Counted from the first letter of the stretch, positions 1 through 64,000 are shown. The stretch is DNA of 64,000 bases from an uncultured Chloroflexia bacterium (GCA_963833225.1 CAWHXD010000019.1:608001-672000), one strand, 5' to 3'. Program-made: numbers and translations. The notes: generated by a model not told the origin, from the letters alone.

Positions 1-451
1 GTTCGCCATCGGGGCCATGGTGGCGCTCGTGATCTACTTCGTGACCGCCGATGTCCAGGTGCGACAGCCCGCGCCACGCGATCCCGTGTCGCTCACGATG
101 TGGGGCATGGGGGCGGCGGCCCTTGCCTGGGCAGTCGTTGCCCCCTGGTGGTCGTTCCCATTCGACGACTTCACGGGTGGCGTCCAGCTGCTCGGGGCCG
201 TGGGGCCGGTGGTGCCTGCCCTCGGCCTTGCGGGCTGGATGGTGGTGCTCGGCACAGTCGTGCCGTTCTCGTTGGTCGTGCTGTCGATGCAGCACCTGCG
301 GGCGTCCCAGGCGTCGACAGTCGGCCTCACCGAGCCGATCTTCGCGACGGTCATCGCGTGGCTGGCCCTCGGGGAAGCCCTGTCGCCGGTGCAGATCGCC
401 GGAGCGGCCGTCGTGCTCGCAAGCGTGCTTGTTGCTGAGCGCAACCGCTGA
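1..451 (+). CDS. EamA/DMT family transporter (5' truncated by window)
   Basis: Multiple hydrophobic helices and an EamA-type C-terminal motif (ASTVGLTEPIFATVIAWLALGEALSPVQIAGAAVVL); frame runs from the window start. Confidence 0.85.
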   Translation, partial: FAIGAMVALVIYFVTADVQVRQPAPRDPVSLTMWGMGAAALAWAVVAPWWSFPFDDFTGGVQLLGAVGPVVPALGLAGWMVVLGTVVPFSLVVLSMQHLRASQASTVGLTEPIFATVIAWLALGEALSPVQIAGAAVVLASVLVAERNR

Positions 452-474
452 GCGTCGGCCGAGCCCAGGCGCCG

Positions 475-1668
475 CTAGATCAGGCCCGCGCCGAGCTGCC
501 CGGCCAGGGCCGCCAGCCCGACGACCACGATCGGGGGCACGCGGCCGGTGAGGAGGGCCGCGAGTCCGACGGCGGCAACCACGACATCGCCCATGCCCTC
601 GATGGCACCAGTCCAGATGGGGGTGTACAGCGCCGCAAAGAGGATCCCGACCACGGCCGCGTTGGTGCCCAGCAGCGCCCGCCGGAACCGTGGGGCGGTG
701 CGCATCCGATCCCAGAACGGCAAGGCGCCGAAGACCAGCAGGAACGATGGCAGGAAGATCGCCACCAGGGCGAGCAGCCCGCCCGCCACCCCATTGGGAG
801 CGACGGTCGACACCGTGCCGAGGTAGCCCGCGAACGTGAACAACGGCCCCGGCACCGCCTGCGCGGCACCGTAGCCGGCGAGGAAGGCGCCATCGGACAC
901 CCATCCGGGATCGACGACGTTTGCATGGAGCAGCGGGAGCACGACGTGACCGCCGCCGAACACGAGCGCGCCCGACCGGTAGAAGCTGTCGAACACCGCA
1001 GCGGCCTGACCCCCGGCCAGCCGCAGCACCGGCAATCCGACGAGCAGCACCGCAAAGGTCGCAAGCGCCACGGCGCCGACGCGGCGCCCGACGGGTGGCG
1101 GCTGCGGGCTGCGATCCGGGTGTGTCGGGGCGCGGAGCAGGATGACACCCACGGCGGCGCCCGCGCCGATGACCAGGACCTGCGACAGCGGCGACGCGAT
1201 CAGGAGTGACGCGGCGGCGGCCGCGGCGGCGATGAGACGTCGTCGCGCGTCCGGCGCGAGCGATCGAGCCATCAGGATCACGGCCTGTGCGACCACGGCG
1301 ACCGCCGCGAGCTTGAGCCCGTGGACCCAGCCCGCGGTCCCGAGGTCGGCCGGCGACGCGAGCAGGCCGAACGCGATCATCGCGATCGCCGACGGCGTCG
1401 TGAACCCGATCCAGGCGGCAATCCCGCCGAGGATCCCCGCGCGGCGGGTCCCGATCGCGATCCCCAGCTCGCTGCTGGCCGGGCCTGGCAGCATCTGGCT
1501 GAGCGCCACCAGGTCGGCGAACGCCGCCTCGTCCAGCCATCGCCTTCGCTCCACGTACTCGCGCCGGTAATAGCCGATGTGGGCGATCGGACCACCGAAG
1601 GACGTCAGCCCGAGGCGCAGCGCGGCGCCGAGGACCTCGAGGGGGGAGCCAGGTCGTGGTTCGCGCAC
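475..1668 (-). CDS. chrA: Chromate efflux transporter (CHR family)
   Basis: LGLTSFGGPIAHIG, SQMLPGP, GALVFGGGHVVLP and AQAVPGPLF motifs in two repeats. Confidence 0.93.
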   Translation of the reverse strand: MREPRPGSPLEVLGAALRLGLTSFGGPIAHIGYYRREYVERRRWLDEAAFADLVALSQMLPGPASSELGIAIGTRRAGILGGIAAWIGFTTPSAIAMIAFGLLASPADLGTAGWVHGLKLAAVAVVAQAVILMARSLAPDARRRLIAAAAAAASLLIASPLSQVLVIGAGAAVGVILLRAPTHPDRSPQPPPVGRRVGAVALATFAVLLVGLPVLRLAGGQAAAVFDSFYRSGALVFGGGHVVLPLLHANVVDPGWVSDGAFLAGYGAAQAVPGPLFTFAGYLGTVSTVAPNGVAGGLLALVAIFLPSFLLVFGALPFWDRMRTAPRFRRALLGTNAAVVGILFAALYTPIWTGAIEGMGDVVVAAVGLAALLTGRVPPIVVVGLAALAGQLGAGLI

Positions 1669-1696
1669 GTCAACAGGCTACGTGAGTGACCAGGTC

Positions 1697-1855
1697 GCTC
1701 GCGGTGCGCTCTCGCCTGGCTCGCGGTGCGCTCTCGCCTGGCTCGCGGCCCGCACCTGCCTGGCTCACTCAGCCCGCACCTGCCTGGCTCACTCGCCGGT
1801 CGTTGCGATGGCCCGCACCTGCCTGGCTCACTCGCCGGTCGTTGCGATGGCCCGC
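1697..1855. repeat. Nested tandem repeats (22-bp x2; 23-bp core x3, two of them in 39-bp units)
   Basis: GCTCGCGGTGCGCTCTCGCCTG at 1697-1718 and 1719-1740; GCCCGCACCTGCCTGGCTCACTC at 1748, 1772 and 1811; 39-mers at 1772-1810 and 1811-1849. Confidence 0.9.
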
Positions 1856-1968
1856 GAGGTCTCGTGCCCGCCGCGCGATCAAGAACGTGAACCACGAGGT
1901 CCGCGGTTCATGATCCGGCCCGCTGGCCGGGCACAACGCCGGTCGTGCCATCGCAGTGGTCGCTGGGC

Positions 1969-2110
1969 GGGCGGGATCGGGCGCCGGGCGGGACCGGGCG
2001 CCGGGCGGGACAGTGTCGCCCGGGCGGGCAGGGAGCGAGCAGGGGGTGGCATCGCGAGCTGGACCCTCGACCGCGGCGGCCGACCGGACCCTCGACCGCG
2101 GCGGCCGACC
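1969..2110. repeat. Short tandem repeats (17-bp x2.5; 25-bp x2)
   Basis: GGGCGGGAYCGGGCGCC at 1969 and 1986 (partial at 2003); GGACCCTCGACCGCGGCGGCCGACC at 2061-2085 and 2086-2110. Confidence 0.85.
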
Positions 2111-2127
2111 GCAGCCTCGCCACGGGC

Positions 2128-2604
2128 TCAGGCGGGGACGGCGACCTCGATGATGCCGTCGGTGACGCGCACCGGGTAGTAGCGGAAGCGTCGCACCCGG
2201 GTGAGCCGCCGGGCCTGGCTCTTGGTTCCGGGGGGATCATCCTTGGGCTCGCGTCCGGGCGGCGTCCACACCGGCTCGTAGGTGCCGTCCGGCCAGAGGC
2301 CGCCGGTGGTCGGCATCTGGACGGGGTCGCCAGTGGCCAGGTCGAAGCGGCCGGCGTGCAGCGGACAGGCAACGACGCACCCGTCGATCGACCCGATGGA
2401 CAGGGGAGCCGACATGTGGGGGCACCGGTCGTCCACCGCGCACAGTCCCAGCGACGAATGGGCGAGCAGGATGTCCGCCTCGCCCAGGGTCACCCGCCGG
2501 AGCGCGCCGGGTGGGAGCTCGTCGACGGCGATGGCCGCCCGGAACGGCGCATGGGCGGCACCCGGGGCGAGGAGCGACGGTGGGAACGGGAGGATCTCGA
2601 TCAC
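2128..2604 (-). CDS. Rieske [2Fe-2S] ferredoxin-like protein
   Basis: CPH...CPLH ligands (DDRCPHMSAPL, VVACPLHAGRFDLATG); GTG start 6 nt after TACGCT. Confidence 0.85.
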   Translation of the reverse strand: MIEILPFPPSLLAPGAAHAPFRAAIAVDELPPGALRRVTLGEADILLAHSSLGLCAVDDRCPHMSAPLSIGSIDGCVVACPLHAGRFDLATGDPVQMPTTGGLWPDGTYEPVWTPPGREPKDDPPGTKSQARRLTRVRRFRYYPVRVTDGIIEVAVPA

Positions 2605-2721
2605 GGGGCTAGCGTAGCGCGGGACGGGCGCCGACCAGCTCGACGCGCTCACTTGACGCGGAGCAGCCCGACTCCCCAGGTGGGGCGTCGGGCTGCAGGC
2701 CGGGCCGTAACGAGCGGACGG

Positions 2722-4452
2722 TCAGTCGCTTGCGGGTGCGGGGACGGGCGGCTGGCCGACCGGCGCATCGTCCGCGGCCACGGTGGCGGTGGAGCCCGGT
2801 GCAGCCGACGGAACCGGCTCGCGCGCCCCGGCGGACGAACGGAGCGGAAGCTCCTTGAGGAACAGGGCCGCGGCGAAGGCCCCCACGGTGGCAAACGCGC
2901 CGATCAGGAACACCGTCGAGATCGCGAGGCTGAACGACTGCTGGATCGCGAACACGATGCCCGGGATGAGTGGCTCAACCGCGGCCCGGAACGCCTCCGG
3001 GACCCCGGCCAGGATCGTGGCCCCGAGGTCGCCGCCGACCCGGATCAGGCTGGTCGCGTTGCCATCGCCGGCGCTCGTGAACTGGGTGACCATCTGCTGT
3101 GGGACGCCGGCGGTCAGGAGCTGATGCGGCAGCTCCTCGGTCAGCCGGTTGCCGAACACGGTGCCCAGCAGCGCGAGCCCGATGGAGCCGCCGATCTGGC
3201 GGAAGAACGTGAGGTTGGACGTCGCGACGCCCAGCGCCCGGATCGGCACGGCGTTCTGGATGATGATCGTGAACACGGACAGCGTCGGGCCGATGCCCAG
3301 GCCGGCCACGAACATCCAGGCCCACAGGACGGGCAGCGGCGTGTCGGCGCGGATCTGGGTCAGCAGGAGCAGGCCCGCAACCATCAGGATGAGCCCGCCG
3401 AGGATCAGGGCCTTGTACTTGCCGGTTCGCGACACGAGGATCCCCGAGCCGACCGAGCTGATGATCAGTCCGGCGAGCAGCGCCAGCGAGTAGAGGCCCG
3501 AGTTCGTCGGCGTGGCGCCCTGCACGAACTGGAACCACTGCGGCAGGAACACGGCCGCCCCGAAGAAGCCGAACGAGATCAGGAAGGTCGCGATGATCGA
3601 GGCGGAGTAGGTCCGGATTCTCCACAGGTTGAGCGGGACGATCGGCTCCTTGGCACGCGACTCGACCAGCGTGAACACCGCGCCGAGCGCGAGGCCGATC
3701 AGGATCAGCCCGCCGACCTCGAACGTGTTCCAGTCACTGCTCTGCTTGTTGGTCAGGCCGATCAGGAGTGATCCGACGGCGACGATGAACACGCCGGCGC
3801 CCGCGAAGTCGAGGTTGCGGGACGCGTCAGGGCGCTTGACGGTCGGCAGCAGCCGCCAGATCACGGCCAGCGCGACGATGCCGATCGGCAGGTTGACGAA
3901 GAAGATCCAGTGCCAGCTGATCTGCTCGGTCAGGAACCCCCCGAGCAGTGGGCCGACGATCGACGACAGACCGAAGACCGCCCCGAACAGGCCCTGGTAC
4001 TTGCCGCGTTCGGCGGGGCTGAACAGGTCGCCGATGACGGCGAGGCTGATCGGGAACAGGGCGCCCGCGCCGAGGCCCTGGACGCCCCGGAAGATGATCA
4101 GCTGGGTCATGTTCCCGCTCAGGCCGGACAGGACCGAGCCGGTGAGGAACAGGGTGATGCCGATCATCAGCAGCGGCTTCCGGCCGTACAGGTCCGAGAG
4201 CTTCCCGTAGAACGGGACGGTGATCGTCGACGTCAGCAGGTAGATGGTGATCGTCCAGGTCAGCAGCTCCTGGCCACCGAGCTGGGTCACGATGGTGGGC
4301 AGCGCAACCGCGACGATCGTCTGGTCGAGCGCGCCCAGGAACAGCCCCATCATGATCGCGAACAGGATCTCCATCTTCGCGCGGTGGGACAGGTTCAGGG
4401 CGCCGAGACCGTGGGCGGGTTCAGCCTCGTGGGCCGAGGGCATCGCTTCCAA
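2722..4452 (-). CDS. MFS multidrug efflux transporter, DHA2/EmrB-QacA type
   Basis: LDQTIVAVALPTI, GKLSDLYGRK, FRGVQGLGAG and WHWIFFVNLPIG motifs; many TM helices. Confidence 0.93.
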   Translation of the reverse strand: MEAMPSAHEAEPAHGLGALNLSHRAKMEILFAIMMGLFLGALDQTIVAVALPTIVTQLGGQELLTWTITIYLLTSTITVPFYGKLSDLYGRKPLLMIGITLFLTGSVLSGLSGNMTQLIIFRGVQGLGAGALFPISLAVIGDLFSPAERGKYQGLFGAVFGLSSIVGPLLGGFLTEQISWHWIFFVNLPIGIVALAVIWRLLPTVKRPDASRNLDFAGAGVFIVAVGSLLIGLTNKQSSDWNTFEVGGLILIGLALGAVFTLVESRAKEPIVPLNLWRIRTYSASIIATFLISFGFFGAAVFLPQWFQFVQGATPTNSGLYSLALLAGLIISSVGSGILVSRTGKYKALILGGLILMVAGLLLLTQIRADTPLPVLWAWMFVAGLGIGPTLSVFTIIIQNAVPIRALGVATSNLTFFRQIGGSIGLALLGTVFGNRLTEELPHQLLTAGVPQQMVTQFTSAGDGNATSLIRVGGDLGATILAGVPEAFRAAVEPLIPGIVFAIQQSFSLAISTVFLIGAFATVGAFAAALFLKELPLRSSAGAREPVPSAAPGSTATVAADDAPVGQPPVPAPASD

Positions 4453-4463
4453 GAAGGTTCCTT

Positions 4464-4997
4464 TCAGGGGAGTTGGGGACGCAAGTGCGAACAGGGTGCG
4501 GCGCCGGCGTAGCGGTCCGGGGCCTCCGCGAGCTCGTGTTCGATGGCAGCGGCGATGTCCGCCGCCGCATGGGAGAGGCGCTCGACCTGCCTGAGGGTGA
4601 GCCGGCCGATCGCTGCCCGCATGACGTCGCTGCGGATCAGCTCCGCCTCGTCCACGAGCGCCTCACCGACCTCGGTGGGTCGGACGAGCACGACACGCCG
4701 GTCGTCCGGGACGCGAACCCGCTCGACGAGCCCGCGCTCCTCCATCCGGTCGATGATGCCGGTCGTGCTGGACATTGACGCGTCCAGGATCTCCGCCAGG
4801 TGGCCCATCGGCTGCTCGCCGTGGTGGCGGAGCAGCGTGAGCACATGGAAGTGGGTCATGCTGATCCCCAGCCGCACCATGTGCTGGGAGCCCGCACAGC
4901 GGAGCGACCCGACCGCCCGGCCAAGCCCGGCGATCGCGTCCTCGGCCGCGCGGACGCGGGCCTCGGCGCCGTCAGGGATCGGGGTCATGGTTCGCAT
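4464..4997 (-). CDS. MarR family transcriptional regulator
   Basis: STTGIIDRMEERGLVERVRVPDDRRVVLVRPT wHTH signature; directly upstream of the MFS gene. Confidence 0.92.
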   Translation of the reverse strand: MRTMTPIPDGAEARVRAAEDAIAGLGRAVGSLRCAGSQHMVRLGISMTHFHVLTLLRHHGEQPMGHLAEILDASMSSTTGIIDRMEERGLVERVRVPDDRRVVLVRPTEVGEALVDEAELIRSDVMRAAIGRLTLRQVERLSHAAADIAAAIEHELAEAPDRYAGAAPCSHLRPQLP

Positions 4998-5006
4998 GAG
5001 GTGAAG

Positions 5007-5035
5007 TATTTACGCCATTCGAACTATTCTGTCAA
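5007..5035 (-). promoter_or_regulatory. marR promoter (-35 TTGACA) with overlapping imperfect palindrome, probable MarR operator
   Basis: AT-rich island; TTGACA on the minus strand at 5035-5030; TATTTACG-ccatt-CGAACTA at 5007-5026. Confidence 0.5.
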
Positions 5036-5068
5036 CCTGAACGTTCCATCCCGCACGGAGGATCTGGC

Positions 5069-6036
5069 GTGCGCTTCGCGCTGATGATCGAGCCCCAGAT
5101 GGGTCTCACCTACGACGAGCAGCTCGCGGTCGCCCGCCGGGCGGAGGCGGTCGGCTTTGAGACGCTGTTCCGGTCCGACCACTACGACGCGTTCCCGGGA
5201 CGCACCGACAACCCGACAACGGACGCGTGGACGGTGCTCGCCGGGCTGGCGCGCGAAACGACCAGCATCCGCCTGGGGTCGCTGGTGTCACCGGTGCTGT
5301 TCCGGGCGCCCGGCCACCTGGCCAAGGTGGTCGTCACCGTCGATGAGATGAGCGGCGGCCGGATCGAGGTCGGCCTGGGCGCCGGGTGGCACGAGCACGA
5401 GCACCGTGGTCACGGGATCCCGTTCCCGGAGATCGGGGAACGGGCCGACCGGCTCGAGGAGGCGCTCGAGATCCTGCACGGCCTCTGGGAGCAGCCGGAC
5501 GGCTGGTCATTCCTGGGTGCGCACTACGCGGTTGACGATGCGTTCTTCCGCCCCAGACCCGGCTCCCTGCCGTCCCGGGCCGGGGCACGTCCGACCATCA
5601 TCACCGGCGGCACGGGGACCGCCCGGGGATACCGGATCGCGGCCCGCCATGCGGATGAGTTCAACCTCTCGTCCACCAGCCCCGAGGGGGCCGTCGCCAA
5701 GTTCGCGCGCGCTCGACGACGCCTGCCTGCGCGATCGGGCGCGAGCCCGCCAGCCTCGTGCACTCGGCCATGTCGGGGCTCCTGATCGGGCGGGACGCGG
5801 CGGAGCTCCGGCGCCGCTCGGGTGAGCTCATGGCGGCGTTCGGTGGCTCGGACGATGAGTCCGAGACGTGGTTTGCCGCCCGGCGGCCGCGCTGGGTCTA
5901 CGGGACGCCGGACGAGGCCCGGGACGTGGTTCGGCGGTTTGCGGAGATCGGCGTGGAGCGGCTGATGCTCCAGGACTTCCTCGCGCGCGACCTGGACATG
6001 ATCGACCTGGCCGCCGAGGTGCTGTTCGACGCCTGA
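5069..6036 (+). CDS. LLM-class (luciferase-like, probably F420-dependent) oxidoreductase; apparent frameshifts near 5705-5730
   Basis: FRSDHY, DAWTVLAGLARET, IRLGSLVSP and VDEMSGGRIEVGLGAGW motifs; C-terminus continues in the 5758..6036 frame. Confidence 0.85.
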
Positions 6037-6041
6037 CCGGG

Positions 6042-7308
6042 TCAGGACCGGGACGCGTCCGCCCTCGGAGGTCGCCCCGGGCGCGTCGGCCACGTCGGCA
6101 GCCCGCAGGTAGACGGGGTCGTCGCGGCGAATCGGGTCCGGGTTCGTGCCCCGCGCATGCGCGACGGCAAGGGTGACCAGCTGGAGCGGGCCGGCGGCGC
6201 CCAGCAGTGCCGCCGGTCCATTGGGCATCCCATCGTGGTCCGGCACGATGATTCGGCCCGCGGGCGTCAGCTCCGCGGGGATGCCAGCCGCTGCCGCCGC
6301 GCCGAGGATCGCCCCGACCCGGATCCCGGTGGCCGCCGCCGCCGCAAGCGCCTGCCGGGCGCGCCTCGTCCGCTTCTCGAGGGCGCCGCGCTCCAGCAGC
6401 ACCAGCACCAGCGCCGTCGACGGCCCGGTGGCCGGCAGGTGGCCATGGAGGAAGGTCTCGAGGTCGCGCATCGCAGAGGGGACGTAGGCGGCTTCCTCGA
6501 CCTTGAGCGTGAGCTCTCGCGCCGTGATCCGGTCCACGCCCGACGCCACGACCAGCAGGTGTGAAGCGGCCGCGATGTCCGCGCCGATCGCGGCGCCGGG
6601 GCGGGTGCCGTCGGGCCCGGCTGCGTGGGCTGCCTCGATGCCCGCGGCAAGCCGGTCCCGGATCCGGTCGGGGTTGGGCGTGCCGCCGGCGATGATCCCG
6701 GCCGTGACCGTGGCCGCGGCGATCGGCGACACGTAGCCCACGGTGTGGCACCAGGACTGGTCCAGCTCCACGGTCGCGAGGACGATCTCGGCTGCCGCCG
6801 ACGCCGGGGCGCCCGCCGACCCCGTGATCAGCGCCGTCCGGGCGCCATTGGCCCGCGCCGCCTCGAGCGCCGCGATCGTGGCCGCGGTGCCACCCTCATG
6901 GCTGATCCCGATGACCAGGCCCCGCGGCGGCGGGTCCTGGGCCAGCTCGAACGCCTGGACCGACACGGGTCCCCAGCCGGGCAGGCCGGCGGCCCGCCAG
7001 CCGTCGCGAAGGATTGCCGCCACGGCCATCGCCCCGTGCTCGGAGGTGCCGCAGCCCGTCACCACGACCGGGGCGCCATCCTCGCCCGCCGCACGCACCG
7101 CGCCGGCGAGAGCGGCGGCAGAGCCGTCGGCGACCAGCCGCCGCGCCACGCGAGCCCCCAGCGCGGGCTCCGCGGCGATCATCTCGGCCATCGCCCACGG
7201 AGGTCCAACACGAAGCGCGGGCATCGGCCCGTAGTCCCAGGGCTCGGGGGCGCCCGGGAGCGGATCGTCGGGTTGGAGGCCGGGCAGTGCGGCGAGCAGG
7301 TCGTCCAT
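6042..7308 (-). CDS. SIS-domain sugar-phosphate isomerase/aminotransferase-like protein; 3' end probably frameshifted
   Basis: VVVTGCGTSEH, IGISHEGGT, ELTLKVEEA, ETFLHGHL and RGTNPDPIR motifs; read-through into the opposite LLM gene suggests an indel before TGA at 6044-6042. Confidence 0.75.
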
Positions 7309-7423
7309 GGCCGAGATCCTACGACCCGGCAGGCCCGCAGGCGTGGGTCGTTGCACGGCCCGCCCCGGCGGTGCTCGACGCGAGCCCAGCCCCAGTGCTG
7401 ACGCGCGCCGTGAGTTGGGGCCG

Positions 7424-7910
7424 CTATGGGGAGGGCATGGGTCCGGCCCGACCGCGCGCCAGCAGGTCTGCGCGTGCCGCCGCCGGCCGCCCGATCCGGC
7501 GCAGGGGCCCGTACCGGAACCACGCCCGGCCGAGGAGCGCGCTCACCGGAACCGGGCCGTACCGGCGTGAGTCGATTGCGGCCCCGTACCCGGCGGCCTC
7601 CAGGTCACGATCGTCGGCATCGCCAAGCAGCCAGGCTTCGTCGTCGGCCATCTGGAGCCAGCCGTCGGTGAACGGAACCCAGTCGCCCGGCCGCGCGGCG
7701 ACGCGTTTGATCGCGAGCACATCCGTGAACGGCTCGCGGACCACGACGATGCTGCCGCGCCGGGGCCAGCGGCGGATGGTCGGATCGACGAGCAGCCAGT
7801 CTCCGGGAACGATGGCGGGCGCCATGGATGCCCTCGGAAACGGTGACCCGCCACAAGCCACCGAGGGCGTCGCCGACCCAGTGCCCGGGGCGCGTCGCCC
7901 CACGAGCCAC
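7424..7910 (-). CDS. sodX: Nickel SOD maturation protease (S26 peptidase); frameshift near 7830, start uncertain
   Basis: RVTVSEG/SMAPAIVPGDWLLV (catalytic Ser), IKRV (Lys), WLLGD and DSRRYGPV; immediately downstream of sodN. Confidence 0.8.
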
Positions 7911-8025
7911 CCGTCTGGATCGAGCGCCCGCCACGCCCGCCTCACGACGAGGCCCCGTCCATGGACGGGGCCTCGGACTCTCCGAGCGCCGAGGCGACGC
8001 TCCCGCGAGCCATCGGCGCGAGGAT

Positions 8026-8457
8026 TCAGCCGGGGCGGCCGGCCACGCGGGTCTTGCCCAATCCGCCGGTCGCCTTCCAGGCCGCGTCGACGGCATCGAT
8101 CATGTCGAGCAGCACCTTGGCGTCGGCGAGGTCCGTGCTCGCCTTGACCTTGCTGACCTGCTTGTTGGCGTTCCAGAACAGCTCGTGGAGGTTGGGGACG
8201 GCCTCGAGATGCTCGGGCTTGAAGTAGTCGTGCCAGAGGACATCGAGGTGGTGCTTGACGAGCTCCGCCCGGTCCTCCTTGATCTTGATGGCGCGGGTCC
8301 GGAAGGTCGCGTCCTCGTTGGCCGCGTACTTCTCGATGATCCGGTAGCAGGACTCGGCCTCGATGCGGGCCTGCTCGGGGTCGTAGACCCCGCACGGCAG
8401 GTCGCAGTGCGCGTGGGCGGTGGCCCTGGGGGCGAGGATCCGGGAGACGAACGACAT
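8026..8457 (-). CDS. sodN: Nickel superoxide dismutase precursor
   Basis: Ni-hook HCDLPCGVYDP after a 16-aa leader (MSFVSRILAPRATAHA); KHHLDVLWHDYFKP. Confidence 0.97.
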   Translation of the reverse strand: MSFVSRILAPRATAHAHCDLPCGVYDPEQARIEAESCYRIIEKYAANEDATFRTRAIKIKEDRAELVKHHLDVLWHDYFKPEHLEAVPNLHELFWNANKQVSKVKASTDLADAKVLLDMIDAVDAAWKATGGLGKTRVAGRPG

Positions 8458-8612
8458 GTGAAGGTGACCTCCGGGCAGGGGCGGCAACGTGATCGCCGCG
8501 GGTCGTCGGGCCGGGCTGTGGCCCGCACCTGAAGTGTCCGCGCGACTGCCAAGGACTGTCAAACGCCGAACCCTCCGGGCTGGAGCGTCGATGGCCGGGT
8601 ATCATCGCGCCG

Positions 8613-9935
8613 ATGACCGAGCGAGGGATCCCCGCTGACGCCGCGCCGGCCTGCCCGTTCGTGGCGTTCGAGGACGACCGCGACGGTCGGGCCACCGCGC
8701 CGGATCACCGGCACCGCTGCTTCGCCGAGGCGCGGCCGGCGCCCCGTGCGCTGGCACACCAGGAGGCCTACTGCCTGTCGTCGGCCTTCCCCGTATGCCC
8801 GACGTTCCAGGACTGGGCCCGTCGCGAGGCCGCCGCCGCGAGGCCGGCGCCGCCAGACCTGCCGCCGTCCGATGAGCCACCCCGTGCCCGCCCGTCGGCT
8901 CCGGTCGAAGACGATCCGCGCCGCGCCCCCTGGGCCGACACGCCGCAGCCCATCCCGCCGCGGCGGACGCAGCAACGGGACTGGGCCGCGCCACCGCCGT
9001 GGGTGGGCGAGGACGCCGACCGCCCCGAGGTCGGGGCCACCTCGAGTGCCCTGTGGGGCCCCAACGCCGGGGCGGACGCCGGCGAAGTGCCCCCGCGCGT
9101 GTCGGATCGTGGCCCGGCGCGCGACTCCGCACCAGGGCCGGACGAATGGCGCAGCGGGGCCCGCGGCCTGGCCGGGAGCGCGGCCGACCGGCTTGCCGGG
9201 CCCGACCCGGATGAGCCACGCGCTGCGATCGCTGAGCCGTACGACCCCGAGATGACCCCTGCCCGTGCCCGGGACCGCGACGATGCCGAGTACGCGCGGG
9301 ACCGTGACGATGCCCAGTACCTTCCGCCCTCCCGCCGGTCTAGGCGTGGATCGCGTCCCGCCGACCCTCGCCGGGCCGCCCGCGGCGAACCCCGTCCGGA
9401 TCCGAGGCCCGGGAGGCGGGACCAGGTGCGTCCGCCGACCGCGCAGGATCCGCAGGAGCTGTTCGGGCCGGCGTGGGAGGCGCCACGCCGCTACGAGGCC
9501 TACCCGTCGCTGCGAACCCGGATGGGCCTGCCCCGCGTCGCGGGCCTTCCCAAGGTCGCGTTGTGGGGGATCCTGCTGCTCCTTGTCGCGCTCCTCCTGT
9601 TCCTGTTCGGGCCCAGCCTCCTGGGTCTCGCCGGCGGCGACGGCGGGGCTGCCTCGCCGACCCCGTCGGCCACGGTCGCGATCACGCCCACACCGGTGCC
9701 GACCGAGCCGCCCGCTCCGACGCCGCAGGTCTACGTCGTGGCGAAGGGAGACACGATGTCGAAGATCGCCAAGAAGTTCGGCGTGACCGTCGAGGAGATC
9801 ATGGCGGCCAACCCGAAGATCAAGAACCCCGACAAGATCGGGATCGGCGATGAGATCACGATCCCGCTGCCGGCCGACGAGAACGGGTTCGGGGCGGGCG
9901 ACGGGACGGTGGTGGGAGAGTCGGCCGCCCCCTGA
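8613..9935 (+). CDS. Single-pass membrane protein: N-terminal Cys-rich domain, low-complexity linker, TM helix, Pro/Thr linker, C-terminal LysM
   Basis: YVVAKGDTMSKIAKKFGVTVEEIMAANPKIKNPDKIGIGDEITIP is a LysM domain; CPF..HRC..C..C at the N-terminus. Confidence 0.85.
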   Translation: MTERGIPADAAPACPFVAFEDDRDGRATAPDHRHRCFAEARPAPRALAHQEAYCLSSAFPVCPTFQDWARREAAAARPAPPDLPPSDEPPRARPSAPVEDDPRRAPWADTPQPIPPRRTQQRDWAAPPPWVGEDADRPEVGATSSALWGPNAGADAGEVPPRVSDRGPARDSAPGPDEWRSGARGLAGSAADRLAGPDPDEPRAAIAEPYDPEMTPARARDRDDAEYARDRDDAQYLPPSRRSRRGSRPADPRRAARGEPRPDPRPGRRDQVRPPTAQDPQELFGPAWEAPRRYEAYPSLRTRMGLPRVAGLPKVALWGILLLLVALLLFLFGPSLLGLAGGDGGAASPTPSATVAITPTPVPTEPPAPTPQVYVVAKGDTMSKIAKKFGVTVEEIMAANPKIKNPDKIGIGDEITIPLPADENGFGAGDGTVVGESAAP

Positions 9936-9976
9936 CGCGCGCGGCGACGACCGCGAGACCCGCTCGCGCGAGACCG

Positions 9977-10312
9977 TTACCGCGAGAAGGGCGTCAGGTT
10001 GATCGACGTGATCTTGCCGGTCTCGACCCGGAACTGGGCATCGAGGTGCTGGCTGGGAGCGCCCGGTCGGACGACGATGATGTCCGCCTGGTAGGTGTTG
10101 CCGATGTCCCGTACGTCCCCGGGGACCATCTTGAGCCCCTTGTCGGCTCGCAGGAACCAGCCACCCACCTGCTCCAGCCCGCGCAGCGTCCGGGCGTTGT
10201 CACCGACATGGATGCGCATCTCCACGCGCTCGTCCATCAGGGCCACGGCGGCGTCGATCTCGCCCGCGTTGAGCTGCTCGAAGAAGATCTCCATGGTGTC
10301 GGCGGCTCCCAT
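9977..10312 (-). CDS. SnoaL/NTF2-like domain protein
   Basis: FFEQLNAGEIDAAVALMDERV...LRGLEQV...FRVETGKITSI pattern. Confidence 0.7.
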   Translation of the reverse strand: MGAADTMEIFFEQLNAGEIDAAVALMDERVEMRIHVGDNARTLRGLEQVGGWFLRADKGLKMVPGDVRDIGNTYQADIIVVRPGAPSQHLDAQFRVETGKITSINLTPFSR

Positions 10313-10375
10313 GGCCGGAGTGTACCCCGAGCGGCCTCCCCGGCCTGTTGCCCGCCGGCCGCCGCCGGGACGGTC

Positions 10376-12070
10376 CTAGAAGCCGCCGCCCGCCCCGCCT
10401 CCGCCGCCCCCGGAGCTGCCGCCGGAGAAGCCGCCGCCGCCGGATCCGGACGAGGACGGCGAGTTCCCGATGGTGCCCAGGGCGGCCATCATGCCGCCGA
10501 AGTTGGGGATCGGGGAGGAGCTCATCATCCCTGGTGCCCAGCCGCCGCCACCGTGGCCATCGCCCCACGAGCCAGACCCGCTCGAATACCAGAGCGGGAA
10601 GTATCCGCTGCGTGAGCGTCCGGCGGAGAAGTCCTCGGCCGACCGCTGGAGGACTCGCTCGACATCCTCCTGGAGGCCGAGGGCCGTGCCCCAGACGACG
10701 GCGTCATCGGGGTCCTCGATGAGCGGGATCGCGGACTCCTCCACGACCTGGCCCATCGACCGGGCCTGCGCCATCGTCTTCTCGAGGGTCCGCCGGTAGG
10801 CCTCGAGCATGGCCACGACCACGGCGCCGGCCTGCGTTCGCGCCGGCATGACGGTCGAGATGATGAACAGCCAGACGGCCGAAGCGATCAGCGAGAGGCC
10901 GATCAGGACCAAGCCCGAGGACGGCAGGTTGGCACCCAGGATGATCGAGCCGATGGCCAGCACGAACGCGACCACGCCGAGCGCGGCCCAGCGTCCGGAC
11001 GTCCGCGTCGGCGGCTCGCGATACCACCCCTCCTGCACCAGGTGCTTCTCCAGGTTCGAGTTGAAGCTGGAGACGTAGGTTCCGAGCTTGAGGATGTCGT
11101 CGGGCTCGATCCAGCCGTCCGAGCCCCCCACGCTGTGCAGCCGGCCCAGCAGGTAGGCCGTGCCCTCGTCCAGCGGCCGCCGCCGGACGCGCGCGAGGCG
11201 AGCCTGCTCCACCGGGTCCTGCGTCATCGAATCCCGGGTGTAGATCCCGAGCTCCTGCTTGCCGCTCCCGAACAGGTGCGGCTTCTCGATGTTCTGGAAC
11301 GCGATCCGGCCGCGAGCGGCCAGATCCAGGCTGGCCGCCGTGAGCGCCCGGCGGGTGACGCTGCCGTCACGCATGGCGGCGCCGGCGGCGGGCGTGAGCC
11401 CCGGGGGCGGCGCAGGCATCAGGATCGAGGGGTCGTCGAGATAGACCGGATCCCGCCCGGCGCGGAACCAGCGGAACAGGGAGTAGGCGACGGCCAGGAG
11501 CAGGATGGCGGGCGCCAGGAGCAGCCCCAGCACCGCGTTGAGCTGCCTGGCGCCGGGGACCGCGCTGATCTTGTCAATCGCCGTGAGCAGCGCCCCGTTG
11601 ATGTCGCAGTTCCGGAGATGCGGCAGCATGTCGTTCTCGAAGATCCGCTGCCGGTCGTCGTTGGACAGCCACGCCTCGCGGTACCCGGACCCGGCGTACA
11701 GCTGGACCTGCCCGTGGCACGGGTCGTCCCCGTAGAGGTCGAACAGGATCACGAGGCCGTCGTTGATCCCGGCGCGCCCAACGCCCCACTGGTCCATCAG
11801 CGCGATCGCGTGCTGCTCCGCCTCGACGTAGTCGACGCCGCGGTCGACGAGCTGGGTGTAGACCACGATCTCGGCGCCGGTGTCGGCCTCGATCTTGTCG
11901 ATCTGGGCCTCCACCGTCGCGATCGTCGAGGCCTCGAGCACGCCCGCGGTGTCGTACACCGCCTGGTTGTTGACGGGATCCGGGAACGGGGGTCCGGCCC
12001 CGAGCGCGAGTGCGGGGGCGAGCCCGATGGCCGTGAGCGCGGCGGCCAACGCGAGTCGGACGGTGGACAT
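10376..12070 (-). CDS. TPM-domain plus DUF2207-like membrane protein with Gly-rich tail
   Basis: Signal peptide; VYDTAGVL...DQWGVGRAGINDGLVILF (TPM); TAASLDLAARGRI and ALGL motifs; C-terminal SGGGGFSGGSSGGGGGGAGGGF. Confidence 0.8.
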   Translation of the reverse strand: MSTVRLALAAALTAIGLAPALALGAGPPFPDPVNNQAVYDTAGVLEASTIATVEAQIDKIEADTGAEIVVYTQLVDRGVDYVEAEQHAIALMDQWGVGRAGINDGLVILFDLYGDDPCHGQVQLYAGSGYREAWLSNDDRQRIFENDMLPHLRNCDINGALLTAIDKISAVPGARQLNAVLGLLLAPAILLLAVAYSLFRWFRAGRDPVYLDDPSILMPAPPPGLTPAAGAAMRDGSVTRRALTAASLDLAARGRIAFQNIEKPHLFGSGKQELGIYTRDSMTQDPVEQARLARVRRRPLDEGTAYLLGRLHSVGGSDGWIEPDDILKLGTYVSSFNSNLEKHLVQEGWYREPPTRTSGRWAALGVVAFVLAIGSIILGANLPSSGLVLIGLSLIASAVWLFIISTVMPARTQAGAVVVAMLEAYRRTLEKTMAQARSMGQVVEESAIPLIEDPDDAVVWGTALGLQEDVERVLQRSAEDFSAGRSRSGYFPLWYSSGSGSWGDGHGGGGWAPGMMSSSPIPNFGGMMAALGTIGNSPSSSGSGGGGFSGGSSGGGGGGAGGGF

Positions 12071-12106
12071 GCGGGAATCCTCCGCTGCCGGGGATCGGCG
12101 CAATCG

Positions 12107-12506
12107 TCAGTCGCGGACGAACATGCCGATCACCGCCGTGATGATCGACAGCAGCACCGACGCGATCAGGGCACCGACCACGGTGTCGGAGCTGAGATCC
12201 GCGACTGGCCAGCCGCCGATCGTGAACTTGACGGCCGTGAACAGGTGGATCCCATAGGCGATCGCCAGCAGCAGCGCCGCGTTGATCGCGAACCCGGAGA
12301 GGCCCATCGTCAGCAGCGACACCGGGAAGGACAGTCGCCTGCACGATCGGCTTGATCGTGGAGTTGACGACGCCGATCACGATCGCGACCAGGATCTGGT
12401 TGGGCCACAGGTCGCCCTTGATCTGGATCAGCGACGCCGGCAGGATCTGGAGCAGGAGCAGGAATGCGATCGCGCCCGCCGCGATTGCCAGGATGAAGCC
12501 TTTCAC
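12107..12506 (-). CDS. 4-TM phage-holin-like (YvlD/DUF360-type) membrane protein; frameshift near 12335
   Basis: IVIGVVNSTIKPIV / SFPVSLLTMGLSGFAINAALL / ALIASVLLSII motifs split over two frames. Confidence 0.75.
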
Positions 12507-12681
12507 GACAGCCCTCCGTGCGATGGAACGACACGGCGGCCGAAGCCGATGTGCCGGACGCCGTGTCCGATGATGGCAGATAGAGCCACACGGTCGCACG
12601 CCCGGATCTCGCAGCCTCGCCGAGGCCTGGTCCAGCGTGACCGGGCTATCCTCGGTGGACCGAATCCCCTGGAGGTGTCCG

Positions 12682-14442
12682 TTGTCCGCCTTCGACGACC
12701 TCGTTTCCGGTCTGCTCGAGGAGCTGTTCGCGCTCCAGCCGGAGCTCGCAACCGCCATCGGCGACCACCGGTACGACGACCAGTGGTCGGACATGAGCGA
12801 GTCCGGCCGACGGGCGCGTCTTGCGTTCGCCGACCGCTGGGAGGACACGCTCGAACGCCTCGATGAGGCGCGGCTGTCCGCCGATGAGCGGATCGACGCC
12901 GACCTGCTCCGGGGCGAGCTGGCGGCGCTCCGGTTTGCCGAGGCCGAGCTCATCGAGGAGGCATGGAGCCCGCTCGCCTGGGTGTACCTGCTTGGTGGTG
13001 GCCTCCATCCGCTGCTGACCCGCGAGTTCGCCCCCCTTGCCGTCCGACTGGCATCGGTCCTGGGGCGGCTTGAGGGGATCCCGCGGCTGCTCGACCAGGC
13101 GCGGCAGGTCGTGGGCACCCACCCCACGCGCCCGGTGGCGCGACTCCATGCCGAGGCGGCCGCCCGACGGATCGGTGGCGTCGGGGAGCTCGCCCGAGAC
13201 GCGGTGGCCCAGGCCGAGGCGGCTGCCGCCGACGACCCCGACGTGGCCCTGCTCCTTCCGGAGCTGACCCGGGCCGCGGACGAGGCCGTCGCCGCGATCG
13301 AGGCGATGGCGCGCCACCTGGCCGACGAGGTCGTCCCCAACGTCAGCGGGCCCTCCGAGCTCGGCGAGCCGCTCTACACGCGGAAGCTCCGCCACACGCT
13401 CCGTGACCCGGCGATCACCGCCGCCGACGTCCTCGCCAGGGCAGAGGCGGAGTACGCGGTGGTGCGCGCGGAGATGGTCCGGATCGCCCGCGACATCTGG
13501 CCGCGGTGGCGGCCCGGCGAGGTGGCCCCCACGGACGAGGGCGACCTGGTCCGTGGCACGCTCGACGCCATCGCGGCCGAGCACCCCGGCGCCGATGAGC
13601 TGGTGGCCGCCTGTACGGCAGAGCTCGCCCGCATCGAGGCCTTCTGCCGGGAACGCGGGATCATCACCCTCGCCGAGGAGCCTCTCCAGATCGACTGGAC
13701 GCCGGAGTTCATGCGCTCGTTCGGCGGTGCGATGCTGGACTCGCCGGGGCCGCTCGATGCGGGCCAACGGGCGTTCTTCTCGATCACGCCGGTCCGCGAC
13801 GAGTGGTCGCCGGACGAGGTGGAGTCCTACCTGCGCGAGATGAGCTCGCGGCAGATCAAGCTGCTCACGATCCACGAGGCGGTCCCCGGCCACTACCTCC
13901 AGGGCGCCCACGGCAACCGCGGCACGTCGCTCGTCCGGCGCGTGTTCGGGTCGGGGCTGTTCGCCGAGGGCTGGGCGGTGTACGTGACCCAGATCATGCT
14001 CGACCGTGGATACGCCGATGATGATCCCGCGCTCTGGCTTGTCCACTGGAAGTTCTACCTGCGGGCCGTCATCAACGCCATCATCGACGTCCGGATCCAC
14101 ACCGCCGGGATGGCGTCCGATGAGGCGATCGCGCTCATGGTCGACGGCGGGTTCCAGGAGCGTGCCGAAGCCCTCGCCAAGGACGAGCGGGCGCGCCTCT
14201 CGTCCACCCAGCTCGTGACGTACTTCATGGGCTCGGTCGGGATGTGGGACATCGAGGACGCGGCCCGCCGCAGGGCGGCCGCAGCTGCCGGGGCGGGCGA
14301 GGATGCCGTGCCGTCCCCCAGGGTCGTGGGCGGCTACCCGGCGACCCCCGGGTTCGATGAACGGGCGCACCTCGAGGCGATCATCGCCAACGGCGAGCCA
14401 CCGATCCCGATCCTGCGGCGGATCATGCTCGGGGACGGCTGA
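12682..14442 (+). CDS. DUF885 family protein (putative zinc metallopeptidase)
   Basis: PELATAIGDHRYDDQWSD, TIHEAVPGHYLQ and FAEGWAVY motifs; GGAGG RBS before TTG. Confidence 0.9.
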   Translation: MSAFDDLVSGLLEELFALQPELATAIGDHRYDDQWSDMSESGRRARLAFADRWEDTLERLDEARLSADERIDADLLRGELAALRFAEAELIEEAWSPLAWVYLLGGGLHPLLTREFAPLAVRLASVLGRLEGIPRLLDQARQVVGTHPTRPVARLHAEAAARRIGGVGELARDAVAQAEAAAADDPDVALLLPELTRAADEAVAAIEAMARHLADEVVPNVSGPSELGEPLYTRKLRHTLRDPAITAADVLARAEAEYAVVRAEMVRIARDIWPRWRPGEVAPTDEGDLVRGTLDAIAAEHPGADELVAACTAELARIEAFCRERGIITLAEEPLQIDWTPEFMRSFGGAMLDSPGPLDAGQRAFFSITPVRDEWSPDEVESYLREMSSRQIKLLTIHEAVPGHYLQGAHGNRGTSLVRRVFGSGLFAEGWAVYVTQIMLDRGYADDDPALWLVHWKFYLRAVINAIIDVRIHTAGMASDEAIALMVDGGFQERAEALAKDERARLSSTQLVTYFMGSVGMWDIEDAARRRAAAAAGAGEDAVPSPRVVGGYPATPGFDERAHLEAIIANGEPPIPILRRIMLGDG

Positions 14443-14445
14443 CGG

Positions 14446-17400
14446 CTACCTGTCCGTTCGAGGCTTCTTGCTTCGAGCGGCCCTGGCGCGCTTCTTCGTG
14501 GGCTTGACGCCCTGCGCTGCCGCCGCGCGGCCGCCGGCGGACGACGCGCCCAGCGAAGCTCGCAGGAGGTCCACCCGGTAACCGGAGGTCTCGGCCGCGC
14601 TGGCCAGCTTCCGCTCGAGCACCGACCGCCCGGGAGCTCGCCCGCCGCCCCCGGCGGGGGCTGCCACGACCTGATCTAGCCGGGCCATCCACGCGAGCAG
14701 CTCGACCCAGGATTCCCGGTGGAACCACTCGACGCCATCCCAGGCGTTGACCCGGATGAACGGACGAACGGCCGGGTGCGCCAGCCAGGCGTCGACCAGT
14801 CGGAGGGGGAGCGTTCCGGCCGGTCCTCCGATCGCCGACGGGAGTGGCAGGTCCAGCAGGGTTCGAACGCGCTCCGCCGCCCACCACGCCGCGCCCTCGT
14901 CCAGGCCCCGGCCCCGGAGGGCATCGGCCACGACCGGCGCCAGCCGCAGCTCCTCGTACCAGGCCCGGCTCGTCGGCCCGACCGGTGCGCCCTCGGGCAG
15001 CGACCCGAGCGGCGAGAGCAGCGTCCAGACCAGCAGCGCGGCCGCCTGCGACGGGTCCTCGATGGCGTCCGCCTGGCGCTGTGAGGCCTCCCAGCGGGCG
15101 ACGACCCGCTCGACCACGGCCCCGCGGTCGCCCAGGGTGCCGGTCGCCTCGGCGACCGCGTCCACGACCCGCCATGCGGCGTCGCGCGACGGCTCGGCGA
15201 TCGCGGCCCGCAGGGCGTCGTGGACTGGCCCGAGCTGCTGGTTGCGCAGCTCATCCTCGAGCGACGGCACCCCGCGCTCGCCGATCCGCTCCGCCAGACG
15301 GCGCCAGATCCCGGCCCCGTCGTGGAGCTCGCGCATGTCCCAGAACACCCGGCTCTCATAGGCGTGGAGCCCGACGTGCAGGCCGCGCTCGCGGATCTCC
15401 GCCACGGATCGCAGGTACTCCAGCGACGAGCGCTGCTCGCGGAACGCCAGCCAGCGGTCGTCCGCTGGGCCGTCGCCCAGGCCCAGGCCGTCCGCCAGCG
15501 TCCGGGTCACGACCCGCTTTGACCCGTCCTCGCTCTTGACCGCGAACGGCACCGAGGTGTGGATCCAGCCCGACGTGTCGCCGTACCGGTTGTGGTAGAC
15601 CACCAGCGACCGGGATCCGCCCGACCCGTTCGAATACGCGTACACGTTCTCGTCCACGCCGCCCGCGTCGTGGCCAACGTCGTACAGGGTGAAGTTCCGC
15701 GCCTCGGCGAAGTCGCCGCGCCGGTGGAGCAGCGGCACGATGTCGTGCTCGTGGCGCGCCACCAGCCATTCGTCCGGTCGCTCGTCCAGCGTGGCGCGCC
15801 GGAACTCCATGCCGTACTTCTCGGCGTAGCCCTCGAACTGGCCGTGCCCGAACATCGGCAGTCCCGGCAGCGTCGCGAGGAGCGTGGTCACGCCGAAGGA
15901 CTTGTCGCCCTTCCCGAACTGCTCGACGGTGGTCTTCTCGTCGGGGTTGTTCATGAAGTTGACATAGCGCTGGAGGATCTCGGGGTCGAACTCCAGGGTC
16001 TCCTTGATGACCCGGCGGTAGCCCGCGTTGTCCTCGTCCCGGAGCATGTGCATGAACGCGCTGTTGTAGACGCGGTGCATGCCCAGGGTGCGGACGAAGT
16101 AGCCCTCGAGGAGCCAGAAGGCCTCCGCGAGGAGCAACGTGTCGGGCACCTCGGCCGCCACCCGGTCCACGACCTCGCGCCAGAACTCGACGGGCATCGC
16201 CGCGTCGAACTGGGCCTGGGTCATCGTCCCGAACTCGGCGCGCGAGGGGATGGCGCCGCCACCCTCGCCGGGGCCAGGGAACCACAGCCGCCGGACGTGC
16301 TTCTTCGCGAGCACCATCGCGGCGTCGAAGCGGATGACCGGGAACCGGCGCGCGACCGCGAGGATCGTCTGGATCACCTGCTCGCGGACGGCCGCCGACG
16401 AGAAGTCGAGCTGCGCCGTGTCGTTCCACGGGAAGCTCGTGCCGTCGTTGCCGTGGTAGATGTAGCGCCGCTCGCCGGACCAGCGGTCGCGCCACTCGAA
16501 GGTGACGGCGGCGTCGCTGTTGTCCCAGTAGTGATCCTCGAGGCGGACATCCACCCGGTCGTGCTCGGCCAGGTTCTCGCCGCTGAACGTGTAGCCGGGG
16601 TATGGCGGCTCGGGGAGCGACAGGAACCAGTCGGGATGGTCCGTGACCCACCGCGAGTCGATCCCCATGTGGTTGGGCACCATGTCCGACGCCAGCCGGA
16701 CGCCCCGCTGCCACGCCCGGTGGCGCAGGTTCGCCCACGCGTCCTCGCCCCCGAGGTCACCCGCGATGACGTAGTCGTCGAGGGAGTAGGCCGATGCCGC
16801 CGCGTCCGGGTTGCCGCGCCAGATCTTGATCCGCTGCGAGGCCTTGCTCCGCTCCCAGAGCCCGATCAGCCACAGGCCCGTGATGCCCAGGCGGGCGAGC
16901 CGGTCGAGCTCCTCGTCCGGGATGGCGTCGAGGGTGCGGATGTCCCGCCCGTACGCGCGCGACAGCTGGTCCAGCCAGACGTGGGTGCTCTTGGCGATCA
17001 GCACCAGCCGCGGCATCCAGGCGGAGTCGCTGGAGAACCGCTCGGGCTCCGCCTCGAGGCCCGACAGGTCCGGCGCCTCGCCGTGATCGGCACCGCCCCC
17101 GCCCCCGCCGCCACCACCGCCGAAGCGCAGGTGGAGCCCGCGCTCCTCCTCGCCGATCACGTCCAGGGTGAGCAGCATCCGGTCCAGCAGCGAGTCGAGC
17201 GCGCCGCCGAGGAGCGCGCCCCAGTGCTCCTTCACGTAGCGCAGCTGCCCGGCCAGCGACGTGGGGTGCGCACGGGCCGGCGCCCGAAGCAGCTCCACCA
17301 GCGTCTCGCCGTTGGGACCGACCGGGGGCAGGGAACCCTGGTACGCCTCGAGCGCGGCCATCGCGGCGGTGCGCTCGGGCCGGGGGAGGGGAGTGTCGTC

Positions 17401-17916
17401 CACGAGGATGCGGAGCGGCCGCGCGGCTGGGTTCTCGTTGGCCACCCGGATGAGCAGCAGCTCCTCGAGCCGGGCCGGGGATGGGGCGTCCGCCACGTCG
17501 GGGAACTCACCGCCAACCGCGCCCAGGAGGCGTTCCGCCCGTTTCGTGCCCAGGGCCTGTCCAATGGCGTCCGTCGTGACGGTCATCGACGTCAGCGGTT
17601 GGAGCTCCGCCGCTCGCCGGACCAAGAGGTGCGAGATCTCGTGGAGCAGCTCGAGGGCCGCGAGATCACCCGCTTGCGCACTCGGCTCGCCAGCCTGTCT
17701 CGTGGCGTTGACCGCCGCGGCGACCCGGCGTGCGACCGGGAGGTTGGCGGCCAGCCTGGTCGTGGGGGCCGACGTCGCGGTGGCGGGGGCCGCGGCGGGG
17801 ATGGGCGCGGCCGTGGCGGGGAGGGGCGCGGCCACGGTGGTGGCTGGCGCGGCCGCGGTGAGGGCTTCCAGCGAGAAGCGCGTCCTGGCGGTGCGCGAGA
17901 TGGGCAGGGCTCGCAT
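14446..17916 (-). CDS. Large GH13 alpha-amylase-family glycoside hydrolase
   Basis: DMVPNH, IRFDAAM, LLAEAFW and FMNNPDE conserved regions of GH13. Confidence 0.9.
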   Translation of the reverse strand: MRALPISRTARTRFSLEALTAAAPATTVAAPLPATAAPIPAAAPATATSAPTTRLAANLPVARRVAAAVNATRQAGEPSAQAGDLAALELLHEISHLLVRRAAELQPLTSMTVTTDAIGQALGTKRAERLLGAVGGEFPDVADAPSPARLEELLLIRVANENPAARPLRILVDDTPLPRPERTAAMAALEAYQGSLPPVGPNGETLVELLRAPARAHPTSLAGQLRYVKEHWGALLGGALDSLLDRMLLTLDVIGEEERGLHLRFGGGGGGGGGGADHGEAPDLSGLEAEPERFSSDSAWMPRLVLIAKSTHVWLDQLSRAYGRDIRTLDAIPDEELDRLARLGITGLWLIGLWERSKASQRIKIWRGNPDAAASAYSLDDYVIAGDLGGEDAWANLRHRAWQRGVRLASDMVPNHMGIDSRWVTDHPDWFLSLPEPPYPGYTFSGENLAEHDRVDVRLEDHYWDNSDAAVTFEWRDRWSGERRYIYHGNDGTSFPWNDTAQLDFSSAAVREQVIQTILAVARRFPVIRFDAAMVLAKKHVRRLWFPGPGEGGGAIPSRAEFGTMTQAQFDAAMPVEFWREVVDRVAAEVPDTLLLAEAFWLLEGYFVRTLGMHRVYNSAFMHMLRDEDNAGYRRVIKETLEFDPEILQRYVNFMNNPDEKTTVEQFGKGDKSFGVTTLLATLPGLPMFGHGQFEGYAEKYGMEFRRATLDERPDEWLVARHEHDIVPLLHRRGDFAEARNFTLYDVGHDAGGVDENVYAYSNGSGGSRSLVVYHNRYGDTSGWIHTSVPFAVKSEDGSKRVVTRTLADGLGLGDGPADDRWLAFREQRSSLEYLRSVAEIRERGLHVGLHAYESRVFWDMRELHDGAGIWRRLAERIGERGVPSLEDELRNQQLGPVHDALRAAIAEPSRDAAWRVVDAVAEATGTLGDRGAVVERVVARWEASQRQADAIEDPSQAAALLVWTLLSPLGSLPEGAPVGPTSRAWYEELRLAPVVADALRGRGLDEGAAWWAAERVRTLLDLPLPSAIGGPAGTLPLRLVDAWLAHPAVRPFIRVNAWDGVEWFHRESWVELLAWMARLDQVVAAPAGGGGRAPGRSVLERKLASAAETSGYRVDLLRASLGASSAGGRAAAAQGVKPTKKRARAARSKKPRTDR

Positions 17917-18031
17917 ACCTCAAGTGTCGCACCTCGGCGCCACCGGGGCCGGTGAGACGACGGCACCGGTAGCGGCGCGCGGGCCCCGGCCATGGCACCG
18001 GTCGCGGCGCCCGCCACCGGGCGAGGCGGGA

Positions 18032-19063
18032 TCAGGCCAGGACGGGACCCTGGGCGGCCGCGCGCTCGATGGCTCGGCGGAGGAGCTCGAAGGCGGCCGG
18101 GTCGAACTCGTAGCTCCACTCCCGGAAGCGGTCGGGCCGCTCAAAGCGGGACTCCAGCCCGAGGGCGATGGCCTCACGCGACAGCAGTACCAGGTCCGCC
18201 TCCCGGTCCACGCGATCCAGCTCCTCCTCGGTGTGGGCCACGGCGCTGATGAGCTCGACGCTGGTGTTGTCGGCGAGCTGCAGGGCTTCGGCGATGTTCT
18301 CCACCCCGCGCTGTGATCCGCACACGACACCCAGCTTCGAGCCGGCCGCCAGCCCGCCGATCTCGTGGATCAGCGACATGTAGGCCGGCCCCACCAGCAT
18401 CGCCACCACGGGGACCTGCCCGGCGACGATGGCCTGCGCCTCGTCCGCGTGGAACGTGGTGGTCGCCACCAGGTCGTAGTGGTAGCGATCCAGGCGTTCG
18501 GCGAGGTCGTCGAGCAGCACCGGGATGACCTCGACCTGCTCCGGGAAGGCCTCCGTGATGCGCTCAGCGTCAAACGTCGCGTCGGCGGACGTGCACTCCG
18601 CGAACAGGACGCGGATGTGCAGGCCGGGCCGCTTTCGTCCCGTAGCCGCGGTGAACGTCGCCTGCGCCACCTCGTCCGGTGTGAATCCAAGCGATACGGC
18701 CCGGCGCAGCGTCTCGGCGACGATCCCCGCAAGCGCCTCCGACCCGCGTCGGACGGGCGGCCGGTCCACGACATGCGTCCCGGCCCCATGCCGCCCAACC
18801 ACGTACCCGGAATCGGCCAGCCGGCGGTACACCGCACGGACCGTGTTGGGGTTGACCCGTAGCGCCGCGCCAAGCTCCCGGACGGGCGGCAGACGGGTGC
18901 CCGGCTGCATCCGCCCCGACTCGATCTGGTAGGCGAGCTGCCAGTAGATCTGGGTCGAGATCGGCACGTCCAAATCGCGCTCGATGTCGAGGTCGTGGCC
19001 ACCGGGACCGTTCAGGGCGGGCCGTTCGGCCGGTGAGGAGGGGCCATTCCGGCTACTTGACAT
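18032..19063 (-). CDS. GntR family regulator (YtrA-like HTH plus long C-terminal domain)
   Basis: PISTQIYWQLAYQIESGRMQPGTRLPPVRELGAALRVNPNTVRAVYRRL...GAGTHV. Confidence 0.9.
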   Translation of the reverse strand: MSSSRNGPSSPAERPALNGPGGHDLDIERDLDVPISTQIYWQLAYQIESGRMQPGTRLPPVRELGAALRVNPNTVRAVYRRLADSGYVVGRHGAGTHVVDRPPVRRGSEALAGIVAETLRRAVSLGFTPDEVAQATFTAATGRKRPGLHIRVLFAECTSADATFDAERITEAFPEQVEVIPVLLDDLAERLDRYHYDLVATTTFHADEAQAIVAGQVPVVAMLVGPAYMSLIHEIGGLAAGSKLGVVCGSQRGVENIAEALQLADNTSVELISAVAHTEEELDRVDREADLVLLSREAIALGLESRFERPDRFREWSYEFDPAAFELLRRAIERAAAQGPVLA

Positions 19064-19112
19064 AGTGGACTAGTCCAACTATCGTTCGACTTGGCCTAGT
19101 TGACTATATCAA
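19057..19112. promoter_or_regulatory. Pair of inverted 22-bp boxes, probable GntR operator between divergent genes
   Basis: TTGACATAGTGGACTAGTCCAA (19057-19078) matches the reverse complement of 19091-19112 at 18/22 positions; AT-rich. Confidence 0.7.
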
Positions 19113-19152
19113 TGACGGGCACCCCGCCCGAGAAGATCTTGAGCGTACCCAC

Positions 19153-19287
19153 ATGGAATTCCTCCTCATCGCGATCATGCTGGTGATCCTCGCCGCATTC
19201 GCCGTGACCGCGAACGAGCTCGGGGTCGACTCCCGTGAGGGCTTCGACGACCCGCATCGCCCCAACTCCCCGGTCGGCCTCGCGTAG
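19153..19287 (+). CDS. 44-aa small membrane protein (not in the ORF track)
   Basis: MEFLLIAIMLVILAAFAVTANELGVDSREGFDDPHRPNSPVGLA*; one hydrophobic helix, GC3-rich codons, followed by hairpins. Confidence 0.75.
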   Translation: MEFLLIAIMLVILAAFAVTANELGVDSREGFDDPHRPNSPVGLA

Positions 19288-19350
19288 CCGACCCACCACA
19301 TTCGCCTCGAGCGCCGACCCGACCCCTCCTTCCGGCGCTCGAGCCCCAGC

Positions 19351-19378
19351 CGACCCCCGGCCGGACAACCGGGGGTCG
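19351..19378. terminator. GC-rich stem-loop between convergent genes
   Basis: CGACCCCCGG-ccggacaa-CCGGGGGTCG, 10-bp perfect stem; no U-tract. Confidence 0.5.
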
Positions 19379-19406
19379 CTGGATTCCCGGGACCCGTCGT
19401 GATCGC

Positions 19407-20867
19407 CTACCGGGAATGCGGCAGGCGGCGCTCGTGTGACGTCCGGGGCGGAGGCTGGCCGATCTCGCTGAGGGCTCGTCGGTAGAGCATCGCCCCGTCG
19501 ACGCCGGCCTCCGGCGACTGCACCGTCCCGAGATCCGCCACGAGTCGAGACTCCAGGTCCGTGCCGGCCAGCCCATCGATGATCCGCACCGCCCGCGCCG
19601 CCGCACGCAGGACCTGCCGCGTCTCGATCCGGAGCGGGTCGCCCCAGAACCACCCACACGAGGCGAACATGCCCAGTCGCCAGCGCTGCGCGTCGAGCAC
19701 CCCCAGCAGCCGCCCTCGCTCCTCGGCTGACGCCCGCCCGCCAAGCACGTCGACCGCGAAGGCTTCCGGGGCCCGGGCACCGATCACCACGTCGACGTAG
19801 CGGTCGCGCGCGGACCAGATGCCGTCGCGGCCGGTGAGCCCGCGGGTGAACGTCTCGGTCACCGTGTCGATGCCGCCGGCGAGGCGGTCGAGGGCGGCCT
19901 TGAGCGGCGCCTTCCAGCGCCCGTCGACGGCGCACGGGCACTCGCCGGACCAGCGAAGCACACCGTGATGGCAGCTCCATGACGTGCGGTCGCGGATGTG
20001 GATCTCGGGATGCCGGCGGCCCTCTCGCTCCCGCGTCATGTCGGCCAGCGTGACCACGTCGTAGCCCCGGTTTGGCGCATCTTCGGAGTGGGCGACGAGG
20101 CGGTTGAGGAACAGGTCGCGGAACGACTGGTGGTGCCCGTACAGCTCACCGTCGCTGGCCAGCACGATCGTCGGCGCGCCCCCGTCGAGCAGTGACCCGG
20201 CCAGCCGCGGCAGCACTCGCTCGCGCGCGAAGCGGTCGGCATCCGCCGTCACGCCCGGGTCGAACGAGATCGAGGCCGACAGGTCGCCGTCGTAGAACAC
20301 CACCGCGACATGGCGACCGCCCCCCGTGTCGACGCGATAGGGGAGCCGGTTGTCGATGTGGGCCGTCTCGGCCTGCCAGGGGGCGAGGATGGTGGACTCC
20401 ACGCCGGCCTCGGCCATCAGCGCCAGCGTCGACAGGTCCACGGCGGTCTCCGGCAGCCACATGCCTCTCGCGGGCCGCCCGAACCGGAACTCGAAGTCCC
20501 GGAGGCCCCACAGGATCTCCGTCCGGCGGTCGTGGTGCGCCAGGAGCGGCAGGATCGAGTGATGGAAGGGCTGGGCGATCCCCGGACCGTTGACGGCGCC
20601 GCCGCCTCTGCGGTCCGCCTCGGCGAAGCCCGCGAGGACGTCGGGCTTGGCATCGGCGAGGTAACCGGTCAGCGTCGGTCCCAGGTTCCAGCTGGCGCGC
20701 TCGAGGGTGCCCAGCTCGGCATTCGGGCGATAGCACTCCTCGGTGATCCGCTCGTTCCAGTCCCGGAACGGCGCCGCGGACGGGTCCGGCGGCACGCGAC
20801 CCGTGAACGGGTCGGTCCGGAACGGCTGGTAGAAGTGCGCGTGGACGACCAGTCGGGGGCGGCTCAT
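19407..20867 (-). CDS. GH57 family glycoside hydrolase (DUF3536-type)
   Basis: VVHAHFYQP, DWNERITEECY, GMWLPETAV, DGELYGHH, SWSCHHGVLRW and MFASCGWFW motifs. Confidence 0.9.
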   Translation of the reverse strand: MSRPRLVVHAHFYQPFRTDPFTGRVPPDPSAAPFRDWNERITEECYRPNAELGTLERASWNLGPTLTGYLADAKPDVLAGFAEADRRGGGAVNGPGIAQPFHHSILPLLAHHDRRTEILWGLRDFEFRFGRPARGMWLPETAVDLSTLALMAEAGVESTILAPWQAETAHIDNRLPYRVDTGGGRHVAVVFYDGDLSASISFDPGVTADADRFARERVLPRLAGSLLDGGAPTIVLASDGELYGHHQSFRDLFLNRLVAHSEDAPNRGYDVVTLADMTREREGRRHPEIHIRDRTSWSCHHGVLRWSGECPCAVDGRWKAPLKAALDRLAGGIDTVTETFTRGLTGRDGIWSARDRYVDVVIGARAPEAFAVDVLGGRASAEERGRLLGVLDAQRWRLGMFASCGWFWGDPLRIETRQVLRAAARAVRIIDGLAGTDLESRLVADLGTVQSPEAGVDGAMLYRRALSEIGQPPPRTSHERRLPHSR

Positions 20868-20904
20868 GCCCGAGGTGCGAGCGCCGGGCCGCGCCCTTGA
20901 GGGA

Positions 20905-23052
20905 TCACGATCGAGCGCGTTCCTCCTCGGCCCGGTCCCGCGCCACGGCCACTCTCGAGGTGACGGCATACCGGCATGTGGCACCCGGCTCGATCCTGGC
21001 GGGCCAGGACAGGAGCAGGGTACTGCCCTGGTAGACGCGCTCGAAGCCAGATTCCGAGTTGCTGACGGTCTCGATGGGACTCCACCACGCGTCCGCGACG
21101 GGATCCGGCCGGGTCTCAACCGCGATCCCGATCCAGTCGTTGCCATACCCGATGGCATCCAGGTCGCGGGCTTGCCCGGATCCGTCGTGGGCGGAGCGGA
21201 TGCCGTGGACGTCGTACCACGCCGACGGGTTGCCGCCGCCGCCGAGCATGTGGAGGGAGAGCTCGAGGCCAAGCCGGGTCTCAACGGCGGTGTCGCCGCG
21301 GTGCCGCACCTCGAGCTCGACCACGAGCTCCGGGTCCAGGCGCCCGCCGCCCAGGCGGATCGTCTTGGAGATCGCCAGCGGCTGGCCTAGCGCGGTGCCG
21401 TTGCGCGAGAGCGAGACCTGGCCGGGCGCGAGATGGTCCACCAGCCAGTCGCCGTCGCGGAAGTCGCCCAGCTCGGCCGCTGAGGCCACGGCAACCGACT
21501 CCGGCGTGACATCGGGTGCCAGGAAGCGGACGAGACCGTTGCGCCGTTCGTGGTCGTCGTAGTGGAGATGGTCGGAGAGGCCTTCCTCCTTGACCATCAC
21601 GATGTCGTGGATCGACGCGGCACCCGTCCCGTCGACCGTCCCGTCGCCGGCTCGAGCCGCGTGCGCGCGCAATGTCTCGTGGTAGGCCTCCGGCCGACGG
21701 CGCAGCACCGACGCCAGCGCGTGCCGCGCGGCGCGCACGTCCCAGCTGCCGATCCCGGCACCCTCGGCGGGCTTGACGGTCACGACCTGGCCCGGCTCGG
21801 CGAGCCGCACCTCGTCCCGGCCGTCCATGTCCAGGTCCAGGCGCTCCGCCGAGCGGGCCATCCCCAGCATGGCGTCGGCGGCGTCCTCCGCGGCGATCAG
21901 GTGCTCGCACGTGGCCAGGCGCATGTGGCTGATGTAGATCCCGCCGAACAGGCCGTGCCAGTAGCAGTCGTTGGACTGGCCGCGATGGAGGTGGTCGACG
22001 GCAGCGGTCCGCTCAGGACCGGCCGGCATCGCCGCCACCTTGGCCGACGTGCGCAGCATCTGCTTGTGGAGGTCGTTGATCTCCCGGTACCGGACCTGGA
22101 AGTTGCGCCAGAACCCGCCGCGCAGCCAGCGCGCCGCCGGATCGTGGTTCGCCCGGGCGTCGTGGAGCAGCCGCGTGAACACCACCGCCTCGTCCGCGGG
22201 AAGCGCCCATCCGCCCATCTCGGAATAGGAGCTGGTGGGCAGGTAGGCCCGGCCGATCGGTGGCTCACGTTCGAGCCACTGCGACGGCGTGACGGTCGAC
22301 AGCCAGTCCTCGTTGGCCTCGAGGGCCGTGAAGAACCGCTCGACCCAGCGTCCCTCACCCCAGCAATGCGCGTGGGTGGTGGGCCAGGCGCCGAACTTCT
22401 CGCCGTCGTCGCCCATCGTCCCCACCCGCTTCCCGTCCTCGGTTGCGTGGACGCGGAGATAGTCGATCACGTCCTCCACGCCGCCGAAGGGGATCCGGTA
22501 GCGGAGGCCCTGCTCGGTCCCGAAGACGGTCAGCAGGTTGCCCTGGTCCTCCGTGGTGTAGGCACCCCAGAGGTTCTCCTCCGGGATCGCGGCGGCCCGG
22601 AAGTGCTGGTCGTCCAGGATCGTCCAGCGGTAGCCGGCGCTCGTCAGCGCGGTCGGCAGGTCGGGCTCCCAGACCCGCTCCGCGAGCCATGCGCCCTGCG
22701 GCCGGCGGCCCGTGATCGCCTCCACCGTCGCCGTCATCCGGTTCAGCTGGTCGATGCGGTCGCGTTCATGGAGCGAGGCCAGGATCGGTTCGTAGAGGCC
22801 GCCGCCCAGCAGCTCCACCTGGTCGCGCGCCACCAGGGTCGCCAGTCTGGCCAGGAACTCCGGCCGCTCCGCCCCCAGCCACTCCAGCAGCGGCCCGGTG
22901 TAGTGAAGCGACAGGCGGACCCCCGGATGGCGCTCCAGCGCCTCGAGCATCGGCAGGTAGGCGCGGGCGTAGACCTCCGCGAACACCCACCCGAAGTTGC
23001 CCACGGGCTGGTGATTGTGGATCGCCAGCGCCAGCGAGATGCGGGGAGCCAA
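20905..23052 (-). CDS. GH57 alpha-amylase/4-alpha-glucanotransferase
   Basis: IHNHQPVGNF, GAWLAERVWEP, GDDGEKFGAWP and QSNDCYWHGLFGG motifs. Confidence 0.92.
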   Translation of the reverse strand: MAPRISLALAIHNHQPVGNFGWVFAEVYARAYLPMLEALERHPGVRLSLHYTGPLLEWLGAERPEFLARLATLVARDQVELLGGGLYEPILASLHERDRIDQLNRMTATVEAITGRRPQGAWLAERVWEPDLPTALTSAGYRWTILDDQHFRAAAIPEENLWGAYTTEDQGNLLTVFGTEQGLRYRIPFGGVEDVIDYLRVHATEDGKRVGTMGDDGEKFGAWPTTHAHCWGEGRWVERFFTALEANEDWLSTVTPSQWLEREPPIGRAYLPTSSYSEMGGWALPADEAVVFTRLLHDARANHDPAARWLRGGFWRNFQVRYREINDLHKQMLRTSAKVAAMPAGPERTAAVDHLHRGQSNDCYWHGLFGGIYISHMRLATCEHLIAAEDAADAMLGMARSAERLDLDMDGRDEVRLAEPGQVVTVKPAEGAGIGSWDVRAARHALASVLRRRPEAYHETLRAHAARAGDGTVDGTGAASIHDIVMVKEEGLSDHLHYDDHERRNGLVRFLAPDVTPESVAVASAAELGDFRDGDWLVDHLAPGQVSLSRNGTALGQPLAISKTIRLGGGRLDPELVVELEVRHRGDTAVETRLGLELSLHMLGGGGNPSAWYDVHGIRSAHDGSGQARDLDAIGYGNDWIGIAVETRPDPVADAWWSPIETVSNSESGFERVYQGSTLLLSWPARIEPGATCRYAVTSRVAVARDRAEEERARS

Positions 23053-23108
23053 GAATGCGGTCCTCTGTGTGACGGGAGGGGCGTGCCGTGCCGTGCCGCT
23101 GGGCGCGG

Positions 23109-25295
23109 CTAGGGCTTGGCCGCAACCCGGTCCGGGGTGTCGCCGCCCGCTGCCGGCAGGTACAGCTGCTCCACGTACTCGTGGAGCATCCGGGTCGAGG
23201 AGAAGCGCCAGATCGCGCCCGCGATGGAGTTGCGCATCAGCTGCGCCCAGTGGGTCGGCAGCCCGTCGGCGTCGCGCTCGTAGTACGCGGGCACGAGCTC
23301 CTCCTCCAGGATCCGGTAGAGGTCCTGCGCATCGGCCCAGTCCTGTGCACCCTCATCCGGGTTGGTCTCGCGCCCGCCGATGGCCCAGCCGTTGTCACCG
23401 ACGAAACCCTCATCCCACCAGCCGTCGAGCACGCTCACGTTGAGCACGCCGTTGGCGGCGGCCTTCATCCCGGAGGTGCCGGATGCCTCGAGCGGGCGGC
23501 GCGGGTTGTTGAGCCAGACGTCCACGCCCTGGACCAGGAAGCGGGCGATCCGGATGTCGTAGTCCTCGAGGATGAACACGCGACCGCGCAGCTTGGGGCT
23601 GCGGGAGCGCTCGAAGATGTCCTGGATCACGCCCTGTCCCGGCCTGTCCGCCGGGTGGGCCTTGCCGGCGAACACGATCTGGACCGGCCGCTCCGCGTCC
23701 CAGATGAGCCGGGCCAGGCGATCGAGGTCGCTGAACAGCAGCGCGGCCCGCTTGTAGGTGGCGAACCGGCGCGCGAACCCGATGGTCAGGATCCCCGGGT
23801 CGAGGACCTCCTCGAGCTCCTCGAGGGTCGCCGGCGCCTCCCCGTGACGGGCGAACTGGTTGCGCAGCCGGCCACGCGCGAAGATCGCGAAGTCCAGCTT
23901 CTGGCGCTGGTGGGCCTCCCACAGCTCCGCCGTGGGGATCTCGCCCGTGCGCTCCCAGAAGCGGCGTGCCTCGGGCTCGTCGTCCATGGCGTCGAGGGTG
24001 GCGTCCGTGTAGTGGTCCAGCACGTCCCGCATCGGCTGGCCGACCCACGTCGGGGTGTGGATGCCGTTCGTGACGCCCAGGATCTCGCGGGGGGTCACGC
24101 CATACCAGGTGCCGTTGGCGGTGTGCGCGTGGAGCTGGGAGACGGCGTTCGCGCCGTTGGTCAGCCGCAGCGAGAACGCCGTGAGGTCGAACTGGCCACT
24201 GTCGCCGTCCACGCCGAGGCCCAGCTCCAGCAGCCGGTCCATGGGGATGCCGCCGGTGCCCGGCCGGCCATCACCGTCGAACAGCGGTCCGGCCACCCGG
24301 CGGACGAGCGCCGTGTTGAATCGCTCGTTGCCGGCCGCGACCGGCGTGTGGATGGTGAACACGCTGTTGCGCCGGACCGTCGCCCAGGCCTCCTCGAGCG
24401 TCGCGCCGTCGGCGACCTGCTCTCGCGCCCGCTCCGCGAGGAGCAGCGCGGAGTGGCCCTCGTTGAGGTGCCAGGCGGCGGGGGTCAGCTCCAGCGCCCG
24501 CAGCGCGCGCACGCCGCCGACGCCCAGGAGCAGCTCCTGGTGGAGCCGCATCTCGCGACCGCGCACGTACAGGATGTGGGTGATCGGCCGGTCCGAGTCA
24601 TCGTTGTCCGGCAGGTCCGTGTCCAGCAGGAGGACTGGCACCCGGCCGACCTGTGCCAGCCACACGGCCGCGAACAGCTCCCTGCCCGGAAGCTGAACGC
24701 TGATGGTGAGCGGACGTCCGAGCCTGTCCAGCACGCGCATGATCGGCAGCCGGTTGAGCTCGTAGTCCGGGTACGCGTGCTCCTGGTGGCCATCCGCGTC
24801 GATGGTCTGGCGGAAGAACCCACGGCGGTACATGAGGCCCACGCCCACGAGTGGCAGCGCCATGTCCGAGGCCGCCTTCATGTGATCGCCAGCCAGGACG
24901 CCCAGGCCACCCGAGTAGATGCCCAGCGACTCTTGGAAGCCGTACTCGGCGCAGAAGTAGGCGATCGGGCCGGAGAGAGCGTCCGCGTGGTTGCGTTGGA
25001 ACCAGTGATCCGCGCCGTTGGCCATGTACGCGTCGAACTCCCGGAGGATGTCCTCGTACTCGGCCATGAACCGGGAGTTGTCCAGCAGCTGCGACCAGTT
25101 CACCTCACCCGCAAGCACGGGGATCGGATTCCGGTAGCGGGCCCAGCCGCCGGGATCGATCCGCGAGAACAGGACCCGCGCTCTTGGGTGCCAGCTCCAC
25201 CACAGGTTGTAGGCGAGGCGGCGCAGGCCCTCGAGCCTCGGCGGCAGGGAGAACGCGGCACCGGGTGCGGACGGGATCTCGACGAGGGGTTCCAT
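23109..25295 (-). CDS. glgP: Alpha-glucan (glycogen) phosphorylase
   Basis: YSGGLGVLAGD, HLNEGH, FARRFATYKRA and EASGTSGMK (PLP-binding Lys). Confidence 0.96.
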   Translation of the reverse strand: MEPLVEIPSAPGAAFSLPPRLEGLRRLAYNLWWSWHPRARVLFSRIDPGGWARYRNPIPVLAGEVNWSQLLDNSRFMAEYEDILREFDAYMANGADHWFQRNHADALSGPIAYFCAEYGFQESLGIYSGGLGVLAGDHMKAASDMALPLVGVGLMYRRGFFRQTIDADGHQEHAYPDYELNRLPIMRVLDRLGRPLTISVQLPGRELFAAVWLAQVGRVPVLLLDTDLPDNDDSDRPITHILYVRGREMRLHQELLLGVGGVRALRALELTPAAWHLNEGHSALLLAERAREQVADGATLEEAWATVRRNSVFTIHTPVAAGNERFNTALVRRVAGPLFDGDGRPGTGGIPMDRLLELGLGVDGDSGQFDLTAFSLRLTNGANAVSQLHAHTANGTWYGVTPREILGVTNGIHTPTWVGQPMRDVLDHYTDATLDAMDDEPEARRFWERTGEIPTAELWEAHQRQKLDFAIFARGRLRNQFARHGEAPATLEELEEVLDPGILTIGFARRFATYKRAALLFSDLDRLARLIWDAERPVQIVFAGKAHPADRPGQGVIQDIFERSRSPKLRGRVFILEDYDIRIARFLVQGVDVWLNNPRRPLEASGTSGMKAAANGVLNVSVLDGWWDEGFVGDNGWAIGGRETNPDEGAQDWADAQDLYRILEEELVPAYYERDADGLPTHWAQLMRNSIAGAIWRFSSTRMLHEYVEQLYLPAAGGDTPDRVAAKP

Positions 25296-25490
25296 GAGCG
25301 GGACATGATAGTCGGCATGCCGTGTCCTGTGGACCGGTTTGACCGCGTGGCGGTCGTGGGGCCGGGCACCCGCCAGCCTGCGGCCCGAGCAAGCCCGAGG
25401 CGAACAACCGGACCGGCGTCACTCGCCTGCGCGTAGAATCGCGTCCTCGTCCCGCTCCTAGCCCGCGGCACCCGCCGCCCGGAGGCACCG

Positions 25491-25877
25491 ATGCCCAGGC
25501 AATTCGTCGTCCAGGTCGATAACAAGCCCGGTGAGATGGCCAGGCTCGCCGAGCACATGGCCGCAGCTGGCGTCGACCTGCGCGCGATCGGCGGCGGTGG
25601 GCTCGGCGACTTCGGGCACTTCATCATGACGACGGCCGACGATGACACCGCCCGAGCCGTGCTCCAGGATGGCGCCTGGGTGTTCTACGAAGGCGAGTCG
25701 CTGCTGGCCGAGGTGGACGACCGTCCGGGCGGGATGGCACGGATCGCCCGCGAGCTCGCGGACGCCGGCGTCAATGTGCTCGGTCACCTGTTCATCGGCC
25801 GCTGGAGCGATCGGGCGACGTTCGCGTTCGTCGTGGACGATCCCGAGAAGGCACGCCCGATCCTCGAGCGCCGCTGA
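25491..25877 (+). CDS. Tandem ACT-domain protein
   Basis: VDNKPGEMARLAEHMAAAGVDL and VDDRPGGMARIARELADAGVNV repeats; GGAGG RBS. Confidence 0.88.
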   Translation: MPRQFVVQVDNKPGEMARLAEHMAAAGVDLRAIGGGGLGDFGHFIMTTADDDTARAVLQDGAWVFYEGESLLAEVDDRPGGMARIARELADAGVNVLGHLFIGRWSDRATFAFVVDDPEKARPILERR

Positions 25878-26024
25878 CGGCCGCGGACCCGGCCCTTTGG
25901 CGCCGGGTGGTGCGCTGCCGCACCGGAACAGGACCTTGGTGGGGTGGCCAGAACCCGTACACATGGGGCATGCTGGAGTCCGACGGCACGACCTCGCCGC
26001 CCGCAACCCGGAGATTCCCTGCCC

Positions 26025-26909
26025 GTGCGCCGATCGATCCCGCTTTTCGCCGCCCTCCTGATGGCCGTGGTCCTGGCCGCCCCCGCGCAGGCCGCAACGG
26101 TTCACCGAACCTTCACTGCCAAGGTTGCCAGCGGTGGCACCAGCGGCACCGCCGCGATCACGGCCTTCACGGACGGCTCGGGCCACCTGACCTATGCCCT
26201 CAAGAAGTTCCGCAAGAGCGCCACCTACAAGGTGGAGATCCGCAACGGCAAGTGCGGCCATCTGGGCAAGGTCGTGACGCACCTCGCCAAGTTCAAGACG
26301 TCCTCAAGGGGCACCTACTCCACCAGCCGCTCGCTCTCGGTCAACAAGATGTTCACGATCTGGGAGGCCAACTGGTCGCACAAGCTGGCCATCCGGTTCG
26401 TCTCCGGCGGCAGCGTCCGCTGCGGGAACCTCAACTTCCCGCACGCGACGCGCGTCCGGATCACCAAGCAGGGCGTGCTCAATCACGGCATCGACCTCGC
26501 CGTGGTGCGCGGCCCGAACGGCTACCCGTACTGCAACGTGGCGATGTACCAGGGGGCGCTCAACCAGCCCACGGAGCCCGGCGTCTCGTTCATCTTCGCC
26601 CATGCGCGGAAGGGCATGTTCCTGCCGTTGCTTGACCAGTGGCTGAAGAACCGCGGCGCGGACCTGGTCGGCATGCGCGTCAGCGTGTACACCTCGGACA
26701 ACATGAAGTACACGTATGTCATCGACAAGGCCTGGAAGTCCAAGACGCTCAACGGCGCTTACAAGACCGACGAGAAGCTCTGGCTCCAGACGTCGACCGG
26801 CCCCAACTACACGTATCCCAAGCTGTTCCTCGAGGCGAGCCGGGTGAGCGGCGTGGCCGTCCCCTGGTCCGAGGCGCACCCCGCGGCGCACAAGGTCAAG
26901 TGCGGGTGA
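26025..26909 (+). CDS. Secreted protein with C-terminal sortase-fold domain (Ser at the catalytic Cys position)
   Basis: Signal peptide ending PAQA; PGVSFIFAHAR and KLWLQTSTGP resemble sortase His and TLxTC motifs. Confidence 0.7.
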   Translation: MRRSIPLFAALLMAVVLAAPAQAATVHRTFTAKVASGGTSGTAAITAFTDGSGHLTYALKKFRKSATYKVEIRNGKCGHLGKVVTHLAKFKTSSRGTYSTSRSLSVNKMFTIWEANWSHKLAIRFVSGGSVRCGNLNFPHATRVRITKQGVLNHGIDLAVVRGPNGYPYCNVAMYQGALNQPTEPGVSFIFAHARKGMFLPLLDQWLKNRGADLVGMRVSVYTSDNMKYTYVIDKAWKSKTLNGAYKTDEKLWLQTSTGPNYTYPKLFLEASRVSGVAVPWSEAHPAAHKVKCG

Positions 26910-26935
26910 CCCACCGCGCCACCTGACACCGGCTT

Positions 26936-27823
26936 ATGCGCGTCGGGATCATCGTTCCCCAGGGTTGGACCGGGGAGTATGACGCCTGGGACGCGGCCCG
27001 AGCGTGGGCGCGCACCGTGGCGGTGGCGCACGAGGCTGAGACCCTCGGGTTCGATTCTCTCTGGATGTTCGATCACCTCCAGACCGAGCCGGTCCCCACC
27101 GACGAGATCACCTTCGAGGCCTTCACCGGGATCAGCGCCCTGGCGGTGGAGACCGCTCGCGTGCGCCTCGGTCATCTCGTCCTGTGCGCCGGCTACCGCA
27201 ACCCGGCCCTGGTGGCCAAGATGATCTCCACGCTCGATGTCGTCTCCGGCGGCCGCGCGGAGCTTGGGCTCGGCGCCGGCTGGAAGGAGGACGAGTTCGC
27301 CGCCTACGGCTTTGGCTTCCCGCCCCTCCGTGACCGGATGGCCCTGCTCGAGGACTCGCTGGAGATCGTCTCCCGAATGCTGGCCGCCGGGCGTTCCACG
27401 TACGCCGGCCCGATGGCGTCCGTGCAGGAGGCGATCAACGTCCCGCGCGGGCTCCAGGAGCCGCGGGTCCCGATCATGGTCGGCGGCAACGGGCCCAACC
27501 GCACCTGGCGGCTCGCTGCTCGGTTCGCCGACGAGCTCAATCTCGACTGGTTCAGCCCCGAGGAGCTCACCGCGAACCGGCCGGTCATCGAGTCTCGCTG
27601 CGAGGAGATCGGGCGGGACCCGGCGACCCTGCGGCTCTCGGTCAACATCGGGCGGTCCGACTCAGCACCCGAGGGGGCGGCACGGGTCGATCTGCTGCGG
27701 CGATATCGGGAGGCCGGCGCGGACCGGGTCATGACGCTGATCCGTGCGTGTGCCACGGACGATGGAGCGCTCGAGCGGTTTGCCGAGGACTGCCACGCGG
27801 CGGGCTGCGAGCTGGACGCGTAG
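26936..27823 (+). CDS. LLM-class F420-dependent oxidoreductase
   Basis: GFDSLWMFDH, RVRLGHLVLCAGYRNPALVAKM, LDVVSGGRAELGLGAGW and PIMVGGNG motifs. Confidence 0.9.
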   Translation: MRVGIIVPQGWTGEYDAWDAARAWARTVAVAHEAETLGFDSLWMFDHLQTEPVPTDEITFEAFTGISALAVETARVRLGHLVLCAGYRNPALVAKMISTLDVVSGGRAELGLGAGWKEDEFAAYGFGFPPLRDRMALLEDSLEIVSRMLAAGRSTYAGPMASVQEAINVPRGLQEPRVPIMVGGNGPNRTWRLAARFADELNLDWFSPEELTANRPVIESRCEEIGRDPATLRLSVNIGRSDSAPEGAARVDLLRRYREAGADRVMTLIRACATDDGALERFAEDCHAAGCELDA

Positions 27824-27834
27824 CCGCCGCGGTC

Positions 27835-28680
27835 TCAGGGGGCGTCGAAGGTGTAGGCGTCCACATCCCGGACCGGGTCGTAGCCGATCTCCTGGTAGAT
27901 GTGGTTCGAGGTGGGGTTGGCGAGGTCCGTGAACAGGAAGCAGAAGCGGCGCCCGGCATCCAGCTCCGCCTGGCTCACGGCGGCCACGAGGGCGCTGGCG
28001 TAGCCCCTGCGGCGGGCCTCGGGGGGCGTGTAGACCGGCCCGATCCGGATCCCGTTCGGCGTCGGGCCCCCGACACCCGCGAGCGACGTGGCCTCGCCGT
28101 CGATCCACAGGTAGAGCGTCCGCTCCGACCCGGACATCCAGCGGTCGGCGGTCGACTCGACCTCGGCCGGGTCCGCCTCGCCGAACGCGTCCAGGATGAA
28201 GCCCTCGGTCCAGGCGACGACGAGGTCGCGATCCTCGGGCGTGGCGACACGCACGCCACCTGGCACCGGGCGCGGCGGCCGGACCGCCGTGAGCCGGTAG
28301 ATCCGCTCGGACACGGCGAGGCGTGCCGGCGGGCCACCGGTCGCGGTCCATGCGTCGGCAAAGGCCCGCGCGTGCTCGGACGGACCAAGGACGCCGGACA
28401 GGCCCCGCTGCCGCGAATCCGCGACGAGATGATCGATGGCGCGTGGGTCGTCGATCTCCGACAGGATGAGCCGGTGCGGCCGCGTCTGGAGTGCCGCGGC
28501 CACGACACGACCCCCGTCGGTCACCGCCGCGAGGTAGGGCGGACCGGCGTACATCCCCGGTGTCGTGCGCAGGCTGGAGCAGATGCCGAAGATCAGGTTG
28601 TGCTCGGCCTCGCGTTCGCCGAGGAAGTCGCCGGCCGCGTCCAGGAATTCCCCGACGTCGGCGAATCGCCGAAGCTCCAT
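27835..28680 (-). CDS. GNAT family N-acetyltransferase
   Basis: RIGPVYTPPEARRRGYASAL and FLFTDLANPTSNHIYQEIGY. Confidence 0.92.
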   Translation of the reverse strand: MELRRFADVGEFLDAAGDFLGEREAEHNLIFGICSSLRTTPGMYAGPPYLAAVTDGGRVVAAALQTRPHRLILSEIDDPRAIDHLVADSRQRGLSGVLGPSEHARAFADAWTATGGPPARLAVSERIYRLTAVRPPRPVPGGVRVATPEDRDLVVAWTEGFILDAFGEADPAEVESTADRWMSGSERTLYLWIDGEATSLAGVGGPTPNGIRIGPVYTPPEARRRGYASALVAAVSQAELDAGRRFCFLFTDLANPTSNHIYQEIGYDPVRDVDAYTFDAP

Positions 28681-28803
28681 GCCGCTCCTCCCCTGGGAAT
28701 CGAGCCCGGAGTATGGCATTGACGGCCGGGCGGCTCGGCGGGATGCGCCTGCCGACGCGCGGCACGGCCGGGTCCGGGACCTGCATGGTACGGTTTCGGC
28801 CAC

Positions 28804-28879
28804 GCGGGAGTAGCTCAGCTGGCAGAGCGGCAGCCTTCCAAGCTGCATGTCGCGGGTTCGATCCCCGTCTCCCGCTCCA
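28804..28879 (+). tRNA. tRNA-Gly (anticodon TCC)
   Basis: 76-nt cloverleaf: acceptor GCGGGAG/CTCCCGC, anticodon arm GCAGC-CTTCCAA-GCTGC, GGTTCGATCC T-arm, encoded CCA. Confidence 0.97.
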
Positions 28880-28914
28880 TTCCCTCCCTTGGACGCACGT
28901 TGCGGACGAACGCG

Positions 28915-28941
28915 GACCCGGCCGGAAGGCCCGGCCGGGTC
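28915..28941. terminator. Stem-loop downstream of the tRNA and the convergent lipoprotein gene
   Basis: GACCCGGCCGG-aaggc-CCGGCCGGGTC, 11-bp perfect stem. Confidence 0.55.
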
Positions 28942-28969
28942 GTGGTTGGATCGCCGAGGTTTCGTCGGA

Positions 28970-29536
28970 CTACGGGCCGGCGACCGACAGCTGCACGGCT
29001 GGATGCCCTGCCGGCGTCACGCACATGACCTGGTAGCCGCCGACGGCGTAGTCGACGAGGTCCTTGCCCAGCTTCACGCTCTCGATCTTGTAGAGGAGCG
29101 TGCTGGCTGCCTGGACCCAGCCAAGAGTCGGCTGGTACACCCAGTCGGGAGCGTCGGTTGTCACGTCGCCATCGTCGTTCGCGAGCACTTCGACGAGATC
29201 TTCGTAGGTCGTTCCCGGCTTGACGCCATAGATCCAGAGATACGAACCCGAGACCGCCTTCTCAGGCGCGAACTCCATCTGCAGCATGGTGCCGTCGAGG
29301 ATCACTGACGGCCCGAGGTAGGTGCATGTCTCGCCGTCGAAGGTGACCTTGACCTTGAGCACCGACGTCGTCGCGGTTGGCGCCGGAGCCTCCGGTGGTT
29401 GGGTGCTGGGCGACGGCGCCGGGGCCTCCGGTGGTTGGGCGTTGGGCCCGGCGGTCGCCGACGGGTTCGCGCCGGACGTGCAGGCGGCCAGCACCACCGA
29501 GAGAAGCGCTGTGAGGAGATACCTGGTGCGCATCAT
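28970..29536 (-). CDS. Hypothetical lipoprotein with Pro-rich duplicated linker
   Basis: MMRTRYLLTALLSVVLAA-C lipobox; QPPEAPAP x2; beta-rich C-terminal domain with two Cys. Confidence 0.8.
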   Translation of the reverse strand: MMRTRYLLTALLSVVLAACTSGANPSATAGPNAQPPEAPAPSPSTQPPEAPAPTATTSVLKVKVTFDGETCTYLGPSVILDGTMLQMEFAPEKAVSGSYLWIYGVKPGTTYEDLVEVLANDDGDVTTDAPDWVYQPTLGWVQAASTLLYKIESVKLGKDLVDYAVGGYQVMCVTPAGHPAVQLSVAGP

Positions 29537-29605
29537 GGGGCCTCTTCCCGACTCGCCATCCGGGCCCCTGGTGGCCGGATCGGCGTCGCCACGATGCGAT
29601 CTGCC

Positions 29606-29649
29606 GATGAGCCGCCGGTGAGCAGCGTTTGAGGGGGCGATGAGCGGCC
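29606..29649 (-). promoter_or_regulatory. Four 11-bp-phased direct repeats, probable SARP/wHTH binding site
   Basis: GATGAGCCGCC, GGTGAGCAGCG, TTTGAGGGGGC, GATGAGCGGCC; TGAG core at 29608, 29619, 29630 and 29641. Confidence 0.7.
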
Positions 29650-29670
29650 GGAACGGCCTGCTCGGCGGGT

Positions 29671-32600
29671 TCATGGCGGCGCTGCGGTGCGGACCTGTTC
29701 GATCACGTCGACCTCGCGAAGGATGGAAGCGATCGCAGAGCCCGCCGGCGCCTCCGCGACTCGAAGGGCCGACTCCGGAAAGGCGATCGTGCCGAGGCTC
29801 CGTGGCATCCGGTCTGAGGCGTCCGGACGGAACTCCCCTGCGCTGATCGCGGACGCCACGAGGCTCGCGGGGATCCGCTCGCCGGCTGGCCGGTCCACCA
29901 GCGTGCCCAGGGAGACGGTCGGGACTAGTCCGCTCCCCAAATCGTGAGCGACGAGTAGGGACGCGAACTCGGCGCCGAGGAGGTGACGCACAAGCGCCCG
30001 GACCTCAGGCCGATCCCGGAGGACCACCAGCATGTACACGCGACCACGGAGCTGCTGCGAGCCTTCCCCACCGATGGGGAACTTGATCGGCGTCAGGTCT
30101 TCCCGGACGGCACCTGCCCACTGGGCCCGTTGATCTCCGCTTGCATGGATGAGCCAGCAGGCAGGGAGCTCATCGGAGCCCATTTCGAGGGCGACCCATG
30201 CTGCAGGCGTCCGGACCGCCGCATCCGGGCCGCCCTGAATGGCGCCGTCGAGGTGGATCAGGGCGTGGTACTGCTCGTACGCTCCCACGACCAGCGGATG
30301 ATTGAAGCTGAACAGGCCCGACGCCCACCTGTCGTACCACTCCGTCGTCAGGCGATCGAGGACAAGATCCTCGATGAGGTCCGCGCCGTTGGCCCCGTCG
30401 TGCTCCCCCCCAACCAGGCCCAGGCACCACGGCGTACGCCCGTCGGCGATCATCCGCTCGACGAGCCGCTCCAGGTCGGGCCAGGTTGCCGGAGGTTCGT
30501 AGCCGGCCTTCGCGAACGCCTCGGCCGGGTACCACAGCAGGCTTGAGGCCGTGGCCGCGATCGGTGCGCCGACGAAGCTGGTCCCATCGCCAGTCGAGCC
30601 AGCGCCGCGCGATCCGACCCAGCTCAGGTCGGCCAACGGGCCCGCTGCGAGCGTCGCCACCTCGGCCGGCGACAGGATGTCGTCGAGGGCGATCAGCGAT
30701 CCGGCCCGGTCGAGATCGGTGATGTCACCGGGTCGAGCAAGGATGGCGACGTCTGCCTGCTCGACGGCCGGTCCTGGGTCAGTGGCGCCGACGTCCGACG
30801 TGATGGCGATGGTTGGCCCCTCTGCCGCGTAGTTGACGAGCGCGTTGCTCAGGTCGGCGGGCAGCTGCGAGAAGACCCGCACGTTCGCTCCCGGGCTGCC
30901 AGCGTCCGCCAGCTCATCCATTGCCACCGGGCCGTCGGCCGTCATGACCCTCAGGTCGCTGTCGCTTCAAGTCCCCGCCCGCGACCGGACAGGCCGGCTG
31001 GTGGAGGTAGACCCGGCATTCGGCGGTCGTCAGGACCCGCCCGGCACCCGTCGTCGCGACCTCGATGAGGTCCGCACCGCGCAGCAGGTACACCCCTCGA
31101 GGACCGTTCCGGGCGATGCGGATGGCGCTCGGTGCGGCCTCGATCGGATAGGGGATCCGGGTCTCTTGGATCGCCCAGTGGAGTGCGTCGAGCGCCTCCT
31201 CCGTGATCCAGCCTCGATCGGCCGTGGCCCGTGCCGCCTCGACGGCGAGGAGCAGTGACAGGGTGGGATCCACGTCCAGCCGCCCATTCGCGGCGACCGC
31301 CAGCTCGCGTGCCGTGGCGATCGCCCGATCCTCGCGGGCGCCCTCCGCCTGGCGCCAGACGACGGCGAGCAGCCCCGAAGCGCCGACGACCGCCACGAGC
31401 AGCACCGCCACGAGCGCCCGGAGCCACGTCGCGGCCCGTCGCTCCAGCCGGCGCTCCTGGTCTCGGCGATCTCGCTCGGCCAATTCGATGCGTCGACGCT
31501 CGGCCAGGCTCGCGTCGAGCAGCTCGCGCTCCGGAGCGTCGAGGCGGATGTCGGTTGCGGCGCTCCAGGCCTCGAACAGGTCGAGGCGGCTGCCGGACAG
31601 GAGGAAGCCCGGATCCCGGTGCGCGGCCTCCCATTCGGTGGCCGTGGCCTTCAGCCGCGTCTCCATCCAGAGGGCCTCCTCCGCCTCCTGGATCCACCCC
31701 GCGAGGCGCGGCCAGTGCGTGAGCAACGCCTCGTGGGCCAGCTCGACCGTTGCTCGGCCGGTGCGGGGGTCGCGGTCGAAGCCAAGCAGTCGCCATCGAC
31801 CAAACGCCTCGAGCAGGTCGTCGATGCGCTCTGGCGCCGGCTCGATCGACCGCAGGTCGTCCATGACGACCCGCCGGGCAGCGACGCTCCGCCCTTCGCC
31901 GACGGCGGCCAGGCGCAGGAACAGCTGGCGAGCGACATCGCGCGACGGCTGGTCGAGCGACGCGAAGACCGTCTCCGCGCGCCGACCGACAGCACCGGCG
32001 ATGCCTCCGATCGCGGCGTAGGACCCGCGGCTGAGCTGCTGTCCGTCGGCTCGCTCGAACAGCTCGGTGAGGGCGAACTGGAGTAGCGGGAGCGCCCCCG
32101 GCCGGTCGATGACGTCCGCCTCGAGGTCCGCGGCGAGCCCGGGCTCGAGCTCGACGCCGACCGCGGCGGCCGGTCGCACGATTGCCCGCTCGAGCTCGTC
32201 GCGGGTCAGCGGGGTCACGACCTCGATGCCGTCCCGGATGAGTGCCCCGAGCTCGGCGCTGAGCAGTGGCCGGTCGAACCAGTCGGCTCGCAGCGAGGTG
32301 ACGACGGTCGGGCGCGGCGGAGGTCCTGTGAGCGCGGCGGCGATGCCGCGCAGGAACCTGGCGGGCGCCGCTGGGTCGGTCGCCAGCGCGAACAGCTCCT
32401 CGAGCTGGTCGATGACCAGGAGCAGGGGGCGAGGATCGGCGGCGGCCGCCCGAGCGAGCGTGGCGCCCACGTCGGCGGGGTCGGCCCCCACCGCCAGGCC
32501 GGGTCCCTCCGCGCCGGAGACGACAGCGTCGAGCGAGCGCAGGAGCGCCTCCTCCGGACGGTTGCCCGGAAGCATGATCGCAACCCGCCATTCCGCGTGG

Positions 32601-33607
32601 CCGGGATCCGATCGCGCCCGCAGCAGCGGCAGGAGCCCTGCCCGAATGACGCTCGACTTGCCGCTTCCGCTGGGTCCAACGAGAAGCAGCAGGTGGTTCG
32701 TCCGAGACACCGCGTCGAGGCGCTCGAGAAGCCTCGCCGCGAACATCTCGCGCCCGAAGAAGTCAGTGGCGTCCGCTTCCCCGAAGGGCCGCAGGCCCTT
32801 GTACGGGTTCCGCGGTCCGGAGGCGGGCCGCGCGAGATCGAGCTTCACGTCCTGGCGCAGGATGGCGAGCTCGAGCGCCTGGAGCTCAGGCGAGGGATCG
32901 ATGCCGAGCTCGTCGGCGAGGAGGTGGCGACCCTCCTGGTAGACGCGCAGGGCATCGGCCTGGCGGCCGACACCGTAGAGGGCGCGCATCAGCTGGGCAC
33001 GCAGATGTTCGCGCAACGGCTCTTCGGAGACGAGCGCCTCGAGCTCGCCGGTGATGTCGCCGCCATGACCGAGCGCGAGGTCTGCTTCGAAGCGATCCTC
33101 GAGCGCTCGCAGCCGAAGCTCTCGAAGGCGAGCGATCTCCGGCTGCAGGAACGCGAGGTCGGCGAGGTCCGCGTACTGGTCGCCGCGCCACAGCGCCAGG
33201 GCGTCGCGAAGTCTCGCGGCGGCGACTGCCGGTTCACCGGCGAGACGCTCGTGGCCTTCGCTCGCCAGCCGCTCGAAGCGGGTCGCGTCGATCGCGTCGG
33301 GCTCGATGCGCAGGGAGTAGCCGCCCGCCTCGGTCGCGATCAGTCCCCGACCGCTGGCTGGACCGGGAACGTCGCCCGACACGGGCTCCAGCGCTGCCCG
33401 AAGCCGCGACACGTGGAACGCCACGCTTCCGGCGCCGCTCTCCGGCCGCGCATCGCCCCAGAGCGCGTCGAGGATGCGCTCGGTCGGGACCGTCCGTCCG
33501 GCGTGGACGAGGAGCAGCGCGAGCAGGGCACGCTGGCGCTGGGACGCGATCGCGATGGCCTGGCCATCTTCGACAAGCTCGAGGGGGCCAAGGACCCGGA
33601 TCTCCAA
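29671..33607 (-). CDS. SARP wHTH-BTAD-STAND NTPase-TM-extracellular solute-binding fusion regulator (~1310 aa if the frameshift near 30966 is corrected)
   Basis: MEIRVLGPLEL, ALALWRG and PLREHLRAQLMRALY (SARP/BTAD); RNPYKGLRPF, GPSGSGKS and LVIDQLEE (nSTAND1-type); TM helix; SLLWYP...AGYEPPATW...DGRTPWCLG (family-1 SBP) in the second frame with no signal peptide of its own. Confidence 0.8.
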
Positions 33608-33769
33608 CCGGCGCCCTCGCTGCGAGTTCCGGCGACGTCGAGCGTCGATGCTAGGCCGGAGGCAGCGAGGTGGCTATGGCCGTCCGGCCTGTCAGGTGGT
33701 CCCGGGCGGCGGTCCAGCCCGCGTGGTCCTGCTCTCGGTCCTGCCCGCTCCCGAGCAGGCCGAGGGCCG

Positions 33770-34463
33770 TCAGGACGACAGCTTGGGGCCGCGGTTGAGG
33801 ATTCCCGGCAGCAGCAACCCGAGCACCGCCGCAACCACCAGGATCACCAGCCCGGCGAGCGTCGTTGGATCCAGGATCCCGAACTGCTCGGCCGCCAACG
33901 CGAGACCGAGGCCACCGAGGGCGCCGAAGATGAGCCCCACGATCCGTGACCCGATCCCGCCGCCGTTGAGCATCGTGAGCAGCAGGACCAGCGCGCCGAC
34001 GATCGCGGCCGCGACGCCGCCGCCCCCGAAGACGGTCAGGAGCGGGTTCACGTCATCGATGATGATCCGGACCTCGCCGCTGCAACCCCCGCCCTCGCCA
34101 CTCGAGGATCCGGCGACGGTGAACCGGGCGCCCAGCGCCGTGAAGGCCGCCACGGAGACCCCCTGGACCTCGCCGGTGGTGCCGCCATCCCCGCTGCCCG
34201 AAGCGATCGGCAGCTGGAGGCCAAGCGCGTAGGCACCGACCGACGCCGCCGTCTGCTTGGACGGGGCGGTCCCGGAGCCGCCGGCCACGTCCGTCGACTT
34301 GCAGGTGCCACTCTGCCGCGGTCGTGAGATCGATGGCGCCGGTTGACGTCGAGGTACCGGTGACCTTGCAGCCTCCGGTGACGGTGGCCGCGGCCACCGC
34401 CGGGATCGCCAGCGCGAGGGCTGCCGCAAGGATGGGCGCGATCGTGTTGTGGATTCTGGGCAT
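33770..34463 (-). CDS. Hypothetical exported/membrane protein (signal peptide, two-Cys domain, three C-terminal TM helices); frameshift near 34301
   Basis: MPRIHNTIAPILAAALALAIPAVAAA leader joins the 33770 frame at HL/KSTDVAGG; GGAGGAGG RBS; TTGACG-16-TAGAGT promoter upstream. Confidence 0.65.
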
Positions 34464-34599
34464 GTGCACGGCCTCCTCCGTCCCGTTCCCCCGGGATCCA
34501 GCGAGCGGATCCTCACCCCCTCACTCTAGGCGCGGGGCCCCGTGCGTCAACCCCTCGGCGGTCGAGTGACGTAGCATCAGCCTCGCCCGAGGAGGTCCC

Positions 34600-35821
34600 G
34601 TGTCGTCGCCCCGCAAGGTCGCGCTGTTCACCAACGAATACCCGCCAAACGTCTACGGTGGCGCAGGCGTGCACGTCGAATACCTCAGCCGCGAGCTGTC
34701 CCGCCTGGTTCCGGTGGAGGTCCGTTGCTTCGGCGACCAGGATGCCGACGAGCCCAACCTCCGGGTGAAGGGCTACGGCCCGTGGGCGGAGGCCACCCAC
34801 GACACGGACCCGCGCTTTCGGGGCGCGCTCGACGCCTTCCAGCGCAACCTGGCGATGGCCAAGGACACCCTCGACGCGGACGTCGTCCACTGCCATACCT
34901 GGTACGCGGACATGGCCGGATTCCTGGCCAAGAAGCTGTGGGGCGTGCCGCTGGTCCTGACGACGCACTCGCTCGAGCCATTGCGTCCGTGGAAGGTGGA
35001 GCAGCTCGGCAACGCCTACGAGCTCTCGGGCTGGATGGAGCGGACGACGATCCTCGATGCCGACGCGCTGATCGCGGTATCGCGGGAGACGACGGGCGGA
35101 CATCCTGCGCTTCTTCCCCGTTGACCCCGCCCGGATCCACGTCATCCACAACGGGATCGACCTCGACGAGTACCGCCCGGATCCCCGGACCGCCTTCCTC
35201 GAGCAGTACGGAATCGACCCCGACCGTCCGTTCGTGCTGTTCGTCGGCCGGATCACCCGCCAGAAGGGGATCATCCACCTCGTCAACGCGATCCCCGAGA
35301 TCGATCCGTCGCTCCAGGTGGTGCTCTGTGCCGGCGCCCCCGATACCGCCGAGATCGGGGCCGAGATGGCGCAGCGGGTGGCCGAGGTGAGCGCAGGCCG
35401 GGCCGACGTGACCTGGGTCCGGGAGATGCTGCCGCGTGAGGCTGCGATCCAGCTCTACTCGCACGCGGCGGTGTTCTGCTGTCCGTCCGTCTACGAGCCG
35501 TTCGGGATCATCAACCTCGAGGCGATGGCCTGTGAGACGGCGGTGGTGGCGTCCGCGGTGGGGGGCATCCCGGAGGTCGTGGTACCCGAGGAGACAGGGC
35601 TGCTGGTCGACCCGCGGATCCGCGAAGGGACGTTCGACCCGGTCGATCCGGCGGCGTTCTCAGCCGGCCTGGCCGAGGCCATCAACCGCGTCGGGCTGGA
35701 CGAGGCGCTCCGGGAGCGGATGGGCCGGGCGGGCCGGCAGCGCGCGAGGACCACTTCAGTTGGGCTGCGATCGCGCAGCCAGACGCTCGACCTGTACGGG
35801 CGGCTGCTGGACGCCCGGTAA
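34600..35821 (+). CDS. glgA: GT4 glycogen synthase / alpha-maltose-1-phosphate synthase (actinobacterial GlgA/GlgM type); frameshifts near 35092 and 35750
   Basis: TNEYPPNVYGGAGVHV, HCHTWY, HSLEPLRPWKVEQLG, FVGRITRQKG and SVYEPFGIINLEAMAC motifs. Confidence 0.9.
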
Positions 35822-35826
35822 CCAGG

Positions 35827-36561
35827 TCAGTCGGCCTCTCCGATCTCGTAGGCCATCAGCCGGCGGACGGCCACGGCCAGGGCGATGGCGAAGACCACGA
35901 CCGAGAGGGCGATCGCCACGCCTCCGGCCAGCAGCTCCCCGGCGGCAGCCCGGGAACCGCCCGCGGTCGCGTCCGCGATGGACAGCGCGTACTGGCGGAT
36001 GGAGAAGGTCCGGGTCCCCGCGAACAGGCCGGCCAGAAAGCCTTCCCATGCGAGGACGTAGATGAGCCCGATCGCGAGCGCCCTGGACGTCACCAGGCTG
36101 AGCGCCAGGAAGATCGTCACGTAGAGCACCGCCGCGACGGCCGCCCCGAGCCCATAGCCGGCCGCCGTGGCCAGCCCGGTGCCCCCGGCTGCGAGGATCG
36201 CCCCGGCGATGACGGCGGCGGGCGCGGTGACCACCACGGCCAGCCCGGCCGCCGCGGCCGTCTTGGCGGCGACGATCCGCCACCGCGCGATCGGCTTGGT
36301 GATCAGGTAGATGGCCGTTCCATCGTCGAGCTCCGAGCCGAGAGCGGCCGTCCCGAAGACGAGCGAGACGAGCGGGACGAGGGTCGAGATGACCAGGCGG
36401 TCCATGATCGTGTCGGTGACTTCGGTGATCCCCGACTCCTGCCCCGACAGCCGGACGAGCAGCGCGATCAGGATCGGCAGCGCTCCCAGCAGCGACACGA
36501 GCAGGCTCCGCCGCCGCCCGGTCAGGGCACGCACGGTCAGCGCGGCGATCAGCCGGATCAC
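35827..36561 (-). CDS. ABC-2 type permease
   Basis: SELDDGTAIYLITKPIARWRIVAAK; six TM helices. Confidence 0.88.
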   Translation of the reverse strand: MIRLIAALTVRALTGRRRSLLVSLLGALPILIALLVRLSGQESGITEVTDTIMDRLVISTLVPLVSLVFGTAALGSELDDGTAIYLITKPIARWRIVAAKTAAAAGLAVVVTAPAAVIAGAILAAGGTGLATAAGYGLGAAVAAVLYVTIFLALSLVTSRALAIGLIYVLAWEGFLAGLFAGTRTFSIRQYALSIADATAGGSRAAAGELLAGGVAIALSVVVFAIALAVAVRRLMAYEIGEAD

Positions 36562-37539
36562 CGGCGCACCAGGTAGCCAAAGACGCTCTCGAGATCCTCG
36601 TCCGTCGGCTGGACCTCGAGCAGCGTGATGCCGGCATCACGGGCGATGACCGCCAGGGAGCGCGCAAACGCCAGGTAGTCGGAGGTGCGCACGGACAGCC
36701 TGCCCTCGCCAAGCTCGACCCCGAAGACCGCCGGGTGGCCGACGAGCCCCGCCGCCAGGTGGCGGTCGTCCGACGAGTGGATGGTGAACGTGTGCGGGCG
36801 GTCGGTCATCAGCCGCCGGATCTCGCGGAAGTCGCCCGATGCCGCCAGGCGCCCGGAGACGATCACCAGGACGTTCTGGGCGAGCCGCTCGACCTCCTCG
36901 AGGATGTGCGAGCTGAACAGGATCGTGCGCCCCTCGCCGGCCATCCGACGCAGGAGATCCATCATGTGCAGGCGCTGGCGCGGATCCATGCCGTTGAACG
37001 GCTCGTCGAGCAGGAGGATCGACGGCTCGTGGACGAGGGCTCCCGCGATCTTCACCCGCTGGCGCATCCCCTTGGAGTAGGTCCCGATCGTGCGACCGGC
37101 GGCATCAGCCGAGCTCGACCGTCGCGACCGCACGGTCGGCCGCCGCCTCAGGGTCGGGCAATCCCTGGAGCCGGGCGTTGAGCAGGGCGAAGTCGCGCCC
37201 GGTCAGGAACGGGTAGACCGCCTCCCGCTCGGGAACCAGCCCGACGCGCCGGTAGATCGCCGGGTCGCGCCAGGCCGGCCGGCCGGTGATCGCAACCTGT
37301 CCGGCCGATGGCCTGAGCAGGCCGGCGATGAGGTGGAGGAGGGTGGACTTGCCCGCCCCGTTCGGGCCGAGCAGTCCGGTGACCCCCGGCCGCAGGGTGA
37401 ACGAGATGTCGTTGACCGCGACCACGTTGCCGTACCAGCGCGAGACCACCTGGAGCTCCACGGCGGCGGTGGGATCGAGCGGGCGTGGCGGAGCCGCAGG
37501 CACGCCCCAGCCGGCCAGTCGCGGGTCGCCGGCCGTCAT
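36558..37539 (-). CDS. ABC transporter ATP-binding protein; frameshift near 37115
   Basis: GPNGAGKST in the 37105 frame; YSKGMRQR, LLLDEP and SSH in the 36558 frame. Confidence 0.88.
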
Positions 37540-38421
37540 GCCTCGATCCTCCGGTACCGCCAGACGAGGCCGAGCGCGGCGACGGCAGCAACGACCAGCG
37601 CTCCGATGGCCAGCGCGGCGGTGGGGATGGACGACGCTCAGAGCGGCCTCGGCGCTCGGCCGGACGCCGAAGAACCAGGCGTTGACTCCGTCGAGCAGGG
37701 ACCCGATGTCGATCATGATGATCCAGTCGGACAGCCGCCCCGGGTCGATGGCGATGACGATGGCCGCGATGATCCCGGGGATGATGAACACGCCGAAGAT
37801 CGCCGCGGTCGCGTAGGCGCGACGCGGCGTGAACGAGGCGGCCAGGAGGGCCACGGCGGCGAGGGTGACCGCGATGACCACCGATGAGCCGAGGACCGGG
37901 GGCAGGGTGGCGGCCTCCGTTCGGAGCGCCGTGACGATGTCCGGATCGAGCAGGATGGTCCCGGCGCCGAGCAGGAGGTGGGGGACGAGCAGGATCGTCA
38001 GGGTCCCGATGCTCATGGCTGCGAGCTTGGCCAGCGCATAGTCGGTGCGGCGCAGCGCCCGCGAGAAGTACAGGGTGAGGACCCGGTAGCGCTGGTCACG
38101 ACCGAGCAGCTCCGGCGCCTGGGCCGCGACGAACAGGAGCGGGAACACCGAGACCGCCGCATACAGCCCGTCATGCCCGGGGATGCCCGGGACGTCGCCG
38201 AGGTCGACCTGGGCCGCGAGGGCGCGGACCCCGACGAGGATCAGGGCGATCAGCGCCGGAAACCCCACGCAGACGACCGGCAGGATCTTCGCCCGGCCGT
38301 TCCGGCCGATGCCGAAGACGCTCCGGGCCGAGTGCCGGACCAGGGTCGAGACGGCGTGGCGGCGGCCGAGGCGCGGGCCGTCGTAGCCGCGATAGCCGAG
38401 GTCGTAGATGCTGCCGCTCAC
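37536..38421 (-). CDS. ABC permease; frameshift near 37620
   Basis: GSIYDLGYRGYDGPRLG and APELLGRDQRYRVLTLYFSRALRRTDYALAK; ends RYRRIEA* in an ATGA overlap. Confidence 0.82.
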
Positions 38422-39419
38422 GATGCGGCTCCACCGGGTGTCGTCGCCGGATCGACGGCCGCCTCGTCGCCGCGGTCCTGGTCGCGGAAGAGGTCCTCGA
38501 GGCTGTGCCGGCTGCGCGTGATCCGGACCAGCGGCAAACCCAGGTCCACGACGGCATCGCGGATCAGGTCGTACGGCGCGGTGTCGCCGAGGGCGATGCG
38601 GACCTCCCGGTCCTCGCCGATCCCCGCGCGAGCCAGCACCCGGAGGCCGCGCTCACCGAGCCGGGTCGCCAGGGCGTCACGCCCCTCCTCGACCTCGACG
38701 CTGAGCACGCCGGTCTCGGTCGTGAACTCCGCCAGGGGTGCGGCCCGGAGCAGTCGACCGGCGTCGATCGCCACCAGGTAGTCACACACCGCCTCGATCT
38801 CGCCGAGCAGGTGGCTGGCCAGGATGATCGCGATCCCGAACTCGTGGCCGGTCCGGCTGATGAGCTCGAGCATCTCGTCGCGGCCGGCCGGATCCAGGCC
38901 GTTGGTGGGCTCGTCGAGCAGCAGTAGGCGCGGGTCATGGACGAGGGCCTGGGCGAGCTGGACCCGCTGGCGCATCCCGGTGGAGTAGCCGCCGATGGGC
39001 CGGTAGCGCTCCTCGTACAGGCCGACGTGTCGGAGGACGTCGGACGTCCGCTCCCGGGCAGCCGCCCGCGGCAGGCCGGATAGCTGGCCCAGGTGGGCGA
39101 CCAGCTCGGTTGCGCTGATGTCGGGCGGCAGCGCGTTGTGCTCGGGCATGTAGCCCACCCAGCGGCGGAGCTCGGTTCCGTGGGTGGTCGGATCGATGCC
39201 CAGGACGGCGACGCGGCCGCTGCTTGGCGCCAGGAGCCCGAGCAGGATCCTGATCAGGGTCGACTTGCCGGCCCCGTTCGCGCCCACGAGCCCCACGATC
39301 CCAGGGGAAAGCTCGAGCGTCAGGGCGTCCAGCGCGGTCACGCTCGTGAACCGCTTCGTCAGCGACTCGACGCGGACGATCGGGGCGCCGTCACCAGGAG
39401 CCGTCCGGTGGGCTGTCAC
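38418..39419 (-). CDS. ABC transporter ATP-binding protein
   Basis: GANGAGKST, YSTGMRQR, LLLDEPTNGLDP and ASH. Confidence 0.92.
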   Translation of the reverse strand: MTAHRTAPGDGAPIVRVESLTKRFTSVTALDALTLELSPGIVGLVGANGAGKSTLIRILLGLLAPSSGRVAVLGIDPTTHGTELRRWVGYMPEHNALPPDISATELVAHLGQLSGLPRAAARERTSDVLRHVGLYEERYRPIGGYSTGMRQRVQLAQALVHDPRLLLLDEPTNGLDPAGRDEMLELISRTGHEFGIAIILASHLLGEIEAVCDYLVAIDAGRLLRAAPLAEFTTETGVLSVEVEEGRDALATRLGERGLRVLARAGIGEDREVRIALGDTAPYDLIRDAVVDLGLPLVRITRSRHSLEDLFRDQDRGDEAAVDPATTPGGAAS

Positions 39420-39460
39420 CGGGCGATGGTACTGGGCGCCAAGCGCACGCTGCCCGGCGG

Positions 39461-41512
39461 TCAGCCGGCCGTGGGTGGTCGGGTGCTCGAGGTGCGGCGC
39501 CGTTCGCCGCGCCGTCGCTCCACGCCTCCGGGTGGCGGCGCGACGCTGCTTGTCCGCCGGTCCGCCCTTCGGCGCTCGCCGCCGGCGGGCAGCTGGGGCA
39601 CGGATGTGGCCGTCGCTGCGGCCGGCTTGGCGGCCACGGTCGCCGCAGCCGGCTTGGCGGCCACGGCCGCGGCGCGCGGTGCGGACCCGCCGACCTCGGC
39701 GATCACGCCCAGCGAGATCCGGAAGCCGGCTCGTCGCTGCTGGGGCGGCATCATCGTTCCCTGGCCGACCGGCGCGTCGCCCGGGAACCATTTGACCCAC
39801 TCCTCGTTGAAGGCATCGAACTCGGCCGGGTCACGCAGCGACCAGTTCGCCCACGCGATCCGCTCGAGCGACGAGCCCTTCGCCTCCAGGAGGCGATTGA
39901 GGTTCTCCAGGCACTGGGTGGCCTGCGCGGCGATGGACTCCCCGGCGATGTGCCCGGTCTCGGGGTTCACCGGGCCGACGGAGGACACGTACACCATGCC
40001 GCCGGCCTCCACGGCGTGCCCCAGCCCGATCTTGAGCCGGGGTGCAAGCTCGCCCGACTGCTCGATGCCGATGGACCGTCCCTTGCCAAGCCGGATCTTC
40101 ACCGGGTGTTCGGCATCCTCCGCCGGGATCCCGAAGTCCCCCTCCGGCAGCTCGATCCCGGACGCCTGGAACTTGGGCATGAACGTGGGTCGCTCGCCGG
40201 TCGGCTGGAGCGTGCCCACGATCTTGCCGTGCTCATCGACACCGGTCTGCTTGAACTCGAAGATGTCCTGGGTGAGGATCTGGTCATCCTCGATCCCGTA
40301 GACCTCGGTGATGTTGATGATCTTGCGCGAGCCGTCGCCGAGACGGGCGGTGTGCACGATGAGGTCCACCGCGGACGCGATCTGCTCCCGGATCGAGCGC
40401 AGCGGCATCTCGTAGCCGGCCATCAGGATCATGGTCTCGAGGCGGCGGAGCATGTCCGGCGAGCTGTTGGCGTGGCCCGTCGAGAGGGACCCTTCCTGGC
40501 CCACGGTCATCGCCTGGATCATGTCCAGGGCCTCGCCGCCACGGCACTCGCCGACGATGATCCGGTCCGGGCGCATGTGGAGCGCGTTGCGGAGGAGGTC
40601 GCGGGTCGTGATCTCGCCCAGGCCCTCGAGGTTGGGCGGGCGGGCCTCGAGGGTCACGACGTGCTCTTGGCGGAGCTGGAGCTCAGCCGCGTCCTCGATG
40701 GTGATGATCCGTTCCTCCTCGGGGACGAAGGCCGAGATCACGTTGAGGGTCGTCGTCTTGCCGGAGCCCGTGCCGCCCGAGACGAAGATGTTGAGACGGG
40801 CCTCGACACAGGCGCGCAGGAAGTCGAACATCTCGGCGCTCGCGGTGCCAAACCCGACCAGGTCCTCGACCGTGTACGGGCGCTGCGAGAACTTCCGGAT
40901 CGTGATCACGGGCCCGATGAGGGACAGGGGCTCGATGATGCAGTTGACGCGCGATCCGTCCGGGAGGCGGGCGTCGACGCGCGGGCTGGTCTGGTCGATG
41001 CGGCGCCCAAGCGGCGTGATGATGCGGTCGATGATCCGGAGGACGTGGTCGTCGTTGAGGAACGACATCGGGACGCGCGAGATCTTGCCGGCGCGCTCGA
41101 TGTAGATGTGGTCCGGTCCATTGACCATGATCTCGGTGATCGTCGGGTCGGCGATCAGCGGCTCGAGCGGGCCCAGGCCGCTGACCTCGGCGATGACCTC
41201 CTCGGCGAGGCGATTGCGCTCGCCGCGCGTGACCGCGAGCCCGTTGGCCACGATGAACCGCTCCAGGATCGCATCCACGGCCGTCCGGAGGTCGGAGGTC
41301 TTGGAGGCCTCGAACAGCGCATGCGACGACCCGACGACCTCGTCCTGGAGGCGACGACGGACCTCGCGAAGCCACTCCTCGCGGGCGGCGTAGTTCGCGG
41401 GCGCGCCAATCGGCACGGTGGCCACCGCGCTCGTGGCGGGCTTGGCCTCCGCGCTCCCAGGTGCATCCGTTGCGGCCTGCTGGGCGCGCTCGATTCGCGA
41501 GGTGAGGGACAT
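39461..41512 (-). CDS. cpaF: TadA/CpaF-family secretion ATPase fused to a C-terminal Rid/YjgF-like domain
   Basis: TEIMVNGP, VDARLPDGSRVN, GGTGSGKTT, TIEDAAEL, MRPDRIIVGECRG and STGHANS, followed in frame by AVEAGGMVYVS...AQATQCLENL...FDAFNEEW. Confidence 0.88.
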   Translation of the reverse strand: MSLTSRIERAQQAATDAPGSAEAKPATSAVATVPIGAPANYAAREEWLREVRRRLQDEVVGSSHALFEASKTSDLRTAVDAILERFIVANGLAVTRGERNRLAEEVIAEVSGLGPLEPLIADPTITEIMVNGPDHIYIERAGKISRVPMSFLNDDHVLRIIDRIITPLGRRIDQTSPRVDARLPDGSRVNCIIEPLSLIGPVITIRKFSQRPYTVEDLVGFGTASAEMFDFLRACVEARLNIFVSGGTGSGKTTTLNVISAFVPEEERIITIEDAAELQLRQEHVVTLEARPPNLEGLGEITTRDLLRNALHMRPDRIIVGECRGGEALDMIQAMTVGQEGSLSTGHANSSPDMLRRLETMILMAGYEMPLRSIREQIASAVDLIVHTARLGDGSRKIINITEVYGIEDDQILTQDIFEFKQTGVDEHGKIVGTLQPTGERPTFMPKFQASGIELPEGDFGIPAEDAEHPVKIRLGKGRSIGIEQSGELAPRLKIGLGHAVEAGGMVYVSSVGPVNPETGHIAGESIAAQATQCLENLNRLLEAKGSSLERIAWANWSLRDPAEFDAFNEEWVKWFPGDAPVGQGTMMPPQQRRAGFRISLGVIAEVGGSAPRAAAVAAKPAAATVAAKPAAATATSVPQLPAGGERRRADRRTSSVAPPPGGVERRRGERRRTSSTRPPTAG

Positions 41513-41646
41513 GGACGACTCCCCGGGCGCGGCCATCCCCGTGCGGCCGCGTTGCGCAAGATCCTACGCGCGGACCGCGGTATCGGGAAGGCCCTCCTCG
41601 CGGTGAGGCGCGGCTGGGCGGTGTCCGCGGTCACCGGGGGCCATCG

Positions 41647-41675
41647 TTGACGGGGCAACCACTGGAGGCTAGGCT
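41647..41675 (+). promoter_or_regulatory. Sigma70-type promoter TTGACG-N17-TAGGCT
   Basis: -35 at 41647-41652, -10 at 41670-41675; predicted start site coincides with ATG at 41682. Confidence 0.75.
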
Positions 41676-41681
41676 TCGCGC

Positions 41682-41777
41682 ATGGTTGAGGTCGCCCTCG
41701 CGGGCTGTACGGGTCAGCGGTGCTCCTGTCGTCGGCGAGCGCCGGCGACGGTCGAGCGTGCGGCAGCGTTGAGCTGA
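41682..41777 (+). CDS. Putative leaderless Cys-containing leader peptide (31 aa)
   Basis: MVEVALAGCTGQRCSCRRRAPATVERAAALS*; begins 6 nt after the -10 box; upstream of the DUF4395 gene. Confidence 0.6.
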   Translation: MVEVALAGCTGQRCSCRRRAPATVERAAALS

Positions 41778-41886
41778 CCCGCACCGGCTGACCGCTCCGG
41801 GCCTCGCCCCCTCCCCGTCGCCCCGCGCTCCGTCGCGTCTCCTCGCGCACGGCGCGCCCGTCCCGTTCGACCCGGAGTCCTTCCTC

Positions 41887-42408
41887 GTGTCCCTGTCCCT
41901 GTCCCTGATCCTCACCCCCACCCCTGCGCGGTCCATCGACCCCCGCGGCCAACGGTTCGGCGCCGCCGCGTCGGTCGTGGTCCTTGCCCTCGCATTCGCG
42001 CTCGGCCAGTCCTGGCTCGCTGCCCTGGTCGGGCTCAACCTGCTGGTTGCGGCGGCGTTCGGCACGCGATGGTTCGTCCCCGGCCGCGCCTGGCCGCTCA
42101 TCCGCCGGGCGGTGCGGCTGGGACCGGCCGAGCCCGAGCACGAGTACCCGCCACGCTTTGCCCAGGCGCTCGGCGGCACGTTCCTGGCGCTGGCCACGGC
42201 AGCCTTCCTGCTCGGTGCCACTCCTCTCGGGTGGGTCCTCGCCGGCGCCGTCGCCGGCCTCCAGGCCCTGCTGGCCGTCACCGGGATCTGCGTCGGATGC
42301 CGCCTCTATTTCCTGCGCTGGTGGGCACCCTCACTGGTCGCGCGGCTCTTCCGGCGAGCCGATGGCCTGCCGCCGCTCGACGTCCCCGCCCTCAACCGGA
42401 TCGGATAG
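41887..42408 (+). CDS. DUF4395 family membrane protein
   Basis: IDPRGQRFGA, EPEHEYPPRFAQALG and TGICVGCRLY motifs. Confidence 0.88.
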   Translation: MSLSLSLILTPTPARSIDPRGQRFGAAASVVVLALAFALGQSWLAALVGLNLLVAAAFGTRWFVPGRAWPLIRRAVRLGPAEPEHEYPPRFAQALGGTFLALATAAFLLGATPLGWVLAGAVAGLQALLAVTGICVGCRLYFLRWWAPSLVARLFRRADGLPPLDVPALNRIG

Positions 42409-42418
42409 GGCCCCCGAG

Positions 42419-43276
42419 TCACGGCGCCTCGAGCCCGTGACGCTCCAGCAGCTCCGCGTCCGCGAGGAGCCGGTCTGTCGCCCCGTCGGCCACGATCTGG
42501 CCGTCGTCCACGACCACGGTCCGCGGGAACACCTCGGCGACGAGGCGCATGTCGTGCGTCGAGACGAGCGTCGTCTGGTCGAGGCCACGGAGCAGCGTGA
42601 TGAGCTCCCGGCGGCCACGTGGATCGAGCCCGGCCGATGGCTCGTCGAACACGAGGATCGAGGGGCTCATCGACAGCACCGTGGCGAGGGCCACCCGCTT
42701 GCGCTGTCCAAGCGACATGCGATGGGGGACCCGGTGGGCGAAGGCCGCCATCCCCACCGCGGCCAGCGCCCGCTCCACCCGGCGATGGACCTCATCGGCC
42801 GCCATCCCCATGTGGAGCGGTCCGAACGCCACGTCGTCGAACACGGTCGGGCTGAACAGCTGGTCATCGGGGTCCTGGAACACGAGGCCCACCTCGGCCC
42901 GCACGCGGCGAATGGTCTCCCGGGTCACCGGCAGCCCGGCGACGCGGACCGATCCGTGAGCGGGCCGGAGCGTGCCGTTGAGCTGGAGCATCAGCGTGCT
43001 CTTGCCGGCGCCGTTGGGACCGACCAGGGCCACCTTCTCGCCGCTCCCGATGTGGAGGTCGACCCCCCGCAGGGCCTCGAACCCGTCCGGGTAGCGGAAG
43101 TGGACATGTTCGAGGTCCACCCGGCCACGCTCGTCGGCGGGCGCGGTGCCGTCCGGCTGCGGCTCGCCCGGCGCATGGAGGTGGGGATGCGCGTGCGGCG
43201 GCGCGCCCTCGTGGACGTGAACGTGGACGTGGTCGTGCTCCAGCTCGGGCACGCCACCTTGGTCGAGGGTCGTCAC
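42419..43276 (-). CDS. cbiO: ECF Ni/Co transporter ATPase with His-rich N-terminus
   Basis: GPNGAGKST, VFQDPDDQLFSPTV, MSLGQRKR and FDEPSAGLDP. Confidence 0.9.
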   Translation of the reverse strand: MTTLDQGGVPELEHDHVHVHVHEGAPPHAHPHLHAPGEPQPDGTAPADERGRVDLEHVHFRYPDGFEALRGVDLHIGSGEKVALVGPNGAGKSTLMLQLNGTLRPAHGSVRVAGLPVTRETIRRVRAEVGLVFQDPDDQLFSPTVFDDVAFGPLHMGMAADEVHRRVERALAAVGMAAFAHRVPHRMSLGQRKRVALATVLSMSPSILVFDEPSAGLDPRGRRELITLLRGLDQTTLVSTHDMRLVAEVFPRTVVVDDGQIVADGATDRLLADAELLERHGLEAP

Positions 43277-44067
43277 AGGCGGGGAAGCCACAGGATGGCG
43301 ATGACCTCGTAGGCCGTGAGCAGGGCAAGGATGGCGGCAAGCCAGGCGATCTCCGTCCGCGCGAGCGCCCGGGTCCGCAGGTGCCGGAACTCGCCCTCGA
43401 ACCCGCGTGCCTGCATCGCCGCGTAGATCCGCTCGCTGCGCTCGTAGGCACGCAGGAACAGCGAGCCGACCATGCGCCCGGTCACGGCGGCGCGCCAGCG
43501 GATGGAGCCTCCGGGGGATCCGTCGCCGGCGGCCGAGCGTGCATCCCGGGCCCGGAGCATCCGGGCGCCCTCGTCGGTGAGCACCGCGAGGTACCGGTAC
43601 ATGAACGAGATGATCGCGATGATGATCCGCGGAACCCGCAACTCCCGGAGGGCATCCACCAGGTCGTGGAACGGTGTCGTGAACGCGAGCAGCAGGGCGA
43701 CCTGCACGGACAGCCAGCTGCCGGTCATGATCGTGAGGAAGCGGCGCAGGCCCTCGGCGGAGATGGTCGGGTTGAGCGGACCCAGGGCCACGGTCGTGAT
43801 GATCTGCTCCTGGACAGTGAAGATCAACGGGAACGCGGCCAGCGCGAACGGCAGCGCGACGACGGCGGAGCGGGACAGGCGGAACGGTCCGAGGCCGGCG
43901 GTCGCGGAGGAGGCGACGAGCACCAGCCAGATGATCAGCATCGCCAGACCCGAGCCCATCGGCAGCAGGCTGATCACCAGGATGGTGGCGATGGCCAGGA
44001 TGAACTTGAGCCGCGCGTCGGCGCGGTGGAACGGGCTGTCGCCCTCGACGTACCGGTCGAGCTCCAG
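43273..44067 (-). CDS. cbiQ: ECF Ni/Co transporter T component
   Basis: SPFHRADARLK, FMYRYLAVL and GSLFLRAYERSERIYAAMQARGF; start uncertain (CTG at 44067). Confidence 0.88.
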   Translation of the reverse strand: MELDRYVEGDSPFHRADARLKFILAIATILVISLLPMGSGLAMLIIWLVLVASSATAGLGPFRLSRSAVVALPFALAAFPLIFTVQEQIITTVALGPLNPTISAEGLRRFLTIMTGSWLSVQVALLLAFTTPFHDLVDALRELRVPRIIIAIISFMYRYLAVLTDEGARMLRARDARSAAGDGSPGGSIRWRAAVTGRMVGSLFLRAYERSERIYAAMQARGFEGEFRHLRTRALARTEIAWLAAILALLTAYEVIAILWLPRL

Positions 44068-44086
44068 GGTGCGGCGCTCCTGCCCG

Positions 44087-44449
44087 TCAGGCGCGCCGGC
44101 GGGCGACCACGCGCCCGAGGACGAACACCACGCCCACCACGATCGCGACGCCGAGCAGGCCTGACAGGATGGTGGACACGACCGGGTCGTCGATGCCCGG
44201 GATCGCGTAGCCGCTGAGCAGGCCCGAGAAGAAGTTCTGCGCCCGCTCGATGAAGCCGGTGTCCTCGGCGACGCGCTCGAGGCCGTCCGGATCGGACGAG
44301 GCGAGCGGGGCGAGAACGACGACCACGACGGCGACGATCGCCAGCCCGACGACCCACCACCACCGACCGAGACGGCCCCGAGGGGCGTGCCTGTCCTGCC
44401 CGCCAGCCGGGGCCGCCGGGGCCTCCTCCGGCTCAGACACGGCGGTCAT
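44087..44449 (-). CDS. PDGLE-domain protein (NikN-like accessory subunit)
   Basis: LAPLASSDPDGLERVA; two TM helices. Confidence 0.9.
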   Translation of the reverse strand: MTAVSEPEEAPAAPAGGQDRHAPRGRLGRWWWVVGLAIVAVVVVVLAPLASSDPDGLERVAEDTGFIERAQNFFSGLLSGYAIPGIDDPVVSTILSGLLGVAIVVGVVFVLGRVVARRRA

Positions 44450-45177
44450 GCCGCGGCTCCCATGGCCTGCTCCCGGTGCATGGCGCGATCCGGCCGGAGA
44501 TCGAGCAGATCCCGCCGCGCGACGCTGATGAACCCGATGGCCGCAGCTGTGATCAGGGCCTCACCGATGCCGATGACCACATGCACGCCGAGCATCGCCG
44601 GCAGCACCAGCTCGGCGGGGCTGGTGCCCGAGACGATCAGTTCCAGCGACATCATCGTGGCTCCCATCACGACCGACAGCCAGCCCGCGATCGCGGCGGC
44701 CGGGATGCGGCCCCGGTCCTCGCCTCCGAGGACGCCGCACAGCGCCCGGTACACGCCATAGCCGGCGAGGGTGCCCACGATCCCCATGTTGAAGATGTTG
44801 GCGCCCATCACCACCAGCCCGCCGTCGGAGAACACCAGCCCCTGGACCGCCACCACGCAGGCCATCACGAGCGTGCCCGCCCAGGGGCCGAGGAGGATGG
44901 CCGCGAGCACGCCCCCGAGCAGGTGACCGGACGTCCCACCTGCGACCTGGAAGTTGAACATCTGGGCCGCGAAGATGAACGCGGCCATCACGCCCATCAG
45001 CGGGATCGAGCGCTCGTCGAGGGAGCGGTTGGTTCGCCGCACGGCGATGGCGACCACGGTGGCCGAGATCGCCCAGAACACGAGCGACACCGGGACGCTG
45101 AGGAACCGGTCCGCCGCGTGCATCGACGGATCGCCGGCGACGATCGCCGGGGCGGCGGCAATGCTCAGCAGGTCCAT
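44446..45177 (-). CDS. cbiM: ECF Ni/Co transporter S component (CbiM/NikM)
   Basis: MHAADRFLS, AAFIFAAQMFNF, GTSGHLLGG, QGLVFSDGG, GANIFNMG and HVVIGIGEALIT; alternative start at 45123. Confidence 0.92.
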   Translation of the reverse strand: MDLLSIAAAPAIVAGDPSMHAADRFLSVPVSLVFWAISATVVAIAVRRTNRSLDERSIPLMGVMAAFIFAAQMFNFQVAGGTSGHLLGGVLAAILLGPWAGTLVMACVVAVQGLVFSDGGLVVMGANIFNMGIVGTLAGYGVYRALCGVLGGEDRGRIPAAAIAGWLSVVMGATMMSLELIVSGTSPAELVLPAMLGVHVVIGIGEALITAAAIGFISVARRDLLDLRPDRAMHREQAMGAAA

Positions 45178-45242
45178 GCGGCAACGGTCTCCCGGCGGCA
45201 GCAGCGGAATGGTGGACCAGCATGCTACTCGCAGCGCGTTGC

Positions 45243-45262
45243 TACTGCAACTGGTTGCAATA
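45243..45262. promoter_or_regulatory. Palindromic Fur-family (Nur/Zur-like) box
   Basis: TAcTGCAAC-tg-GTTGCAaTA between divergent cbiM and the Fur-family gene. Confidence 0.7.
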
Positions 45263-45291
45263 CTGGTGGTCGTCACCCTATCCTTCGCCCG

Positions 45292-45810
45292 ATGCACCCC
45301 CACGGATCTTCCCCGCGCAGCTCACCCGCGTCGACCGTCCGCGACGGCGGGATCGTGCGCGACGCAGGCGCCCGCAAGGGATCCTCGCCGTGGTCCGACG
45401 TCCGGGATCGGTTGCGGGCCCTGGGGCTTCGCTGGACGCCGCAGCGACGGACGCTGATCGATGTCCTGTCGCGGCTCGATGGCCACGTGACGGGCGCCGA
45501 GCTCGTCGAGCGGTGCCGCGAGGTGGACGCCGCGACCACGCCCTCGACCGTCTACCGGACGCTCGACGTCCTCGAACAGCTGGGGATCGTTCGCCACGCC
45601 CATGGCGCGGACGGCCGCGAGGAGTTCCACGTGCTGCCGGCGGCGGACCACGGACATCTCCACTGCCTCCGCTGCCGCGTCTCGTGGGAGATCGGAGAGG
45701 CGGAGGCCGCGGGGCTGGTGCGCGCCCTCCGCGCGGATCGCGGGTTTGCCGTGGAGCTGTCGCACGTCTCGATTGCGGGGATCTGCAAGGACTGCGCCGG
45801 CGATGGCTGA
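45292..45810 (+). CDS. Fur family metalloregulator (possibly nickel-responsive Nur-like)
   Basis: GLRWTPQRR, STVYRTLDVLEQLG, HGHLHCLRC and GICKDC; start uncertain (45292 or 45355). Confidence 0.9.
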   Translation: MHPHGSSPRSSPASTVRDGGIVRDAGARKGSSPWSDVRDRLRALGLRWTPQRRTLIDVLSRLDGHVTGAELVERCREVDAATTPSTVYRTLDVLEQLGIVRHAHGADGREEFHVLPAADHGHLHCLRCRVSWEIGEAEAAGLVRALRADRGFAVELSHVSIAGICKDCAGDG

Positions 45811-45877
45811 CATGTGCCTGAGGGCGTCCTGAGGCTGTCGCGCCTGCCCACCAGCGACGCGAACCGCGCCGCCGCCC

Positions 45878-46723
45878 TCAGCCGGAGTGGACCGCCGCGA
45901 GCACCGCGTCCGACAAGGCCGGCCACGCCTCGCCCGCCCAGGCGCCGAACGGCCGGTCGGTGAGACAGGCCAGCGCGATGTTGGCCGCGGGGTCCAGCCA
46001 CAGGAATGTCCCGGTGGCTCCGAAATGCCCGAACGTCGCGGGCGAGTTCCTGGCCCCCGTCCAGTGCGGGGTCTTGTGACCGCGGATCTCGAAGCCGAGA
46101 CCCCAGTCGTTGGGATCCTGGAGACCGAATCCCGGCAGCACGCCGCGCAGGCCCGGGAAGGCGACCGAGACGGCCTCGGCCAGCAGGTCCGCGGGCAGGA
46201 TCCGGGGGGCGAGCAGCTCCTGGGCGAGCCGTGCCAGGTCCGTCAATGAGCCGGCGATGCCCTCGGACGGCCGTCCGACGAGGTGGGCCGAGGTCATCTC
46301 CAGCGGCTGCAGCACCCACCCTCGGGCGAGCGAGTCGAACGGTCGCCCGGTCGCGCTCGCGACCGCGTCGGCCACGACATCGAAGCCGGTGTTGGAGTAG
46401 ATCCGCATCCGCCCGGGTGACGCCAGCGCCCGCGAGTCGTCGAACGACAGGCCGGACGCATGCGCCAGGAGGTGTCGGACGGTGGAGCCGGGCGGGCCGG
46501 CCGCGCGATCGAGCGCCACGACGCCGCGCGCCACGCCGATGAGCACGGTGCACGCCGTGACCAGCTTCGTCACCGATGCCCATGGCATCACGGCGTCCAG
46601 CGGTCCTCGCGCCGCCACCAGCCCGGCCCGGTCGACGACCGCCACGGCAACCGTCTGGGCGCCCCACCCGTCAACCGCCTCGAGCACGGCGGCGTCGAAC
46701 GCCCGGGTGGAGCGGGGGATCAT
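45878..46723 (-). CDS. Serine hydrolase, beta-lactamase class C-like family
   Basis: ASVTK (SxxK), LLAHASG, YSN and FGHFGATG. Confidence 0.9.
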   Translation of the reverse strand: MIPRSTRAFDAAVLEAVDGWGAQTVAVAVVDRAGLVAARGPLDAVMPWASVTKLVTACTVLIGVARGVVALDRAAGPPGSTVRHLLAHASGLSFDDSRALASPGRMRIYSNTGFDVVADAVASATGRPFDSLARGWVLQPLEMTSAHLVGRPSEGIAGSLTDLARLAQELLAPRILPADLLAEAVSVAFPGLRGVLPGFGLQDPNDWGLGFEIRGHKTPHWTGARNSPATFGHFGATGTFLWLDPAANIALACLTDRPFGAWAGEAWPALSDAVLAAVHSG

Positions 46724-47064
46724 GCCCCCTTGTCCGCCGCCCGGTAGATGGCCACCTCGACGCGCTCGAGCGTGACCAGGCCGCCACCGATCATCACCTC
46801 CAGGTCGGGGAGCACCGCCCGCATGCGGTCGGTCTCGTCCACGGCCTCGACGAGGATCGGCAGGTCCTCGGACAGGGCAAGGATCCGGGTCGTGTGGACG
46901 CGCGACGAGCGACCGTACCCTTCGATCCCGCGGAACACGGAGACCCCGCGGATGCCGCGCTCGCGGAGGAGCCGCACGATCGCGTCGTACAGCGGCCTTC
47001 CCTCCCAGTGATCGGATTCGCCGATGTAGATGCGGACGAGCAGCGCCTCACCTTGGAGTGTCAT
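46720..47064 (-). CDS. DUF190 (PII-like) protein
   Basis: RIYIGESD, GVSVFRGIEGYG and LSEDLPILVE; typical crcB neighbour. Confidence 0.9.
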   Translation of the reverse strand: MTLQGEALLVRIYIGESDHWEGRPLYDAIVRLLRERGIRGVSVFRGIEGYGRSSRVHTTRILALSEDLPILVEAVDETDRMRAVLPDLEVMIGGGLVTLERVEVAIYRAADKGA

Positions 47065-47074
47065 CGAAGCGACC

Positions 47075-47449
47075 TCATGGGAGCAGGCGTCCGACGGCCA
47101 GGCCGCCGACGACCGCGATCACGCCCAGCACGACCGACCCCGCGAGATTGAGCATGGCGAGCTGCCACGCCCCGTCCTCCACCAGCCGCCAGGACTCCAG
47201 CATCCACGTCGAGAACGTGGTGTAGGCACCCAGGAAGCCGATCATCAGCGGCCCCCGGATCTCGCGTGGCAGGACGTCCCGCTCGGTTGCCCACGCGAAC
47301 AGGAGGCCCAGCAGGAAGGCACCCGACAGGTTGACGACCAGGGTGCCCAACGGGAACCCCGCCCCCGCACGATCGCTGATCCAGAGATCCACGATCCGGC
47401 GCGCGACGGCGCCCGCGAAGCCGCCGATCCCAACCAGCACCAGGTCCAT
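47075..47449 (-). CDS. crcB: Fluoride efflux channel Fluc/CrcB
   Basis: GGFAGAVAR, FPLGTLVVN and GFLGAYTTFSTW. Confidence 0.95.
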   Translation of the reverse strand: MDLVLVGIGGFAGAVARRIVDLWISDRAGAGFPLGTLVVNLSGAFLLGLLFAWATERDVLPREIRGPLMIGFLGAYTTFSTWMLESWRLVEDGAWQLAMLNLAGSVVLGVIAVVGGLAVGRLLP

Positions 47450-47469
47450 GCGCGGCTCTCCGTCCCGCC

Positions 47470-48252
47470 TCAGTCGGACGCGGTGGGCACGCCGAGGATG
47501 TTGAACCCGCCGTCCACGTAGATCACCTCGCCCGTCACCGCGGACGAGAGATCGGACGCGAGGTACAGCGCGGTCTTGCCGCAGTCCTCGATCGTGATGT
47601 GGCTGCGCAGCGGCGCGACCTGGTCGAACGGGCCATACAGCTTGCGGAAGCCCGCGATGCCCCCGGCCGACAGGGTCCGGATGGGGCCCGCCGAGATGGC
47701 GTTGACGCGGATCCCCTCCGGCCCAAGGTCCGCGGCGAGATAGCGGACCGAGGCCTCGAGAGCCGCCTTGGCCACGCCCATCACGTTGTAGTGGGTCACG
47801 ACCTTCTCGGCGCCGTAGTAGGTGAGCGTCATGACCGACGACCCGCGGCGCATGTAGGGCCGTGCCTCGCGGGTCAGCGCGACGAGCGAGTATGCCGAGA
47901 CGTCCAGCGCGAGCGCGAAGCCGTCGCGCGATGTCTCCACGAACTGGCCGTCGAGATCCTCGCGCTTCCCGAAGGCGACCGCATGGACGAGGATGTCGAG
48001 GTCGCCCTGCTGCTCATGCCAGCGGGTCATGACCGCCCGGATGTCATCGTCGCTGGTGACGTCGCAGGCTTCGACGAACGGGCTGCCGAGACTGTCGGCG
48101 AGCGGACGGACCCGGCGCTCGATCAGGCTCTCAACCGACGAGAAGCCGACGATGGCCCCCTCGTCATGGAGCGCCTTGGCGATCCCCCAGGCGATGGAAT
48201 GGTCGTTCGCGACGCCGAACACGAGCGCCTTGCGCCCGTCGAGCAGTCCCAT
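47470..48252 (-). CDS. fabI: Enoyl-ACP reductase
   Basis: GVANDHSIAWGIA, YNVMGVAKAALE and VNAISAGPIRT. Confidence 0.95.
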   Translation of the reverse strand: MGLLDGRKALVFGVANDHSIAWGIAKALHDEGAIVGFSSVESLIERRVRPLADSLGSPFVEACDVTSDDDIRAVMTRWHEQQGDLDILVHAVAFGKREDLDGQFVETSRDGFALALDVSAYSLVALTREARPYMRRGSSVMTLTYYGAEKVVTHYNVMGVAKAALEASVRYLAADLGPEGIRVNAISAGPIRTLSAGGIAGFRKLYGPFDQVAPLRSHITIEDCGKTALYLASDLSSAVTGEVIYVDGGFNILGVPTASD

Positions 48253-48283
48253 GCGCAGCTCCTCCTGTCGTTCTACCCTGCGC

Positions 48284-49174
48284 ATGATGCCCCACATGCC
48301 CGCCCCGGACCCCGCGCTTCGTGCAGCCCTGCAGGGAGTCCGAGGGCTCCTGCTCGACCTCGACGGCGTGCTCATCCTCAAGGGTGCTGCCGTCCCGGGC
48401 GCGGTGGCCGCCCTCGACCAGCTCGAGCGGCGCCGTTTCCCGTTCCTGGTCGCGACCAACACCTCGCTCGTGTCCCGGCCCACGCTCGCGAGGTGGGGGA
48501 GGGGCGCGGGGTTCTCGACGCCGGCGGACCGGTTCCATTCGGCGCTGAGCGCGTCGGCCGAGCTGGTGCGCCGGGCGTACGGCGACAGGCCCGTGTACGT
48601 GATCTGCTCCGAGGACGCGCGATCCGAGCTGGAGGGGATCCGCGCCGTGAGCGGCGAGGAAGCCGATGCGGATCCAGCGTCCGTGGCCGCGGTCATCCTG
48701 GGTGATTCGCCCGAGGAGCTGACCCGGGAGAACCTGGATCGCGCGTTCCGCTGCTGCCGGGCCGGTGCGGAGCTGATCGGCATGCACCGCAACCTGTGGT
48801 GGCTGACCCCGGGCGGCCCATCGCTCGACGCCGGCACCTTCCTCATCGGGCTGGAGGCCGCCACCGGGCGCCGGGCACGGATCGTCGGCAAGCCGTCGCC
48901 GGCGTTCTTCCGGGCGGCGATCTCGCGGCTGTCCGCGGAGGCCGCGGCCCGCGGTGAGGCGCCGCTCCGCCGCTCCGAGCTGGCGATGGTCGGCGACGAC
49001 ATGGGCTCCGACATCGGCGGCGGCCGGCGCGCCGGGTTGCGCACGGTCTTCGTCCGGACCGGCAAGCACGGCGAGGACGAGCTCGTCGCAGCGGCAGGAA
49101 GACGGAGGGGCGCCTACGCGCCGGACGCCGTCGCACCGTCGATCGCCGAGGTCGTCGCGGCGGTCCTGGGTTGA
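48284..49174 (+). CDS. HAD-IIA hydrolase (NagD/LHPP-like)
   Basis: DLDGVL, ATNT, GKPS, MVGDD and VRTGK. Confidence 0.9.
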   Translation: MMPHMPAPDPALRAALQGVRGLLLDLDGVLILKGAAVPGAVAALDQLERRRFPFLVATNTSLVSRPTLARWGRGAGFSTPADRFHSALSASAELVRRAYGDRPVYVICSEDARSELEGIRAVSGEEADADPASVAAVILGDSPEELTRENLDRAFRCCRAGAELIGMHRNLWWLTPGGPSLDAGTFLIGLEAATGRRARIVGKPSPAFFRAAISRLSAEAAARGEAPLRRSELAMVGDDMGSDIGGGRRAGLRTVFVRTGKHGEDELVAAAGRRRGAYAPDAVAPSIAEVVAAVLG

Positions 49175-49242
49175 CGGCCGGCCGGCCGGCGCGCCCGCGG
49201 ACCGCCCACCGCTCGCCCGCGGACCGCCTCGGCTTGCGGGTC

Positions 49243-50856
49243 TCAGCTCGCGGGGCGCGTGACCCGCACGTCGTCGATGCCCGCCTCGACGATCGAATCC
49301 GCCCCGCCATCGGCGGCCTCGAACCGGACGTGGATGGTCTGACCCGCCCACGCGTCAAGGGTGACCGATGCCGATCCCCACGAGCCGGTCACGGCCGTTG
49401 TCGAGCCCAGCCGCTCCCAGACGACGGTCTGGGTCCCGTCGCCGGCCTCCACGATCGCCCGCAGGTGATCAACGCCGGAGGACGACCCGGCGGGGTGGGC
49501 AAACAGCCATCGGAAGGTCAGTGACTGGCCGGCGGCCGCGGGCAACGTGATCGCCGTCGAGCGGACCGTGGTCAGTCCATCGAGATCGTTGGCGCCGGAT
49601 GACGTCCCGGCCGGGGCGCCCGTGACCAGCGCCCTGCGCCCGGACGGCACGTTGTCCCGCTGGAGGACCGTCCCGCCCGAGGTCGTCCGCTCCGGGTTGC
49701 CGCGGACCCACCGCCCGGAGAAGGGGGCGGTGTCGGTTCCGTCCGGGTCCACGGTCCAGCCGCGGGCCACCTCGAGGTCATCGTCGAAGGCGCCGCAGCG
49801 GGCCGCCCGGACATCAGTGCCGAGCACGGTCAGCGGGCACCACGCCTTCTCCATCAGGTACAGCACGGCCTCCCGGTTGCGGCCCGTCTCGGGTCCGATC
49901 CGGCCGTCCTTCGGGTAGTCGCGGATCGACAGCTCGAACGTGTACGAGAACACGCGATACTTGCCGTACAGGTAGTCCCGCGACGTCCCGCTGGTGACAT
50001 ACAGGTCGCTGGCCTGCTCGGCCCGGTAGCCGTTGGTCTTCGCCATGTGGCGCCCGATCACTGCCAGGGCCGCGTGGTCCGCGACGGTCATGTCGCCCGG
50101 GATGTCCTTCCTCGTGTAGCCGTACGGCCACATCACCAGCCGGGCGTACTCGTGGAACGTGATCGCCGCGCGGATCTGCTGCCGGCCGTCGACCACGCGG
50201 CTGGCCAGGAAGTCCCGCATCGCGCGGGTCTCGGGGGCCGAGAACGCGTGTGGCCCGCGGTAGGTGATCGCGAGCGGGTTCTTCGACGTCCGGCCGCCGC
50301 CACCCCACTTGTAGCCGTAGTTGCGGTTGAGGTCCGTCCCCGTCGTCCCGTTCGCGTTCGGCTGCCGGTTCTTGCGCCAGTAGTGGAAGCGTCCGCCCTT
50401 GATGTCGAACTGCGCTCCGTCCGGGTTGACGGCAAACACGATCCACACCTCGCGGGTGTTCACGATGTCCGTCACCCGCTGGTCGGTTCCGTAGCCGTCG
50501 GCCAGCCAGTGGAGGATCCGGAGGGTCATCTCGAGGCCCATGTGCTCGTCGGAGTGGTGGAGCCCGTCGAACAGGACCTCGGGCTCGTTCTCGTCGGTGC
50601 CCACGTTGTCGCTGATCTTGGCGGCCAGGATCTCGCGGCCCTTGTAGGACGTGCCGATCGAGAACGCGTGGACGATGTCCGGGTGGGCGGCGGCCACGGC
50701 CGATACCTCGGCACGCATCTCCGCGTACGTGTGGTAGCCCTCCCAGCCCGCCGGGAACTCGCGAGCGGCGAGGGCCGGCAGGGCGGCCGCGGCGAGCAGG
50801 ACGACCGCCAGCCCGGTGGCGACGGCGGCGGCGCAGCGGCGCGGGGGTCGGGGCAT
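49243..50856 (-). CDS. Secreted M14 zinc carboxypeptidase with C-terminal beta domain
   Basis: Signal peptide; HHSDEH, VNPDG, WRKNR, DLNRNY, FSAPET, TFHEY and YTFEL. Confidence 0.9.
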   Translation of the reverse strand: MPRPPRRCAAAVATGLAVVLLAAAALPALAAREFPAGWEGYHTYAEMRAEVSAVAAAHPDIVHAFSIGTSYKGREILAAKISDNVGTDENEPEVLFDGLHHSDEHMGLEMTLRILHWLADGYGTDQRVTDIVNTREVWIVFAVNPDGAQFDIKGGRFHYWRKNRQPNANGTTGTDLNRNYGYKWGGGGRTSKNPLAITYRGPHAFSAPETRAMRDFLASRVVDGRQQIRAAITFHEYARLVMWPYGYTRKDIPGDMTVADHAALAVIGRHMAKTNGYRAEQASDLYVTSGTSRDYLYGKYRVFSYTFELSIRDYPKDGRIGPETGRNREAVLYLMEKAWCPLTVLGTDVRAARCGAFDDDLEVARGWTVDPDGTDTAPFSGRWVRGNPERTTSGGTVLQRDNVPSGRRALVTGAPAGTSSGANDLDGLTTVRSTAITLPAAAGQSLTFRWLFAHPAGSSSGVDHLRAIVEAGDGTQTVVWERLGSTTAVTGSWGSASVTLDAWAGQTIHVRFEAADGGADSIVEAGIDDVRVTRPAS

Positions 50857-51033
50857 GGCCGAAGTGTGCCGGTTCCGGGTCGCCGCGTGCACGGCTCGGA
50901 GGTCCCGCCGGCCGCGTGCCGGTCCGCCCTCCCGCTCTCACCGGCGAGCGCACTAGACTGGCCACCAACGACCCCTCCGAGCCCGCGCGCCCGCCGATCA
51001 CACCCCGGCGCACCCAGACTGGAGCCAAGCAGA

Positions 51034-52599
51034 ATGGCCGAGCGGATCAAGATCACCTACGCGACCCTGCGCAATGACAACGAGGAGCTCCACGCCCTAT
51101 ACGAGGCGGGCCTCGAGAAGGCGAAGGGCCGCCTCGGCGCGTATCACCGGAACTTCATCGGCGGCAAGGAACGGGACGGGGAGGGCCGCTTCGAGGTCCG
51201 CTCGCCCATCGACAGCGACATCCTGGTGGGGACGTTCGCCCGGGGCACCCGCACGGACGTGCAGGACGCCATCGCGGCGGCCCGTCGTGCGCAGCCGGCC
51301 TGGTTCCGGTTGGGCTGGGAGAAGCGCCTCGAGATCCTCCGCCGTGCCGCCGAGCTGATCAGCGAGCGCCAGATGGAGTACGCGGGCCTGATGGCGATCG
51401 AGGTTGGCAAGACCCGCCTCGAGGCCCTGGGCGAGGTCGAGGAAGCGGCCGACCTGATCCGCTACTACGCCAAGACGGCCGAGGACAACGCGTTCTACGA
51501 CCATCCCATGGACAACCTGGGCGACGCGGCGGTCCACACCCGATCGATCCTGCGACCGCACGGCGTGTTCGCGGTGATCAGCCCGTTCAACTTCCCGATG
51601 GCGCTGTCCGTCGGGCCGTCGTCGGCCGCGATGATGGCCGGCAACGCGGTCGTGTTCAAGCCTGCCTCGGTTGCCGCGATGTCGGCCACTGCGCTCAAGG
51701 AGGCTTACCGCGACGCCGGCGTGCCCGAGGGCGTGTTCAACCTCGTGATGGGTCCGGGCGACACCGTCGGCGATGAGCTGCAGACCAACCAGGGGATCGA
51801 CGGCCTCGTATTCACCGGTTCGTACGAGGTGGGCTTCGACCTGTTCCGCAACTTCTCGAAGCGCTACCCACGCCCGTGCATCGTGGAGATGGGCGGCAAG
51901 AACCCGGCCATCGTGCTCAAGTCGGCGGACCTCGAGGAGGCTGCCGAGGGCATCATGCGCGCCGCCTTCGGCTACGGCGGGCAGAAGTGCTCGGCCAACA
52001 GCCGCGTCTACGTCGAGCGGCCGGTCCACGACGAGCTCGTCCGGGTCCTGGTCGAGAAGACGGAGAAGCTGGTCGTTGGCGACCCGCTCCCGCGGACCGC
52101 ATTCCTCGGACCGGTCATCGACGAGCGAGCCGTCAACCGGCACCAGCAGGCCGTGGCCGAGGCGCGCCGGGATGGCACGGTGTTCACCGGCGGCGAGCGG
52201 CTCAAGGATGGCGGCCTGGCGCGCGGCTGGTACGTGGAGCCGACAGTCGTGGGCGTGCCCAGCGATCACCGCCTGTTCCAGGACGAGCTGTTCGCCCCGT
52301 TCACCGCGGTGGCCGCGGTCGACTCCCTGGACGAGGCCCTGCGCCTCGCCAACGACAACGTCTACGGCCTCACCGCGGGCGTCTACTCGGAGGACCCGGC
52401 CGAGGTCCAGCAGTTCCTCGAGGAGATCCAGGCGGGCGTCCTGTACGTCAACCGCCGGGCCGGCGCCACGACCGGTGCGTGGCCGGGCGTCCAGGCGTTC
52501 GGCGGCTGGAAGGGCTCCGGGTCCACCGGCAAGTCCGGCCTCTCGATGTACTACGTCGCCCAGTTCCTCCGGGAGCAGAGCCACACCGTCGTCGACTGA
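51034..52599 (+). CDS. Aldehyde dehydrogenase (P5C dehydrogenase-like)
   Basis: ISPFNFP, FTGS, EMGGKN, GQKCSA, ELFAP and FGGWKGSG. Confidence 0.92.
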   Translation: MAERIKITYATLRNDNEELHALYEAGLEKAKGRLGAYHRNFIGGKERDGEGRFEVRSPIDSDILVGTFARGTRTDVQDAIAAARRAQPAWFRLGWEKRLEILRRAAELISERQMEYAGLMAIEVGKTRLEALGEVEEAADLIRYYAKTAEDNAFYDHPMDNLGDAAVHTRSILRPHGVFAVISPFNFPMALSVGPSSAAMMAGNAVVFKPASVAAMSATALKEAYRDAGVPEGVFNLVMGPGDTVGDELQTNQGIDGLVFTGSYEVGFDLFRNFSKRYPRPCIVEMGGKNPAIVLKSADLEEAAEGIMRAAFGYGGQKCSANSRVYVERPVHDELVRVLVEKTEKLVVGDPLPRTAFLGPVIDERAVNRHQQAVAEARRDGTVFTGGERLKDGGLARGWYVEPTVVGVPSDHRLFQDELFAPFTAVAAVDSLDEALRLANDNVYGLTAGVYSEDPAEVQQFLEEIQAGVLYVNRRAGATTGAWPGVQAFGGWKGSGSTGKSGLSMYYVAQFLREQSHTVVD

Positions 52600-52799
52600 C
52601 GGGCGACGGGCCCGGGAGACCGGGCCCGCGCCGCGCCTGGGACCAGGCCCGCGCCGCGCCCGGCCCCCGTTGCGAGTTGCCCGGCCCGAGCCGACCAGGG
52701 CACCCGTCGCGCGGCCCGGCACCGCCCCGGGTGGATGACGATCGACGCTCATGACTCCGTCAACCGGGCCATGGATCGCGGCTGGCGCCCTGCTATTCT

Positions 52800-52816
52800 G
52801 TATGCAACCTGCATAC
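52800..52816. promoter_or_regulatory. Palindromic operator upstream of the aminotransferase
   Basis: GTATGCA-acc-TGCATAC in an AT-rich patch next to TATTCT. Confidence 0.6.
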
Positions 52817-52839
52817 CCTTTATGCGTTTGGAGCTACCT

Positions 52840-54198
<1,359 letters not shown>

Positions 54199-54267
54199 CG
54201 TGGGCCGTCGGGATGCGCCCGGCGGCTCGCCGCTAGTTCCGCCCTATAACCCGCAGCGCAGGGGTCC

Positions 54268-55194
54268 ATGACCGGCAAGGTTGCAACGATGCGCGACGCC
54301 GTCTCGGACCTGGTCCGTGACGGCGACACGGTGGCCATCGAGGGATTCACCCACCTGATCGGCTTCTCCGCGGGTCACGAGATCATCCGCCAGCGCAAGC
54401 GGGATCTCACCCTGGCGCGGATGACGCCGGATCTCATCTACGACCAGATGATCGCCGGCGGGGTCGCCCGGAAGCTGGTCTTCTCCTGGCTCGGCAACCC
54501 GGGCGTCGGCGGCCTCAACGCCATCCGCCGCCGGATCGAGCCCGCGGCCGTGGGCGATGGGACGGCGCTCGAGATCGAGGAGTACAGCCATTTCGGCATG
54601 GTCGCCCGGTACACCGCGGGCGCTGCCAACCTCCCGTTCATGCCGCTTCGCTCGTACTTCGAGACGGACCTGCCGAAGGCGAACCCGCTGATCCGGGAGA
54701 TCCGCTCGCCGTACTCCGACGAGGTCGTGTACGCGGTGCCGCCGCTGCACCCGGACGTGACCGTGATCCACGCCCAGCGGGCCGACCTGCACGGGAACAC
54801 GCAGATCTGGGGCCTGCTCGGCTGCCAGAAGGAGGCGGCCTTCGCGGCCGACCGGGTGATCGTGGTCGTGGAGGAGCTCGTCGACGAGGCCGTCGTGCGG
54901 GCGGATCCCAACCGCACCGTGATCCCCGGGCTGATCGTGGACGCCGTGGTGGTGGACCCGTTCGGCGCCCATCCCTCCTACGTCCAGGGCGCCTACGACC
55001 GCGACAACCGCTTCTACCTCGACTGGGACCCCATCAGCCGGGACGAGGAGAAGACCCAGGCCTGGCTGCGCGAGTGGGTCTACGACCTCGACGGTCGCGC
55101 GGCGTATGTCCAGAAGCTGGGCGCGGATCGCGTGGCGTCCCTGCGACCGGGCAGCGCGCCGTCCGGCAGCGTGGACTATGGGGACTACCGGTGA
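54268..55194 (+). CDS. Family I CoA-transferase alpha subunit (glutaconate/3-oxoadipate type)
   Basis: VRDGDTVAIEGFTH, DVTVIHAQRAD and PFGAHPSY. Confidence 0.9.
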   Translation: MTGKVATMRDAVSDLVRDGDTVAIEGFTHLIGFSAGHEIIRQRKRDLTLARMTPDLIYDQMIAGGVARKLVFSWLGNPGVGGLNAIRRRIEPAAVGDGTALEIEEYSHFGMVARYTAGAANLPFMPLRSYFETDLPKANPLIREIRSPYSDEVVYAVPPLHPDVTVIHAQRADLHGNTQIWGLLGCQKEAAFAADRVIVVVEELVDEAVVRADPNRTVIPGLIVDAVVVDPFGAHPSYVQGAYDRDNRFYLDWDPISRDEEKTQAWLREWVYDLDGRAAYVQKLGADRVASLRPGSAPSGSVDYGDYR

Positions 55195-55970
55195 GCGAGC
55201 TGGCCTTCACGAAGTCCGAGATGATGATCGTCGCGGCCGCCCGCGAGCTCGCGGGACAACACGTCTGCTTCGTGGGCGTCGGGCTGCCGAACATCGCGGT
55301 CAACCTCGCCAAGCGCACGGTGGCTCCTGACCTCGAGCTCGTCTACGAGGCCGGGGTCTTTGGCGCCCGGCCGGCCCGCCTGCCACTGTCCATCGGCGAC
55401 CCGACCATCGTCACCGGCGCCACGGCCGTGGTCTCGATGTTCGAGCTGTTCGCGTTCTACCTGCAGCGCGGCCTGATCGACGTCGGCTTCCTCGGCGCGG
55501 CCCAGATCGACCGCTTTGGCAACCTCAACTCCACGGTGATCGGCGACTACGAGGCCCCCAGGACCCGCCTGCCGGGCTCGGGCGGCGCCTGCGAGATCGC
55601 GATCAACGCGCGCCAGGTGTTCGTGATCATGCGCCAGAGCCTGCGCTCGTTCGTCAACGAGATCGACTTCCGGACCTCGCCCGGCAACCTCGGCGGCGCC
55701 GAAGCGGCGGAACGGATCCGGAAGGCCGGCGGCTGGAACGGGCGGGGTCCCTCGGTGGTGGTCACGGATCTCGGGATCTGGCACTTCGACGAGACCGGCG
55801 AGATGCGCCTCGACTTCCTGCACCCGGGCGCCACCCTGGACGAGGTCCGGGCCACGATCGCCTGGGAGCCCAGGATCAACCCGCAGCTGGGGACGACCCC
55901 GGCGCCGACCGCGGCCGAGCTGCGCCTGGTTCGCGAGGAGCTTGACCCGGAGGGCGTCTACACGAAGTAG
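55191..55970 (+). CDS. Family I CoA-transferase beta subunit
   Basis: FVGVGLP, LVYEAG (catalytic Glu), GAAQIDRFGNLNST and RLPGSGGA; GTGA overlap with the alpha subunit. Confidence 0.9.
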   Translation: MSELAFTKSEMMIVAAARELAGQHVCFVGVGLPNIAVNLAKRTVAPDLELVYEAGVFGARPARLPLSIGDPTIVTGATAVVSMFELFAFYLQRGLIDVGFLGAAQIDRFGNLNSTVIGDYEAPRTRLPGSGGACEIAINARQVFVIMRQSLRSFVNEIDFRTSPGNLGGAEAAERIRKAGGWNGRGPSVVVTDLGIWHFDETGEMRLDFLHPGATLDEVRATIAWEPRINPQLGTTPAPTAAELRLVREELDPEGVYTK

Positions 55971-55982
55971 CCGCGCGGACCG

Positions 55983-56498
55983 CTAGGGCTGGTTCGGCTC
56001 TCGGGGCCGGACGACGAGCACGGGACACGGGGCGTTGCGGACGACGTGCTCCGATACGGAGCCCAGGAACAATCGCCCGACGGCGCCCCGGCCGTGGCTG
56101 CCGACCACCACCATGTCCGCGTGCTCGGCCTCGGCGGCCTCGACGATCTGGTCGCCCGGATCGCCTGTCCACACGAGGAACGAGACGTCGATGCCCAGCT
56201 GCCGGCCCCGCTCGACGAGCGCCTGGGCGAGCTGCTCGCGGCGCTCGCGCACCTGGTCGATGCGCGCACGGAAGCGTCCGCCCGGGAGGAGCAGCGAGCC
56301 GGGATCGATCACGGACACGACGAGCAGCGCAGCTCCCAGGCTTGACGCCAACTCAAACGCGTGGTCCGTGGCCGAGGCGGATGCCTCGCTGAGGTCGGTG
56401 GCCAGGAGCAGCTTCTTGATGCCCGAGGCCGACGCCGCGCGCGCGGAGGCTGGCATGGGGCCGGCCTCGGTGTGCGGCTGCGACGTCACGATCGACAT
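55983..56498 (-). CDS. Universal stress protein
   Basis: LLLATDLS and DMVVVGSHGRGAVGRLFLGSVSEHVVRNAPCPVLVV. Confidence 0.95.
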   Translation of the reverse strand: MSIVTSQPHTEAGPMPASARAASASGIKKLLLATDLSEASASATDHAFELASSLGAALLVVSVIDPGSLLLPGGRFRARIDQVRERREQLAQALVERGRQLGIDVSFLVWTGDPGDQIVEAAEAEHADMVVVGSHGRGAVGRLFLGSVSEHVVRNAPCPVLVVRPREPNQP

Positions 56499-56510
56499 CC
56501 TCCTGATCAG

Positions 56511-57863
56511 CTAGGCAAGCAGCGCCTGGACGATCGCGGTCACGTCATCCTTCGTGGGAACGACGATCAACACGTTGACCATGCCGAACATGCCATCCGG
56601 TCCCTCCACGTGCGGGAGGATGTGGCAGTGGTACGCCCACAGGCCGACCCGGTCCGCCGTGATGTTGACGTCCCACCGTTCGCCCGGGCCAACGGTGACG
56701 GTGTCGGCCTTGTAGGCGTTCTTGCCGAGCGGGTACCCATCGCGTGCGACCACCGTCTGCGCGTAGCCGTGGCTGTGGAACGGGTGATACATGATCCCCT
56801 CGTTCATATACCGGATCCGGACCTTCTCGCCGACCGCGGCCAGGATCGGCACCACGGCCGGGAACCCGTGGCCGTTGATCGTGAAGCCGCCCAGGGTGTC
56901 GTTGGAGATCCAGACGTAGTCCCGGTCGACCTTGTCGACCTCGGTCGGGGACTTGGGGTCGACGATGTACCCGCCGAGGAGGCCGCGGCCGACCTGGTCG
57001 GTCGCGTTGTGATGCGAGTGGTACATCAGCGACCCGGAGCGGCTCGCCGTGAACTCGTACGTGAACGACTCACCGGTGGAGAACGGCTTCTGGGTCACGA
57101 ACGACACGCCGTCCATCAGGAAGTTCTCGAACTCGACACCGTGGAAATGGACGCTCGTCGGCTCCTTGAGGTTGTTGGTGAAGATCACGCGGACCTTGTC
57201 GCCTTCGGTGACGCGGATGGTGGGCCCGGGCGTCTGCTTGTTGTAGCCGAGCGCGGCGACCGTCGGCTTCATCTCGTCGATGGCCTGCTCGATCTCGTCC
57301 ACGGTCAGGCGGAACACCTTCCACTCGCCGTCGATCTCGGGCTGGAGCGGCGTGAGGGCGTCGGTCAGGACCAGGTTGGGGACCTGGACGAAGGCCGGCT
57401 TCTTGTCGAGCTCCGGGTAGGGCTCGGTCGCGCCGAGCATGTCGACCAGCGTGGCGAACGCCGCGTCGCCGAAGATCCCCTGGAGCGCGGGCACCAGGTT
57501 GCCGAGGTAGCGCCGGATGACGTCGCGCGCCGCGATGTCGTGCTCTGACCAGCCGGCAGGGATGTTCGGGCTCGGTGACGGGGACGGGACCACGGACGCC
57601 GAGGGCGAGGGCTCGATGCTCGGTGCGGTCGTCGGGGTGGCGCTGGGAGCCGCCGTCGCGGCGCCGGGGGTTGCCGGGGCGCCAAAGCTCCAGATCGGCG
57701 CGGCGTTGGTGGTGCAGGCCGCGACACCCGCGGCGACGCCGGTCAAGCCGGCGGCACCGGCCACGCGGAGGAATCCGCGGCGGCTGAGGCCGCTGCCGAC
57801 TCCGTTCTCCTCTGGCTCGGCGGGGGACGCGACGTCGGGCTGGGTGCGAACGGTGGGCTCCAC
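56511..57863 (-). CDS. Tat-exported two-domain multicopper oxidase
   Basis: LSRRGFL Tat motif with AAC lipobox-like end; HFHG, YHSH, HPFHSHG and YHCHILPH...M; start uncertain. Confidence 0.88.
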   Translation of the reverse strand: MEPTVRTQPDVASPAEPEENGVGSGLSRRGFLRVAGAAGLTGVAAGVAACTTNAAPIWSFGAPATPGAATAAPSATPTTAPSIEPSPSASVVPSPSPSPNIPAGWSEHDIAARDVIRRYLGNLVPALQGIFGDAAFATLVDMLGATEPYPELDKKPAFVQVPNLVLTDALTPLQPEIDGEWKVFRLTVDEIEQAIDEMKPTVAALGYNKQTPGPTIRVTEGDKVRVIFTNNLKEPTSVHFHGVEFENFLMDGVSFVTQKPFSTGESFTYEFTASRSGSLMYHSHHNATDQVGRGLLGGYIVDPKSPTEVDKVDRDYVWISNDTLGGFTINGHGFPAVVPILAAVGEKVRIRYMNEGIMYHPFHSHGYAQTVVARDGYPLGKNAYKADTVTVGPGERWDVNITADRVGLWAYHCHILPHVEGPDGMFGMVNVLIVVPTKDDVTAIVQALLA

Positions 57864-58003
57864 GGGCAGGGACACTCCGGTGCGGGGGCTCAAGCGATCG
57901 GGTCATGTTGCCGGTCGCAGGCAAATCATGCGAAGTGACGTTTGGCCCAAAGGCCGGGGACCGCGTTCGTCGCGGTCCACGCCGGGCTGGTAGGCTCCCG
58001 CCG

Positions 58004-59263
58004 ATGACCACGCCTGCGAGACCCGTCCCGGCCGAACCGGCCCCGGACGAAGCTGCCGCGTTCGCGATGCGGCTTGCGGCGCTCGAGGCGGCCACGCGTG
58101 CGGTGGCCGCCGAGCTCGACATCGACCGTGTCCTCGGCCTCATCGTGGATCGCGTCCGCGAGCTGGTCGGCGCCCGGTACGCGGCGCTCGGGATCGCGGA
58201 CTCGCGAGGCCACATCGAGCGGTTCATCACCAGCGGTGTGCCGCCCGAGACGCGGGCGGCGATCGGCGAGGTCCCGCAGGGCCACGGCCTGCTGGGGGTG
58301 ATCATCCGGGAGGGGCGGACGGTCCGCGCCGAGGACATGGCCCACGATCCGCGCGCCCACGGGTTCCCGCCCAACCACCCGGTGATGACGTCGTTCCTGG
58401 GCGTGCCCGTGTTGGTCAAGGGGCGCTCAGTCGGCAACCTGTACCTGACGGACAAGCCCAATGGGGAGCCGTTCTCCGACGACGACGAGCGGCTGGTCGA
58501 GACGTTCGCGGTCCATGCGGGCATCGCGATCGAGAACGCCCGGCTCCACGACCAGGTTCAGCGCATGGCCGTGGTGGAGGAGCGTGAGCGGATCGGCAAG
58601 GATCTCCACGACGGCATCATCCAGTCGATCTACGCCGTCGGGCTGTCGCTCGAGGATGTGCCCGAGCTGGTGGAGGACGAGGCCGGCCGGACAGACGCCG
58701 TCGCCCGCGTGGACCGGGCGATCGACGCGCTCAACCTGGTGATCGCGGATATCCGCTCGTACATCCTCCGGCTGCGTCCCGGGATCGGGGGCCCCGAGGA
58801 TCCCGTCGAGGCGCTGGCGCGCCTGGGCGAAGAGCTGGGCATGAACGCGATGATCGATCTTGACGTCGACCTCGAGGAGGGCGCCGACGGGATGCGCGGC
58901 CTGGCACCGGACCGCCGGTCCGACCTCCTGTTCATCGCCCGGGAGGCGCTGTCCAACGTGGCCCGGCATTCCGGGGCCACGCGGGCCAGGATCGTGCTCT
59001 CCGAGGATGGAGACGGCCTGACGCTGTGCGTGGAGGACAACGGACGGGGCTTCGATCCCGCCACGGTGCCCGGACCCGACGCGTTCGGGCGTCACCAGGG
59101 CCTGGGCAACATGCGGAATCGGGCAGTGGGGATGGGGGGAACGTTCACCATCGAGCGCCCGGATGGGCCCGGCACGCGTATCATCGTGCGAATACCGGCG
59201 TCCAACCTGCCGGTGCATCCGAGCGTCCCAATGCCGCCACCGGAGATCGATGACCGTGACTGA
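58004..59263 (+). CDS. GAF sensor histidine kinase, DosS/DevS-like
   Basis: GHGLLGVII and GFPPNHPVM GAF motifs; ERERIGKDLHDGIIQ H-box; EALSNVARHS and DNGRGF. Confidence 0.92.
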   Translation: MTTPARPVPAEPAPDEAAAFAMRLAALEAATRAVAAELDIDRVLGLIVDRVRELVGARYAALGIADSRGHIERFITSGVPPETRAAIGEVPQGHGLLGVIIREGRTVRAEDMAHDPRAHGFPPNHPVMTSFLGVPVLVKGRSVGNLYLTDKPNGEPFSDDDERLVETFAVHAGIAIENARLHDQVQRMAVVEERERIGKDLHDGIIQSIYAVGLSLEDVPELVEDEAGRTDAVARVDRAIDALNLVIADIRSYILRLRPGIGGPEDPVEALARLGEELGMNAMIDLDVDLEEGADGMRGLAPDRRSDLLFIAREALSNVARHSGATRARIVLSEDGDGLTLCVEDNGRGFDPATVPGPDAFGRHQGLGNMRNRAVGMGGTFTIERPDGPGTRIIVRIPASNLPVHPSVPMPPPEIDDRD

Positions 59264-59927
59264 TCTCTCCCCGCGTCCCCTGCGCCTGCTCGTGGTGGAT
59301 GACCACGAGGTGGTCCGCCAGGGCCTCGTGGCGCTCCTGGACCGCCGCGAGGGATTCCAGGTCGTCGCCGAGGCGGGCACGGCCGCGGAGTCCATCGAGC
59401 AGGCCCGCCGCTTCCAGCCCGACATCGTGGTCATGGATGTCCGCCTGCCGGACGGATCGGGTATCGAGGCCTGTCGCGAGATCCGTGCCGAGCTGCCCGC
59501 GACCCGGGTGGTGATGCTCACGTCGTACCCGGACGAGGAGGCCGTGCTGTCGGCCATCGTGGCCGGCGCATCGGGCTACCTGCTCAAGCAGATCCGGGCT
59601 CGCGACCTCGTTGCCGCCCTGGAGTCCGTCGGACGTGGCGAGTCGCTGCTCGATCCGGCGGTCACCGAGAAGGTCCTTGAGCGCGTTCGCCGGATCGCGA
59701 CCGGCGCCTACACGGACGAGATGGCGCAGCTCACCGCGCAGGAGCAGCGGATCCTGCTCCTCGTCGCCGAGGGCAAGACCAACAAGGAGATCGCCGCCGA
59801 GGTCTTCCTGTCCGACAAGACGGTGAAGAACTACGTGAGCTCCATCCTGTCCAAGCTCAACCTCGAGCGGCGCGCCCAGGCGGCCGCGTTCGTGGCCAAG
59901 CACCGGCTGGACCGCGGCGGCGCGTAG
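59250..59927 (+). CDS. NarL-family response regulator, DosR/DevR-like
   Basis: VDDHEVVR, MDVRLPDGSG and GKTNKEIA...LSDKTVKNYVSSILSKL. Confidence 0.94.
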   Translation: MTVTDLSPRPLRLLVVDDHEVVRQGLVALLDRREGFQVVAEAGTAAESIEQARRFQPDIVVMDVRLPDGSGIEACREIRAELPATRVVMLTSYPDEEAVLSAIVAGASGYLLKQIRARDLVAALESVGRGESLLDPAVTEKVLERVRRIATGAYTDEMAQLTAQEQRILLLVAEGKTNKEIAAEVFLSDKTVKNYVSSILSKLNLERRAQAAAFVAKHRLDRGGA

Positions 59928-59954
59928 CCCCCGGACCGGATCCGCCGGCACCCC

Positions 59955-60293
59955 GTGGAGGACGATCTCGTCGCCTGGGGGCGTGTCCTGCGCATCGAGA
60001 CCACCGGCCGCGTCACGGGGCGCGCCGCGCGGGCGGTCGTGGGCTTCGTCGAGGCTGCGGACGGGTCACTTCGGGTCGCGGCCGGTTCCCCGGGCGCGGC
60101 CTGGGGTCTCAACCTGCTGGCCAGCCCAGCCTGTCGCGTGACCATCGGCGAGGACACGTGGCCGGCCAGCGCGAGGCCGCTCGAGGGCGCGGAGCACGCC
60201 GCCGCCGTCCGGGAGCTGATCCTGCGCTACGGGACCCCGGCCGAAGGGCTCGGGACGGGGCCCTCGTTCGAGCTCCGGCGCGAACCCGGCTGA
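59955..60293 (+). CDS. Short split-barrel protein resembling deazaflavin-dependent nitroreductases
   Basis: LRIETTGRVTG...AWGLNLLASP motifs. Confidence 0.7.
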   Translation: MEDDLVAWGRVLRIETTGRVTGRAARAVVGFVEAADGSLRVAAGSPGAAWGLNLLASPACRVTIGEDTWPASARPLEGAEHAAAVRELILRYGTPAEGLGTGPSFELRREPG

Positions 60294-60371
60294 CCTCTTG
60301 GGGCGGTGGGTCCCGGACCCACGTGCCATCCGGCCGGGCGACCCGGCGTCGGGCGCACCTAGACTCCCGCC

Positions 60372-61646
60372 ATGCGTATCGTCACCCCCGAAGAAGCCGT
60401 CGCGGGGATCCGCTCGCGCGACCAGATCTACGTCCAGTGCGCTGCCGCCACTCCGGAGGTGCTCCTCCGGGCGCTGGTCGCCCGGGCCCCCGAGCTCGAG
60501 GACGTGTCGATGGTGCACCTCCACATCGAGGGACCGGGGGCTCACCTCGCGCCCGAGATGGCCCCGCACTTCCGCCACCGGGCGCTGTTCATCGGGCCCA
60601 ACGCGCGAAGGGCGGTCAACGAGGGCCGCGCGGACTTCGTCCCGGTGTTCCTCTCGGACGTGCCGGACCTGTTCCTGTCCGGCGCGCTGCCGCTCGACTA
60701 CGTGTTCGTGAACGCCACGCCCCCCGATGCCCACGGCTTCTGCTCCCTGGGCACATCCGTGGAGGCGATGCACGCCGCGGTCAGGGCCGCGAAGACCGTC
60801 GTGGTCCAGTTCAACAGCGCGATGCCCCGGACGCTGGGCGAGTCGTTCATCCACGTCAGCGAGATCGACCTGGCGACCGAGGTGGACGAGCCCATTCACG
60901 AGGTGCCCCGGCCCAAGATCGGCGACACCGAGCGGCGGATCGGGTCGTTCATCGCCGACCTCGTCCCCGACGGCGCGACGCTGCAGCTGGGGATCGGGGC
61001 AATCCCGTCAGCCACCGCGGAGTTCCTGGGGAGCAAGAAGGACCTGGGCATCCACACCGAGATGTTTACCGACGCCGTCGTGGACCTGGTGGAGGCGGGC
61101 GTCATCACGGGAGCCGCGAAGGTGCGCAACGTCGGCAAGCTCGTGGCCGCGTTCATGATGGGGACGAAGCGCCTGTATGACTTTGTCGACGACAACCCGA
61201 TGGTCGAGATGCGTGCGGTGGACTTCACCAACGACACGCACGTCATCCGCTCGTTCCGGCACATGACCGCGATCAACTCGGCGATCGAGGTGGACCTCAC
61301 CGGCCAGGTCGTGGCCAATTCGATCGGATACCGGATGTACTCGGGCGTGGGCGGGCAGATGGACTTCATGCGCGGTGCGGCCCTGGCCCCCGAGGGCCGG
61401 GCGATCATTGCGCTGCCGGCCGCGGCAGGCGCCGACCACTCGATCTCGCGGATCACCCCCGCGCTCCAGGAGGGGGCGGGAATCGTCACCACGCGAGCGC
61501 ACGTGCGGACCGTGGTCACGGAGTTCGGGGTCGCCGAGCTGTGGGGCAAGAGCCTGCGGGAGCGCGCCAAGGCGCTGATCGCCGTTGCTCACCCGGATCA
61601 TCGCGATCGGCTGGAGCACGAGGCCCGGCGGCACTACGAGCTGTAG
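60372..61646 (+). CDS. Acetyl-CoA hydrolase/transferase family protein (4-hydroxybutyrate CoA-transferase-like)
   Basis: LQLGIGAIP, DLGIHTEM, AINSAIEVDLTGQV, GVGGQMDF and VVTEFG. Confidence 0.93.
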   Translation: MRIVTPEEAVAGIRSRDQIYVQCAAATPEVLLRALVARAPELEDVSMVHLHIEGPGAHLAPEMAPHFRHRALFIGPNARRAVNEGRADFVPVFLSDVPDLFLSGALPLDYVFVNATPPDAHGFCSLGTSVEAMHAAVRAAKTVVVQFNSAMPRTLGESFIHVSEIDLATEVDEPIHEVPRPKIGDTERRIGSFIADLVPDGATLQLGIGAIPSATAEFLGSKKDLGIHTEMFTDAVVDLVEAGVITGAAKVRNVGKLVAAFMMGTKRLYDFVDDNPMVEMRAVDFTNDTHVIRSFRHMTAINSAIEVDLTGQVVANSIGYRMYSGVGGQMDFMRGAALAPEGRAIIALPAAAGADHSISRITPALQEGAGIVTTRAHVRTVVTEFGVAELWGKSLRERAKALIAVAHPDHRDRLEHEARRHYEL

Positions 61647-62076
61647 GCGCGGTCGCGGCCGGCCCGGTTCCGTCCCCGTCGCGGTCCCCGGTCGCGGTCG
61701 CCGCGGTCGCGGGCCAGGCACTTGCTGATCAGCACGGGTGATATCCGGGGGCCATCGGCCTCCGCAAGGGGCCTCGCCCCCCCCGGGGAATCGCAAACGC
61801 CCCCGCCGCGGCGGAGGCGCAAGGTTCGGGTGGGTGCCGGGCGTCCCCTCCGGCACCCACCTCGCACGCATGGTCGGGCTTTCGACTCACTCTCGGTGAG
61901 TGCCGAGTGGACCGCCTTGCCGGGACCTGCGGACCCTCCCGTGGGGCGATCGGCCCGGCGACCTGGAGGGTGATGTGCGCCCATCATGGCCGGGACGCTG
62001 AGGCGGCCTTCCGCCGCGCTCGCCCGCTGATCCCGAGCGGATCGGCGCGGGTGCCCGCGACGCCCCTCACGAAAGG

Positions 62077-63423
62077 ATGATCATGCGCACCGAACGCGTG
62101 CTGATCATGGGCGCCGCCGGCCGGGACTTCCACGACTTCAACGTGGTCTACCGAGGCGACCCCACTGTCGAGGTGGTGGCGTTCACCGCCACCCAGATCC
62201 CGGGCATCGCAGACCGCCGGTATCCGCCGGAGCTGGCCGGCGAGCGCTATCCCTCCGGGATCCCGATCCACCCGGAGGCGGAGCTGGAGCACCTGATCGA
62301 CGAGCTCGACGTGGACACGGTCGTGTTCGCCTACAGCGACGTCAGCCACGAGCAGGTCATGCATGCGGCGAGCCGGGTGCTCGCCGCCGGGGCCGACTTC
62401 AAGCTCCTGGGTCTCGATGCCACGCTCCTCGAGAGCACCAAGCCCGTGGTCGCCGTGTGCGCGGTCCGGACCGGCTGCGGCAAGAGCCAGACGAGCCGCC
62501 ACGTGGCCTCGCTGCTCGAGGCGCAGGGGCTCAAGGTGGCGGTGGTCCGTCATCCGATGCCGTACGGCGACCTCGTCGCCCAGCGCTGCCAGCGCTACGA
62601 GACGTATGCCGACCTCGACCGCCACCAGACCACGATCGAGGAGCGCGAGGAGTACGAGCCGCACCTCGACGCCGGACGGCTGGTATTCGCCGGGGTCGAC
62701 TACGAGGAGATCCTGCGGGCGGCCGAGGCCGAGGCCGACGTCGTCCTGTGGGACGGCGGCAACAACGACCTTCCGTTCTACCGGCCGGACGTGATGATCA
62801 CCGTTGCCGACCCGCTCCGGCCCGGCCACGAGCTGCGCTACCACCCGGGCGAGGCCAACCTGCGCATGGCCGACGTGATCGTCATCAACAAGGTGGACTC
62901 GGCGACGCCGGAGGCCCTTGCCACGGTCCGGGCCAGCATCGCCGAGGTCAACCCGCGGGCGGCCGTGGTCGAGGCGCGATCATCGCTCACCCTCGAGGGT
63001 GGGGTGATCCGGGGGCGCACGGTTGCGGTTGTCGAGGACGGCCCGACGCTCACCCACGGTGGCATGACCTACGGCGCCGGCGTGGTCGCGGCCAGGCGGT
63101 TCGGCGCCTCCGAGCTGGTGGACCCGCGGCCGTACGCCACGGGCGAGCTCGCGGACACGCTCGCGAAGTACCCGAAGCTCGAGCGCCTGCTGCCCGCGAT
63201 GGGCTATGGCGACAAGCAGATCCACGAGCTGGAGTCGGCGCTCGCCGCGATCCCGGCCGACGTGGTGCTTGCGGCGACGCCGATCGACATCACGCGGGTC
63301 CTCACCGTGGCCAAGCCCGTCGTGCGCGTCCGCTATGAGCTGGAGCCCGTGGTGGGATCGGTCGCCGAGCATCTCGGCCCCGTGATCCGGCGCGCCAAGG
63401 AGGCCATGGCCACGACCCGCTGA
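62077..63423 (+). CDS. P-loop NTPase of the cyclic 2,3-diphosphoglycerate synthetase-like family
   Basis: GAAGRDFHDFN, AVRTGCGKSQT, RHPMPYG, TIEEREEYEPH, WDGGNND and EDGPTLTHGGM. Confidence 0.85.
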   Translation: MIMRTERVLIMGAAGRDFHDFNVVYRGDPTVEVVAFTATQIPGIADRRYPPELAGERYPSGIPIHPEAELEHLIDELDVDTVVFAYSDVSHEQVMHAASRVLAAGADFKLLGLDATLLESTKPVVAVCAVRTGCGKSQTSRHVASLLEAQGLKVAVVRHPMPYGDLVAQRCQRYETYADLDRHQTTIEEREEYEPHLDAGRLVFAGVDYEEILRAAEAEADVVLWDGGNNDLPFYRPDVMITVADPLRPGHELRYHPGEANLRMADVIVINKVDSATPEALATVRASIAEVNPRAAVVEARSSLTLEGGVIRGRTVAVVEDGPTLTHGGMTYGAGVVAARRFGASELVDPRPYATGELADTLAKYPKLERLLPAMGYGDKQIHELESALAAIPADVVLAATPIDITRVLTVAKPVVRVRYELEPVVGSVAEHLGPVIRRAKEAMATTR

Positions 63424-63429
63424 TCAAGC

Positions 63430-64000
63430 TCACGGTTCCGGGGCCGGTCGCGTCACGTCGCGGCCGGTCCCGTTCCGAGGCGTGACGGCGAGTCCGCTCT
63501 CGGCCATCGCGTCGCCCAGCCCCCCGATGCCGGTGAACCGCCGCTCGTAGGCGAGCCCGAGCCGTGCTGCCGCATCCTGGGCGCTCGCATCGAGGGCCTC
63601 GTCGTCGGTCTGCGCGAGGTACACGAGCCGGCGGTAGTTGCCAAAGATGGTGGGCAGCAGCTGCGGGTGCCGGTCGAGCTTCAGGCCCTTCCACACGAGG
63701 GTGTCGAACTGGCGGGCCAGGAAGTCGGTGAGATAGAAGGTCCCGGGCTCCTCGTCCGAGAGCGCGGCGAACGCCTCGCTGCCGGCGTAGATCTCGTAGC
63801 AGTGCGCGCCGGGCAGGCGTTCGACGCCGGTGCCCGCGAGGGCCGCATCGAGCATCCCGCCCGTCCCACAGTCGGCATACCCGACGAGCAACCCGACGTC
63901 CGGCCCGCGCTCGGCCTGCATGGTGGCGATTTCGATCGAGCACGGCGGCGGGGATCCGTTCCGGGCGGCTGTGCAGCGACGCCGGCAGGCAGGTGAGCTC
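63430..64000 (-). CDS. DUF1638-domain protein (5' truncated; frameshift near 63945)
   Basis: CLPASLHSRPERIP at the window edge, then VGYADCGTGG, HCYEIYAG, TFYLTDFL and YRRLVYL. Confidence 0.82.
   Translation of the reverse strand, partial: SSPACRRRCTAARNGSPPPCSIEIATMQAERGPDVGLLVGYADCGTGGMLDAALAGTGVERLPGAHCYEIYAGSEAFAALSDEEPGTFYLTDFLARQFDTLVWKGLKLDRHPQLLPTIFGNYRRLVYLAQTDDEALDASAQDAAARLGLAYERRFTGIGGLGDAMAESGLAVTPRNGTGRDVTRPAPEP

What the first reader, a model, noticed from the sequence alone, without database searches (positions are those of the whole stretch)
28970..33607. Membrane-spanning one-component system: SARP-BTAD-STAND NTPase fused to an extracellular sugar-binding-protein domain
Seen: the SARP wHTH, BTAD, STAND P-loop (GPSGSGKS, LVIDQLEE) and a TM helix are followed by ARELAVAA..LSLLLAVEA and RVLTTAECRVYLHQPACP. 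Removing one base near 30966 joins this directly to the 424-aa ORF, which has no signal peptide. Known: in nSTAND1 proteins those two segments normally bracket a long WD40 sensor, and SLLWYP/AGYEPPATW/DGRTPWCLG resemble AglE-type alpha-glucoside-binding proteins. Inference: the WD40 sensor has been replaced by a degenerate solute-binding domain, giving an NLR-like receptor that relays an outside ligand to transcription. It lies between alpha-glucan genes (14446-25295 and glgA at 34600), so the ligand may be a maltose/trehalose-type sugar.
Basis: partly seen in the sequence, partly recalled or inferred. Interest (0 to 1): 0.8.

Follow-up and report, generated by a model that had tools for sequence, protein, structure and literature searches.

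The report
Split gene for membrane-spanning STAND sensor
Two neighbouring reading frames are one gene broken by a single extra base; intact copies in uncultured bacteria encode an unstudied membrane-spanning regulator with a sugar-binding-type sensor outside and an ATP-driven switch and DNA-binding head inside.

Summary
On the minus strand, 30914-33607 encodes Trans_reg_C + BTAD + nSTAND1 + one transmembrane helix + a 129-residue linker. The next frame, 29671-30945, encodes an SBP_bac_1 domain with no signal peptide. One extra base at about 30967 separates the two frames. Four same-genus genomes, 54 database proteins and two public contigs read straight through as one protein of about 1300 aa.

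The break may be an assembly error. A glycogen-synthase-like gene 4 kb away is also frameshifted, and sister records carry scattered frameshifts. No reads of this strain cover the site.

An intact ortholog's outer part models confidently (pLDDT 90.4). It forms a complete, not degenerate, carbohydrate-type binding protein (Z 27.8 to AcbH).

New here: the downstream gene (28970-29536) encodes a lipoprotein with a cupredoxin-like fold. It follows the sensor gene in 11 of 16 loci, and a complex model places it on the sensor's outer part (0.66 against 0.00 for controls).

The same sensor module also sits behind cyclase and kinase outputs. The maltose/trehalose idea has no support, because the neighbourhood is not conserved. 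I found no paper on this architecture.

The parts
33608..33705 (-). Conserved 5' region of the sensor gene (about 95 nt). It holds a GGCCG-N2-CGGCC inverted repeat, promoter-like hexamers and an AGGG ribosome-binding site. The start codon is TTG here and ATG in the 6 relatives aligned.
   Evidence: the last ~95 nt upstream align across the window and 6 orthologous loci, while sequence further upstream does not. The consensus promoter scan found no site. Function is untested.
33380..33544 (-). SARP winged-helix DNA-binding domain (Trans_reg_C, ORF1 residues 22-76)
   Evidence: 37.8 bits against a cut-off of 26.2; the SARP part resembles AfsR (185.9 bits), far below the equivalog cut-off of 1430.
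32858..33292 (-). BTAD domain (ORF1 residues 106-250)
   Evidence: E 7e-46, 156.6 bits.
31610..32806 (-). nSTAND1 NTPase (ORF1 residues 268-666) with Walker A GPSGSGKS and Walker B LVIDQLEE
   Evidence: E 1e-104, 351.3 bits, profile positions 1-378 of 379. The motifs are read.
31355..31423 (-). Single transmembrane helix (ORF1 residues about 729-751), predicted N-terminus inside
   Evidence: Kyte-Doolittle 19-mer mean 2.84; the 20 residues before it hold 7 K/R and the 20 after it hold 3; a helix in the equivalent position in 86 of 95 stored proteins of 1000 aa or more.
30968..31354 (-). Juxtamembrane alpha/beta linker (ORF1 residues 752-880) ending in the conserved C-x8-C motif. The same two segments bracket a WD40 propeller in relatives.
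   Evidence: P0111. C116 is invariant and C125 at least 90% conserved in 58 sequences; this part is modelled at pLDDT 76-96.
30964..30970 (-). Frameshift site: one base more than in relatives (the AA in TTGAAGC). ORF1 then runs out of frame for 17 codons to a TGA at 30914-30916.
   Evidence: 'left out 1' at 30967 in X2 and X3 contigs; a one-base gap in the DNA alignment with 3 orthologs. P0010, P0101, P0102 and P0046 read through..
29671..30966 (-). Second frame of the same gene: the last two linker strands, then a complete two-lobe carbohydrate-type solute-binding domain (fold starts near ORF2 residue 18, about 30894), then the stop at 29671-29673
   Evidence: SBP_bac_1. on the 62%-identical ortholog: 3oo6_A Z 27.8, rmsd 3.1, 372 of 390 residues aligned, model residues 156-562; profile hits to BxlE, RafE, AcbH and ppGBP.
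28970..29536 (-). Downstream lipoprotein gene. The likely start is the MMRTRY methionines at 29536, not the ATG at 29674. It has a lipobox LAAC, a Pro/Ala/Thr-rich tether and a 130-residue cupredoxin-like beta-sandwich with two invariant Cys and no invariant His. It is a predicted co-receptor.
   Evidence: conserved directly downstream; C19 invariant. (domain blocks mostly pLDDT 81-97, one at 63). (EfeO 7wgu_B Z 7.4, azurin Z 7.1: fold level only). (complex score 0.66 against 0.00).

Best explanation
Window 29671-33607 (minus strand) is one gene for a single-pass membrane receptor of about 1311 aa. Its order is: SARP winged helix + BTAD, nSTAND1 NTPase, one transmembrane helix, a small juxtamembrane domain, and a complete carbohydrate-type solute-binding domain. 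In this assembly the gene is interrupted by one extra base at about 30967.

Shown: the architecture, its continuity in relatives, the fold of the outer part, and the conserved downstream lipoprotein gene.

Inferred: the DNA-binding and NTPase parts sit in the cytoplasm, and the linker and SBP sit outside. This follows from the positive-inside rule, the conserved cysteine pairs, the SBP family itself, and a partner that carries a lipoprotein signal.

Proposed mechanism (inferred): a ligand closes the SBP, which sits in a complex with the cupredoxin-like lipoprotein. This changes how the outer parts associate. Because the protein crosses the membrane only once, the signal passes as a change in self-association. 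That lets the ATP-bound nSTAND1 modules oligomerise and frees the SARP heads to bind DNA and recruit RNA polymerase at the membrane, as the NOD/TPR part gates SARP in AfsR.

The same nSTAND1-TM-linker-SBP module behind cyclase and kinase outputs argues for a general outside-in signalling device. The frameshift itself is more likely an assembly error (about two in three) than a real recent inactivation.
For: - Continuity; the ORF2 match lies inside uninterrupted open frames of 1331, 1310, 1342, 1350 and 1387 aa in G010, G019 (two places), G009 and G018.
- the orthologs are 1306-1320 aa and the junction is in frame.
- of 55 longer proteins, 54 carry PF20703. They split into 35 SARP type, 11 kinase+SARP, 3 cyclase, 1 kinase only and 4 without an N-terminal output (probably partial).
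- my own Pfam scans confirm the SARP, kinase, SARP+kinase and cyclase forms.
- the linker+SBP profile finds 471 cluster representatives at E <= 1e-30. By my count, 75 of the 150 best rows include the linker, and 40 of those are 1000 aa or longer with the module at the C-terminus.
- Frameshift. Searches agree on one extra base.
- Fold; pLDDT 90.4, pTM 0.90; sugar-binding proteins at E about 2e-14, TM-score on target 0.75-0.78. Z 27.8.
- Topology..
- Partner; homologs lie directly downstream in 11 of the 16 loci.
- ipSAE 0.66 (runs 0.62, 0.68, 0.66) against a best control of 0.00. That mark was reached by 58 of 80 solved complexes and 2 of 110 mismatched pairs. The runs share at least 85% of contacts and the partner pLDDT is at least 83.
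- Error-prone assemblies; the glgA-like gene is split at about 35091-35096 and is intact in 4 of 4 relatives. P0010, P0101 and P0102 go out of frame at other places. G010 has a frameshift in another gene.
- AfsR gating: abstract of PMC10936776.
Against: No reads of this strain cover 30967. The best run holds 0.13 of the sampled words, and its two identical 151-nt contigs stop at 30640. A real mutation therefore cannot be excluded. Both frameshifts found lie within 4.2 kb of each other, and I saw none in the other genes compared with G006. That pattern could also mean local decay.

No ligand, DNA target, ATPase activity or oligomer was measured. Pfam matches only part of the SBP (37.5 bits), so ligand binding could be lost.

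nSTAND1 was defined in conflict systems (recalled; Pfam gives only the name 'Novel STAND NTPase 1'). The complex model is a prediction with shallow alignments (7 rows for the partner). The lipoprotein gene is missing from the Acidimicrobiia and kinase-type loci (L037, L039, L041).
Confidence: 0.7

Rival explanations
1. The frameshift is real. In this strain the receptor gene is a recent pseudogene (or yields only a truncated SARP-nSTAND1-TM-linker protein), and the SBP frame is not made or is made uselessly in the cytoplasm.
For: The assembled sequence has the extra base. A second broken gene lies 4 kb away, in a segment that differs from G006. The start codon is TTG where 6 relatives have ATG. 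The receptor is patchy in the genus, found in 4 of 24 genomes, so loss is tolerated.
Against: There is only one lesion in 1311 codons and no other stop. GC3 stays high in both frames, at 0.85 and 0.82. Sister records of the same family show many scattered frameshifts typical of noisy assemblies. The genome is 86% complete in 20 contigs.
Confidence: 0.3
2. A natural two-gene arrangement or programmed +1 frameshifting: ORF1 and ORF2 are meant to be made separately, or joined by the ribosome.
For: The ATG of ORF2 follows a GAGGG.
Against: That ATG is the conserved internal Met of the LRVMT motif in the fused proteins. ORF2 has no signal peptide. In the ortholog model the break lies just before two beta strands that precede the SBP fold (strands at model residues 138-146; the SBP begins near 155). 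No relative shows the shift. Strong hits of 'near' length are contig-end fragments or broken pieces; for example P0004 starts after the first SBP strand.
Confidence: 0.03
3. The family is a conflict or immunity sensor, not a nutrient or sugar signalling receptor. The outer domain would detect a cell-envelope or invader-derived glycan, and the outputs would trigger a defence programme.
For: The family name nSTAND1 and its use in DGR-diversified and effector-fused STAND proteins (passages of 10.1101/2023.09.22.558884). The gene sits in a variable segment between conserved blocks. Distribution is patchy.
Against: The outputs are regulatory (SARP, cyclase, kinase), not killing effectors. PADLOC gives only P-loop-level matches, E about 5e-4 and 17 bits. 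No defence genes were noted in the neighbourhoods I looked at, although I did not screen them systematically.
Confidence: 0.15
4. The SBP domain no longer binds a small ligand. It serves as a protein-interaction scaffold whose real input is the lipoprotein partner, or the envelope state that the partner reports.
For: The complex model places the partner on the N-lobe edge strand and the linker hairpin. Sequence similarity to transport SBPs is low, at 26-31%. No equivalog was found.
Against: Both lobes and the hinge are kept over 372 of 390 aligned residues. Several Trp and acidic residues are invariant across 58 sequences. The predicted partner interface does not include the cleft. Acidimicrobiia members lack the partner gene.
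Confidence: 0.2

Closest known systems
AfsR (Streptomyces coelicolor): SARP + NOD + TPR transcription activator
   Same: An N-terminal SARP (winged helix + BTAD) is followed by a STAND-class NTPase that gates it. In AfsR, NOD/TPR inhibit SARP and ATP relieves this (abstract of PMC10936776). The SARP part aligns to the AfsR model at 185.9 bits.
   Different: The NTPase is nSTAND1, not the AfsR NOD. There is no TPR. A transmembrane helix and an outside SBP take the sensor's place. The score is far below the AfsR equivalog cut-off of 1430.
MalT / GutR: cytoplasmic STAND transcription activators that sense sugars
   Same: The logic is a STAND NTPase plus a DNA-binding output plus a sugar-type input (recalled knowledge; GutR and AfsR are cited as non-immune STAND regulators in PMC13581612).
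   Different: Those sensors are cytoplasmic repeat domains. Here the candidate sensor is a Venus-flytrap SBP on the other side of the membrane.
ToxR/ToxS, VtrA/VtrC and CadC: membrane-tethered winged-helix regulators, the first two being 'co-component' systems
   Same: A cytoplasmic winged-helix head, one transmembrane helix and an outer sensor. The next gene encodes an extracytoplasmic partner that forms a heterodimer (abstract and introduction of PMC9214523). Here the downstream lipoprotein gene is conserved and a complex is predicted.
   Different: A 400-residue STAND NTPase lies between head and membrane. The partner is cupredoxin-like, not lipocalin-like. The outer domain is an SBP.
Receptors with fused or docked solute-binding domains (for example BvgS-type kinases, and chemoreceptors or kinases stimulated by SBPs)
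   Same: An SBP fold is used as an extracytoplasmic input (abstract of the BvgS paper PMC4810494 in the listing; review PMC8050422, passages).
   Different: The review's text has no occurrence of 'STAND', 'Trans_reg_C' or 'transcriptional regulator'. A STAND transducer behind an SBP is not among the listed classes.
nSTAND1-WD40 proteins (for example P0111: kinase-nSTAND1-TM-linker-WD40)
   Same: The same NTPase family, the same transmembrane helix and the same two linker segments.
   Different: A propeller of about 600 residues lies between the linker segments, and the protein ends at the C-x8-C motif. In the family studied here the propeller is absent and an SBP follows that motif.

Membership tests
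SARP transcription activators | OmpR-type winged helix (Trans_reg_C) followed by BTAD | tested here: met
   both are over Pfam cut-offs (37.8 against 26.2 bits; 156.6 against 22.1 bits).
SARP transcription activators | Binds direct repeats at the -35 region and activates transcription | not testable with these tools
   Only a conserved 95-nt upstream region was seen. The consensus promoter scan found no site.
STAND NTPase, nSTAND1 (PF20703) | Full-length match over the curated cut-off, with Walker A and Walker B | tested here: met
   351.3 bits against 27.1, profile positions 1-378 of 379.
STAND NTPase, nSTAND1 (PF20703) | Nucleotide-dependent oligomerisation on signal | not testable with these tools
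   No call addresses it.
Cluster-D-type carbohydrate solute-binding proteins (SBP_bac_1) | Pfam match over the cut-off | tested here: met
   37.5 bits against 26. The match is partial (profile positions 39-199 of 307).
Cluster-D-type carbohydrate solute-binding proteins (SBP_bac_1) | Complete two-lobe fold | tested here: met
   This was tested on the 62%-identical ortholog, not on the window's own sequence; 3oo6_A Z 27.8, rmsd 3.1, 372 of 390 residues. TM-score on target 0.75-0.78.
Cluster-D-type carbohydrate solute-binding proteins (SBP_bac_1) | Exported by a signal peptide or lipobox, and serves an ABC importer | tested here: not met
   There is no signal peptide. Export is inferred to occur through the upstream transmembrane helix instead. 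No permease genes are shared among the loci. It has the fold and ancestry of a transport SBP but is not one.
AglE-type alpha-glucoside-binding proteins | Specific family-level assignment | tested here: inconclusive
   The only support is the automatic names given by one source. NCBIfam gives no such hit; the best is NgcE at 21.5 bits against a cut-off of 399.65. The nearest structures bind galactose, glucose, xylo-, chito- or raffinose-type sugars.
AfsR equivalog | Score over the NCBIfam cut-off and a NOD+TPR C-terminus | tested here: not met
   185.9 bits against 1430, and only residues 3-301 match.
Co-component (ToxR/ToxS-like) systems | A membrane-tethered winged-helix regulator with an adjacent gene for an extracytoplasmic partner that binds it | tested here: met
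   (head and helix); partner gene downstream in 11 of 16 loci; 0.66 against 0.00. This is a prediction only.
Co-component (ToxR/ToxS-like) systems | Homology of the partner to the lipocalin-like VtrC/ToxS superfamily | tested here: inconclusive
   The best folds are cupredoxin-like, at Z 7.4 or below. No lipocalin-like chain was among the rows listed. Z values this low show fold class only.
Known anti-phage defence systems (PADLOC) | Match to a defence protein model | tested here: not met
   only 17-bit P-loop matches to mad3 and mad8.

The most novel reading that the evidence does not exclude
A widespread, undescribed class of single-pass transmembrane STAND (NLR-like) receptors in Chloroflexota and Actinomycetota. 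An extracytoplasmic solute-binding domain (or, in sister proteins, a WD40 propeller) would control oligomerisation of a cytoplasmic nSTAND1 NTPase, often together with a cupredoxin-like lipoprotein co-receptor. That NTPase would drive interchangeable outputs: SARP transcription activation, cyclic-nucleotide synthesis or Ser/Thr phosphorylation. STAND machines, usually thought of as intracellular sensors, would here carry outside-in signals.
Probability: 0.45. Interest if true: 0.8.

Novelty: new variant of a known kind. Interest (0 to 1): 0.6.

Why it matters
STAND/NLR proteins are usually treated as intracellular sensors. This family puts the sensor outside the cell and passes the signal through a single helix, a geometry that fits the oligomerisation switch of STAND proteins well. 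If confirmed, it adds a new class of bacterial transmembrane receptor beside histidine kinases, chemoreceptors and ToxR-like regulators, with modular outputs and a predicted co-receptor.

It is directly testable. The ectodomain and the lipoprotein are small soluble domains suited to ligand screens and structures, and the SARP head should have a DNA site. The case also warns about annotation: frameshifts in assemblies split such genes into a 'SARP regulator' and an 'ABC transporter substrate-binding protein'.

Tried and rejected
Reads. No public run holds this strain across the junction. The best share of sampled words was 0.13. X1 gave only two identical 151-nt contigs at 30324-30640.

Ligand from context. 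I rejected this. tblastn of all window ORFs from 14-50 kb against 11 loci found no shared neighbour apart from paralog-level hits. G006 keeps the alpha-glucan genes in order, and the ORF2 query found no match in it.

AglE assignment. NCBIfam does not support it.

Copper site in the lipoprotein. No His is invariant in 9 sequences, so I read it as cupredoxin-like in fold only. The atlas search gave 'hypothetical protein' clusters and, at 0.86, SoxE/copper-binding leads.

More frameshifts in the window. The second GH57 gene (19407-21284) and the T2SSE+RidA ORF (39461-41536) looked suspicious, but neither is shown to be broken. GH57 has only a partial profile match and no second piece. G006 has the same 698-aa open frame for the T2SSE+RidA ORF. 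Comparing 54 relatives' ORFs with the whole genome found only the glgA split, besides the sensor. The sample is too small for an error rate.

Scans. The promoter and terminator scan over 28800-33900 found nothing.

Fold of the linker alone. Not searched.

Binding-cleft residues.

Literature. Nine searches found no paper on a STAND or SARP protein fused to a solute-binding domain. Two apparent hits for 'BTAD' were journal article numbers. Subscription journals and supplementary files were not searchable.

Full report
WHAT IS THERE. On the minus strand the window holds three consecutive reading frames.
- ORF1, 30914..33607 (897 aa).
- ORF2, 29671..30945 (424 aa).
- ORF3, 28970..29674 (234 aa as listed).

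Pfam places Trans_reg_C (22-76), BTAD (106-250) and nSTAND1 (268-666, 351 bits against a cut-off of 27.1) in ORF1. It places SBP_bac_1 (47-230, 37.5 bits against 26) in ORF2 and nothing in ORF3. ORF1 has one hydrophobic segment (19-mer hydropathy 2.84, residues about 729-751), with 7 Lys/Arg in the 20 residues before it and 3 after it. ORF2 has no hydrophobic N-terminus.

ONE GENE, ONE EXTRA BASE. ORF1 and ORF2 overlap by 32 nt, and the ORF2 frame is open back to a TGA at 30969-30967. A search of 41 related genomes with ORF2 found the match inside uninterrupted open frames of 1331, 1310, 1342, 1350 and 1387 aa. These lie in G010, G019 (two places), G009 and G018, that is 4 of the 24 other same-genus genomes. 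Most of the other matching genomes have only 26-31%-identical free-standing binding proteins. None of the 16 genomes of the sister family matched.

The three close orthologs are 1306-1320 aa and read in frame through the junction. A DNA alignment shows exactly one more base in the window, in the variable stretch between the C-x8-C motif and the LRVMT motif. Public contigs about 84-90% identical (X2, and X3 with a 29-kb contig) have 'left out 1' at 30967. The closest database relatives also read through: P0010 (93% identical in the linker), P0101, P0102 and P0046. Skipping 30967 gives 880 + 431 = 1311 codons with no further stop.

In the ortholog model the break lies just before two beta strands that precede the SBP fold, so it is not a domain boundary. 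The ATG of ORF2 is simply the conserved internal Met. Strong hits of 'near' length are contig-end fragments or broken pieces. I found no natural split form.

ERROR OR MUTATION. No run holds this strain over the site, so the question stays open. Three points favour an assembly error.
- The GT4 glycogen-synthase-like gene 4 kb away is also split by a frame change at about 35091-35096. It is intact in 4 of 4 relatives.
- P0010, P0101 and P0102, all from long contigs, leave and re-enter the frame at several other places, and G010 has a frameshift in another gene.
- There is a single lesion, and GC3 is undiminished in both frames.

Three points go the other way. Both frameshifts lie within 4.2 kb, and I saw none in the other genes compared with G006. 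The start codon is TTG where six relatives have ATG. The gene is dispensable in most of the genus. I put about two in three on error.

THE FAMILY. Of 55 longer proteins that match ORF2, 54 carry nSTAND1.
- 35 are the SARP type, at about 1290-1330 aa.
- 11 have SARP plus a protein kinase, at 1535-1747 aa.
- 3 have a class III cyclase domain, at 1373-1421 aa.
- 1 has a kinase only.
- 4 lack an N-terminal output and are probably partial.
- 1 is an unrelated fusion.

My own Pfam scans confirm each form. A profile of linker plus SBP finds 2969 cluster representatives at E <= 1e-3 and 471 at E <= 1e-30. By my count, 75 of the best 150 rows include the linker, and 40 of those are 1000 aa or longer with the module at the C-terminus. 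Named records are metagenome-assembled genomes labelled Chloroflexia, Candidatus Limnocylindrales, Acidimicrobiia and Acidimicrobiaceae. A transmembrane helix sits 480-700 residues from the C-terminus in 86 of 95 stored proteins of 1000 aa or more. The other nine include cyclase forms, WD40 forms and non-members.

THE OUTER PART. I folded the 562 residues after the helix of the G010 ortholog with a 58-row alignment. The result was pLDDT 90.4 and pTM 0.90. Residues about 155-562 align with carbohydrate-binding proteins over nearly their whole length.
- AcbH 3oo6_A: Z 27.8, rmsd 3.1, 372 of 390 residues.
- Xylo-oligosaccharide, chito-oligosaccharide, glucose and raffinose binders: Z 23-26.
- Foldseek: E about 2e-14.

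A sequence profile also reaches BxlE, RafE, AcbH and ppGBP. The domain is therefore divergent in sequence but complete in fold. The ligand class cannot be narrowed beyond 'carbohydrate-type'. NCBIfam gives no equivalog, and 'alpha-glucoside' is only an automatic name.

Residues 1-155 form a small alpha/beta domain. Four cysteines are conserved: C116, C313 and C401 are invariant and C125 is at least 90% conserved in 58 sequences. This fits an oxidising, outside location. Disulfides are my inference.

RELATION TO WD40 PROTEINS. In P0111 (kinase-nSTAND1-TM-WD40, 1545 aa) linker residues 3-95 align to 822-911 and linker residues 90-125 align to 1506-1541, the end of the protein. Pfam puts the propeller at 915-1513. 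P0112 shares the first segment. In the SBP family the propeller is absent and the SBP follows the second segment. The short hairpin left between the segments may be a remnant of the propeller's closing blade; that is inference.

A CONSERVED PARTNER. ORF3 homologs (48-51% identical) lie immediately downstream of the sensor gene in every close ortholog locus. Weaker or tandem copies (30-41%) lie downstream in more distant Chloroflexota loci. That makes 11 of the 16 loci. Of the five without a hit, L043 has no downstream DNA, L042 is broken, and L037, L039 and L041 are Acidimicrobiia or kinase-type.

The conserved protein starts at the MMRTRY methionines (29536). It has a lipobox with an invariant Cys, a Pro/Ala/Thr-rich tether and a 130-residue domain. 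That domain models mostly at pLDDT 81-97 (one ten-residue block at 63) as a beta-sandwich. It resembles cupredoxins only at fold level: EfeO Z 7.4, azurin 7.1, laccase and auracyanin at E about 1e-4. Atlas leads to SoxE/copper-binding clusters score 0.86. No His is invariant, so I do not read it as a copper protein.

A complex prediction of the ortholog's outer part with its own lipoprotein domain scored 0.66 (runs 0.62, 0.68, 0.66) against 0.00 for three controls. That mark was reached by 58 of 80 solved complexes and 2 of 110 mismatched pairs. The runs agree in at least 85% of contacts and the partner pLDDT is at least 83. The interface joins an edge strand of the lipoprotein (residues 139-154) to the second strand and first helix of the SBP N-lobe (172-189) and to the linker hairpin (79-88). 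It does not involve the cleft. This is a model's confidence, not a measurement, and the alignments were my own and shallow.

CONTEXT. Only the sensor-lipoprotein pair travels together. No other window ORF from 14-50 kb has a counterpart in the 11 loci compared. Against the one-contig genome G006 the window is collinear on both sides: the alpha-glucan genes and an LLM-type oxidoreductase on one side, and the glgA-like gene onward on the other. Between them the window has 6.7 kb (acetyltransferase, lipoprotein, sensor, a membrane protein) where G006 has about 23 kb of other DNA. The ORF2 query found no match in G006. The alpha-glucan neighbourhood is therefore incidental.

About 95 nt upstream of the start codon are conserved among seven loci and include a GGCCG-N2-CGGCC inverted repeat. 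This is a candidate control region and is untested.

HOW IT PROBABLY WORKS. The architecture, the fold and the conserved partner are shown. The rest is inferred, in these steps.
- Topology is N-in, C-out.
- The SBP, held with the lipoprotein, closes on a ligand.
- Because one helix can hardly carry a conformational signal, the change passes as altered self-association of the outer parts.
- That association permits ATP-dependent oligomerisation of nSTAND1.
- Oligomerisation releases or aligns the SARP heads to activate promoters at the membrane.

AfsR gives a precedent for a STAND part gating SARP (abstract of PMC10936776). ToxR/ToxS and VtrA/VtrC give a precedent for membrane-tethered winged-helix regulators with a partner encoded by the next gene (PMC9214523). 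The swap of SARP for cyclase or kinase on the same module supports a signalling role. PADLOC finds no defence family.

NOVELTY. The proteins are in databases under automatic names such as 'BTAD domain-containing putative transcriptional regulator' and 'extracellular solute-binding protein'. Nine full-text searches found no paper on the architecture. The review of SBPs in signalling has no occurrence of 'STAND' or 'transcriptional regulator', and a 2026 survey of prokaryotic STANDs has none of 'solute'. I rate it a new variant of known kinds (SARP-STAND activators, SBP-type receptors, co-component regulators). The window's own copy is broken or mis-assembled.

Noticed in passing
window 34600-35821 (+), break near 35091-35096: The GT4 glycogen-synthase-like gene is split into two frames. 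Glyco_transf_4 lies in 34600-35124 and Glycos_transf_1 in 35234-35821. Relatives have one open frame of 376-503 aa. The G006 protein aligns residues 30-190 in one frame and 192-429 in the next.
   Followed up: yes
window 27885-34609 against G006:C1 about 2248231-2270998: The sensor and lipoprotein pair sits in a variable segment between blocks that are collinear with G006. The window has 6.7 kb where G006 has about 23 kb of unrelated DNA.
   Followed up: partly
window 39461-41536 (-): One 691-aa ORF joins a T2SSE-type secretion ATPase (119-398) to a RidA/L-PSP domain (507-589). G006 has the same 698-aa open frame (78% identity), so the fusion looks real. In G010 the homolog is split by a frame change (G010:C10:42447-43061 and 43057-44451).
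   Followed up: partly
window 33608-33705 (-): The conserved upstream region has a GGCCG-N2-CGGCC inverted repeat. The window's start codon is TTG where six relatives have ATG.
   Followed up: partly
P0111, P0112 (database proteins): nSTAND1-WD40 relatives carry the same transmembrane helix and juxtamembrane segments. By the same topology argument their WD40 propellers would lie outside the cytoplasm, which is unusual for WD40 domains.
   Followed up: partly
L033 7792-8853, L034 7795-8850: In more distant Chloroflexota loci the downstream lipoprotein carries two tandem copies of the cupredoxin-like domain.
   Followed up: no
window 19407-21284 (-): The second GH57 gene matches the family profile only from position 106, and its listed ORF overlaps the upstream GH57 gene by 380 nt. 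The true start or an N-terminal divergence is unresolved.
   Followed up: partly
window 33770-34516 (-): A 248-aa ORF directly upstream of the sensor gene has no Pfam match and a hydrophobic Gly/Ala/Leu-rich C-terminal half. It has no counterpart next to the sensor gene in the 11 loci compared.
   Followed up: no
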